From Callorhinchus milii (lineage: Eukaryota), in assembly GCF_018977255.1 (NCBI RefSeq), contig NW_024704742.1, forward strand, positions 35,404,001 through 35,468,000: DNA of 64,000 bases, given 5' to 3'. Made by a program: the position numbers and the translations under genes. Below the pieces are notes generated by a model. It did no database searches. It had not been told where the DNA came from and saw only the letters and a list, made by a program, of their open reading frames with translations. Below, in pieces: positions 1 through 64,000 of this stretch; within the stretch, counting starts at the first letter, position 1; each line of letters starts with the position of its first letter.

Positions 1-885
1 TCTGAATAGAATTAGATGCCCTGGTAGGTTTTTCATTTTGGTTCTATCACCTCATCGACAAACATGTTGCAGCAGGCTGTATGATCCATGTGGTTGGTAG
101 CCTCACAGTGAAGTCTAATGAACCATCAGTAGAAATTGGTGACTATTTAGCAATCTTCCCACTGTGCTACCATGTTATGTAACCGATCAGCCTGACATAT
201 TTCCAACTGTGATCTAAATACTTTTGTTTGTCATTTCTTTAGGTGCTATGCACCACTACATTTAATCAATCCATTTGGGAGTTTTGCTTTCCTCTAAATG
301 CATTGTTGATTAGATTTGTAGAGGAAGTACAAAGTGTCATTTTCTATCCGAACATAATTGTTGTTCCCTGTGGGTCAAAGTTAAGTGATGGAAGATCTCA
401 TCCCAATGTCAAACAGGACATTCAAGAGCAAAGTGTGCCAGACGTAAATTGTTAGTAAATGCATTGTATTTGCTGTTAAGTGCCTTAAAAAAAACGTGAA
501 ACTGCCATTGCATTTGAGGAAGGTTTTTATATCATATAATTTCTGAATATTAACCGTAGTGTTATTAACCTCTAATATCTACACATAGGTTTCAGTCACA
601 CTTCATCAGAACTAAGATTCATCAGACAGGAAGAAATCCTGAATATCTTTTTGCAGCACAGTTTTCCAGAATATCTAAATCTCACTAATGATAACATTAT
701 TGATAATACTATGTGTATGGTTTACGTTAAATACTTTAAAATGTAATTGAATCCCAATTTACACAAAGGGTGATGAGAATGTGTTTTTCACTGGCAGACA
801 TTGTCATTCAAACAGAGATGCATTCAAGAGAAAACTCAAAGCATACATGAGACAGAATAGAATAATAACCTTTATTAATCATTTT

Positions 886-1183
886 ATATAAGTGCCTTTC
901 ATATCAGAAGGACATCTCAAAGTGCTTCACAGAATATACTTTGTTTTCACCTACAATATAGGACAACACCTCTATTTGGGGGCATTGTGGCCACAATACC
1001 GGGAAAAAACTCCCTTGTCTTTTCGAAAAGTGCCATAGGATCTTTAAAGTCCATCTGATCAGGCAGCCAGAACCACAGATTAACATCTCATCTGAATGAC
1101 AATACCTTCAACACTGCCACACACCCAAGCATTGCTCTGGAGTGTCAGCATGAACTATATGAGTTCCACGTCCTGACTGGGGA
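886..1183 (-). mobile_element. Deu-domain SINE (SacSINE1/AmnSINE1-like) remnant
   Basis: Contains agtgccataggatcttt..gtccatctga..aggcag..ttaacatctcatctgaa..ctggagtgtcagc plus an L2-like tail. Confidence 0.65.
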
Positions 1184-1510
1184 ATTTATGCTCGATTAAA
1201 GAATCTAAATCTGATTTTTTATTAGAATTGTGTTGCATATTCCCTGTTCCTCCAAAACACCCCATTGACAGATTTGTTGCACTTGCGTATACCATCCAAT
1301 TACATTACTTCCCAGTGACAATGTCCACCTGTCATTTGATATATTTAGGATGAGATTGTAGTAAGTACCTAAAGGCTAGAGATCACTGGAAGCAACTTAA
1401 CTCTTTGCAATATTTACCATGAAATGAGCTAGTTATTCAATAATGTGTTTGATAGTTATGTATGTTTGCACTCACATTCTGTAATTAAAAAGCTTTTTCT
1501 TGTTTTCTAG

Positions 1511-1571
1511 AACATATTGATTCATAACAGGGAATTGTCCATAATGATGAAGAATATTAAAACACTTTACA
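1511..1571 (+). pseudogene. GFPT (pseudogene): GFPT exon remnant ([20 protein letters not shown] exon)
   Basis: Strong acceptor (tttttcttgttttctag) and donor gtgagt bound a 61-nt exon. ATTCATAAC..GGAATTGTC..AAT gives IHN-GIV-N with frameshifts; size and order fit. Confidence 0.6.
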
Positions 1572-2477
1572 GTGAGTGACTAGACAAAGTTACTCTCTTT
1601 TTATTAAACATACTTAAAACATTTCTGACCATCACTGTCTTGGAAAAGACAATTACAGCTGATCCTCCTTTTGTGGTAGCATGCCTGCACATGATCACAA
1701 GTACTATCAACCTTTGTCCAGTAGAGGGCATGTCAATTCAATTTTCAGATTTAGGTACATTAATAAAAGAACCACAGAATAAACCCNTTTTTATTGTTAA
1801 AATATCTGGAGAAGTTCAATACTGCACAAAGATACTTGTTCAATTCACCCTTGATCCAACAAATTGTAGTTTCTTTCTCTCCTTTGCTATCTGTTAAGAG
1901 CCAGCAATTACATTTGGGTTTAGTAGAATCTCCCAGGAGAGGCTTGCTACTTACTCTATGGTAGAGTATATAGAAGGTGTGATTTAATGTCTGCACTTGT
2001 CAAGTTCGAATTGAGTGTAGACTTTCCTCAACAGTGTCATATGTGATGTACATCCATTTACTGGAATGAGTTGTTACTTGTATTCCTTGATTTCTCGAAT
2101 TCCTTGATTTATTGAATCCTGTTAGAAATCGATGGCTATTTGATCCCATTAACTGGAAACATTGGTTCATGAGTAGATTGTCCTATGTTCTGATCAGATA
2201 TGCCCAACTGATACAGAGCCATTTGTTATATTCCTCCTCCATAAATGTCCCCACTTTAGCCCTGTGATTTGGAGGTAACAGATTCTTAACATGATACATA
2301 CCTAACAATAGTTTCACATAAGTCGCTTCCCCTGTTCTCCAAATATTGTTCCTTCTCATTTGTGAATACACCAGGTGGCGCTGCACTACACATTGAGAGA
2401 AGTTAAGGCATAAATGTTATATGTTTACTGTATTTCTAAACTGTCCTGTCTCAATCATCTATGTCCAGTTAGATCCA

Positions 2478-2837
2478 AATCCATTCACTCCCTGGCACTT
2501 CCCTACCTCTCCGACCTCCTATCTCCCCAATCCACCATCCGGCGACTCCGCTTAACCTGCACTGACCTCCTGCTCGTCCCTCGCACTCTCCGCCCCACCA
2601 TCGGAGGTCGCGCTTTCAGTCACTACACCCCAAAACTCTGGAACACTCTCCCTCAATCCCTCCACTTTACCACCTCTCTCCCCTCTTTCAAGTCTCGCCT
2701 GAAAACTTTCCTCTTCGACCGTGCTTATGGCTACCCCACCCCCCGCCACCATCAGGCTCAGAATCAGGCTCCACCACTGTTAAGCGCTCTGAGACGCTAT
2801 CCTGTGTGGAGGGCGCTATATAAATTCAAGTTGTTGT
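2478..2837 (+). mobile_element. L2 LINE 3' end
   Basis: ORF2 C-terminus (PYLSDLL..GGRAFSHYTPKLWNTLP..FKSRLKTFLF) and tail gcgctatataaattcaagttgttg. Confidence 0.9.
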
Positions 2838-3450
2838 AAATCAAAGCATTACATATTTGCAGTATTGATGGATGTGTAGATAGTTGTTATCATTGTTGAC
2901 CATGTAGTTCCCAATCTTTCTGCATCCAACATCTACATTGTGCAGTATATCTTCTAGCATTATACTGTGATTCCTTTTTATGTTAATTTCTCTATTGCAG
3001 TTGTCAATATTCAGCAGTTTAAATTCAAGACTTCCATCAGCCAGCAGCTAAAGTATGTTAAACCTACAAAATACACAGTCACTACACTTGACAATAAATC
3101 CTGTGAAGCGATTTGAGATGTTTTCAAAGGTGCTATATAATGTAAGGATTATTATTATGATTATTAAATGTTCTGCTAATTTAGAAAGGTTGATTTTGTA
3201 CAATGAGATAAACAATGAGACAGAGAAAAAAATATTTGAAATGCTGGAGAACAAACTAGTCATGAAATTGCAATTCCACCAAACCTCTTAAACTATTATT
3301 TATTAGTTTTTTTCTAAATAACAGTAGACATTCTGTGTAGTTAAATATATTCATTTGTGTGAGGTTGCTGAGATTACTGAGAATCTCTTATAGCACATGT
3401 AGAGAATGAATGTGCTGTTCTAGTAAGGGAAGTTCCTGAAATCATGAAAT

Positions 3451-3663
3451 CAAACAGTCGTGGATCGAGTGACCAAATTATTTATATTTTGAAGGAATGG
3501 AAAATGTTCCACCAAACTACTAACAACTGGGTTCTTATTTACTGCTAGGTAAACAGAGGTGTGTGGAGTAAGAAAACTTGCCCAACATTTTGCCCTGCCA
3601 GGAATCGAACACAGGTTTCTCTCTTGCGAGGTGAGTGCTATAACCACTAAGCTACAGAACTCT
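3451..3663 (-). mobile_element. tRNA-derived SINE, variant body
   Basis: Reverse tRNA-like head (..ccactaagctacagaactc) followed by a body segment shared with the copy at 39765. Confidence 0.8.
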
Positions 3664-4059
3664 ACATAGGTTGTAGCTCTACATGTAGGTTGTGCAGTTC
3701 TATAGCAATTCATACTAAAAGATTAGAAGGTGTACCAAATAATAATAATCCTCGGATTTGTTATAGTGATCCTAAACCCCTAACTTCTCCTCTTTCTGTT
3801 CCACCTCACCCCTTCTCTGTCTATCTTTAAGTCCTGCCTTTAAACCTACCTCTTCAAATGCACCTATGACCATCTCCCTCTTCCCTTCTTCCTTGCTAGG
3901 ATCTGATGTGTCCTTGTAAAGCATTCCAAATTGTGACCCTATGTGAAAAGGATTGTATAAATGCAAGTTGTAGTTATTGTGGTTGTGTGTTTCATGGCAG
4001 GAGGATATTTCAAAGCGCATCACAGGGTTTACTGTAAATCTTAGTGACTGTATTTGATA

Positions 4060-5210
4060 GATGAACAATTCCAGATAGAAAGTTGAATTGAGTGATGTGG
4101 AGTCTGAAACCTCAGGGCTCAGCGCTACTGCGTTTTATTTATGAATGACTTGGAATTGGGAAGAGAAACTAAGATGACCCAACCAAGTCTGTTGCCAATT
4201 TCAAACTGGGTAGCATTATGAATAGCGGAGAAGAAGTGGACAGAATACAGAAGACACACTAGGTAGCCGTACTAAGCGACAGATGATGTTTAATGTAGAT
4301 TAACATAAAGTGATGAGATTGAGCCAGAGGAATTAGACGAATGGTAGATGCTTCGGAGAAATGACCCAGGAGAAGGAGCTGAGAGTATTGGTACATAGTT
4401 CATCAACCATGAGCAATCTACCAGAACACAGCTGCAGAGGAAGGAAGAATATCAAACAAGTTTTGGGGGACGTACAACTGGTTAGATAGACATAGAGTCA
4501 CAGGCTGCGATATTCATTTCTATGTTGCACTGGTCCCAGTTAGAATATAAACAATATGGTGCCTGTACTACAGTAGAAACATCCTAACATTGCAAAGGGT
4601 ACAATGACAGAGGTGATAAAAGTAATAGATGAGATTAGGCCCCTTGAGTTATGTGGAAGAGAAGATTAAAGGGTGCACGTGGTGAAGCTTTCTGGATTCT
4701 AAAAGAGATAGGTAAACTGGAGTACAGAAACAGTAAATCAGACTGGATTCTGGGTATCTGTAATTCATACCTTGTTGGACTGGACCTGAAATGAAAAAGG
4801 TAAAAAGATTTCCACAGCCCCTTGCACATGTCGACCCCCACTGACCCACTCTCATGTCTCACCGTCCTTGCTGGCCTTCAATGGTCAGGGATATCGACTT
4901 TGACTCAGTTTGAACTCCCCAAGCAAAAGATAGCTTATTCACTACCTTCTGCTCTTGGGATTCAAACAAATACAATGCTGGTATTGTGGTTTTAGTGAAT
5001 ATGTTTCATATGATCAAGGAATCCAAACAATGGTTTACGTCTCAAGCTGAGAAGACGGAAGATGAACAGACATTATAGATTTAATTACTTCAGCTAGTGG
5101 TGAGTTTGTGTTACAATCTGCCCAAGAAAACAACAGAGGCAGATGGTGTTAAAAATTTAAAGAGAAAATTAGATAAGTTAACAGGAGCAGTGGACTTGGA
5201 GGGTAATAAA
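4060..5210 (+). mobile_element. Highly decayed CR1-type LINE fragment
   Basis: Degenerate RT-region motifs (cctcagggctcag, atgaatgacttgga, cagatgatgtttaatgtagat) and 3' segment tttaaagagaaaattagataag. Confidence 0.55.
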
Positions 5211-6120
5211 AGATAGAAAACAAAGGTATTTAACAAATGGAACCAAACGCACAACAATGTGGTCTTTTACATTCTCGTACATTCATATTTTACTAAAGTT
5301 GAGCAAAAGTACAGGGAGGATTATTATTATTATAAGTAAATGGCCAGAGTTTTTTTTAAAAGAAAATGAAGAGGAAATAAGAAAATATCCCAAGCACTGT
5401 GAAAGGAAAATAAACTGAGAGAGGAGGGAAAGGAATGCAAGTCAGTGGGAAGAAAACATGAATCATTGAAGAAGGAACCGAAGTGTTCAGAAGAGCAAAG
5501 GAACAATATGGTGACACCAGGGGAATAGAAAAGTGAACGAGAAGACAGAGGAGTTTAGAAAGAGCAAACAGGAGATGGCTGCAGGCAAGGCTTGGAACAT
5601 GCATACACTTATTGTAGAAGTGAAGAAAGAGAGTGAGACCACGGATACAAGGGCATCCCGAAGGGCAGATGGGAGACTTTGAAAAAGATTACAGTCCTTA
5701 TGTTAAGAGTTTAACTGTATTTAATTGCTGTAACTAACTACTGAGTGCCTATTAACCAATGTCATTGTAATGTTATGGGAGTATTTTCAATGTTCTTTTC
5801 AAGGGTGATACTTAATTGCTCAATATGAGGATTGGAAATTAATAAATTATACTTATTGTCAAAATGTATGTGTAATGTAAGTTAATCTCCAGCAACAGAA
5901 AGTGCTTGGACTTTAGGGGGAAACTACTGAGCTAATAACCAGGTAATAAAAACCATTACAACTGTGAGTACTGGAGCACTCTGTGCACATACCCTAAGGA
6001 GGATTTTAGCTATGACTTGGGTAAAAAGTATATGTGGAGATTATTATACCTTACAATAAAATCTTGTGAAGCGCTTTGAGATGTCTCAATGATGTATAAC
6101 ATCATTTTGTGTATAACAAA

Positions 6121-6437
6121 ATAATAATAATAATCTTTGCATTTGATATAGCGCTTCTCACGTCGGGAGGACGTCCCAAAGCACTTCACAGAACACACTG
6201 TAAAGTGAATTGACTGTATATTTGTGGGTGAACGCGGCAGCCAATTGCGCACAGCAATGTCCCACAAACAGTCGTAGATTGAAAATGACCAATTTATTAT
6301 TGTTTTTTTTTTGGAGGGATTATTATTAGGCTCTGTGTGGAGTAAGGAAACTTGCCCAAGATTTCGCCCTTCCTGGAATTGAACTCAGGTCTCTCGCTTG
6401 CAAAGCGAGTGCTCTAACCACTGAGCTACAGGACTAC
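6121..6437 (-). mobile_element. tRNA-Ala-derived SINE, full length
   Basis: Head with Pol III A/B boxes, conserved body, L2-type tail ending in (TTA)n; very similar to the copy at 51104. Confidence 0.92.
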
Positions 6438-6444
6438 AGGACAG

Positions 6445-6820
6445 GATATAACATCTTTCACATGGGATGAATGCCTCAAAGCACTTTTGTTGATGGAAGT
6501 AGGTGGAGAGAAAGGGGAATTAAAAGTGTTAACTAAAAACAAGGTTAAAGAGATGGGCTTTTAAAAGCATTTTGAAGCCAGGAAGAGAAGGTGTAAAGCA
6601 AAGGGATTTTGGGGCGAGTATTCCAAAAAAACAGGGCATAGTGATTGAAGGTCTTGTCATCAATGATGGGACAGATGGAGTTATGAATGAGCAGTAGGCA
6701 AAAGTCAGAAGAGCAGATGCTGTGAGTAGGAGCATAGGGTTGAAGGAGATTGCTGTGGGGGAAAATCATGGAGTGAATTGAAGATCAGGATTAGGATTCT
6801 GAAGTCAATCTGGAGTATTG
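6445..6820 (-). mobile_element. L2 LINE 3' fragment (older)
   Basis: Translates to ..SLPGFKMLLKAHLFN, an L2 ORF2 C-terminal motif. Confidence 0.7.
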
Positions 6821-6957
6821 AGAGTTCTTACAGCAATACGTGGAATTAGACTATTTAATAGGAGTTAGTCCTATTGGAATTACATGAAATCAGCAAAACT
6901 ATAATTGTGATGGTGATGGGTTCATTATCACTAGTGATAATTGTCACATTGATGATA

Positions 6958-8480
6958 ACAACAACAACAAAATTCCATTTGTATAGTGCCTTTCACGTCG
7001 GGAGCACGTCTCAAGGCGCTGGACAGATAGAGTTACGGGCCAGAGCTGAGGGTCGAGGTAGGGGAGGGTGGAGGGCAGGGGGGGAAGAAGGGAAAATCGA
7101 AAGCATGGTCGAAGAGGAGGGTCTTGTGGTGGGTCTTGAAGTGGCGAGGGAGGGGATGAGGCAGAGGGACTGTGGGATGGAGTTCCAGAGGATGGGGGCA
7201 GAGTGGCGGAAGGCCCGCCCGCCAATAATGGGGTGAGCAAGGTGGGGGACGTGAAGCAGGCCGGAGCCCGCTGAGCGGAGGGAGTGAACAGGATGGTCAG
7301 GGGGTTAGAAAGTCACACAGGTAGCGGGGAGCAAGACAGTGAGGGCTTTGAAGGTGAGGACCAGGATATTGAACTGTATCCTCTGTATGATAGGAAGCCA
7401 TTGGAGTTGGGCAAGGATGGGGGTGATAGGGTCGCGGAACCTAGTGCGGGAGAGGACATGAGCTGCAGAGTTCTGGATGATCTGCAGCCTGTGAAGGGAG
7501 GAGTTGGGGAGGCCGACAAGCAGTGAGTTTGCATAGTTGAGCCTCGATGTTATGAATGCGTGTATGAGGGTTTCGGTGGCCTGCGGTGTGAGACATTGTT
7601 GGAGCCGGGCAACGTTGCGGAGGTGGGGAATGGCAGAGCCGGTCATGGTGCAGATGTGGGGTAGAAAGGATAGTTGAGGGTCAAACAAGACCCCAAGTTT
7701 CCGAACTTACTTAGCAGGGTGGTGTGTGCAACCATAACTGGTGATGCTGTGATCCTGAGGTAAGGAGGCGCTGACGGGTACCAATCAGGAGAGCCTCGGT
7801 CTTGTTGACGTTCAACTGGAGAAAGTTAGCTCTCATACAGGACTGATGTCTGACAGACATTCTGTCAGCACAGCAGTGGTCCTGGAGTCGAGGGTGGAGG
7901 CAGAGAGGTACAGTTGGGTGTCATCCGCATACATGTGGAAGTTGACCCCCTGTCTGCAGATGACGTCACCAAGAGGGAGCATATAGATGTTGAAGAGGAG
8001 GGGTCCAAGGACAGAGCCCTGAGGAATGCCGCACAAGACAGTCCGGGGGCTAGAGGAGAAGTCGTTTGAGGAGATGAAGTGCAGGCGGTGTGAGAAGTAT
8101 GATCTGAACCAGTCAAGGACAGCACCAAATATTATTTGTCACTTTGACCAGGGCGTTTTTTGTGCTGTGGGCCGCAGGGAAGCCCGATTGGAGGAGTTTG
8201 AGAAGGGAGTGGCGGGAGAGGAAGGAGCGAAGCTGAGAAGCAACAACTCATTCCAGGATCTTGGAGAGGAAGGGGAGGTTGGAGATGGGGTGGTAGTTAG
8301 GGAGCAGAGAAGGGTCCAGGGAGAGTTTTGGATAGGAGTGGAGTGATGATAAAGGGGTGGGAACAGTACCAGAGGACAGGGAGAGGTTAACAATGTCAGT
8401 GAGTAGAGGGGCAAGGAGGTGGAGCTGGGAGGTAAGGAGGTTAGGGATGGGGTCGAGGGAGTAGGTGATTTATTGTTCAT
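6958..8480 (-). mobile_element. L2 LINE fragment with reverse transcriptase, frameshifted
   Basis: [52 protein letters not shown]; (TTG)n tail at 6958. Confidence 0.95.
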
Positions 8481-10765
8481 AAATCTAGTAAGGCCAGTTG
8501 ATAACTAAAGACTGGCTGTAAGTACTTTTACTCCCCCATCAACTCTTATCAATAGGTGTGTCGGAAGCTACCAGTGGGGGCCATTAGTTAGTGAGATACT
8601 GACTTAATGTCTTGTTTAAGAACTGTGAAGAAACAGCTCCCAAATTAAAATTAAAGTCTGGAGCCTCAGATTTTAAAAAGTTTTGTTATGAAGTGCCCAA
8701 CACGCACGCTGGGGTTCCAAAGCCTCGGCTCTTTCCAATGTGTGCCTAATACTCTCTGGAATTAGGCAACCGGAGTGCGTTCCTCCCACGAGAGAATGCA
8801 CACTCTATTCCAGACAAAGGGAAATTTCCATGTGTAAGTGGCATACATATGTGGTACTCTCTGTCTGGTTTAGACACCTAGCTGACCAACAAATAGTATT
8901 ACTGTGAAGACTGGGTGTAAAACACGCAGTAGGAACAAAGCATTAGAGATATTTGCAGGATATGTGCAAATTGGCATAGAAAATGGAAAAGTATTATCTA
9001 AGGGATGTCATTCCTCGGATTACTTATTTTAGCAAAAATGTAGATTTGAGTAAAGAAAGGCAGATGTTGGGGGAAAAGTGCCAATGGATGAATTGTTCAT
9101 ATTTTGTGTTACTATAACAACCATACCCCACAAGAGTNAAAAAACACGGAGCAAACAATCAGACATCAGATAAATTTATCTTGTTAAGTCCTTTTATAAA
9201 CGTCTTCAAGGAGAAATCAGTGCAGCATTTTTGCATCTAAAGATGCTGGTTAAAAGTCGAGTGTAGAACTCCAGAACAGACCTGGATTAAGTGTGCAAAT
9301 AGAGCTGTTGAAGTGTGAATGGGTGTGAACATTGATACTATGAACAGTACAGTGTGAAAGCCAATGCTAAGCGTGTCCCAGTGGAGGAGAAAAAGAGGAA
9401 TGGTTGAGCAGGAGCAGATTATCAGAAATACACAGGTTATAGCAAGTATTGCACTGAGTTGCACAATGAGTGAGTGACCTGGAGTATAAAATTCTCGGAT
9501 CTTCAGAATAACAAGTCTAGAAAAGCCACCACATCTATTGAAACAACAAGATTCTGCTGATGTCTACAACAAATAAACCTTCAGTACAAGTGTAGTTTTA
9601 TGATGTATACCAACTATGGTAAAATCCTGGTAATCCACAGTAGATTAAAAATTGTTAATACTCTTTTGTAGATATCACAAGGCATTAATATCCTTTCTCA
9701 AACATCCTTATGCATCAAGGACATAATGCGCAGTGTCAGCTATTGCCAGTAAAAAAAATACCACTCAAAACTAGAATGAAAAGCCCTCAAACAAATGAAA
9801 CTGTGTATATTATAAATGTATAAAAAAGCAGATAAAAGAGAGTGAGTTCACGGTTGTGATATAATCTGATGATTGTTCTAAACCGCTCAAGCTTCATTCT
9901 CACAGTTCCTGATGTCTTCAGAATTCTGCGATTAGATTACAGACTCATATCTTACTCTCCTAGGTATCTGATTTATTTTCCATTTATCCTCCCCCCACCC
10001 AGCCCGTGTTTTAGGTTTGTGCAGACATAGAGTCTTTTTTCTGTAGAGTTGTCAGTGAATAGTTGCTGGACTCTTCAGTCAGCCAGCTTGCACAAGACTC
10101 ACTATCACACTGGGAGCATGTATTTGGATGAGATTGTTGCATGCCACTGAAGAGTTTGCCTTGTATTATTTTACATTTCTTTTATTAATGGATTTTATAT
10201 TACCTTATATTAATATAATTAATAACTCAGTTATATTAAAGATTAATAATCACTTCCAAGCAAAGTTGGTCACTCAATCCACGACTGTTTGAGGGATACT
10301 GCTGTGTGCAGTTGGCTGCTGTGTTTTACCCACAAAACACACAGTCAATTCACTTCACAGTATATTCTGTGCAGCTCATTGAGATGCCCCATAAGAGGCT
10401 ATATCAAATGCAAGCATTATTATTATTATTATTACCTTTGCTGGTCATGTAGATGTTCTGTTGGTCATGTAGATCACACGCTTTCTAGAGTTTTAGAAAT
10501 CAGGTGCTCATGGATAATCAGGGTTTAATTTTATTTCTATCTTTCCTCTAAAAAATAATATTTGGGTATGTTCAAGAGAAGTGTGCACCACATTAAAATG
10601 ATTTTGCACTGACTTTAATACATTCCTCCAGTTATCTTACATTATATACTTGCTAAGCAAATTTTTTAATACTGCGAATTCAGAAACTTCAGAAAATAAT
10701 ATATAAGTTTAGCCTTGTTCCTTCTGTTGCACTGGGATTTCAACAGAGATTTCTGGGATTTCAAA

Positions 10766-10827
10766 GATTCTGGTTACCACTGATCTTGACTTTCCTGCAT
10801 TCTCCTTGGGGAGATTGGAGTCACAAA
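10766..10827 (+). pseudogene. Possible GFPT exon remnant ([21 protein letters not shown] exon)
   Basis: With two indels reads DSG-LPLILTFLHSP-GEIGVTK; size and position fit but similarity is weak and splice sites are degenerate. Confidence 0.33.
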
Positions 10828-11523
10828 ATAGTTTTTACATATTTTAGTCCTTTCGCACATAAGTTTTGCAATTCACATTTAGTTTATTTACATGGAATAG
10901 TTATGAACTAACGACAGACAGACAGATGTAGAAAGAGAAAGACAGATCGATTGACAGTTCATTCGCTTGTTCTACCAAACCTGCAGTAAATCAAAATAGT
11001 AAATCAAAACGATTTGACAGTTCAGATGCTGGTACAAATTTTAAATGTGAATTTGCATTAACCTGGACAACAACCCTGTCAAATATCTGTTGATGGGGTG
11101 TACAGAATCAGGTCAGCATTTTTATATAATCTTACTAAAGAAGCTCCACTTTTTTGCTTTTGATAATGCCTTGATTCATATTAAAAAATAAACTCACTTT
11201 GCTAATGGACTGCTAAAAGCTGGTAACATTCTTTTGACTAGCTGTTAAGCTGAAAACTGCCACCACTTCCTTCCAAACCCTCCCTTTCAACTCCATATGA
11301 ATGGGCCAATGTAATGGTGGCACTGAGAATTCATTTAGTTTTTATGCCAGGTCTAACAAACTAAAAAATGAAAGCTAATGAAACTGCAGTTTAAACATGT
11401 GTTGTCCAACTCCAGAAATAAATACAGCGACTTAAAAGAGTTGTAAAAAAAATTAACACGAAAAGGTATGTTAATGAAGCTCTTTTATCTGTAAGGTTAA
11501 AGCTTGATAAATGGTAATAACAG

Positions 11524-11608
11524 GCAAGGGAGCCCCCTAGAGATCAGAGTGCACAGCAGGTACAGTACAAGTTCTCCACTAACAGCATTGCAGCTCTTTA
11601 CAAAAGAG
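11524..11608 (+). pseudogene. GFPT (pseudogene): GFPT exon remnant ([27 protein letters not shown] exon)
   Basis: aacag|G CAA GGG AGC CCC CTA GAG ATC AGA GTG CAC AGC AGG TAC [AGTAC duplication, frameshift] AAG TTC TCC ACT ... CTT TAC AAA AGA G = QGSPLEIRVHSRY/KFSTNSIAALYKR; donor reads gcaag. Confidence 0.88.
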
Positions 11609-11969
11609 GCAAGAATGACTGCAGCAAATAGCAATTGCTAAATTTTAAGTTTCATGTTGGTAAAGTTTTAAAATAATGATCATTTCTGTTTGAATTTGGA
11701 AAGATGCAGCGCAATAAGAAGGAAGCGTTTAACTTTGAGGGAATCAGAGACCTTGATCGCTTCATCGTCACAAAATTCTTGCACCATTAGGTTTATGCAG
11801 AATAATATTTTAAGCAAACTGCAGAGTGAGAGTTCTTGTTGAAAACAAACAATTAGATTTGTCAGGTTCAACAGATTTCATTCTAATTAAAGTCTGTTTA
11901 GAATGAATAAGGTACTGCATAAAGAAAACAGAGGAGGGACATATAATGACAATAATATTTTGCTAGAGT

Positions 11970-12248
11970 GCTTTTCCCGTTAAGAGGTTGTCTCAAACAC
12001 TGTAAAGTGTAGTGACTGTGTACTTGCAGATGAACACAACAGTCCTTTATGCTCAAACAGCCATAAGGTGAGTGACCAATTTTATTTACCATCCTCCTGT
12101 TCCCAAACCCCTGCTCAGGGGGCACTTCCAACAATGCAGCACATTAGAGTGTCAGTGTATTTTCTTGAATTCAAAGTACCAACGTAGGATTTAAACCCAA
12201 AATCTTCTAACCCAGAGGCAGGAGTGCTACCATCTGAGCCAGGCTGAC
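11970..12248 (-). mobile_element. Deu-domain SINE remnant
   Basis: ggcacttccaacaatgcagcac..gagtgtcag and reverse head ..agtgctaccatctgagccaggctgaca. Confidence 0.6.
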
Positions 12249-15200
12249 ATGCAAAAAAGATAGAATAGAATTTACCACGAATGAAATTGATAGACACCTC
12301 TGGGTGTTAGCTGACGAGTTACCAAACAGTTTGGGCAGGATATGAACACGGTAAACAGAATGCGGGGCAATATTGCCAATTCAGTTGAGTTCAGATCCCC
12401 AGATATCAAGCCTGTACAAACCATACAAACAGTATTTGTAAAAATGACAGCAGTAGTTCTATTTTTGATGAAAACTAGATTACATGCCTTATACCGAAAA
12501 ATATGAATTATTTAGTTGCAGCAATACTTTATTTGTTTCACAAAGTTAGTATTGTATTTATAATGTAATATGTTAATCACTATTTCAAAGCTGTCTGTGC
12601 TGTGAGAACACTTGTGTAAGGTTCTGGTGAGACCTGATCCAATGTTTAAAGAGGAACGATTGCCACCAGTGCTGCTTTCATAAAGAACTGATTACAAAGA
12701 ATTAACTTTAACTTCAGGATCGTTTTATTTTTTTCTGCCTTTTCAGATTTATTTTCCTTTTACCTTTTTTGCAAAGCATTGAGTACCGGTGACATAATTA
12801 AGAGAATGCCTTGGAAGAGTTGCTGAGCCCGACATTGTGAGGGCACTGAATTAACATGCACGATTGAACCTGAAGCACCCCAGGTTAATATCTGTATCTC
12901 TTTGGATGTTACATGAATGGGCTCAGTAACCCCTTCAAGCATGTTCCCTTCATAATGTGGTTTGTTAAGGAATGATATTTCTGAAAAAGGTTTCAACCAA
13001 AAGAAAACTAACAGAGTTCAAATGAATCAGAATCCTTCGTAATTTGATTTTTAGAAAGAGGTTTTGGTGGTAACCTTATTCCTGAAATGTGTTTATTAGC
13101 ACTTCTGTCATTGTAAAGGTACGGAGGAAATCAACAAAATATTGTACAGCCCGTGAAGTGAGGATTGCATGATGGGAAGAATTTTTCTACTGTGTTTTAT
13201 TGTTAATCTCCAGTAATTCATTGGCGCACAGCGCACCAACACATCAAATACATTTTTTTCCAAACAAATGGAATTTTAAAGTGTAAAAAGCATGTCACAA
13301 GTTCAGTAATTAGGCACCACACTTAGTGAATTGGAAGGCAATTAGCTGAAGTTTCGAACACATTAGCTAACTCAAAGCTCCAGTGTCACAGTTACTATAG
13401 TATTATTCTTATGTCTTTAAAATAAATTGTCTTTCTTGTTCCACTCATTGGAAAAAATAATGAGATTTGAGGAAAGGAGAGCCAGTTTGAAGATGTGTGA
13501 CTTGTGTAATGCAGAATGCATATACCTCACTCTGGTTTCCTAGGTCAGACTGAAACATGAAGAACATTGATCCACAGTCGGAACATAGATCTGTGTACTG
13601 TAGATATCGGGCTCTACTACAGACTCCAACAGGACTATTAATGGTGAAGTTTCGCCAGAACCTCTCCTGTCTATAAAGATGACAAGATAGAGGTTTGGAT
13701 GAAGAAAGCTTGTCAGACCGTTTCATCTCAACCTTTCAAAATAAGCACCCTGCTGTCGTCCCATTACAGCATCAAGCTTCATCATAACTGTGTCCAGCAT
13801 TCTGGCCTCAACCACCTTTGTTTGTAACCCATTCCAGTCATGAATTACCCTTTGTGACAAATAATAATAATTCTTACATCTGATATAGCAAACCTTTCAA
13901 ATCAAGAGAATGTCTCAAAGCATTTCAAAGAATATACTCTAAAGTGTAATGACTTTGAATTTTTGTAGACAAATGGATACAAGCAAACGGCAAGAAATAC
14001 TTCCTGATGTTTGTCCTGAATGATTTCTCCTGGACTTTGTTCTTGGTAACCAGAATCTCAGATTCATAGATAACCATCACTTGCTGAAGTAGGTAGCGAC
14101 AGTAAGAGATTTGGGACATCCTCCCAATGTGAAAACCACTATATAAATGTAAATTTGTATTGTATTGCAGTATGCATTAGGTTATTGGAAATCTCTGACT
14201 TAACTGTCAGTGTCTCAGTGCAAATAGCAGAACAGTCTCTGCATTCCAGGCAATCACTAGGTTAACATTTATGAGCCATGTGTCGAGAGGCACCATGCAC
14301 TTTGTATTCTACAACCTAAAACACAAACAATGGAATTAAAGACAACTTCAAATCATCAAAATGAAATAGTACAAAGAGCCTTTTCAGCTTAAGTCCTACT
14401 TTATCAGCTTTAGCCGCTAACCATATCTTGGGGGAAAATATTTTTGGCAAATTACACTAACATCTTCAAACCTAATCATCCATTTGTCTATTTAATTCTG
14501 AATTGGCTAATCCGTAATCTGAGTAGGTGCACGCTCATTTAGTAATAGGGCTGTCAGTAAATGAAGACTGTGGTAATGTTGAAGCTATGCAGAAAATAAT
14601 GACAAAATAGATCAGACATAATATTTGGCAGGATTGTGAATGAAGAAGTTTAGGAGCAGTAAACGGGAAGGTATTCAGCACTCCTCAGAAGGGGCTTGTT
14701 AATTGAATTGTTTAGAAAACAAATTACTTGAGAAATAAAATAAACAAATAAACCAAAGATTTATCTACACTAACATTTCCCTTTAAGACAGACTAATAAA
14801 ATCAGTTTTTCTTCAAAGATTTATTTGAGGATTTTTTTTTATCATTTTCGCTCTTGCTAGCTCCAGCTTGTCATGCTGAATCTTTTAACCTTTACCCTTT
14901 TACCTTTTGTTGGCAAAGAGGATTTTCACACGGTTAAAATGAACAAACACTTCCTTCAAGATTCATTTAAAATTTTCTTTGTATTTTTCTAAGACTAAGA
15001 AATCAGTTGTCGATACTAGGCTAAACAATGTGCAGTCCACATATTTAGAACGTTACTACACCACTGATTTTTGGTTTGTCATTATTTCATGATGTTCATT
15101 GAAATGTTTATTGAATAGTAGAAGAGCATGTAATGAACAATGTAATGTTTCTGGACAGATTCAATGTGCTGATCACATCAAGTTGGTTAAGAAACATTAG

Positions 15201-16339
15201 AATTTCAGGTGATAATTATCATTTGACTTTGGCACAATGGTTTAGCCCAAAGTTGTAGGAAGCTTCCAATTGCCATTGTTGCTTTGGATCGTGGAGAATG
15301 TTTGAGATCCGCTTCACAAAATAACAGCCTAACTTAAAATGAGTTTGACCACTATTTCGGTCATCGTTTCCCTCCCCACCACCAGCTTGAATGTCAAGTC
15401 AATATCCTTATGTGCCTTAATCACTGGTAGAGGTTACTGGAAGCATCTGAAGTTACATTTTTTTTAAATAAAGATAGTTTTAGAACCATAAGGATTTTCC
15501 CTCTGCAACTTTTATCTCTTTAGTTCCAAAAGCACAAATTTATCTTGGATTATGGTTTCACTGGTACCGGATGTCTTCCAATAACCTGTCCAAGGAGCTG
15601 TTCTTCAAGTGTGAGACAATCCAGGCTGTGACAATCCAGCCAGGTCCAATAAAATGCTTTCATTCATCATCCACGTAGCCTGACTGATTTTCCTTAGGAT
15701 ACAGTGGTGCATGGAAGGTGTCCATCCAGGCAGATGAGGGCCAGCTATAGTTATTCAAACTTTGCAAGTGGAGTTTCCAAAGATTATAAAAGATAAATAA
15801 CCTTTTCACAAGGTGCCGACAATCCTGACACTTTAGCGGATGGACAAGAACTTACGCAGTCAGTGCCATAGAATTATTAACCCTTCCTCTTCTATTTTTC
15901 TATCATCTTCTTTCCACTTCTTTATGTGATTGTGGATTGAGCTATTTTGTTTTTTTGTGATTTATAGTAATGGGTAGAATAATATAGGAGGAAGAACTTG
16001 TAGGACAATGCATTTGGAGGATTGGAAATAACATGAGAATACATTTAGTAAGAGTATTGACCATGGTGGTACCTGCATCAATGCAATAGAGACAGGAAAG
16101 GTTTTGAAGGAGAGACACATGGGGTGGAAGACCAGAATTAACTGAATGATCATTCTTGACAAGCCTTCAGCTGTCAACGAGAGATGTGAAAAGAGACTCC
16201 CCCTGGGCTGTTCTCAAGCCAAAGACAAAATGGGGATTTGTAGAAAATCATTGAGAAATCTTTGGCACAAGTGAAGAAACTGAGATAGAAATGTGACAAT
16301 TCTATTTGAGATCAGAGGTTATAATGAGAATATTGATAG

Positions 16340-16545
16340 TAACAACAACAAAATGACATTAATATTGGGCCTTTCACATCTGAAGGATGCTGGATAGTTA
16401 AACGTTTGCACCCGAGCTAGGTATTGGAATCAAGAGGGTGGAGGGTAGGGTAGGTGGGAGGGTGGCTGAAAGCATGATTAAAGAGGAAAGCCTGGAGATA
16501 GACCTTGAAGGAGACAAAGGAGGAAGTGAGGTGGAGGGATTCCTT
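16340..16545 (-). mobile_element. L2 LINE 3' fragment
   Basis: (AAC)n tail, then gcctttcacatctgaaggatg and a purine-rich segment as in other L2 copies. Confidence 0.65.
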
Positions 16546-18890
16546 AATAAATATATATAAATATACATAGATGAAGAATTAAAATTTGATTTTAATTTCT
16601 TTGAGGAAGTAAAAGATTCAAGATTGAATATTGTACCATCAAAGGACTTAACTGAGATGAAGGTTTTATGATTTAACTATGACACTGCGAGAGGAACATA
16701 GGTTATATAATTCCACAAGACCTGAGTAAGAGCTGAAGAAAGTTGCTAAATATATGATGCAATCATCAGTAGAGCAGCTAGAATGGGATTAAGACTGGAG
16801 ATACCATTTGTGTGCAGAAGGAATAAAGTGGGAGAAGTACAGAGCAATGTGCAACTCCTGATTTTTGGGGGTGAAAGTCAGAGGATGAAACCCAGATGAA
16901 GTAACTTGAGAAGAAAGTAGATAACCGTGAATATGCCTTTGTTGAGAAACCGTAAGAGAAGTAACATCTGTGCCAATGCACAGTGTCATATCTTGTCTTT
17001 GGAGACACCCAGGGCACCGATAGATGAGTCATCAAAGTGTTCAAGAACAGAATTCCAAAACTGCACAACATAGATAAGATGTGTCACCAGTGAAGTGCCA
17101 ATGTCACAAAACAGAGTAGTGATCAAGCCAGACTGTTACAGGTGATCTGTAGATTAATAGGACAATGGTGCACACCTATAACTTCTAACCTGTGCTAATA
17201 TTTCTATCTCAGCTTTTCAACATAGGATTCATCCAAGGGAAGATAGGTCCTTGTTCAGACTGAGTAGCCCATATTTAGAAGCATTGCCTTCACTTACAGG
17301 ATTTATTGACCATGAAATAGGTTGTCTTTCTGTCCAATCGAGTGGTGCATGTAGTACGTGTGTGTGCGCATATTGGATTGGGAGAGGGGAGGAGAAGCAA
17401 ATAGAAGGTAGAACGTACCTTAAAATAAGGTGGGGTGGGGGTTGGTGGTTGTATCTGGGTAAAATGTAGAATTTGCAAATAACCCAATTTTTCCTTTAGA
17501 ACTTTGCACTTCCATTTGAGGCTTTTATCAACAGGAAAGAAGAAGAAAATAGGAAGAACAGTTAACCTGGATTGGGCAGACAGAACTCTTAGTGGCCTTC
17601 TTAAGAGTGCATTGTAGGACACCTTGAAGATGTCTCTACTGAAGGTCTCTACTGAAGACCCATCATATCAATGTTGGAAAGGTTTATGTGGTATGTGGGT
17701 GGAGTGGGGGTGAAAAAGAGGGTAAAATACTGGGTTTACATAGCAAAACACTTGTTTTTCTTTTTGGGAATGATTCAAATGCAATAATTCAGAATCAATT
17801 TGGTAAGGCCACAAAACACTGCAGTACAGAACAAGTTAAATTTGTTGGTACTGTGCTCCTTGTGGTACGTTTCTTTAATTAAGTTCTCATGTCATAAGCT
17901 TAGAGTACTTAGCAGGTACAATAAAAGGTTTTGACTGGTGCTGTACTACATATATATGTTTGGGGAATCATCTGTGCCACAAGAGTCTCGGCTGTCGATT
18001 CAGCTTCTTTAACCATAATATGATTTGCTGTAATACATTTGCGTTCAGAAGCTCTGCCCTGGCTACGACAGAAGAAATCTCATATGATATACAGTTGGGC
18101 ATGTGATTGGGTGTTTCTTAATATTGCCAAATTGGAGTGGTACTGGTATCTAAAGAAACTTTGAGATCAAAAAGACAAGATCAGTAGTAATAATTGGTCC
18201 ACCCTTTGACATGCGAACTTCCAACTTGTAGGTCAAACATGTCTGTCAGGTCACATAGACGTTAATTCTTTGTTGGACTGTCATTTTGGTACAATAATGT
18301 AGAGATTTGTTTAGAGCACATGAGTAAGATGGACTTCAACAGCTCTGTATGATTAAAACTTGTTTGAGTTTATCATCTTCCTTATTATTTTGTTGTTGTG
18401 TAATTGCTTAGGTTGCTTATGTATTCATTGTAAAAGCCGTGTCAGTTTTAAAAAAAAGATTAAGTTGTGGTAGACAATTTGCCCAGTGGCTCAGGGAAGG
18501 GACTTGAACTTCCTACAAGAGATCCATGAAATTGATTCTATATTGATGGGGATTCAATTTTGCCCGCTTCATTGAAACTGTTTTATTAGTTCACAGATAA
18601 GCCACTAGATGGAACATTGGGGTAAAACTTCTAATGTTTCTTAAAGGAATCGATCTGTTAATTATCACATAGAATCTGTTAAGAGGCATTGCAGGTTTTC
18701 ATCCCATTATGTTTTAGGAAAGAATCAGATCTTGAGGCTGGGAAAAAAATGATAGCCCCAGTCCTTCCAACAGCAGTGTAAGCGAACAATATGTTCACAG
18801 GCAACTTCTTTGGTCCAGACCTACCTCTTTGTTCTGGTTGAAAAAGTGACAGAAGTAGGGAAGAACTTAGAAAATGCTTTGTCGAGATGT

Positions 18891-19148
18891 TAATAATAAT
18901 AATAATCCTTGCATTTGATATAGCGCCTTATCATGTCTTTGAGACGTCTCAAAACACTTCACAAAATATGCTGTAAAGTGAATTGACTGTATATTTTGTG
19001 GGAGAAACACGGCAGCCAATTGTGCACAGCAGTGTCCTACAAACAGTCGTGGATTGAGTGTTTGCCAAACGTTTTGCCCTGCCAGGAATCAAACCCAGGT
19101 CCTCTTGCTTCCGAAATGAGTGCTCTAACCACTAAACTACAGGACTCC
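18891..19148 (-). mobile_element. tRNA-Ala-derived SINE, internally deleted
   Basis: (TAA)n tail, body, head ending ..ctacaggactcc. Confidence 0.9.
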
Positions 19149-20759
19149 ATGTTGTGAAAAAGTTCACCCAAAATACAATATTCTAAAAATATGAAATATA
19201 TTATTCATATTATGCAAATATTGCAATTATGATAAATGAGGGATTAAATTGTTTCAAGAGCACAGAATTTATTAGATTACACATGTTCCCTGGTTTTACA
19301 GAGCTGTGATTATTATCATTCAGGCACCCAAGTTTTTATCTATAGTTAATTTATTATACATTCATATTCATATGAATTCATCTCTTTGAGTTTTTAATTT
19401 TGTTATTCCCTTGTTTTAAATCATCATTCCCCTGTAGTCAGATGAGAAAACTCTTTAATCTGCGTCCTTCACTATGTGACTGAACTTCCTTCCCTTTATA
19501 ACTGAACTAGTCAGCAGAGGGTGCATATGAGCAAACTAGGCTTCTGTGGTCTGCAACTACTAAATATTTATATTTTATTTTCAATTTAAAATAGATTTTT
19601 ATTCTCTTTTAGGGTGAGACACTTCATCTGCTCTCAATGCTCCCACCGACATCACTCAGACTTCCCCAGCTTAGAACAGGAATTAAGCACTGGAGGTCAA
19701 ATTTAGTACATTCAATATGTATTGTCTCAAATGTACCCGGATGTGTTACTAAAAAAAAGTCCAACATCTCGCTAACCACTAGCAATCCGATCCTGTGGAG
19801 CTGGCTTTTTTCACAACAGTGTCAGGAGAAACAGTGTCCACTCTGGTACATCTGGACACATTCTACACACTGAATATCATATGTACCACAAAATTAACTT
19901 GTGAATTCAGGACTGTACAACCAGAATGCTTTTCCCGACTTTGTATATCTTTGTTTTGTCTTTTGTACTAATAACCTTTTTTTTCTGTTGACACAATTAA
20001 AGGTGCAAGATACATTAAAAGAAAAATCATTTTCCTGAATTATATGTGTGCTCAATGTTGTGTGCTACCATGCTCTCGACTGTACTTATCTGCCATAATG
20101 TTTGAAGAATGTGCATTCTAACGGTGGTGTTGCAAGCAATGGAGAAGGCTCAGTGACTGTATGTGATTATCCTTATTGGAATTACATCAAGTGCCAGTGA
20201 TGTTTGGCAGTGTACTTGCTGTGAGTGCATAGTATCAAAGCCAGCTCTTAGTTTCACAGAATTGTGAAATAGTGCATAATAGCCCTGACATAATTTCCCT
20301 CTTTCCAAGTCAACTGAGGGAATTAAAACCAGCCTTCCCTGCATCGTGGAGTTTTGGACCCCAACACACGATTGAGACACAACTCTGCACAAGTGAGATG
20401 TTTGCTACAGATTCTACTGGTGCTGTCAAATCCAAATCTAATTTGCAATTTCAATTTTCTGAATTGAGCCAACATCTCTTGTGGTCCTACTCCATGTCAA
20501 TAATAAGATTGCACCCTAGCATTTCTCTTCAGGTTATGTAGTTGTTGCGAGCTTCCTGTGCTGACATCCCTGACCACACAAGTACTGATCTTGCTCACAT
20601 GCAGACTGCACATAGTAGTGGGGAGATGTGGTATTGTGAAATGTTTGTCCAGATGATGAGGAGGGAATAGGCCTGTTTGTACTCTTACAGGGGAGAAAGG
20701 GCATTTAATCCTGACAAAAGAAGGAGAAATACAAGGGAAGCCTGTTAAGCTGGACACAT

Positions 20760-21230
20760 CGGGGACGGCCATTTTGTCCGGCTTAAGAGGCATTCGAGGT
20801 TAACGAAAGTTCTCTTACCTTTTTCCGCCCAGCAGATGAGCAACAGCAGCACTTCCTCCCTCCCATTGCCATTCCTGTTGAATGGGAAGGGGACCAATTA
20901 GCGTCTGCTCCGAAGTGATTGACAGCCTGAAGCCCCTTGTGAATGTTTGGGCCAATCACAAATGGCTCCAGTTGTCAATCAATCACAATTTGACTCCTTC
21001 CATTACCTCCCTTGTTTCTTGCCCATTCCTCCACCCCTTCGCTGATTGACAGCCCAACTCCAGACACTTGTGAATGGCTGGAATCCACTGGAGCAGCTTG
21101 TGGTTGAATGGAGCTGCTCAAGACACAGAAAGCCCGAGTGAGTATATTCAGCCGCGAGCAGAATTTTGACCCGAATAACCGGATTTTTGTCTGAATCAAC
21201 CGGTATATTTAAAATAGGTAAGAATCCAAA
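20760..21230. promoter_or_regulatory. Putative bidirectional Pol II promoter with divergent first-exon splice donors
   Basis: Locally GC/CpG-enriched. TGATTGACAG at 20916 and 21043, near-copy inverted at 20972; CCAAT boxes near 20894 and 20952; ETS-like ACTTCC at 20851; YY1-like GCCATTTT at 20768; AG|GTAAG on - (20820-20814) and on + (21216-21222). Confidence 0.6.
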
Positions 21231-23314
21231 TGAATTGAGGCCGGGCGTTTTGTTCTATTTACCCGGGGTTTAGAGTTAGCCAGTGTCCACCTGAAGCGGA
21301 TTCTAATGTATTTGCTAATTATAATTGTGTAAGGTTAATTCCTGGAAACATCCTGCTACAGCAAGAAAAGTGAAAACTAAACAGTGGCTTCTCTTTGCAA
21401 AAAGTGCGTCTCCACAGAAAGAAAAACGTGGCTAGTTATTCTCTCATTAAATGGACATCACACAAAACAGTCTGGTGAAAACTGAATAACTTGTCATTCA
21501 TCTACTGGCACTGATGAGAGTTCTGATCACTGTGAGAATTCAAATGCTTGTCTAGAAGGGGCTGATATCAAATAGAGTCCACACCAAGCATTTGTACTAG
21601 AAAGAAGTGATTCCTGGAAATTATATAGCAGTTTCAATCAACTTCATATTATACTTGACGGGATATATTGAATTTGTTTCCATAATATGTTGTTTATTTA
21701 TTACTTGATTTATTACACTTACAGGGTAGTTACAATATGTAAGAAAGTTTGGATTTGTTAGCAATTAAGACACCTTAAAATTACCTTGGGTGTAAAATGA
21801 ATTACCCACATTGATCTCAAAGTGCGTTATCAACATTGAACGCATCTCTTCAAAACAATTTAGGCTGAGTGTTATATTTCAATTTATCAAAATGTCATCC
21901 TGCATTTTCCTTTGATGCTGGATTTTCCTTGGAGCTTTTAAAACACAGGTTTCCCTTCGGATATCTGCAAAAAAAAGATTTTCTGTAATGCTAACACGGT
22001 GGAATTAGAGTAAGAGAAATGGAAAGGATTATTGGATATTGCTGGTTCTTTATAATGAAAGTGATTTCTCCCTCCATACTACTTAAATAGCCACAGTAGT
22101 TCAAATCTGCGACTATATATATTTGACATTGCGGCTTTCTGAAGGTCTAACACTGCAATGGTCACTCCTAAAGTTGTTTGTTCAGGTTGTTAACAACGTA
22201 TAAAATGTGAACGAACATCTACAGGGCTTAAAACCTAGTTAACATTTCAAATGTTGCTGAATATTAATAAAATGCACTCATGCGTGGAACGATAACAGGG
22301 CAATTTATTTATTCCATTATAAGAACATGCTGGTGGAGGCCAATTCATTTACGAAGAGCAAGGAATAATATGCATTGGCTGGCAAATTGGTAAATTTGCC
22401 AAAATGGAAAAATAGCCCTTTTAGCTTCTAAATAAATATTGAAAGATTTGTTGGCACAATGTGTTTGCATGCTGACCTTTTATAATAATAATTCTTGCAT
22501 TTGGTATAACAACTTTAACATCAGGAGAATGTCTCAAAGCACTTCACAGGATTTACTTTAAAGTGTGGTGAATGTGTATTTGTGGACAAACAGGACCATA
22601 GAAATTTACGGCACAGAAAAAGGCCATTCGTTCCATCGTGTATGAGCATAGAAATTTTTTAATTTGAAATTTGTGAACGCCTGCAATAGAAATTTATGTT
22701 AGGAAGGTGTGTGTGTGTTAAATTCCTCTCACCAATAATTAATGGTTACCAACAACATACACAGTTACTCCACTTTAAAGTATATCCTATGAAGTGCTTT
22801 GAAACATCTTCCCAACGTAAAATGCGCAAATGTCCGAATTGTTATATGTATAACAGTCGGAGTCTGATGCCATTGATGTTTGAGCAACCTGTTAGATATT
22901 AAAATGAAAAATTGGTTCCAGAAATAAACTCTAGTCTTTTCTACTGTGACACTAACTATATTTGTTTTAGTGTTGAAGAAAGAGAGAGTCCTAATATAAC
23001 CTTGAAAGGGAAACTGCACTATTTTACTTTCTTCAGACTGTAAAATAATAGAACATTTGGAAAGCCAAGATTTTTAAAAAGAAAATAGGAACCTATCCCT
23101 GAAAATACTAACCTAATTTTTTTTTGCTGAGCAAATTTCTGCTCTATCAGTGATTAATTATCATTCGCAAAAAGCATCAATGTATTTAAGAGGAAATTTG
23201 AATCATACATAAAGGAGAAGGGAAAAAATGGGTATTGGTGATGGGAGTAGGAGGGATGGCGGCACACCTACCCACCTGTCCCTTTACTGATATATTTTTA
23301 AAAATCTGTGTACT

Positions 23315-23586
23315 TTATACAGTGCCTTTCACATCAGGAGGATATCTCAAAGTGCTTCACCAGATGTAGTGTAAACCGACTCTGTATTTTGTAGGCAACT
23401 GTGACAGTCAATTTGTGCCCCACAATGTCCCACAAACAGCTATGGGGTGGGGTGGAGGGTCGTTGATCAGGACACTGATCAGAACTCCATTCTCTTTCTG
23501 AATAGTGCCTTGGGAAATTTAACATCCACCTGAACAGGCAGAGAGGATGTCCGTTTAACGGCTCATCCATAGGACAGCACCTCAGA
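23315..23586 (-). mobile_element. Deu-domain SINE remnant
   Basis: aatagtgccttggga..aacatccacctgaacaggcaga..gtttaacggctcatcc..acagcacctc. Confidence 0.65.
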
Positions 23587-26304
23587 TGTCACTAAGCCCC
23601 AGGTGCTTGTGTGTCACACGCAGAAGGCTAATGATTGCTGTTGTGAGCATTTCAATGGATGCTGGGGCTCCACTGACATCTGGAAGCCAGTTGCGGCAAG
23701 TGGCAGAAGCTGGAAGCATACCCTGCCTCTGCGGACGGTCTACGGTGTTTCTGTGTAGTACCCAAACTTACAATATATGAAAAGGCACTATACCAGGGTC
23801 AGCCTGCATCAATTCTTCAATGACCTAGTGTCGTAGGGCGTGTGGATCAGATCATTGTCAGAGTGGTGCTCAGCTTCGTGTACATCAGCTTCCCGGTGGT
23901 TTCAATAAAAGCTTTCACGTTGGACTCCACCAAGCTCTGAATTGTGGGCTACCAGTTTAATTTTTTTAATGCGCTGTGAAATTGGCAGCATCATACTGCA
24001 TGATTGACATCAGTGTAGCACGCAAGCTGCCGGCAACAACACCAACCATGTCATGCAAGTGCAGTATTAAACTGGAGCTTTCAGCAAACAGAATCTTCCA
24101 CTAAACCAGCTGATTTTCTTTCTTAGCAGGTTAATACATTTTTGTAGTGTTCTCTTGAATTCAGTGCACAAATAACATTGTAGAAATTCAGCTTTAATAC
24201 TTTAAATATATTTTAACTATATGTAAGAGACTGTTCAAAAAAATTACAAGTTTGAATTAAAACACCAAATTACTAATTTGTGGAAGTAAAATCTCTCTTT
24301 GGATTTGAGATTCATAATTTGCTTTTATCAAAGTACTGAAGAAGAATTGGATCTGGGCTTTTCATTGTCTCAGTGAACTGTATATGATATCAGTTAACCT
24401 TCAATAGACTTCAGCACTATTGAAGGCCACTGAGAGATGATGACTTAATTGGGAAATTCACTGGCTGGGAATATCTAATCGGTTTACTGAAATACTGAAG
24501 ATAATGAATTACAGATACAACTACCAATTTCTATACTATACATTACTATTCAATAATGCTGAAGGCATAAGCTTCCGACTGTTTTAATAGCTCGGGTAAA
24601 CCTACAGGACAAACAATTCTGATATAAGCGTGTCTAGAGATTCTGTGTCTGCCTCTCTTAATCATTTTCCTCTTGCGAATATGAATTGAAATAATGAGTC
24701 AATTAACTTACTAAAATGCCAATGATATGCAAAACAGCCTGCGAGTCAGGAGTTCCAATGTCTGGATTTTAACAAGTGCCCCACACTGTGCATGACTGAT
24801 TATTTTTCAGTGCTGTAAACATGCCTCATCTTGTCCCCTTTTATCTTAGCGCAAAGCTAAAGGTTTAATTGCACAGGGCAATTTAATAATGAATTCTGTG
24901 TAACCTACAAAGTCTTGAAAGATAATTTTCTGTCAGAGAGCTCCTAACCTTTGGCTGTGAACGGGCTCCTTGGTAGCAAAGTCAGCCTGTAGGTCAGTAA
25001 CCAAATATTTTTGCAGTCAAGTGCAGATTAAGTAAATTTTAGTTGCTATAGGCTGTGGGTTTTCAGGCTTTAAATGGAATTGTGTAGAATTACTGCCCCA
25101 TTTATGATAAAGAGGTGAAATTTCGTTAGCTGTGACAGACGGTATCCAGAAATTATATAAATACTATGCATTGCATGTCTTGTACACACATAATGACAGA
25201 ATTCAGTTCTAATTGAATTTCAGATGATAAAGCACAGAGTTCAGTGGCTGAGTAATATAAATCGGTTTGGCAAGCAAAAAGTGAGTTCTTCGTTTCTTAT
25301 TATTGCAATTGCTTCTTTCAGTGGGATTCCACAAATTGCTAAATTTTATTTTGCACTGCACCTAGAATGTTTGAAGATTTAATTTAAAAATTCACTGAAT
25401 AAAATAAATAATTTGACTGATAAATTAATAAATATATGATAATTTCTGATACATTTTAACAAATGTTAACCGTTAACGAATAAAACTCATCCACTTTTGC
25501 TTATCTGCATTATTCAAATGTAACTTTGCATTTTTTTGGTGTTATGTGCTTTTTTAAAAAAAAATGTTGGTGACCTGGATGTGAAAAGAGGCACAGAGAG
25601 AATGTTTCTTTACTGTTTTTTAATAGCAAGGAAACAGGCAATTCAGCCCAACTAGTCCATGCTGGTGTTTATACTCCATATGAATCTCCACCCACTCTTA
25701 CTCCCTCTTCTACCATTCTATTCCCTTCTCCCTCATGTGTTTATCTAGCTTCATTTTTAATTCATTTGATTCAACCACCACTTGGGCAGTGAGTTTCATA
25801 TTCTCACTACCCTCTTACTACCCACTTGAAGAACGATCGTCTTTTGAACTTTTGTGTGATGAATATATTGCCTCAGAGAATACTGAGAAAATCCACACTT
25901 GAGTTACTTTCAAACTAACCATTCTTGAAGACCAAATAACTACCAGCATTTAAACCTTTCCATTTTGAATTTCCTTTACATGCATAGGACATATTTTCTT
26001 TCTCACATCACGCAAGGCAAATGTAGTCCCCCCGTTTACATTTTATATACATGTGAGTCAGCTTGTTCTATGACTTGGATTATGAAATGATTGACTTCTC
26101 CCAAAACTTGACTATAAAGCGCAAGGGTGCCCTGTTGGTCAACTGGGTAACAGCATCACCTGCCATAGCACTGAGACAAACAGAACACTCTATAGATTCA
26201 TACTGTGCTCTGAGCTGAGTTATCTGATTTCTACTGGGGTTGACACCGTCATTTCACTTCCAAACCAATCCACATTATTATGCTTGAACAACAGCTTGCC
26301 AGGA

Positions 26305-26585
26305 ACAACGACAATAAATTGCATTTATATATCACCTTTCACGTCAAGTCTCGGGGCAGTTAAGCATTTGCACCTGAGCTGTGTTTGGAATCAAGAGAGG
26401 TGGGCAAGGAGGGTAGGGGTGGGAAGATGACCAAAGGCCTGGTCAAAGAGGAAAGTCTTGAGACTAGCCTTGAATTCAGCAAGAGAGGGGGTGAGGTGAA
26501 TGGACTCTGGGATGGAATTCCAGAGAGTGGGGGGAGAAAGGCTGAAGGTCTGACCACTAATGCTGGGGCAGGCAGGGCGGGAGAC
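26305..26585 (-). mobile_element. L2 LINE 3' fragment
   Basis: Similar to the L2 3' ends at 6958 and 27930. Confidence 0.75.
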
Positions 26586-26689
26586 AACGATACACTCTTA
26601 GAGATATTGAACTTGGAACTGATATTTAAGGTATGTTCCTTTCATGTTACACACCATTTTACAATCATTATGTTTATAATTATCTAATA

Positions 26690-26921
26690 CAGTACAACCC
26701 CATTTAATGTGCGTCATTATAGTGTGAATTCAGATATAAATGTGGACCCCCATTCGTCAGTGCAGCAGGCTGGCATTTTGTGCAAAAAATGATTAAATTC
26801 CAGGTCATTGGTTGGACGACCTAGAAGACGGTCATTTTTTTCTTTTAGAGTGGGAATTTTCTGGATCCGTGCATGCACAGGTAACTGACGTTTAAGGGCG
26901 AGTTATTACAAGGCTCTAATG
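26690..26921. mobile_element. Tc1/mariner (pogo/Tigger-like) MITE remnant
   Basis: TA|CAGTACAACCCCATTTAAT ... GTTATTACAAGGCTCTAATG|TA: imperfect terminal inverted repeats flanked by TA. Confidence 0.55.
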
Positions 26922-27929
26922 TATAAATAATCAGACCCCAGGCTGGTCTATTAGTGCAAACACAACTATGTCAGATGAATATGCATATAGTGCACTATAT
27001 ACGTTATGTTGCTGTTTTGGTTGGGTACAAGCAACTCAGCTTTAGAAGGTTACATGGAAGAGGTGGTGCAGATTTAGCAGTGAATAGTGTTGGATCATGT
27101 GCATCATAAATGAGTTGTTTGAAAATGTATATTAGAATAGCAGGACATCTGCAATGTTATAGACATTGGAATAAAGACAGCTGGTGCAGACAAAGTGTTT
27201 CTGAGCTACTTTTGGCACAGACTGTTTGGAATGCTACCAGAGACCCAGGCGAAGCTGTTGGATCTCCAATAAAAAGGATTCCAGCTATTTGAGCCATGGG
27301 CAAACAAAACACCGTCACACTTCAAGGAAATCTACAACAATTCCACCCTCCTGTCCTTCCTGAATTCTGAAAACGCTACTCTCAGGAGAAGCAAGAGAGA
27401 CACAGAAAATTACTTTCATTTCCTCATTAGAATGCCAGTAGTGTAAATACTAAAAAGGGCATAGAAACAGATCTCACTGGATAGGGGGCAGTTAGTCCTT
27501 TCCCCTCCCTTCTCTAATTTCAGATGGCATCAATATAATTGCAGATAATCCAGTTTACCCCTGTCAATGTTTACTGCCAAAACTTTGCTACCTCTTAATG
27601 TAACCTTTTAAAGCTGAGATGTTTGTGCCTGGGAACATTACACTTAGTTGTCACACAGGGCTAAGATTCTTGGCCCATTCATCCAACATTGTCTCCAAGG
27701 TATTTATGGAGACCATGGGGAAAGGTTTGGCTATTCATTTACAGCCAGTATTTTATTGGAATCATGACATCTTTGTTGCAGAATTTCTTAAAGGAATTTC
27801 GTAATAAGGGATTAAGGAATCCCTTTAAGAATTTCTTTAAGAATTCTCTTCAGAACTCCAGTTGACCTTTGAGAATTTAGCTAAGTGAAGTAAATTGTGT
27901 CTGTGTGAATGTTCTTGCAGAACTGTGTG

Positions 27930-28413
27930 ATGTTCAAGATCCTCATCCTCACCTACAAGGCCATTCACGGCCTTGCTCCCTCCTACCTCTCCGACCTACT
28001 ATCCCCCTACCTACCTGCCCGTACCCTCCGTTCCTCTGGCTCCGGTCTGCTCCACATCCCCCGCCCCAACCACCCTACCATCGGTGGCCGCGCCTTCAGT
28101 CTCTCAGCCCCTAGGCTCTGGAACTCCATCCCCCAGTGCCTTCGCCTTGCCTCCTCCCTTTCCTCCTTCAAGGCCGGTCTCAAGACCTTTCTCTTTGACC
28201 GAGCCTTCAGCTCCCCTCTCGACTCTCTACCCCCTCCTCGCTCCCTCCCTTTCCTCCCCTCACCCTGACCATTTCCCCCCTCCTCTCTCCCTCCCTTCCC
28301 TCCCCTCACCCTGACCATTTCCCCCCTGCTTGGGTCCTGACCCAACTGTCCAGCGCCTTGGGACGTCCTCCCGACGTGAAAGGCGCTCAATAAATGGAAT
28401 CTTGTTGTTGTTG
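27930..28413 (+). mobile_element. L2 LINE 3' end, well preserved
   Basis: FKILILTYKAIHGLAPSYLSDLL..GGRAFSLSAPRLWNSIP..FKAGLKTFLF; (TTG)n tail; short tandem duplication in its 3' UTR. Confidence 0.93.
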
Positions 28414-28679
28414 ATGTACATCCAGGTACCAAAAGGAGTCTGTATTTGGAAAATTCCGATTCCTTGTTAAGAAATGCCATCAAGAAATACCACATATATG
28501 TGTGATGGATAGAATATGATTCATCGCAAGAAAATAATACAATAGTTTACCTTTGCCGCGTAAATTGGATTCTATGTTCGCCCACAAAATACACACAGTT
28601 ACATCACTTTACAGTATATTCTGTGAAGTGCTTTGAGATGTAATGACGTGATAAGGCGCTGAATCAAATGCAAGGATTA

Positions 28680-28980
28680 CATATATATTGCACCTTTCAC
28701 ATCAGGAGGACGTTTCAAAAAGCTGCCAGAGTTGGATGGGCACCCAAGCTGGGGATGGAAGTGAAGGATTTGGGGAGGGGAAAAGATGAGCAAAAGTGCA
28801 GTCAAAGAGGTACGTTTTGAGATGTGTCTTGAACGAAGGAAGGGAGGGACGAACGAAGCAAGTCGGAGGGACTTTGGGATGGATTTCGGGTTGGAGTTCC
28901 AGAGAGCGGGGACAGAGTGGCTGAACCCATACTCTAATGGTGGGACTGATAGGGAGGAGGACATGAAACAAGGCAGGGTG
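28680..28980 (-). mobile_element. L2 LINE 3' fragment
   Basis: FSHSVPALWNS..LPSFKTHLKTYLFD motifs. Confidence 0.8.
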
Positions 28981-29310
28981 GAAACAAGCTCTTACCAAAT
29001 CATGTCTATGAGCAGCTTTTTGTTGATTAATTTAAACATATTTACTTTTAAACTCTGATTACACTAAATATGAAATACCAGCCTAGATTCTGAATGTAAT
29101 CAATAATTTAATTGGAATTTAAGATAGCAAATTAAATCTGAAGGATAGCACATTAGATCAGAAATACCATATATCAATAAATAAGAGAAATACAGAAAGA
29201 GTTAGAGACAGAAGTTGGAGAATTTCAGAAGGATGTTTCAGTATCTTGTTCAGAACTGTGAAAGGGGTGCAAAAGAACATTCCAGTATGGAAACGTTATC
29301 AGACTTTATA

Positions 29311-30510
29311 ACAACAAGAACAACTTGCACTTATATAGCGCCTTTTATGCAGGGTAGCATCTCAGAGCACTTAACAGTGACTGAGCATGATTCCAAGCTA
29401 AGGGAAGGGGAGAGGTGGCTGTAAGCACGGGCGAAGAGGAAAGTTTTCAGGTGGGACTTGAAAGAGGGGAGAGAGAGGGCAAGGCGGAAGGATTGAGGAA
29501 GAGTATTCCAGAGTTTTGGGGTGTAGTGGCTGAAAGCGTGACCTCTGATGGTGGGGCGGAGGGTGCGAGGAATGAGCAGGAGGCGGGTGCCAGTCGAGCA
29601 GAGGTGCTGGGTGGTGGATTGGGGAGATAGGAGGTCGAAGAGGTAGAGAGATGCCAGGGAGTGAATGGATTTGAACACGAGTGTGAGGATCTTGAAGTCG
29701 CTCTGTTCGATAATGGGGAGCCAGTGGAGCCTGGCCAGAATTGATGAGATGTGGGTATGGAGTTTGGTCCGGGTCAGTATGTGGGAGACAGAGTTTTGAA
29801 TGAGCTGGATCTTGTGAATAGCTGAGCTGGGGAGATCGGCGAGGAGCGCATTGGAGTAATCCACCTGGAAGAGACAAACGCATGCACGAGGGTTTCGACT
29901 GCATTTGGAATAAGATACTGTCAGAGGTGGGCAATGTGGTGTAAGTGGAAGAAGGTGGTCCTGGTCAGGGACCGGATGTGGGGGAGGAAGAACAGCTGAG
30001 AGTGAAGCCATTGATGGGAGCCAAGGAGTATGGCTTCCGTCTTATCCATATTCAACGGCAGGAAGTTTACACTCATCCAGACCTTGATGTCTACCAGACA
30101 AGCTGGTAGCACATTGGCGGATCTGGAGTTGGTACTGGTGGAGGTAAAGTAGATTTTTCTGTGTCATCCGCATACATGTGGAAGTTTACCCCGTGTTTGC
30201 GGATGACATTGCCCAGAGGGAGCATATAGATAAGGAAATGAAGAGGGCCAAGGATGGAGCCCTGGAGTACTCAGTAGGTGACCAGGCAGTGGCGGGAGGA
30301 GAAACCATTTGCTGAGGTGAAAGAGAGGCGGTTGGTTAAGTAAGACTCGAACCATGCGAGTGCGGTCCTTCTAAGATAGATGAGAGAGGAGAGTCGATGG
30401 AGGAGGATGGTGCGGTTGACTGTGTTGAACGCGGCAGAGAGATCCAGGAGGATGAGGAGGCAGGGGGAGCCCTGGTCACAGATATTGAAAATGTCATTTG
30501 TGACCAGCTT
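29311..30510 (-). mobile_element. L2 LINE fragment with reverse transcriptase, frameshifted
   Basis: LLILLDLSAAFNTVN..LAWFESYLTNR; cacatgtatgcggatgacac (HMYADDT); LARLHWLP..FKSHLKTFLF; tail at 29311. Confidence 0.95.
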
Positions 30511-30789
30511 TGGGCCCATCCATTGCAACTAAGTGAAGGAGGGTTTTACAGGCTGCCAAATATTGAGTGAGACATTAATAGGTGTGGAATTTTCAACAAT
30601 ATGATTAGCACCACTGATAATTATCAAATCACATTTTCCAATATGTGTATTATGTACTCTTACAAGATTAATTTGTTGTTTCCCCTTGTGTATTTACATA
30701 ATGCAATTCAATAAAATATATATAATAATATATTACAATATAATTTATTGTAATAATAATTTATAGAGTACCTTTCATATCACTAGTGA

Positions 30790-30962
30790 ATGCTGGATCC
30801 AATCAAATTTTCAAGGCTGAGGTGGACAGATTTTTGTAAGGTTAGGGTATCAAGAGATATGAGAGGTGCATATTTGGAGTTAAGGTGCAGATCAGCCATG
30901 ATCTAACAGAATGGCGGAACAGGTTGGAGTGCTGAATGGGCTAATCCTGTTCCTATGTTCCT
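30790..30962 (+). mobile_element. CR1-type LINE 3' end nested in an L2-type tail
   Basis: aaggctgaggtggacagattttt..cagatcagccatgatct..gaatggcggaacagg..ctgaatgg..cctgttcctatgttcct. Confidence 0.8.
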
Positions 30963-31206
30963 AGGACATCTGAAAGCACTTTACAATGTAGTCTGAGGTG
31001 GTGGTTGGAGCCGAGGGGAACAGGAGGGAAAGGTGACCGAAGGCTATTTTATTGAATATGTAATCACTATAGTTTAATTGTGTTAGTGATAGCTACTTTA
31101 TATCAAATACACTTTTAGTACTTTTACCATCTAGGTGATCAGTGGATAATTACATGAAAATTCATAACAATTATAATTCACAGTTCAAGAGCAAATGATT
31201 TTGCTG

Positions 31207-31325
31207 CCACATTTTTACTGGAGACTTGACAGAGTTGCCATTTATGGTTGAACTGTCCAGTGATTTACTGGGCTGGAGCACTTCTCTGTTTAAAAATTGT
31301 AACTGCTTCTTCATAATCTAGTCAA
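31207..31325 (+). pseudogene. GFPT (pseudogene): GFPT exon remnant ([40 protein letters not shown] exon)
   Basis: Reads LLE/LTELPFMVELSSDLLGWSTSLFKNCNCFFII*S with a frameshift and TAG at 31319-31321; donor gtaac, acceptor decayed (ttgctg). Confidence 0.92.
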
Positions 31326-32763
31326 GTAACATTTTCATGTGGAGCTGAGTACATTAAGAGCTAAACAAACGACATCTGAATATTTCAATATTCAAATTGA
31401 AATGTTTATGTAAATGAGCTCAGAAAATAACCAACATGTTATAAATAATAATCATGATATTCTTTGCATTTGGTGTGAATAAAAATATGCACAGCAGGTT
31501 GAGAAATACTAGAATATTTTTACTACTCCAATTTCATGTTAATTTATTAGATTTAACGTTTTAAAATCTACAAAATTGCCATGAGGTAAGCCTGTGGTGT
31601 GGTTGCAGTAAACCAGCAGTTGGCAATCTTAGAATTTAAATTACATATGGGCGCTTGTGCTGAATAGATATTCAATCAATAGAGTTTATTTGAGAATATA
31701 TTAATGGTGTTTACTTATAATGACCATTCCTTTGCAAACAAAGTTTTGAATGTAGATGGTATTTAGAATTACTACATGTAAGCTGCCCTATTTGAGGGTA
31801 GTGGGTTATTCCAGTCTGCAAATGTCTCAATAGAATAATAATAATCCTTATAATAATCCCTTTGATTCATTATTGAAACACCTGAAATCGCTTCACAGCA
31901 TTTTTGCTACAAAGGGTAGTGACTGTATATTTGTAGGTAAATACAGTAGCCAATTTTTGCTTAGCAAATTTCTCGCAAACAAGCAATACAAGAATATTAT
32001 AGACTCTTCCTGATCAGGGCTTCACCTTCCATTCCCAGATGGTATAGTTTAAGATAAAACATTCCTAACAGCTGGATCTCAGTGTTCTCTTGAATGATGT
32101 TTAAAGTGGTAGCATTGCATTGCCCATAAAATATGCAGTCAATTCACTTTACAATATATTCTGTGAAGCGCTTTGAGACATCTCGAAGACGTGATAAGGT
32201 GCTATATCAAATGCAAGGATTATTATTATTATTGTGTAAAATCAGAATTGGTTACATTTATTGTTTGTACCAAGTGTGTGTGTCTTTTTATGAAAAGAAA
32301 GGTTTATGAATTGAAGTCTCAAATATCTGGCAGCTAACTGTTCCTAATTTCCCTTTTAAACAAAATTACTCTGATATGTTGGCTTCCATTAAGGTAAGGC
32401 CTATCTGTTAACCAATGCATACAATTTGAAAAATGACAAACCCAATCCAGTCTAAAAAAGCACTCGCTGACATTGCTAAAGAAGTAATTAAATATTCAAT
32501 CTTTTTACAGCCATCACGGAAAACAGGCTAATATCTTATTTCTATAGCCTTTGAACTTCTGAGGCCAAGTAAGGGAGCGCATGTGGTAAATTGATGTGCA
32601 AATGTCTGATTGCAGATGATAGACTTAAATTGCTCTGCCTTGGATCATTCTTCCTGTCTACGATAATGTTTAAAAATAGTGAAGTGCTTGAGCAGGTTAT
32701 TTTGAAATAGCTGCTGACTGGTCATTTAGCCTATAGTCCAATGCTTTGACAATGTTTCTGCAG

Positions 32764-32870
32764 GTGCGGCTCCAAACCATTAGTTTCACATGCACAGTGA
32801 GCAACCCAGTCCTTTGGGAGACAAACAGGCCACATTAATGATGGGCCTGAAGCAGAGTGCCCGCACCTCT
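32764..32870 (+). pseudogene. GFPT (pseudogene): GFPT exon remnant (GETAD...[28 protein letters not shown] exon), internally deleted
   Basis: Acceptor tttctgcag|GT, then TVSNPVLWETNR/HINDGPEA; the 5' part of the exon is shortened. Confidence 0.78.
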
Positions 32871-32952
32871 GATATGTATGATGTGTAATTGAACAATGAA
32901 ACTTTAATTAGTTGTGTGTGTAAACCTCCCACAAATCCCTTCCACCACCCCA

Positions 32953-32969
32953 ACACACACACACACACA
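32953..32969. repeat. (CA)n microsatellite
   Basis: acacacacacacacaca seen directly. Confidence 0.8.
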
Positions 32970-33293
32970 TTTCTTGCCTCAGTTGGGACTTTTCTTGTAT
33001 CAATCTGAAAAATAAAATGTGATATTATTTGAATGCGGAAAACGTGTGATTTATTATCATCTATGTCACTTGATGGTTACGTCCCACAGATCCAGCGTTC
33101 TTTTATGAATCCAGGAAGGGAGTGGAGGTGGGGAGGGGGATGTATTTATAGTCTGTGACGTGATAATCATTGGCATTGATAATGTTAACGACCACAGATT
33201 ATAATTTTCGCCCTACATGTATTCAATAAGAGTTTTCTTAAGAAAATTCTGTTTACAATATTATGCAGAAACATTAGGAACACATTTCAAAGT

Positions 33294-33602
33294 GGAGTGC
33301 TCCAGCTCAGTGGTTTGAGCACTCGCCTCGCAATCAAGAGACCTGGGTTCAATTCCCGGCAGGGCAAAATCTTGGGCAAGTTTCCTTACTCCACGCTCCT
33401 GATAATAATCCGTCACGAAAAAACAAAGCAATAATAAATTGGTCACTTAAATCCATGACTGTTTGTGGGACACTGCTCTATGCAATTGGCTGCCGTGTGT
33501 GCCCACAAATATACAGCCAATTCAATTTATAGTATATTCTGTGAAGCGCTTTGAGACGTCTCGAAGACATGCAAAATGCTATATCAAATGCAAGGATTAT
33601 TG
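33294..33602 (+). mobile_element. tRNA-Ala-derived SINE, full length
   Basis: ggagtgctccagctcagtgg..gggttcaattcccgg..atcaaatgcaaggattatt. Confidence 0.92.
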
Positions 33603-34019
33603 TTCAAATTATTTATAAAATAATTAACAACAACAAATTACACTAGTATAGCGCCCTTCACATCAGAAAGTCATCCCAGGGTGTTGGACAGTCAGAAGTT
33701 TTTGGACCCAAGCTGGGAGTTGCGATCAGGAGAGGTGGAGTGCACTGGGGGCGGGGGTGGGAGGGATAAATTAAAATTTATTCCCATGGTTTTATAATGA
33801 AATCTAAATGCTTCCAGTTTCTGTTCTCAAACTATTCCAAGATTTGGTATTCTGAATTTATCTGAATTCTATCTCTTCCTGAAATGTTAATATTAAATTT
33901 GAGCTCCTGATCCTCTCAGCGAAGCAGTGAAGTAATAGAAGAAAGTAATACAAGAATAGGTTTTCCCTCCTCTGATTGTTATAGTACAATAGAATACAGC
34001 ATTTCAATACTTCAATCTT

Positions 34020-34325
34020 AATGTGCCACTGTTGGAGGTGCCATCTTCCGATGAGACATTAAGGCAAGATCCCACCTGCCTGGAGGACACTAAAGATCCC
34101 ATGGCACTACAAAAGAGAAGGAACTTTCTCCTTCTGTCTTAGCGAAATATTTCCTGGATGAAATTTATAATTTTTTTATGGCTGTTTGTAAGACATTGTT
34201 GTGAGCAAATTGACTGCCGTGTTTGTCTATCGTTTTGATAATACTTTACAATATTAATCCTGAAAAGTGTTTTGCAATGTTTCAACAACATAATAAGATG
34301 TTATATCAAATGAAAGGATTATTAC
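34020..34325 (+). mobile_element. Deu-domain SINE remnant
   Basis: cactgttggaggtgccatctt..atgagacatt..taaagatcccatggcacta. Confidence 0.6.
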
Positions 34326-34574
34326 TGGTAGTAGTAGTATTTCTATAAGTAGCAATCCTTTACCAAACTAAATGATAACTGGTTCTTATGGCCTTAATTT
34401 TATGACTATTCTCTTGCCATGTTAAAATTGTATAGAATTTTGGAATATTCTTATATTCAGTCTTCATTCCATGTATCCACAGTTCTTTATATGAACTAAG
34501 GAAATCTGGCTTCCAAACTGGAAGAGAATAAGGTGTTAGAAATTGGGAGGTACTAAGATGCTACAGTAAATACA

Positions 34575-34987
34575 AGATTATTATTATCGTTAAAGTGTCT
34601 CAAAAGTGTCTCAAACTGTTTCATAGAATTAAATGTAAAGGGCAGTTACTGTATATTTTGTAGGCACAATTGGTAACCAATTTGCAGGTAGTAATGTCCC
34701 ACAAACAGCCAGGAGATGAATGACCAATTTTTGAAACTGGGCAAAGACATTTCTCTTCCCTTTTCTTTTCCAATTGTCTCATTGGTATCTTTAACATTCA
34801 CCTGCCAGACAGAACATTCATTTAATATTATGTGTTGAAGGACTGCAGCTCTGACAATGCAACACTCCCCCACCACACACCCCCAGTACTGCATTGAAGT
34901 GTCAGCCTAGACCATGAGCTCAAAGCCTTGATATGGTGATTGAACTCATTAGCTTCTGACTCAGAAGTAGGAGTACTACTAACTGAG
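34575..34987 (-). mobile_element. Deu-domain SINE, near full length
   Basis: cagtactgcattgaagtgtcagcctag..ttgaactc..cttctgactcaga..ctgag. Confidence 0.7.
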
Positions 34988-37900
34988 AATTTGAACAAAT
35001 TAAGCATATTAATTGCAAACTTTGAATGTCTTAGAAACTTTTCTTTATCTCGTGGAATAATAGATCTCACAAAGCAAACGTTACCCCCTTAAAATTTTAA
35101 TTAAGTCACTGCAATATGTTCATTTCTTGCAATCACATTATTAATCTTCCCCCAACTGTCCACCACAGCTACTGATGTCACTATCAGAAATATCACTGCT
35201 ACTAAAGCTCAATCAGAAATCAAGGAGTTCATTTTTTAAAAAAATTGAAAAATTTAATTGTCGGTGAGGTAATAAAATAACATCAAAGGTGCAAAATGTG
35301 AGGTGTGTTGCAAAAATGATTGCCTGTGATAAATATCACATCACACAAGGCAATTTTCATCCTCACATTGTTGATCAATGCAATCGCGTCAATCATTAAT
35401 TGGTGGAGGTGTGACCTTCCCCTCAACATTGTTCTAATGGTTCAGCTCCAAGCTGGCCTACAATGATATTGACTTAACTCAACAAAGAAACATTAATAAT
35501 TATCGACTGACCCTGACCTGAAAATTTTCACCACAAGATTTTGAAATGTACTGAACACTGATCATTACAGGAGTAATCCCATACTGCATGAATTCCTGCC
35601 ACTGAGTGTTTCTTTAATAAGTTGTGATCTTTTAATTCACATTTGAGTCACAATTAGCTTTGTTCCAAAACAATTACTTTGCTGACTAATAGCAAATAAG
35701 AAATATCTGATTGATTCAGACCACCCAAAAATCAAACGGTGAGAACGCTAATCCGACATTTCTCTTTTTTGTCCCCAAAATATATTTCAAGGGAAAACAT
35801 TTCTATATCGCTGAACAAATGGATGCTCAAATTGCTCCTGCCCACACTCACCCCTGAAGTGACACAGGAACAGATGAACAGACCCATTGTATAGCCATGG
35901 AAGTTAGATAAACTTGCCAAATAGGAAACAAAATTATGTTCATGTTCATTCCTTTCCAGATGCAGAGTTGAAAATAGAAGTCGCGCAACAGGAAGCCGTG
36001 GAACCTTTGGACACAATGGAGTACAAATTCCATTCAGGATTACGCTCAGTGCTTTTGGTGATTCGTGACTACAATGGGTAAATCTTACCAGATATCATGA
36101 AAGATGAGGCACTTAATGCCGAATGGAATTTCTGCCCAAATGTATATTAATGTTGGATAAATTGTGCCATTTTCTTAAAGGCAGGTGCGTGGCTCAGTAG
36201 ATACAGATCTGGCCTAAATTCTTCTCCGTCTATTTTCCCACTGAAATTCAGAATTGTTGGAATTGTATTGAACGCTAATCTTTGCTCACTGCTGTTTCTA
36301 CTTTTTGTTGCTGGTATTCATGAGTGTAAAATGATGATCTTATGACAGAGCTTCAGTGTCACTCAATAAATGATACTACTGCTATAGTTGGGATGCAGAT
36401 ATCTTTATCTTAAATCAGCCCATTTATTCTGACAAAATATTAGTGTCAAAATTGTGGCATTGCTGAACACATTTCATTCCTTAAATAAAAAAATGTATAT
36501 TGAAATGCACACTGACTGCTGAATGGCCAAACTTGGTTGCAATACCCTGGGTGCTGCTTTCTTGGACTCCAATTTAGCAGGGACTATTTTCATATGACAC
36601 AAATGCTATTTCCTGGCTTGTTCCACCCATGGATTCTGGCTTTACTCAGATTTACACAATTCATTCTTGAAATAAATCATTGTCCTAAATGTTTAATCTT
36701 GACCAGGATATTAACTGCAAACTTTGCAACTTGTATTTTTTTTACAAAATTCTGGAACATTTTCTAGATTAGTGTGGATTAAACTGGCTGCTTGATCACT
36801 GTCACCATTTGGTGTATACATTTATTATTCTGGCAAAGGCACAAATAGCAGCTTTTCAATACATTTCACAGATTTGCATTAGAAAGGAGTGAAATATGTT
36901 ATCTGAACCTTGTGTAATTCTGTTTGTACAGAGATACCACTGGCAGTCAGAAACATTTTTTGTAATCCCGTTCTTTTTAACTAGAAGTACTTGATCTAAG
37001 TTTACGGGAGCATCAATGAGATTAAGGCTGCCCTTCAAGCGGCAAACCTTTGTGCATTAATAGACCATTACTGCTTCCACAATGGCACTGGATGCACGGC
37101 AGCTGTTGATTCAATGTTTCATGCTTTCAGACACATCTGCTCCAAATGAGTGTTAATATTGCGACTGTATACACTCAGGAATGGCTCTGTCAGATTTGCT
37201 GAGTGTCATTCCATTCCCAATGACACCATAAGAGCAGTTCATTGCAATAGTGCAATCAGTCTTTCCTCCCACTGTTGTCCCCCCTCACCCCACCCCAATA
37301 TAACAATTCTCAAGGAGAAAAAATGCATTTATTTCCTTCACCCTGTCCAGGAATGTCAGATAACAGTTTATTCATACTTGGCCCTAGATGACTTTGAAGC
37401 GTATCAACAGTGACAAAAGTATATTGAATAATTATCTTGAAATTAATACATTATACCAAACTTAAATAAATGTCATCTGATCAATATATCTTCAAATGGA
37501 AAGGAAAGAGATGTGAAGGGCATTGCTTCATTATTCATTAATTTTAGAGTAATATAGGCAGATGAAATGGTTATTTCAGCCTCGTGCTATTACACTCAGC
37601 AGCATTTTAAATAATGTCTAGTTTTTACAATATATTTCTCTTCTCATAAGGACAGGCTAAGTTGATTAATTCTCTCAGTTTTCCAGCAAAATCTGAAGAA
37701 ACAAGTTTGGGAAGAACAATTTAAAATAATTAAAATTATGCAGTTTCAATGCATTTCACGTCTTCATTAGAAAATGTGTGCCTGCATAAATGTTCATTTA
37801 AAAAAACTAAATGTAAATGCTGTGGAATTGTATTTGCATGTAATATATTCCTAATCATTGTTTCTTAAACTTTTAAGTTTAGATTATTACATAAGACAGT

Positions 37901-39764
37901 CTAGGTTCAATGTCTCAGGACCTATGTTATATAACAAAGAAAAATGGCTAACATCTGGGTTGTCAGATCGCCGGTGACATCACTTTCTGCATGTTGTATA
38001 AGTGCGTGCAGACTTTGTGCTGACGTCATTTCCTTCGCTAATCAAAGTGAGATTAGCGGCACTTCCTTTGCATGTTGTGCAAATGCAGTGTACAACAGTG
38101 TCCTGATGATTAAGAAATCAGGTATTTTTTTTATATAGTCAGAAGCTGTCCAATCCACACCAGAAGACAACAGTGTGGTCACCTTATAAGTGAACCCACT
38201 TTATAAGATGATGCAAAAGGAAGGCCTGTAAGTCGGTGAATCGTGTGCATTCTGCTGAACAATACAATCATTCACAGTGAATAAATTATTATGTTGCGCA
38301 ATATAAATAAGTTTTGAAAAGCCCATTAGCTAGTTTTATGGATTTTTATGTATATTGGCAATAAACACCTTTCAGGGAATTGGGCGTTTGGCAAAGGGTA
38401 TTCTGCATAAATTCAACAATTAGGAATAAGCTGCCTAGTAAAACATTTAATTTTTCACATTTACTTTAAAAGAGAAGGGAAGACAAAGAGTAGGTCCTGT
38501 AAGTATTAACAGTTGACCTTAGCGATATATCCAATTTTTTCCCAGCAATTAGAAAATAATCACATTCTAAGTAAAAAAAATGTAGATTTATTTGACACTC
38601 TAAAAATAGTAATTGTTTTCTGTTATTGTCATAATGCAAAATATTATGAATAGGCAATAAAAAGTTTGCTATTTCTAACCCATCTCTCTCATTGGACGCT
38701 GATTGCCCTATTGTGCATTTTCCAGCATTTTAGGCTTTTATTTCAGATTTCCTTGTTTTCTTATCAATAACAACAATTTACATTTAAATGAACAATTTAC
38801 CATCCCCTCTCCTCTCCCCCAGCCCAAACACCAAGGACTCTTGGTTTGTGGTGCCCTGACACTGCTACCCCTGAATAAACACCTTGCTCTAAGAACCACT
38901 GCTGACTCGATGGGCCAAATATTTTGTTTACTGTGATGATACTTTTTGTGATTCATAATAGTGGAGATTTGAAATAAGAAAGGAAACTCAAGATAAAAAA
39001 AAGTGCATCATTTGAACTGGCGCTACAGGTTTCTCAAAAGCACAACAGGAACATCTCACAGAAAGAATGGTATTTGAAAGATACAAAAACAAAAGTCCCT
39101 GCTTGTGACAACTTGCTGCAGATTTCATGGCCTTGACTGGCCAGTTCAGAGGTTGAGAGATATGGTTTGGTTATATTACCCTGGAGAGTTTCCCCACAGT
39201 GCATCCTGTTCCTACAGATGGTGTCAGTGTGCTCAATTTGTTTTTCTTGATGGATTACGAACTGTCCTTTTTAAATTATTAACTCAGTCTCTGTCAAGTA
39301 TTTGTTACGTTAGCAAAAAGCAGGCTGAATGCATTGACACCAAGGCTGAGAACTGGACATGAACTATGAAGATCACCTTGATTGATGTTATCAGAGCGTG
39401 TCAGGTTCATAGTTTCATTCGGCAAATTGAGTCATTACAGAAGTCCACGGAGGAGCCCTAAAGCGGGATTATTTTACATTGGAGTGTGTGCTTAGAGGGG
39501 GCGAGGGGGTCAGAATGGTATGAATATCGAACAATCACAGTGGTTAGTTACACAGATTTGCCATCTCTTTTCACACTATTAAGGTAAATTGCTCGTGTTT
39601 AGTTGTTCTAACTCTATGCTCATTTCTGTTCCTTGGGGTCAAATTTCTGTACACTACATGGAAAATGTGCATTTAGATTGGTCACATCATTTGTGGAGTG
39701 AATTAAAGTGAGGTGGGTATATTTACATGCCAAATTCCAGTGGGCTTTTTGATTGGGTTCTTTG

Positions 39765-39980
39765 GAAACAGCCGTGGATTGAGTGACCAAATTATTATTT
39801 TTTTTGAAGGGATTATTTCCCTCATAAAGCATCCGCCAATCAACTAAGAACCAGATTCCTACTTACTGCTAGGTGAACAGAAGCGTGTGGATAAGGAAAC
39901 TTGCCCAACGTTTTGCCCTGCATGGGAATCGAATCTGGCTCCTCTCGCTTGTGAGGCGAGTGCCCTGCTATATAAGCTAC
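39765..39980 (-). mobile_element. tRNA-derived SINE, variant body
   Basis: Same layout as 3451-3663 (tactgctaggtgaacagaagcgtgtgga..cttgcccaa). Confidence 0.78.
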
Positions 39981-40288
39981 TATATAAACTTCCATCACTA
40001 CTGTCTAGATACCTTTCATGGAAACTACATTTGTATAACACAATTTCAACCCTTTAACACTAGTCAAGGTGCTATAATGGATATCCTTTAATGCTATCTC
40101 TTTCAAATTGGTCTAAATGGTGTCTGCTACCAATAGTGTCAGGTCTCGTTTGGAGAAGGGGGACAACCTTATTATATCAGGTTGCAGCAGTGCAGTGAGT
40201 AATCCATTCACCACCTGAGCAATCACAAGATCAGGCCTTTCAGCCCATTTGATCTAATTGTTCTAGAATATTCCCATCACATCATAGT

Positions 40289-40602
40289 GGAGTCCTGTAG
40301 CTTAGTGGTTAGAGCACTTGCCTCGCAAGCAAGAGACCTGGGTTTGATTCCTGGCAGAGCGAAACCTTTGGCAAGTTTCCTTACTCCACACGCCTGATAA
40401 TAATCCCTCAAAAAAAATAATAATAATAAATTGGTCACTTCAATTCATGACTGTTTGTGGGACACTGCTGTGTGCAATTGGCTGCTGCGTTTCACCCACA
40501 AATAAACAGTCAATTCACTTTACAGTATATCATATGAAGCGCTTTGAGATGTCTAAAGAAGTGATAATGAATTATATCAAATGCAAAGATTATTATTATT
40601 AT
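40289..40602 (+). mobile_element. tRNA-Ala-derived SINE, full length
   Basis: ggagtcctgtagcttagtggttagagcac..(TTA)n. Confidence 0.93.
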
Positions 40603-41609
40603 CACGGTACAAAGATTGAGAAAATATGACTCAATTCCTGCTTTTCTTACACTCCAGTCCCTGCAGTCAACAGTGTGCAATAAGCCAAGGTTTACGGTAA
40701 AACATTAATCCTGTTTAACAAAGATAAACCGAATTCTCAAAATCCGCTTCTCCAGGCAGTTCATTTTAATACAATGTGGATTCCCTCTTTGGAGGTTCAA
40801 AAACCATATATAATCTTAGCGTGTAAGAACATTTTGCCTTAAAATTCAAGATTATACAGAATTATGGGAAAATTCTTAAATTCTGTTTTAATTTTGAAGC
40901 TGGTTCTTTTTAAAAAGTGCAGAAACTGGATTGCAATTAAGATTGCCTTTAAGAATTCTTCACATGGAATAATCTTGCACCCAATACAATACCAAGATCC
41001 ATTAAGCTAACACTCCACTTTTAGGCATTTCAATGTGACAAGGCAAACATCAAATTCTTGTTCAACAAAAGCTGCAATACTCCAAATCAGGCTGACATCA
41101 GTTCAAAACTTCCCTCTGACAAATGGTTAAGATGAAGTATGTATCATGTAGGTAGGGAATTGTAGGAAAGGATACCTCCATGTTATGGCCCAGTGCTTTA
41201 TTCAAAACAAGAAACTGATTAAGATTAAGAAACGGTAAGATTTCGTTACAAACGCAAAAGAAGATCTATTCTTCATTGTTACTGTTTAAAATTCAAACAC
41301 AACCTGAATTCAAACACAAAACGCTTTCCCAAATCCAAACTAGAGTCAGCATGAAACAAATGAGACAACAAAAGGAACATCTGTTTTTATTTTATACAGA
41401 TTATGCTAAAACCATCTCACCTTTTGTGAGGTTAGAGTAGAAATGGAATTTAAAAATCCTGTTTGGTGGTAGAGCCTTAAATTTAGCTTGTAGTGAAATT
41501 TTACTCAGCAGGCGATATCTGTAATTAATCTCTAAATTAATCAGATTGACTGTGTAATGTGTAATATAACATGTTTTTTCCCTTTTTAAATTAAAAATGT
41601 CACCTCGAG

Positions 41610-41710
41610 GCTTACATAAGACAATACATTTCTCCAGTTGTGGTTTCCCTAATGATAGGTAAAGACTGGTTCTCCGTGCAAAGAAAAAGAGATAACGAAT
41701 GGTGTACCAG
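41610..41710 (+). pseudogene. GFPT (pseudogene): GFPT exon remnant ([24 protein letters not shown]...LP exon)
   Basis: ag|GCT TAC ATA AGA CAA TAC ATT TCT... = AYIRQYISPVVVSLMIGKDWFSVQR/KEITNG-VP; donor reads at instead of gt. Confidence 0.85.
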
Positions 41711-42289
41711 ATATAATTTTAACCTAAGGACGCACTTCTTTGAACTGCTACCAACGTAATATGTGATAGAAATATTTTTATGAAGTGAACCCTTTGTTTC
41801 CCTTCTGCAGGCACCATTTTAAAAACTAAATTGATATAAATACAAAATTCGCCATCTGCCATATTCCTAACATGCTGATCATAAGTCTGTTTTTTCTTTA
41901 AGTGGTAGCAGACTTTGTAAAGAAGACTTTTTTCTTCAGTACAAATTTGAAACTAAAGTATGGAATTGTCCCCAGAGTCCTAAATGGCCTTCAACAGACA
42001 AGTCTTAATGAAGTAGAGTTAAAATCTGTGATAAATTAATGAGAATGTTCCTTTTAGTGGCAATCATCCATTCACTTACTATTATAGCACCTTTAATTAT
42101 TGTTACTAATGATAGAGTTTTTGGGTCACCGCTTTCAGGAGGAAGCAGGAAACTTCTTTCTGCTGAAGAGGCACTGTGCAGCCACTTTTACATACTGTAA
42201 CTAGCAACTGATATTTATTCCATCTTCCCCTCCTGTTCACTTTACCTTATTCCTGAATTATCTTTAACTCTTTCAACCTTGGTAAGGCA

Positions 42290-42533
42290 AATCCTTGGGC
42301 AAGATTCCTTACTCTACACGCCTGATAATAATCCTTCAAGAAAAAAATAACAATAATAATTTGGTCACTCAAACCACAACTGTTTGGGGGACACTGCTGT
42401 GCGCAATTGGCTGCCACGTTTCGCCCACAAATGTACTGTCAATTCACTTTAGAGTATATTCTGTGAAGCACTTTGAGATGTCTAGAAGACGTGAAAAACA
42501 TTATATTAAATGCAAGGATTATTATTTATTATT
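42290..42533 (+). mobile_element. SINE, 5'-truncated
   Basis: Body and tail of the same tRNA-SINE family. Confidence 0.88.
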
Positions 42534-42563
42534 ATAAACTTGAGTTGCCTAAGAATAATTCTG

Positions 42564-42789
42564 TGGGTCTGATAGGAGGCAATTTCTAACAGAATTCCTC
42601 AATAAGGAAACCAGAACTATATTGAGCCAACTTGGTAAACTATAATGCCAATCAATGCAATCTGCTTCCAGAGCGGAGATCCTGCAGGTCGGAGTGACGT
42701 ACGTGACGCACTTCCAGTTACCAGAAAGAATCCTCACTCTGATCCCTTATTGAGCAATCCCATAAGAAATCGCTGTATATTAGACTCCA
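42564..42789. mobile_element. MITE-like element with about 50-bp imperfect terminal inverted repeats
   Basis: Left tgggtctgataggaggcaatttctaacagaattcctcaataaggaaaccag versus reverse complement of right end tggagtctaatatacagcgatttcttatgggattgctcaataagggatcag. Confidence 0.65.
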
Positions 42790-43504
42790 TTTAATTTGTT
42801 TTGTTTAACACCCACGTAAATGACTACTCTGCATACATTTATTTTACGCAATTTACAATATTCTGGTTCAAATCACTTAATTCACTTAATAACTTCAATG
42901 AAGATACACATACACCATATCACGATTCGTATACACATACCCACACAGATTTTAAAACATAATTTTGTTCATTACAGACCAAACAGAACAAAAGCGAAAA
43001 TAAATTAAGAATAACTAATACTGCAGTAGATAAATAATGGTTTGACATTGCACTGCTTTAAAAGATCAGTAGTAATTTATAGTTCGTTGCTATACTAGTG
43101 CCTGTATTTTATCAGACTCATTTAGCTTAGCCTGAAAATGAAATCAATTGACGCATTTGTTAATGTATAACAAATACTTTATGGTGCAATATATTTTAAC
43201 AATGTTACAGCTTGATTTTTTGGTTAAGTAAGTGTTAAGTATCTTCATCTCCAGTGTTCCGAGCAATCAAGAAGGAAAAGCATGCCTAAAAAAAATCTTT
43301 TTGAAAATAAGCGTTATTTAACAGTGGTCAGTAATCTTGCTGCTGCACCAGGGTGATCTCCTGGAAAATTAAATCTTCACCTAATTAAAGTGACAACTAC
43401 AGTTTGCAACAGAAACAATGTGTTCAATTCTTAAATGAAAAATAATCATTAATTGGAGGAACCTTTCATATTTTGAAATGCACAGTTGAGTAACGGTATT
43501 AAGG

Positions 43505-43693
43505 TTAAAAACAATAATAAATTGGTCATTTTCAATCCACGAATGTTTGTGGGACACTGCTGAGCGCAATTGGTTGCCGCATTTCGCCCACAAATATACA
43601 ATCAATTCACTTTAAAGTATATTCTGTGAAGTGCTTTGAGACGTCTAGAAGACGTGAAAAGCGCTATATCAAATGCAAGGATTATTATTATTA
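43505..43693 (+). mobile_element. SINE, 5'-truncated
   Basis: 3' half and (TTA)n tail of the tRNA-SINE family. Confidence 0.88.
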
Positions 43694-44436
43694 TAAAGGT
43701 TTTCCAAAGTGTGGCAGATTACAGTTAATCATGATTTCATTCTTTAAAACAAAGATCTAGCCATTAATATGTTACAGGCACAGAAAAAATCTAAGGCTTC
43801 ATATATACTTTTATTTTATTTAAAGAAGATCCCATAATATTATTTAGAACCATTGATATGTTTTCAAAACATGCACAATTCTTTGTAAGTCGAGATCTTG
43901 TACTTCTAAAGCAAATGACACCTATTTGGGGATTTTTTTGACATTCACTATGGCTTTAAACGAGATTTGCTGTGTTTTAGAAGCAAACACACTAACTCGC
44001 AATTGCGACAGACCCACGATAGACTGATGATATCATTGGCCTGGCAACAACTCAAAGTAAAAGGAAAGAAAAATGCTAAACAATGAAGCAAATATGGTGC
44101 CTTGACTGTGTGCACACGGATGCATATTAGTAAAGCATCTGGAATGTTTAACAATGTTGCCTACATACATACATACACATATATATATATGGATCTAATG
44201 TGCGGTACTTCTTAATGGGATTCCTTGTTAAAGAATTCCATTAAAATTCATATTAACCTAAGGCAACTCCACTTCAAAAGAAGATTGTGTTGGAGCAAAG
44301 TTACGCACCTGTGCTTATGGTTACCAGGAGTCCCCAATTAAGCATCTTAAATTATTTATTGAGTAATCCCATTAAAAATTTGACTCAACCTACACACATA
44401 CACACATAAATATCGTTACACGCATCATCTAATAGG

Positions 44437-44848
44437 TGTCAACCTAGTTCAATTGGTAGCACTCTCAACTCGAAGTCAGAAAGTTGTGGGTTCAAGCCTC
44501 AATTTAAGCTCACATAGTCTAGGCTGACACTCCAGTGCTGTGCTGGGAGTGAACTGCATTTTTGAGGAGCCGTTCTTCGAATGAGACTTTAAACTATCAT
44601 CCTGCCTGACTGTTGAATTGGTAGTTAAGGATCTAAGAGTATTATTCAAAAAGAGAAAGCGTTTCTCCCAGTTACCTGGTGAATAATCCCCAGATAAAAT
44701 TGGTCATTCATTTCAAATGCCAGTTGATGGGATCTTGCTGGTTGCTGCATTTGTCTACAAAATACAGAGTCACTATCCTTTTCTGTAAATCCTGTGAAGT
44801 CTTTTGAAATATCCTTTTGACATGAAATGCGCAACATCAAAAGCAAGA
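44437..44848 (+). mobile_element. Deu-domain SINE, near full length
   Basis: Head gtcaacctagttcaattggtagcactctc..gtcagaaagttgtgggttcaagc, then ctaggctgacactccagtgc. Confidence 0.72.
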
Positions 44849-44927
44849 AAAATGGTTATACTGTAACTAAAATTAAAAATCCTATTTTTTTCTGTAAAAA
44901 AAACCTGTTATATTTCAATCTTTTTAC

Positions 44928-45048
44928 TCTTGATCAATGAGGTTACTATCCTGGATGACTAAATTCAGCAGCTGGCCATTGTCCATCGGTTGTTCCATCA
45001 GTGCTTAGTTGTGTCTACTGTTATGTTCACCGCCTGGAGGGGGCATTA
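44928..45048 (+). pseudogene. GFPT (pseudogene): GFPT exon remnant (DLIKEVLSMDDEIQKLA...YATCLEGAL exon)
   Basis: Reads LINEVTILDD*IQQLAI...YCYVHRLEGAL|gtgagt; TAA at 44960-44962; acceptor reads ac instead of ag. Confidence 0.9.
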
Positions 45049-46862
45049 GTGAGTAACTGATATGAGAGATCACCCAAGTGCACCCTTTTCAATTAGCAAT
45101 AGGACTTCATACCTGGAGATTGAAAGTGGTAGATGGAGCAGACAGTTAATTATAGCTTTAGCTCCAAACTGTGAGTTAATGAATTTTAAAGTGAATCAAT
45201 TAATAGCTAATTGGGTTACATGCATGGAGCTTGAATTGGAAATCTTGAAGGGTAGAGGCTTTATAAAAGACAGAGCTGGCTTTCTTTTATTTGATAAGAG
45301 CAGCGAACCACCTACCAGTTTTATGTTACCGTACCATTGTTGTTAAATAAAATGAAACTGTTGAGCTTATGGAAGCGTTCATTTTACTGTCGAGATAGAA
45401 TTGATTAATGCATTTTGTAGACTGAATTATTGATGCAATTTCTTCTAAAATTGCAGCTATTCTTTTTCTGGTGAATTGTTTTGCAAGTTTGAAAGATTTA
45501 TTAAAATGTTGGGCCTGTAGAAGACAAAATGCTACTTAGTATTAATATGTTGTTGATGGGGGGATGATTAGTCTTTCCTACGGTGCAATAACTACCAACA
45601 ATATTGACACAGTGTTATTTATTGGGGTCAAGGCAGCATTTGATTTTAATTACACACTGGTATGTAGTTGAGACAATGGGGATGAGATATTTCCTTTGTC
45701 AGTTAGATATTCTACCTTGTGGATGTGCATAAATAGTAGCAGAAAATCGTGAGTTAACAATAAAATAGGATGTTAAAATCTCCTGATTATCTGCACTGAC
45801 AAAAGAAATGTTACAAAGAAAAATGCCCAAGTGAGTAAAACTGGCAATTAAGCTTATTATAAATAGTCTCCAATTTATTATAAATTGGAGCATTTTTTCC
45901 TGAGTGCTTCTTTGCAGTAAGTGAATAATTTGGACCATTATGAAACACTACTTTGCTGAAGTTTTTGAGGTGTATTGTAGTCGTGTGCAATGTGGCTGCT
46001 CCATTATTGGCTTCCATCCAACCCTGCTGTTGCTTAATGCAAATAATGTAACAATAATAATAATAATCCTTGCTCTTGATAAAGTACCTTTCAAGTCAGG
46101 AGGAAGTCTCAAAACGCTTTACCTGATTTACTTTGCTTTCCTTTATTTGGTAAAAGCAATGAACCACCTACCGTATTATGTTACCATATTATTGTTATTA
46201 TATAAAACAAAACTGTTGGATGAATGAATGAGTGAATTTGTGAAGTTATTTTTTTCCAAAATAGCAGCTATTGTCTGTCTGACCGGGTATTTTGTGGGGC
46301 AATGCGGCAGCTAATTTGTGCATAGCAAAGTCCCACAAACAGCCATTAAGTGAATAACCAATATTGTGAGAAATATATTTCTCATTGTGAGAAAGGACTT
46401 GTATAAATGTTCCTCACGTTTAACCAACCTGCCAAGGTGTGCATCCTTGTGCTATTCAGTGGTAGCAGGCCCCACTACCACTCCTCCTTTGGATGGATAG
46501 CTGAGCTTTGCCCTCCAGTAATATTACCCTGTGCCAAGTGCTTCTAGCCTATTTGCAACAGTACCTTAACCTTTTTGTTATTCAAACCGTTTAATTTTAT
46601 TTCAAATTCTGAAATAGAATTGGAATCCTGTTAAAATTATATTTTACATTATCTCGATGTCTGAATGGGGGAAAAAGAACTGATTTTAATGTGATGCAAA
46701 ATCAATGCATTTGTGTGTTTAGTATTGATATTGATACACCTCTATCTGTAAATAATGTGAGTCTGACTTGGTTTAAGTGACATAAGGTTATTGTCCAATT
46801 TGCTAGTTGCTGTAATAACATGTGTCAATTTCAATTGCACATCTTCTGGTTTCTTAATGCAG

Positions 46863-47019
46863 AAAATCAGGATCACCTCCATGCACTCTGAGGGGATCCT
46901 TGCTGGTGAAGTGAAGCATGGTCCTTTAGGTCTGATTGATAAGCTGATGCCAGTCATTATGTTTGTCATGAGGGACCCATACTGCAGCAAATGTACTTCA
47001 ACAAGTCACAGCTTGACAG
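46863..47019 (+). pseudogene. GFPT (pseudogene): GFPT exon remnant ([25 protein letters not shown]...QQVTARQ exon, second SIS domain)
   Basis: ttcttaatgcag|[44 protein letters not shown] / frameshifting deletion / LQQVTA*Q|gtttgt; TGA at 47014-47016. Confidence 0.97.
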
Positions 47020-47274
47020 GTTTGTGAAGTGTTACACTGACTGTCAAACTAACCAGTGGCAGGGGTTAGATGTAAGATACGTAAATGCAGTACATGTCTA
47101 TGCTTTGAACGTGTCGCAGCATTAAACTCTATATAATTAACTCACCAGCTACTCTTTCCTGGCTACATTGCACGCACTTGGTTGATATGGATTACAAATT
47201 GCTGTGACATCTAATAGTGCATTCAAACAGGTTGTGATCACGGGTAACGCACGTTTCAATCTGCATTCATCACT

Positions 47275-47487
47275 CTGACAACGTATGACACTCTCCCTCA
47301 ATCTCTCCGCCTTGCCTCCTCTCTCCCCTTTTTCCAGTCCCGCCTGAAAACCTTCCTATTCAACCGTGCTTACGGCCACCTCCCCGTGCCCAACCCCGCA
47401 CCCAATTCGGAGTCAGGCTCCGCCACTGTTAAGCGCTCTGAGACGTTACCCTGCGTGGAGGGCGCTATATAAGTGCAAGTTGTTGTT
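47275..47487 (+). mobile_element. L2 LINE 3' end
   Basis: Tail nearly identical to that at 2478-2837 (caggctccgccactgttaagcgctctgagacg..gggcgctatat). Confidence 0.88.
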
Positions 47488-49239
47488 AGAGTGTATCAAA
47501 CTGATGCAAACAGTATGCAGTGAACACATGGTAGAGACCCACTATTCCAACTAGTCTCAGCTTGTTCAGACCGTTTTGTCTTAAAATTTAACACAACACA
47601 GAATTTCGGAAAATTCTTAAATCCAGCCCAAATCCGCAAGCCAAGTTTCCACAGTTCTTTAAAATTTTTGACTTTCAAATTAAGACTGATGTTTTCCTCA
47701 ATTCTATGGGATGTCACATTTCAAGACCAAGACAAGGTGAGATTTCAGGAGCCCAGAGAGTTTGAAGTAAAGTTAACACTTTGCTTGTAAATACTACAGT
47801 AAAAGAGCTTTTTGCTTAAAGTCACACCATTGATAAATATGGATGGATCGACTGAACTAATGTTGGAAGCTAGCAGCGCATTTTTTTTCATTGTAATTCA
47901 TGAATGTAGAAAGGTTAGAATCTGGAAAACTGCACTGTTGAATTTAATTCAAACTGAGTGAGAAAATAAATTCCTGAGGAACTAGTCATTTACAGAATAA
48001 ATAAAATTCTATGCTTGCCAGTTCTAAATGATGTGCAGCAAAGCAAGTAAAAGGGTCGGCTGAGCATTCAAAATGTTAACGGTTTCCTACTTTTTAATCT
48101 ATTTCCTAAATGAAAACTTACCTCGATATTATGTTTCCAAATATGATGCTATCTTTGACACTACAGTTTTTGCCAGGACATTTTCCTGAATCTTGTTCAC
48201 ACAATATTTTTCACGGAATTAATCTAGACAGGACAAATGTTTAATTTGTACTTATTGTATACAAAACAATCTTACAACACAATTCATGCTATTTGAAACC
48301 TACCCCTTTAACTCAGTATTTTATATGGTTATAATCTTTACAATCTAACATAATAATGTAGTACAATGGAAATGGCATTTGCTCTTGCATTCTGCTCTTG
48401 TGGGGAAATAGCATTTCCATTGTTTTTTTTTAGTAGATTTCAACTTCTGGATTCATTGTAATAATATTTCAATCTTAAGTAAGAAAGTCAAAATGTCTAC
48501 TGAGCCAGATAACATGTGCCGTGGCCTTTATTCTAGCTGGGCATCTTCAAGAATCTACGTTAACTGTGATATGTTTTACTAGACTAGGATCCATAGACTA
48601 CAGAGTTTTTAAAAAAGTGATCATTAGGATGTGGCAATGTTACTGGGAGCAGGGATTCTTTTCACTTAGTTCCTGTAACCCTGCAAACTCAGGACTCTTG
48701 GGTAGACTGATCCTAGCTGGACAAACAGCAGGAAGGCTGTCAGAAAGTGCTCTCAACAGCAAACTATGCAGTTTAATTGATTAAACTCCAGCAGTATGCG
48801 CACTCTGGGGTCCCCAAGCCTTGGCTTTTGCCAATGTGCACCAAATACTCTTGGAAACTGGTTAAGCCAGAATACATCCCTGCAGAGAGAAAGTACACAC
48901 GTCATTCCAGAAAAAGGGAAATTTACATATGTGAAATTCTCGGTCTGGTTTGGATACTCCTAACTACGATGATGGATTTTCACATGTATCAAATACCCGA
49001 TCTCCCATAAACAAATGTCTCGGCTGAATAATAAATGACTTCTTGCTCTGTAAAGTAATACACTGTAAATGGGTGATGTAAAGACTGTGGACCAAATATG
49101 AATCCATAATAGAGATTTTAAACATGGTTACTAAAAAAAGGCTGAAATTTGCAGTCATTATTGATGGTTGTAAGTAATTGCTGAACAAAATCCATCCTTT
49201 TCAGATCTTAATGAATTCTTGCATTCTTTCTTCCTTTAG

Positions 49240-49391
49240 GGTCACCCTGTCATTATACGTGAAAGGACGTTGGGGAAATGATGAAATATGTATACAGAGC
49301 AATTGGACTGCCGAACACAACAGATCTTCTGCTAGGAAATCATAGTGTCATTCCCTTACAGTTCTTCACATCCCACCTCAGAGGATATGAT
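49240..49391 (+). pseudogene. GFPT (pseudogene): GFPT exon remnant (GRPIILC...SVIPLQLLSFHLAVLRGYD exon)
   Basis: ttcttcctttag|GHPVIIRE/DVGEMMKYVYRAIGLPNTTDLLLGNHSVIPLQFFTSHL---RGYD|gtgagt; one frameshift and a 3-codon deletion. Confidence 0.94.
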
Positions 49392-49639
49392 GTGAGTTAT
49401 GAGAAGATCATAGAGGTTAACTCTAAACGTCTTTGAACAACTTTCACCAAATTCTAAACCTCACGGGAATAAGTTAGTAAGATATTCATGAAATGATAGA
49501 ATTTGTTGTCAGTTTGTCAGGCGTGTTCTAAGCCTGGGAAAAATGAAAACACCAGTCATGTTAAGAAGTGCAGAATGTACATGTGGTAGAAATCTGAGGT
49601 CCACAGTTTCTCATGGTTTTAGTGTCACTCCAAGACGTT

Positions 49640-50010
49640 AGGGTGAAGGGCGCATATAAATGCAAGTTGTTGTGGTTTTAACCTTAAACCATAACCTTAA
49701 AACCACCGTACAGAATTTTAAATGGCAGTCTTAATTCAGTCTTAATTTGGAACTACTTTTGCTTCTGCTGGGGTTTGAAAGCAGAGAGCAAGAGATCAAG
49801 GCAGAGGGATTGAAGGAATGTCTTCCAGACAGAAGGGTCAAAGTGTGTCAAAAACTTGTCCACCGACAGAGGGGCACAGGATGAGGGGACAAAGTGCAGG
49901 CCAGAGTTAGTAGAACACAGGAAGTAAGTGGGGGAGTATGACTGCAGGAGGTCTCAAAAGTGGTGATGGGGAGTCAGTGGAGCCTGGGGAGGATGAGGTG
50001 ATGAGCTCAC
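49640..50010 (-). mobile_element. Decayed L2 LINE fragment(s)
   Basis: L2-type tail near 49645-49672 (+ orientation) and purine-rich reverse L2 ORF2 sequence at 49770-50010. Confidence 0.5.
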
Positions 50011-50627
50011 AAAGCTTGGTCTTTTCTAAAAGGTTTCTTCTGCTTACTCAGGTGATTCCAGTCACAATGTTATTCTAGTCGCAGGTTAGACATTTGGCAA
50101 TCTGGCTATACAGGCCAGAGATTTAGTTCACTCAACACTGTCCTGTATGACCTTTCCTCAGACCTCAGACATCGAGGATAGACAACAGCCAGAAACCAAA
50201 GCAACAGACCCACCTTTGAAAGGACAGCTAATGTGGAGATTGTTTCTGTATTACTGCCAGGTCTGTCAATTCACCTTGCAGTATAAACAGCAGGTTTGAC
50301 AAGAACAGGATTCTATTTCTAAATGAAGCAGCACTACTGCAAGATGCTCATAATGTAAACTTGTCATTACCTGGTATCTGATTTTGTGCAGTGACTGTAG
50401 CTGTTCCAAGCATCCAAACTGTCATCTGCACCGGACGTATTTTGTCACAGCTGATCTGATGATTAAAAGTAGAGCTGCTACCAGTGGGTTTACAGCACTG
50501 CTGGTAACATGGGACATATGGTATAAAAAGCACACAAGAACACCTCATAGTGAACACCCCTGGAGCTGATTTCCTTGTCTTTCAACACAGATGAATCACC
50601 AGGTTGGAAATAATATGGTCTAATTTA

Positions 50628-50990
50628 TAATAATAATCTGTGCATTTAATATAGTGCCTTACCAGATTATTGAAATGTCTCAAAGTGCTTCACAGAATTT
50701 TACTGTAAAGTGACATTCCACACAACCATCAAGTGAATGACCAATTTTATCAGGAGAATTGTTGGCTAGTGTCCCAGGAGAAATTCCCTTCTCGTTTCAA
50801 GTAATGCCACGGGATCTTTAACATCCACCTGAATAGGCAGATAGATCCTCGGTGTAATGTCTCCTCCACACCTCTGACAATGCAGAGCTTCTCCAGCCCT
50901 GCATTGGAGCGTCAGTCTAGATTATAAGGTCAAAGTCCCAACTAGGGGCCTTGAACCCACAACCTTTGATTCAAGAGATGAGAAACCTAT
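50628..50990 (-). mobile_element. Deu-domain SINE, near full length
   Basis: taatgccacgggatctttaacatccacctgaataggcaga..cttgaacccacaacc. Confidence 0.75.
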
Positions 50991-51103
50991 CAATTATTCA
51001 TTGAACATGAACTTACACGTTGTTTAACTCTTCCATTTCTGGTGGGCAACTGAGGGAGACAACCCCACTATTGTCAGCTTTCTGGAACATGTTCATTTCA
51101 AAT

Positions 51104-51418
51104 TAATAATAATAATAATCCTTGCATTTGATATAGCGCTTTTCACGTCGGGAGGACGTCCCAAAGCGCTTCACAGAACACACTGTAAAGTGAATTGACT
51201 GTATATTTGTGGGTGAACGCGGCAGCCAATTGCGCACAGCAATGTCCCACAAACAGTCGTGGATTGAAAATGACCAATTTATTATTGTTTTTGTTTTGGA
51301 GGGATTATTATTAGGCGTGTGGAGTAAGGAAACTTGCCCAAGATTTCGTCCTGCCTGGAATTGAACTCAGGTCTCTCACTTGCAAAGCAAGTGCTCTAAC
51401 CACTGAGCTACAGGACTC
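51104..51418 (-). mobile_element. tRNA-Ala-derived SINE, full length, young-looking
   Basis: (TAA)n tail to ..ctgagctacaggactc; CpGs retained. Confidence 0.94.
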
Positions 51419-51794
51419 TACACTTACTGCACACTCTGATGGTGTTTCACTGCTAATCGCGGAATATAAATGGAATCTCAGGCAATGTTTATCCCTGCTC
51501 CAAGTTATTTCTTTTTGACCGCGACTTTGGTCACCTTCCTCCCCCTCCCTCTGGCTCGGCCTCGGGATCCGTCACTGTGAAACGGTCTAAGATGCTGTCG
51601 GGCGTGGAGGGCGCCATATACATCCAAGTTGTTGTTGTTGTTTGAAGTTTTGCAAGAAATCAACTTGCATTTTTCTTGTTTTCATGAGAATAATTTGGCT
51701 GAAACTTTGAATTTGAAATCAAATATTTACTCCTACTAATAATCTACCAACCAGGACTACTGCCAATGTTTTTACTTAAGTATCACTTATATAT

Positions 51795-52113
51795 GGAGTC
51801 CTGTAGCTCAGTGGTTAGAGCACTCGCCTCGCAAGTGAGAGACCTGGGTTCGATTTCCGGCAGGGCAAAACCTTGGGCAAGTTTCGTTACTCCACACGCC
51901 TGATAATAAACCCTCAAGAAAAAAAAGAAAAAGAAAAAAATAATAATTTGTTCACTCAATCTATGACTGTTTGTGGGACACTGCTGTGTGCAATTGGCTT
52001 CCACGTTTCGCCCACAAATATAGAGTGAATTCACTTTACAGTACATTCTGTGAAGCGCTTTGAGACGCCTAGAAGACATGAAAAGCGCTATATCAAATGC
52101 AAGGATTATCATT
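51795..52113 (+). mobile_element. tRNA-Ala-derived SINE, full length
   Basis: GGAGTCCTGTAGCTCAGTGGTTAGAGCACTCGCCTCGCAAGTGAGAGACCTGGGTTCGA: A box, anticodon-arm-like CTCGC-CT-CGC-AA-GTGAG, B box. Confidence 0.94.
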
Positions 52114-52289
52114 ATATATAGTCGCAATTAGTACATAGTTATCACTGAAAGTACCTTAACAACCTTATCCAGGACTGATGCCAGATGGGAAATAGTCCCT
52201 TTTGATTTTGACATTTATTAATATATTACATTTATATTAAATTGATATGCTCTGATACAAAACAAAACACATTGTTTGGATAATATAAT

Positions 52290-52690
52290 AATAATAATTC
52301 TAATGCTTGCATCAGGAGAACATCTCAAAGTGTTTCACAGAATTTACTGACAGCGTATATTTTGCAGGCAATGAATGTGGCAGCCAATTTGCACGCAACA
52401 ATATCCCACAAAAAGCCATCAAATGAGTGACCAGTTATATTTGAAACACCAAAGAAAACTTGCTCCTCTTTTCAAATAATGCCTAGTAATCTTTAACATC
52501 AACCTGAACAGGCAGATATGTTTTTTAACATTTCATCTGAAAGGTGGCACATCCAACATTGCAGCACAACCATAGCACTGCATTGAATTATCAGCCTGGA
52601 CTATGTGAGTTAAACATCCCGACATAGAGTTTGAACCTAGAGCCTTGTGAGTCAGAGTGAGAGTACTGCTGACTGAGCCAGGCTGACACC
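52290..52690 (-). mobile_element. Deu-domain SINE, near full length
   Basis: ctttaacatcaacctgaacaggcaga..tcatctgaaaggtggcac..actgagccaggctgacacc. Confidence 0.72.
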
Positions 52691-54608
52691 TGCACAAGCA
52701 CAACATCTGGTGGTATTTCAGATCCTTTATGTAAACTATTCAGCACAACCCAATATAATTAACAAATCAGCATTTTAGAATTTAGCTGGATGATCATATT
52801 ATTTCAATATGTTGTCTAGCTCTAGCATTACTCCAAACATGAAATTGTAGCTTTTGTTGCAGAGGTACGTGGAATGATCTGCATACTGACAATAAGATTA
52901 ATGCTTTTGTGTACTAGTAACAGACCATATTAATGTGTCTTGTGCTGTCCATCCTGCATCATGTACTCTTGTGTAATGGATATACCATGTCAGTCCTCAT
53001 TGCATTGAAAGCCCATTACAGCAATTCTCCACATATATTTGTTCTCAAGGCTGTAAAATGTATTCTTTTTTCTAAGAAACCTTTAATCTCCCTAGTGTAT
53101 TCGTCCCACATTTTTATCAATAGAGGAATTAAGGGGCTTGTTTATGTAAATCCGGGGAAAATGAATTGCAAATCAATCACTGGTGTGATGCACAACTTTT
53201 CTAAAGCTCAGTAAGTGCTTCTGATTTTATCTGTATTTTGCTTATTGTTGCAGTCTTGTTGCTTGACAAATAAAGTGTGCAAGTGCACCACTAGCAAAAC
53301 ATTTAAATATTTTCTCATCAAATTTGTTTTACATGCATCTTTTGAGGACACACACTTTATACTAATTGATCTCACAAAATGTACAATTAATTCACTTTAC
53401 AGTATATTCTGTGAAGAGCTTTGAGATGTCTCGACAATGAGCTAAGGCGCTATATAAAAATGCAAAGATTATTATATTATTATCATTCATTTCATGACTG
53501 TTTGTGGGACATCACTGTTTGCACATTCTGTTCACCATGTTCACTTACAAATGCACAGTTACCACACTTTACAGTAAATCTTGTGAATCATTGTATGATA
53601 TCTTGATATCAAGATTATGATTTATGATATCTTAGAGAAAGGACGTCATGTTTGACAGAAGCAAGTGGCCAACGGATGAAAGTGGTAAGTGGCATGCTTT
53701 ACTCGTTCCATACAGCATTTAGTTTCCTGACCCAAATTGGGAGAAAATAAACAGATGCCCCACCTTGCTGCTCCATTCAGAGAGGATCAAGAGATGATAA
53801 TCCCCAGAAACTGCAGATTTGAGTTCTAACAAAACAGCTTGGGCCCATCAGCAAATTGTGTTGGCATAAGTTTATGATTAATCTGGCACATGCTTAGCAG
53901 CGAGAGTGATCATCCTTCACCAAACACTAAAGAAACCTGTGACATGCTTTTGTACAAACGTTTGTAACACTTACATTTCAGGTCAAATAACCCAACTTCT
54001 CAATATTGTCTCAATGGAAAAATACATATAAATATACTTTACGTTTATATTTTTATGGATGGATGTTTTTAAAGAAAATTACTTTCTATAGGACTAGGAT
54101 TAGTGCGATATAATGACTGGATGTTTCTTTTTACTCCATAATATTTTGGGCTATAACGCTGTGATGTGTATGGCTATCTCCCATTAGATGTCCTGTAAAT
54201 GGATAAACACTTTTAACAGAACATGGATTTGGATTTAGTAATCCCAAAACACAGATGTTGGAATGGGAGGACCTGTGACTGGTGCATATCCACAAGTCTC
54301 AATATCTCAAAGTGCTTCACAGATGGAGTGGGAGCCCGAGCAAGTTAGAAAAGAGAAGGGTAGGAGTAGTAAGATACAGTCAAACAGGCAGGATTTTAGG
54401 CAGGTTTTGAAAGCAAAGAGGTGTGAGGCAAGACGCAATAAAACAAAGTATTTTTAATGGATTCAATATTTTATTTTTCTTTTGTGTTGCAATATGAAGA
54501 GTTCTGAGATGCTATCATTTGTGAAGGGTGCTATATTTAAGCGAGTTGTTATTATTGCTGTTGTTATTGAAGCCTTGAGAAGGTTTGAAAAGGCTTAATT
54601 TACCAAAC

Positions 54609-55520
54609 ATCCGATTTACCAAACATCTCCATTCTGTCCGCAAGGACAACCCTGAGCTTCCGGTTTCATGCCACTTCAACTCTCCCTCGCACTCTGACCT
54701 CTCCATCCATGGTCTCCTACGCTGTTCCCATGCACCATAGCGCAAGCTCGAGGAACAGCACCGCATTTATCTGCTAGGGGCCTTACAGGCCTCTGGCCTC
54801 AATATTGATTTCAATAATTTCAGACCATAACAGCTCATTTTCCCCCTCCCCCTCTTCTGTGACCATTAATAATCTTTGCATTTGCTTTAGTGCTTTTCAT
54901 GTCTTCTAGACGTCTCAAAGCGCTTCACAGAATAGACTAATGACTATATTTGTGGGCGAAATGCGGCAGCCAATTGCACACAGCAGTGTCCCACAAACAG
55001 TCATGGTTTGAAGTGACCAATTTGTTATTGTTTTATTTTCTTGAGGGATTATTACCAGGCGTGTGGAGTAAGGAAAGGTTTCACTCTGCTGGGAATCAAA
55101 CCCAGGTCTCTCGCTTGCAAAGCGAGTAATCTAACCACTGAGCTACAGGACTCCTCACGAGGATTTATAGATATTTTTTATTACCACATCTGGGTCCCAG
55201 ACACACATTTTCTCTCTCTGGTCTGCCTGTTTTTTGCAATTTCCACCCCCCACCCCCCTTTGTTTTTCATCATTAAATGCCTATTTAACCCATCATCCCC
55301 TGTCCTCCACCCCATTTTCTCCTTTGTCTTCCTTGCTCTGCCTCCCCACTCTATGTTAGTCCTTAAAAGCCTCTCTCTCCCAACATGCCGGTTCTTTCGA
55401 AGGGTCGTGGACCCGAAACATTGACTCACTTTCCTTTCTCCATAGATGCTCCATGACCTGCTGAGTGTTCCCAGCGACTTCTGTTTTTGTTTCAGATTTC
55501 CAGCATCTGCAGGATTTTGT
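54609..55520 (+). mobile_element. Penelope-like retroelement 3' fragment (GIY-YIG endonuclease C-terminal region plus 3' repeat), split by a SINE
   Basis: 54609-54830 = IRFTKHLHSVRKDNPELPVSCHFNSPSHSDLSIHGLLRCSHAP*RKLEEQHRIYLLGALQASGLNIDFNNFRP*; 3' segment gaagggtc..gacccgaaac..gatgct..gacctgctgagt..ccagcatctgcag. Confidence 0.82.
54866..55153 (-). mobile_element. tRNA-Ala-derived SINE nested in the Penelope-like element
   Basis: Tail-to-head match to the family, ending ..gagctacaggactcc. Confidence 0.9.
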
Positions 55521-58199
55521 GTTTTGTATTTTGAGGTGGTTAATGTTGTAGCAGAAAGCAGAAATCTGATTTGCATTGTTTCTATTAGTAACAATCAGCC
55601 TGTTAATACTATTGGCATGGGAAGCAACATAATACAGGGGCAAACAAAGCACACAGAGATGGGCATGCTGATAGACATCGTACAAGGGCTACAAAATGAG
55701 ATGAGTGGTCTTTAACAGACCCTATAGCACGAAGTGACCAAGCTTGGGATTTACGGCGCATTGTATTCTAATGTGCAGGGCTTCTCAGAACTCTTCAGTC
55801 AATACGTCACATATGAATGCAGAAATGTTATAGATATAAGATGATCATAGAATCATAGAATTATACAGCACAGAAGGAGGCCATTCTGCCCATTGTTTCT
55901 GTGCCAGCTCCTTGAAAAGATCAAAACTTTTCCTCCAAGTTAATGGATGTTTGTAATCTGACTGCTGTTCTTGTTTCACAGATACAGACTACCTTGTCAT
56001 CAGTCCTTGGTGAGCAAAAGAAAACTATGCTGGCATACACCAAATTGTATATCTGGCACAAAAAATTGTTTTCTCACAGCAAAATGTGTCGTTTCACTTT
56101 AGTTTTTTCCAAGCAAAATATACTTGTAGCTAGAGAAAATGTGGGAAATATTTTAATATCACTTACAACTTCTCAGGACATCTTATCAAATAATATTTTA
56201 ATATCTCTCTTCCAACAATGTGCCGTGTCTTCTGTTTCTGAGATAGGATATTGGAACTGAATTTACATAATTTTAGAAAATTATTCTTTTTACATGAATT
56301 CAGAAAAATACAGAAAATCTGAAAAAAGTAGGTTATGTCACAAAGCCGTCCTGAATTAATCTAGTTCAATGCATTTTAGTGGAACATGCATTGATACAAT
56401 GAAGCTGCTGATATAAAATACACTAGTCAAATTTCTCAATGGATAAGCAGAAGCTCAGTTCTGAGCAAACTCAGAGATTTATTCCAATGTGGGAAGGGAT
56501 ATGCATGATAAAAATGTGTATGGCAACAGCAGACAGTGAAGCTGTAACACTAGGTAGTACTACCAATCATTCAATGGAGGAAGAGTATTACAGAGAAACT
56601 AGAGGGCTATCTTTTATTTTGGGCTGTTCTATTCATTTTCTTAGGACCAAAACTTTGTTCTGGTATTAGGTAAAAATGTAGAACTTGAAAAATTGAACCT
56701 CCCCATCACCAGATATTTCAGTTGCTGGTTTAAGAGAAGTTCAGGAAAACTCTTTATATTGGACTCACATATTAAACAGTTCCAGCACTTACCTGTTTGC
56801 CCCGATGCCCTGTTTCCATTGATGACAACTTACATGGCTAGTGGCAACCAAATTAACATATATTAATAATGTGGGTTAGCATTGAGAGGGAATTTACATC
56901 CCATTTTTCACCAAGTTTGTGCAACTGACATGTTACCTGAAAAATGTTCTCCTTGTTTATACCTCCCTAATTAATACAAACCACTTCCTCTAAAACAGGA
57001 CCTTCATTATATCACAATTGTTTAATGTGTTTGGAGTGCAATTACTGTTTTTAATACCTTGAGGAGTGCAATAGCATTCTTTCACACAGTAAAGAAGTAA
57101 TAATATTAAAGTTGCTAGTTTATTTCAAAAATATTTTTATCAAAATATTTTCTTGAAAATGTGCTATTATTCTATAAGTTCGTCCTATTGCACTTCAATA
57201 ATTATCACATTGAAAGCTTATAGAACATGATTTTCGTCATTAAAGAATATTACGCTCTCCTTTCTGTATTCCATGGGTTAAATTGTACATTTGAAACTTT
57301 GCAAACAAAATATGTTTCAAAGGAATCCAGTTATTTTTAAAACTTCAAAATTTCATGAAGACTGCAGATTTTTTCTCTCTCTCTTGGTTTGTCTTCAAAC
57401 TTGGCAGCAAACCTTCCTTGTTCCATGAGATGTTTATGTGAGAACATTTGAGAAATATATTTCCATCATCCACGGCGTATTTCCAATTAGGTTTTTGGCA
57501 CTTAAACAAAATATGCTTTGTGCACATTTTTGCGGCTGGGCAAAAGCTAAATAGAAGTACTGTGCTTTTGATCTCTTTAACTTTTACATTCAATTGTTAA
57601 TTTGTTTTTATTATGAAGCAGAGTTAAAGAATGTTGAATTGTTAGCCTGTTAACAAGGGACCCCCAGATGCACAAAATCAACCTTAACTGAACAACTCTA
57701 GGAAGGCAAGCGAAAAAAAAGACTGACGTAGCTCGTGGCTCTATTACTACACGATTGATCTATCGTGGCTTTTCCGCCGTGAGCTAAGTTTTAAAAAAAA
57801 GGCTGGAGATATTGTCAGATTGGACAAATGTCCTGCGAGTGACAAGGCAGAATTTTTACATATTTATAGGTGATAACAAAGTACAGCTCTGTGGGAATTT
57901 TGCCATCAAATAGTTGTCCGGGAAGGAGGAACTTGCTTTGTAGACTGTCCAACTGGCTGGGGAAAAAATAATGAACGTTTATCATTTTATCATACAAGAT
58001 GCATTACTTTACATTTAGTGTTAAGAAAGTAGAGTTTTTAAATCTACTATAAAAGGATTCATGCTATTGGCTTGTGGCTCTGCAAAGCTCTGTATTGAAA
58101 CTTTTCAATTTCTAAATTGGGATGTTGATAATGAATGTTCATCAAGTGTCCTCCCAGAGTGGAAGTCGCTATAGAAATGCGAGTTGTTGTTGTTAATAC

Positions 58200-61100
58200 A
58201 TTATTAAAGAAGAATTTCAATTTGTTTTGCACGAGAAGCTTTGTAACCCTTCCACTGGGTACTTTCAATCTGGGCAGCCAAATGGTGGGAACTCAAGTAA
58301 AACAGACAGTGTCCTGGACTACTTCAATAAAAAAATGTACCTGTGTGTTATTCAGAGATGTAATATACTCACTTTGAACCATTGGGTATTAATGGGCCAA
58401 ATGAAGAAAATGTCCACTATTTTCAACAGACTGAAATAGCATTATTGATTCTGATGTTAAATTTCGACCTGCGCTTAAAAACTACTGGAAATATACTTGT
58501 TGAACAATTTCTTTCATCACATGTTCTTCAGATTATAGTTCAGATTGTACTTCACATTTATAGTTAAAATGGAACACTGAAGACCACCATGAGATTAAGC
58601 CTTGTATGTTTATAAAGTTTGCCGCTTTTGTACTGTGCGAGTGAATGGGTTCAATATTATTTTGTGGCTTAGGGCCTGAAATCATTTAGCATTTTGCAGT
58701 GGTGTCATGGTGCAATAGCAACACATCATTGGTGGGCAGCATTCTCTTCTGTTATCCTACCCATAACATGGAATTCAATGAAGGGAATACAATTATGGTC
58801 TGCCATCTGTACCTTTGAATAGCTGAGAACTCCCTGCATTGTGTCATTTTGCTTCTTGCTATTTGTCCTCCAGATAGGAAATACACATTTCCGCGGCATT
58901 CAGAACCATCTCCTCACCAAAAATCGGCCGTGATGTGACACTGATGTGACACACAGATATTGATTTAAATTAAATTACGTTACCATTCAGATTTGTGAAT
59001 TTGCTAATAATGTTTTATGTTATATTGCAGTGATTTTAACACTAATGCAAAATGTAAATATAATTTCTACTGAGTAAATTCAATGTGGGATTTTATTATT
59101 TTTATTAAAATGTCCCACTTATTTTTGTTTAAAAACTAGAGTTCATGTTTTGCAAAAATGTTCATTGCTGAAATAGATCAGTAAATTCATATTCTTATTA
59201 AAGTATAGGAATGGTTATATTTACTATCTTTTAAATTTATATTTCTACATTTGTTTAAATATATTTTAACATTAAATCTAAATAATATTAATATTTATTA
59301 TTATTAAATATATTTTTGGTTTGTGTTAAGCAATAGTTCTATTTAAATATTAAAGGTCTGATTTAGTGCTTTTGGCACTGGCACTAATTTGCAGATTGCA
59401 CAAGAGAGAAAATGTATTTTGTGTTATTTGTGAAATACATACAAATAAAAGCAAGTTATATTCCAAGGGGAATAAGCACAAATAATTGCTTTTATAACCT
59501 TCCCTCAGAATGAGACGGCAATTTTGTTTAGCTGAGATATCTCTATTTATATATTTGGAAACACTGAATACTCAAAACAGTAAGATTATCCACTAACCAC
59601 AGGTCTGTTGTCTCTTTATATATCATCTAACAAAAATATTATAATTAGTTGAGGAAGGCAAGGGAAAGGTTTTGTTTCAATTTTTGAGTTGGATCAGTTT
59701 TCTGATTTGTTTATTTATTTTGCACAAGTTTAATACAACAAAGCATTATATTTTCTGCGATGAAACACGATAAATTTGCACTGTAATTGCTGAGTAAAGC
59801 ATCACCGTCACTGGAATACTGTGTAAATATTGTACCAATGTAATCCAGGCTCTGTTTCAATGTTGTTTGTTTAAATGTATTAAAAGCATTTTACTCCTAT
59901 TCTTTTAACTTGAAGAACAAAAATGTTCATTGCTCAAATATAGAGTTGTAAATTCATATTCTTATTGAAGTTAATAATAGAAATGTTAATAAATGTACAA
60001 GCTTTATTCATCAGTTTGTTTGAAATATGTAGGTAATTCCAACCAATTCAATTGAAGGAAAAATATATTTGTATATATTGGTGCAGGTTGTTTCATAAAA
60101 TGCAATTCTACTGAATCATTCAATTTCTGTCCTTCAAGAAAAAATGTGGCAGTTTATTTATTAACATTATACTGAGATAAATCTTCGAATTTAGATTGAC
60201 AGTCCGTGAATGTGGAAAAGTGAAATGAATTACTTGGATTTAGCATTATTTCTTAGCAGATAAACTGTCCACTTGGTAACTGCAAATGGAAGTTTTTTTC
60301 TTATAATGCACATTTTAAGGGATAAAAAGAAAAAGGTATGTAAATGAACTGCATTTGTTTGTATTCAGGACAAATACACTCATCTTTCAGCACATTCTGC
60401 TTCATACTGAAATGATGGCTAAACGTATATGCACTCTTCAAACAAGGTAAACTGCACAAATACTGGCTTTAAATACAATTATTACTGGTTATAAAATTAG
60501 GATATTTGGATTGCCTTCAATGTGCTTTACTACAAGGAATATAAAAATAACTAAAATTACACAGCATTTGGGCCTAATCTTATGTGTTTTTAATGTTATT
60601 TTTTAAAGCTAAAAGAATAATCTGTGTGCAAATCTACTTCTTGTTACAATGCCACTTTTCCCAGCTATATTGCACTCAACTGCACGACCGTTTTAAATAA
60701 AATTTCTATTGGTGTACTTACAGGTTCACTTTGGCAATCTTTTTGCAAATGCACAATTCAATGTTTACACATACTGAAATAATCTCATTCATTTCTACTT
60801 TTGCACAAATAGACCTTTTGTAACTTCAGGAAATTGCAACTGGACTGTCTTCGGCAAACAATTCTGATATCTCTCCATATATAAAAAGTTATACAACAAA
60901 TTTATTCCCCCAATATCAAGATGATGTATCTATCTATGATAGGTCAAATTCAGACAATTCTGTATTGTTTGAAATAATGTAATACAAAACTATGTATGTG
61001 ATTTATGTACAAGGAAAATGTAATAAATATAGTTCACTTAAGTTTAATAACCATCATATTGATGCGATTTTGTGCCATTTAATGCCATGTGGTTATCAAT

Positions 61101-63481
61101 GTAAATATGTAGGAATAAGATGAGCTAGCATTTTTTTAAAATTAATTTGAATACATATTGTTTTATAATGGAAGTGTATAACAAAACAAAGTAATTAGAC
61201 GGAGATCTCCAACCAATTTTCATGGGAGTCCAAATTTGTGCCATGCACTACAGTGTAATCCAGCAAAACACAAAACAAATATGATTCATTTAAACTGGTC
61301 TGCTTGTATGAATTAAGAAAATTACCAATTATCTTTATAAAACAAACTGTAAAAACAGTATTATATCTAATGATAAGAGCATAGATCTGTATGAAAGGAA
61401 ACTAATTCAGCTTGTACTAAATTAGTATAACACTCCATTGTGCACAGAGCTTAGGTTACATGGAGACATCCCTAACTATAGGGGAGGGGGACCTTTGGAA
61501 ACGTGCATGAAAAACAAGAGAGATAAAGAGATAGAAACCCTGTCTGTATAAATTCTGATATTCATTGTTTTTTTAAAAAACATGTTCAGAAAATCCAGGC
61601 AAATTTAAAAATTCTAATAACATTTATTTTGTGACAATCTGATAGGTAGCACTTTACAATTTTGCCATTACTGTAAATAATAATGAGCAAAAGATTAAGC
61701 AAGTAGTTATAAACAGAGCTGCTGTGGCAACACCGCAATTTTTTTCATGTAAACCAAAGGAAATATTCATGTCCCATATGATTTTGATGAACAGCTCAAA
61801 AGGATAATTAGACCAGGACTTTTCACTATCGTTCTTCCCATCTCGCGCACTTGCTTGCCCACCAAATGTGAAGTGTTCGCCTGTTCCCTCAAATGTGATG
61901 GTTGTTGAACTTATTTTTAGTGTCATTTGATAAGCTTCTCTGCTCGCAGAGAGACATCCCACTGACCCAGCCACTGGTCATTGTCTATACCAGTTCACAT
62001 CAAAGTAGGCGCGCTTTGTCAGGTTTCGACTCGAATATCCATTTTGCATCTCAAGTACAGTATCGAAAGTGACTGCATCATTCGAGCTTTTTTTCAGCTG
62101 CTGCTTTTTTCTCCCCCACAGTGTTTCCGCTCACACTGACATCATTTGGGATTGTCGTGTTGACAAGACGGTTGGAAAATATTGCATTAAATATATTATT
62201 CCTCAATATTTGGGAAGGGGCTACAAAAGGAATAAAAAACTTGATATTTTGGCTAGAAATAGGGTACCTATTTCTCTATTGTATATAACCAGTGTAAAGT
62301 ACCTTTTAAAATCCAAGCAAAGCAGATACGGTAATAGGTCATTCAATGTCAAAAGGCATAAAAAAGATGAGCAAAATCTTCACAGGCTGCTGCTTGCTGT
62401 TGCCTTTAATTATATTAATTAAACTTTGAAATTCTCATGCAAAGAGAGTTGCTGGCTTGTGACACTGCCGAGCCCTTGGAGATTTGAAGAATGGGAGAAT
62501 ACCAGCATACACAACCTTGGGTTGTAACAGGACTGCTCCGTTCTATTTTATTTATTTCTTTGTTTAATAAAAGTAAGCAGATCAGTGAGTGTGCCCTAAT
62601 ATGATGACGTTTTATGCGCTACTGAACACAAGACCAGAGGAATGGCAAAACACCAGCCACTATCCCAGGGCCTCCGAACATCACCGTCTCAATTTCTGCA
62701 GAAGATCTTTGGTTATAGGCTGTGCTGCTATAAGATAACGCTCTATTAATTCTCTTTCCCTGGAACATAATGAAAGAAAGGTGTCTTCAAAAACTAAAGG
62801 GCAAAGTCTAGCTGATTCCTATACCTTGGGGCATCCTGTCTACATTTTGTCATGCGTGTGCACTTTTCAGTGGAAAATGACAAGATTTACAGTCAGAAGG
62901 CTCCCGTAAGGCATTGTAAAGTGGTGAAGTTGGAAAGATTTTGTGATGTGACATCGCCAAAAGGCAATGAACTTTTGCACTGAGTAGGCCTGGTGGGATT
63001 GCTGCTCCGCCTGTGGCTAATAGGCTCTATTTTGACAATACACTCTGTCTGTAAAATTTGGTTATCCAAAACAGCACACTGTGGGCAAACCACAATCGCA
63101 CTGGAAAGAAAGTTCTAAGTGACCATAAAATGGTAAGAATTGATGGATTTTCTTGTGTGCTTGTTTTGGGTTTCTGCCGTTGCTGAGGTGTCATTACACT
63201 GGGTGTGTTAATTGCGGTGAAAAGCAGATAGAGAGATCATCCGTGAAGTTATCTCGGTATACTTCTCGTAGCGGAGTACTGAGGAAGGAATGTTCGTCAT
63301 TCCAGCTGCAGTTTTGTGACAAGAGCAAATCCAAAGCACAGCAGAGATGATTTATTTCATATATTAGAAGAACCTTTTGCGTAACGTGGTAAATATCCAT
63401 TAAGAGTGCGGATCCCTGCACAGTTCCTCAGCAGGTAATACAGATAATGATGTGACTCAAGCTTCACCGACTTCACTCTCC
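58200..63481 (-). other. Putative long 3' UTR of the ANTXR-family gene; distal end uncertain
   Basis: Follows the stop codon. I see no SINE/LINE copies over about 5 kb, unlike the rest of the window. AT-rich, with - strand AATAAA candidates (tttatt on +) near 61623, 60003 and 59092. Confidence 0.5.
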
Positions 63482-63511
63482 CTAAACTCGGTTGAAGTTT
63501 ATGCACCGGCC
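63482..63511 (-). CDS. ANTXR: Last coding exon of an anthrax toxin receptor family gene (short-tailed, ANTXR2/ANTXRL-like; paralog unresolved)
   Basis: On - strand: gtttctgtctttgcag|GGC CGG TGC ATA AAC TTC AAC CGA GTT TAG = GRCINFNRV*, matching the ANTXR terminal-exon motif GRCINF(T/S)RV. Upstream exons lie beyond the window. Confidence 0.85.
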   Translation of the reverse strand, partial: GRCINFNRV

Positions 63512-64000
63512 CTGCAAAGACAGAAACAATAACAGTGAGTAATATGATGTATAACAATACATATTATATAAATAACTAAGAGCTAAAGTGGAACGTAATC
63601 ATGTTATTAATATATAAATAATTAGAATAGTTAGTATCCTTAAATAAAATACACTAGTGATGCTCCAATTGTAACCAATAACCTGGGTGCAACAGCAATC
63701 ATTTCCCCAGTTTTACACAACCCCAGAATGAAACCAAATAACTAATTTTATATTATGGTGAACTTTATTTCAGATCCTGTTACATGTAACTTGAGTCTTT
63801 AGAACTGATTCTGCTCTTCATTTCATACGTTCCTAATTGTTAGTTATCATTCGATTATATACCTTCAGGCTACGTGACTAAATGCCAAAAAAACTATGAA
63901 AATAATAGATAAGCAACTTATAATAATGAAAATAACTTTCAGAAGACCAGGTGGTGCAGAAGGTTATAACATTATATTTTCACCTGAAAGATTATGGGCT

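Follow-up and report, generated by a model that had tools for sequence, protein, structure and literature searches.

The window, a stretch of 64,000 nucleotides from contig C1 of the elephant shark (Callorhinchus milii) genome, carries a non-processed, long-dead GFPT pseudogene whose forward-strand pieces converge on the last exon of ANTXR2 on the reverse strand. We favour, with a probability of about 0.65, the reading that the pseudogene is the in-situ relic of a GFPT ohnolog from the vertebrate genome duplications, left at the 3' end of ANTXR2. The tail-to-tail layout had been claimed in the original prediction, and both of its members are confirmed here, the GFPT remnant by tblastn and profile matches and the ANTXR exon by the C-terminus of a named protein.

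The GFPT remnant and the ANTXR2 exon

The window was searched by tblastn with five GFPT proteins, and a GFPT profile was run against its 4441 six-frame ORFs. The two approaches recovered six or seven collinear, intron-separated pieces across 38 kb of the forward strand (~11.5 kb to ~49.4 kb), with tblastn/profile bounds at 11519-11608, 31223-31315, 41607-41705, 44930-45013, 46842/46872-47018 and 49239/49266-49406. The features are as follows.

11519..11608, + strand: weak GFPT pseudo-exon, residues ~200-229, RQGSPLEIRVHSRY... (profile 5.2 bits, collinear; tblastn with 3 of 5 queries, E 0.2-0.4)
15741..15794, + strand: uncertain, candidate GFPT pseudo-exon, profile positions 307-324 (profile 4.8 bits, collinear; the top - strand profile match in the window has 3.2 bits)
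31223..31315, + strand: GFPT pseudo-exon, residues ~395-425, first SIS domain region, frame open (tblastn E ~1e-5 with 5 of 5 queries; profile 27.4 bits)
41607..41705, + strand: strongly diverged GFPT pseudo-exon, residues ~481-510 (profile 11.4 bits, E 0.016; tblastn with 4 of 5 queries, E 0.08-0.55)
44930..45013, + strand: GFPT pseudo-exon, residues ~527-553, with a TAA and a frameshift (tblastn E 0.32 with query P0001 only; alignment)
46863..47019, + strand: best-preserved GFPT pseudo-exon, second SIS domain, open and bounded by AG and GT (tblastn E 8e-16; profile 68.4 bits, E 8.6e-20; its ORF at 46.8 kb matches Pfam SIS with E 1e-4 and 22.5 bits, below the cut-off of 25 bits)
49240..49436, + strand: last GFPT pseudo-exon, ending in a stop at the ancestral position, with a premature TGA and three codons deleted (tblastn E 4e-8; profile 25.5 bits)
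63482..63511, - strand: predicted last coding exon of ANTXR2 (antxr2a), GRCINFNRV plus TAG (equal to the nine C-terminal residues of P0132; acceptor upstream)

The pieces keep the parental exon order on one strand, with intron-sized gaps and splice signals. The pseudo-exon at 46863-47019 is flanked by AG on its 5' side and GT on its 3' side, that at 49240-49436 is preceded by AG, and the two are joined in frame through a split codon. Because the pieces are collinear over 38 kb, and because of the AG/GT signals and the in-frame split codon of the last two exons, the remnant is a DNA-level copy and not a retrocopy. Position 46863, at which the original prediction had started the pair, is exactly the first base of the best-preserved pseudo-exon.

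A functional GFPT would have a class-II glutaminase domain with an N-terminal Cys, followed by two SIS domains in an unbroken frame, and the remnant has neither. Its positions 1-199 are unmatched, and N-terminal exons were found by neither profile nor tblastn in the 10 kb preceding the window or in its first 11.5 kb. Pieces from the SIS region are present but interrupted, and several other exons are missing. The reading frame is broken by a TAA at 44960-44962 and a frameshift close to it, and by a TGA at 49260-49262; in addition to the three codons deleted from the last exon, small deletions affect the exon at 46863-47019.

On the opposite strand, the ANTXR2 exon comprises just nine codons and the TAG, preceded by ...TTTCTGTCTTTGCAG with a good splice acceptor. 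Its product is the C-terminus of P0132, 'ANTXR cell adhesion molecule 2a [Callorhinchus milii]', which falls within the ANTXR2 clade (98 SH-aLRT). The other ANTXR2 exons lie at C1:35522360-35578556, 55-111 kb outside the window. Given the match to P0132, the acceptor and the position downstream of the other exons on the same strand, 63482-63511 is predicted to be the terminal coding exon of ANTXR2, joined across a 55 kb splice. Pfam ANTXR families matched none of the 63 reverse-strand ORFs between 58 and 64 kb because the exon is too short, and its identity was therefore fixed through P0132. ANTXR2, next to the remnant, is intact, and ~14 kb separate the terminal stop of the remnant (49436) from that of ANTXR2 (63482). 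The 3' UTR of ANTXR2 extends toward lower coordinates. The exon lacks a long tail, as had been noticed originally; such a tail is present on the ANTXR of contig C7.

Intact GFPT loci and the four paralogous blocks

Apparently intact GFPT loci were found at three other places in the elephant shark genome, on contigs C28, C7 and C13. C28 holds GFPT1 (92% identical to shark GFPT1, without stops), which is convergent with an ANTXR and adjoins NFU1 in the order NFU1-GFPT1-ANTXR. C7 holds a third GFPT, which groups with a coelacanth protein; it is convergent with another ANTXR and adjoins a second NFU1 (order ANTXR-GFPT-NFU1-like-PAQR). C13 holds GFPT2 (99% to P0001, the C. milii GFPT2 protein of this contig, also without stops), cartilaginous-fish GFPT2 being named 'GFPT2-like' by NCBI. 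It is flanked by a JNK gene and lacks an ANTXR neighbour; a search for an ANTXR relic between GFPT2 and JNK gave one weak match (E 0.05), which lies inside the GFPT2 gene and was taken as chance. Since three apparently intact loci exist, the remnant would be the fourth GFPT copy and not the third ohnolog that had been proposed.

These loci also bear on the simplest alternatives, namely that the remnant is the broken true GFPT1 or GFPT2 of the species, implying a notable gene loss, or that the similarity reflects a processed pseudogene or chance. Nothing beyond the similarity itself speaks for any of them. GFPT1 and GFPT2 are both present and intact, in agreement with the earlier view that the remnant is neither; the spread of the pieces in exon order with splice sites contradicts processing, and E-values down to 8e-16 and 8.6e-20 contradict chance. 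We regard these origins as refuted by the intact loci, the exon layout and the splice sites, and give them next to no weight.

Ant_C matches define three ANTXR loci in the genome (C1, C7 and C28), each of them facing a convergent GFPT locus at a distance of 14-21 kb. Because the two other ANTXR loci each face an intact GFPT, a GFPT at the ANTXR tail is the ancestral arrangement; the human ANTXR1/GFPT1 pair, too, is presumably convergent. The flank of the remnant, proposed earlier as a check on the type of ANTXR block, was informative. The only BMP2K_C match in the genome (C1:35206365-35207147) and a PAQR gene (C1:35215175-35216550) lie ~200 kb upstream of the remnant, which identifies the ANTXR2 block. 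We read the locus as the elephant shark counterpart of the mammalian BMP2K-PAQR3-ANTXR2 block, and a pig chromosome 8 segment is described, in the part of the source consulted, as holding BMP2K, PAQR3, ANTXR2 and FGF5 together (PMC12846694). The human 2p13.3 order, ANTXR1-GFPT1-NFU1-AAK1-ANXA4 as given in a portion of PMC10090176, shares with C28 and C7 the succession of ANTXR and GFPT. By contrast, on C1 the ANTXR is ANTXR2, the GFPT is dead, NFU is undetected, and PAQR and BMP2K lie in the flank.

Taken together, GFPT occurs on C1, C7, C28 and C13, ANTXR on three of the four contigs, JNK on three (C13, 9 kb after GFPT2; C7, 0.37 Mb away; C1, 1.5 Mb away), NFU on two (NFU1-type genes adjoin GFPT on C28 and C7) and PAQR on two (C7 and C1). 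A search for NFU relics on C1 and C13 gave no match, even with the E threshold relaxed to 10, and this absence fits a single loss in their common ancestor. In the trees, GFPT1 of C28 groups with the GFPT of C7 (97-98 SH-aLRT), and the ANTXRs of the same two contigs also group (99 SH-aLRT). Since both trees pair them, C28 and C7 are sister blocks, so that C1 and C13 would be the other pair and a remnant on the GFPT2 side is predicted on C1, as found. The remnant occupies the slot predicted by block paralogy. In the sources, members of both the C28 and the C7 ANTXR clades are called ANTXR1 or ANTXR1-like, no mammal being among the named rows, which limits the comparison of either with mammalian ANTXR1.

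We propose that an ancestral vertebrate block would have carried ANTXR and GFPT tail to tail, with JNK, NFU, PAQR and AAK1/BMP2K-type genes close by, and that two rounds of genome duplication would have turned it into four blocks. GFPT would have been retained intact in three of these, as GFPT1 on C28, the third GFPT on C7 and GFPT2 on C13, and would survive only as a wreck in the fourth, the ANTXR2 block of C1. The latter copy would have lost constraint long ago, accumulating stops, indels and transposon insertions through which it may have grown to 38 kb or more, and would have no gene function now. Such a history resembles that of other non-processed pseudogene relics of genome-duplication partners, in which a decayed duplicate sits in the syntenic slot while its partners survive.

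Placement and age of the remnant

In the maximum-likelihood tree, the remnant falls inside chondrichthyan GFPT2, where it forms either a polytomy or a sister pair with elephant shark GFPT2. The same placement was obtained in all three builds (59 rows with PMSF; 29 rows with LG+G4; a third with only the pieces found by the GFPT1 query). The cartilaginous-fish GFPT2 (P0001, C13) is also the nearest sequence; its identity to the remnant is 53% (225 columns) in the 59-row build and 64% (123 columns) in the build from GFPT1-query pieces. Reference bias as the source of the placement was rejected, since the GFPT1-query pieces place the remnant identically. The two loci differ in other respects: GFPT2 is intact, compact (13 kb) and next to JNK without an ANTXR, whereas the remnant, on another contig, is broken and covers 38 kb or more. 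Furthermore, the remnant has all three of the chondrichthyan-specific GFPT2 residues that it covers and neither of two GFPT2-stem states; two of the three residues are homoplastic, as they are also present in coelacanth paralogues.

This placement raises the possibility of a later DNA-level duplicate of GFPT2, restricted to cartilaginous fishes or to chimaeras, which landed by chance beside ANTXR2 and then decayed. Its nesting next to elephant shark GFPT2, the three shared residues and the cost of a position outside crown GFPT2 (delta lnL 5.95) all speak for such an event, and a younger copy would be easier to recognise. However, none of four alternative placements is rejected by AU tests (p 0.25-0.49; p 0.33 for the one outside crown GFPT2), and two of the shared residues recur in coelacanth paralogues. 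Moreover, the duplicate would need to have inserted into a different chromosome, in convergent orientation, at the sole ANTXR tail without a GFPT, a target of ~0.05-0.2 Mb in 991 Mb. Third-codon-position identity to GFPT2 is not raised either: the remnant scores 0.46 against GFPT2 and 0.41-0.42 against the two remaining paralogues, which themselves score 0.43-0.44 against GFPT2; a recent duplication is rejected on this basis. Overall, we consider a later duplicate unlikely.

Still less probable is an in-situ ohnolog that, while alive, was partly overwritten by GFPT2 gene conversion in early cartilaginous fishes, which would account for the GFPT2-like residues of some exons. Indeed, the GFPT2 signal is patchy: the exon at 44930-45013 is 65% identical to GFPT2 versus 35-38% to the other two paralogues, and the three best exons jointly reach 60% versus 55-58%. 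Against conversion, the loci lie on separate contigs (C1 and C13), the tracts are short and decayed, and there is no third-position nucleotide excess across all pieces.

The idea of a sister segment from the genome duplications is therefore borne out by the block arrangement, with an ANTXR2 block here and ANTXR and GFPT convergent on C28 and C7, but not by the tree. Nesting in the GFPT2 clade as a lineage-specific duplicate, named at the outset as evidence against the idea, is found in form in the maximum-likelihood tree, while the AU test rejects no outside position; hence, the age of the remnant is left unsettled by its sequence. We count against the relic of an in-situ ohnolog this nesting, the three shared residues, the very long branch (1.4-6.8 changes per column), the small number of readable codons (just 123-232), and the lack on C1 of an NFU relic and of N-terminal GFPT exons. 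A duplication-era date for the copy is the most likely one but, like its time of death, is inferred, and sequence alone cannot prove age. A relic of that era would also require a slow neutral rate, which we assume. That this fourth ohnolog died before the lineages of chimaeras and of sharks and rays parted, several hundred million years ago, and is readable only through slow genome change is a tentative extension that we find rather doubtful.

Implications for the GFPT family

In mammals, entry into the hexosamine pathway is controlled by two GFPT genes, and only these two are described for mammals in the portion consulted of a 2026 review (PMC13599463). No paper on extra GFPT paralogues or on ANTXR/GFPT paralogy was found in a search that lay outside subscription journals and genome-browser annotation, the latter of which may already flag the pseudogene. 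The elephant shark data point to a family with four GFPT places after the genome duplications, three of them filled in this species and one of those also in coelacanth, with the fourth visible as a wreck beside ANTXR2. The blocks provide a clean four-block example (ANTXR, GFPT, NFU, JNK and PAQR) for reconstructing the vertebrate genome duplications. Should the relic date back as far as the blocks, it would show over what span a gene that has died can still be read in a slowly evolving vertebrate. If, moreover, death preceded the chimaera split, the elephant shark would keep physical wrecks of post-duplication losses, and such losses could be identified and dated across the genome from these direct remains, without being inferred from absence.

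The decayed GFPT gene and the ANTXR2 exon it faces

The window is vertebrate-like in composition (GC 0.38, CpG observed/expected 0.35). As originally predicted, it carries a remnant of a GFPT gene on the plus strand that faces the last exon of an ANTXR gene on the minus strand, and the outer coordinates of the pair, 46863 and 63511, proved exact. At 46767-47027 (+), an open frame of 86 residues gives a weak match to Pfam SIS that scores 22.5 bits (E 1e-4) where the cut-off is 25 bits, and a protein-collection search with this frame returned GFPT proteins as 14 of 60 candidates, headed by Callorhinchus milii GFPT2 (P0001). The window was searched by tblastn with five GFPT proteins as queries, and all 4441 of its six-frame ORFs were scanned with a profile derived from 105 GFPT proteins. 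The tblastn pieces are collinear and all lie on the plus strand; the top profile score on the minus strand is 3.2 bits.

Pieces of the GFPT remnant (residue numbers approximate)
11522-11575, +, residues 199-218; tblastn, profile 5.2 bits
15741-15794, candidate piece; profile 4.8 bits
31223-31315, +, residues 390-420; tblastn, profile 27.4 bits
41607-41705, +, residues 476-507; tblastn, profile 11.4 bits
44930-45013, +, residues 527-553; tblastn alone, missed by the profile
46872-47018 (exon 46863-47019), +, residues 562-606; tblastn, profile 68.4 bits
49239-49406 (exon 49240-49436), +, residues 614-672; tblastn, profile 25.5 bits

No N-terminal GFPT exons were detected in the window's first 11.5 kb or in the 10 kb that precede it. 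The last two exons, 46863-47019 and 49240-49436, retain AG/GT signals and are linked in frame by a split codon. The remnant is interrupted by two stops, TAA at 44960-44962 with a frameshift close by and TGA at 49260-49262, and has lost three codons within a conserved stretch in addition to smaller deletions. This non-processed pseudogene extends over at least 38 kb. Its introns contain two reverse-transcriptase fragments, 8149-8460 (-) and 30280-30507 (-), 37-39% identical to the retroelement portion of P0309, a fused protein in the database; these are decayed LINE-type insertions. Eight tRNA-like elements (3590-3661, 6364-6435, 19074-19146, 33298-33367, 40291-40362, 51346-51417, 51797-51868 and 55081-55152) are spread on both strands over the pseudogene introns and the intergenic stretch; ARAGORN calls six of them tRNA-Ala, and they are probably the heads of a tRNA-Ala-derived SINE.

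The last coding exon of ANTXR2 (...CTTTGCAG followed by GRCINFNRV and a stop, minus strand, 63482-63511) ends after nine codons and, as anticipated, has no proline-rich tail. None of the 63 minus-strand ORFs of 58-64 kb matched the ANTXR Pfam families. A Pfam Ant_C search of the whole genome (991.5 Mb, 1762 contigs), in which the window corresponds to C1:35404001-35468000, found three loci, one of them on the window's contig at C1:35522357-35523142 (-). With 100% identity, this exon retrieves P0132, 'ANTXR cell adhesion molecule 2a [Callorhinchus milii]', and none of the 120 matches listed for it bears the name ANTXR1 or ANTXRL. P0132, whose C-terminus is ...MRPQKGDEGRCINFNRV, maps to C1:35578556-35522360, and the last intron of ANTXR2 is therefore predicted to be ~55 kb long; an isoform, P0131, uses an alternative terminal exon inside that intron (C1:35486349-35486405, -). 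Whereas the window's exon stops after nine codons, the last exon of the ANTXR on contig C7 (C7:6890045, +) opens with GRCINFTRVKDNKDQAPPCSPAEPERHPP... and encodes a long proline-containing tail; no such long-tail exon was found for the ANTXR on contig C28 within the 80 kb examined. About 9% of sampled words of window positions 60500-64000 are present in sequencing runs X11-X14 of a second organism (B), which may be a related species in which the 3' region of ANTXR2 is conserved.

Live GFPT genes and the four paralogous blocks

A search of the genome with P0001 revealed three more GFPT loci; at each of them 16-17 exons were matched and the stitched reading is free of stops.

C13:746971-760172, +, GFPT2; 99% to P0001
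C28:3258300-3281932, +, GFPT1; 92% to shark GFPT1
C7:6910911-6934584, -, third GFPT; 17 exon matches, no stops, ~81% to all, GFPT1 and GFPT2 proteins alike

A GFPT tree of 59 rows was built from 56 proteins (hand-picked for taxon spread out of 130), two locus models stitched from tblastn pieces with approximate exon edges, and the remnant; the trees are quick IQ-TREE searches with SH-aLRT as their sole support. The C28 locus falls inside GFPT1, and the C13 locus groups in the GFPT2 clade with proteins of sharks and rays that carry the NCBI name 'GFPT2-like'. The C7 locus pairs with a coelacanth protein named GFPT1 by NCBI (P0014; support 95), and the pair is sister to GFPT1 (97). The C7 gene is an apparently intact third GFPT; our limited literature search yielded no account of a third GFPT clade in vertebrates. 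Given three stop-free loci in these tree positions, the genome has three live GFPT genes, which would make the remnant the fourth copy and not the third that had been proposed.

Gene content of the four blocks
C28: NFU1-type 3244243-3247433 (+), GFPT1 (+), ANTXR tail exons 3299526-3300103 (-)
C7: JNK 6493681-6503275, ANTXR (+, last exon 6890045), GFPT (-), NFU1-type 6946525-6949824 (-), PAQR 6969730-6972108
C13: GFPT2 (+), JNK 769205-776241 (+)
C1: BMP2K_C 35206365-35207147, PAQR 35215175-35216550, remnant, ANTXR2, JNK 36994155-37025083

BMP2K_C has its sole genomic match on C1, and no trace of an ANTXR was seen at the GFPT2/JNK locus of C13. The NFU1-type loci on C7 and C28 each match both Nfu_N and NifU and adjoin a GFPT gene, so that two NFU1 paralogues seem to have been retained in this genome; NFU is missing from C1 and C13. 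Two publications give the order ANTXR1, GFPT1, NFU1, AAK1, ANXA4 for human 2p13.3 (PMC10090176) and one pig segment common to BMP2K, PAQR3, ANTXR2 and FGF5 (PMC12846694). Together with these gene orders, the flanking BMP2K_C and PAQR on C1 place the remnant in the ANTXR2 block, as the proposed check of neighbouring genes was meant to reveal. The block synteny further indicates that the remnant has the slot and orientation predicted by the two other ANTXR-GFPT pairs, on C7 and C28.

In an ANTXR tree of 57 rows, the C7 and C28 types are paired (99), with ANTXR2 next (97). C7 likewise pairs with C28 in the GFPT tree, and C1 and C13 would therefore make up the other block pair. Vertebrate ANTXRs form four clades in this tree; the ANTXRL clade consists of placental mammals (11 of 11 rows), and the C7-type clade of non-mammals only (birds, turtle, teleosts, bichir and elephant shark). 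Mammalian ANTXRL may be a fast-evolving orthologue of the C7-type ANTXR or a separate ohnolog.

Phylogenetic position, age and origin of the remnant

Builds of 59 and 29 rows agree in placing the remnant in the chondrichthyan GFPT2 clade, beside elephant shark GFPT2. Reference bias was rejected as the cause, since a remnant rebuilt solely from the pieces that a GFPT1 query recovers kept the same position. A place on the GFPT2 side is predicted by the block pairing, whereas nesting inside the chondrichthyan clade is not. Over the covered columns, the remnant has all three chondrichthyan-GFPT2-specific residues, two of which also appear in coelacanth paralogues; it has neither of two GFPT2-stem residues and is non-derived at two of three stem sites of GFPT1 and the third clade. 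None of four constraints was rejected by AU tests on the 29-row set.

AU tests of constrained placements of the remnant
Outside crown GFPT2: delta lnL 5.95, p 0.33
Outside chondrichthyan GFPT2: delta lnL 0.02, p 0.49
With GFPT1 and the third clade: delta lnL 7.0, p 0.31
With the third clade: delta lnL 9.8, p 0.25

The idea that the sister segment kept a trace of its GFPT copy agrees with slot and orientation, which fit the ANTXR2 block, and less well with the tree, which nests the remnant in chondrichthyan GFPT2. Synteny strongly favours a copy that was always present at the tail of ANTXR2, and we consider an in-situ ohnolog relic the best reading, with a probability of roughly 0.65. The sequence itself tilts slightly towards a later origin from GFPT2. 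A late duplicate of GFPT2 landing beside ANTXR2 would have had to hit a target of ~0.05-0.2 Mb in 991 Mb, and in the correct orientation, and we regard it as unlikely. An in-situ copy altered by gene conversion appears less probable still, and other readings are very improbable.

Third-position identity between the remnant and GFPT2 (0.46) is no higher than that among old paralogues (0.43-0.44), which excludes a recent copy. Its unconstrained decay is estimated at ~0.15-0.2 extra substitutions per site, a lower bound based on codon positions one and two in the three best exons. At an assumed rate of 0.3-1 x 10^-9 per site per year, this corresponds to an estimated decay time on the order of 10^8 years.
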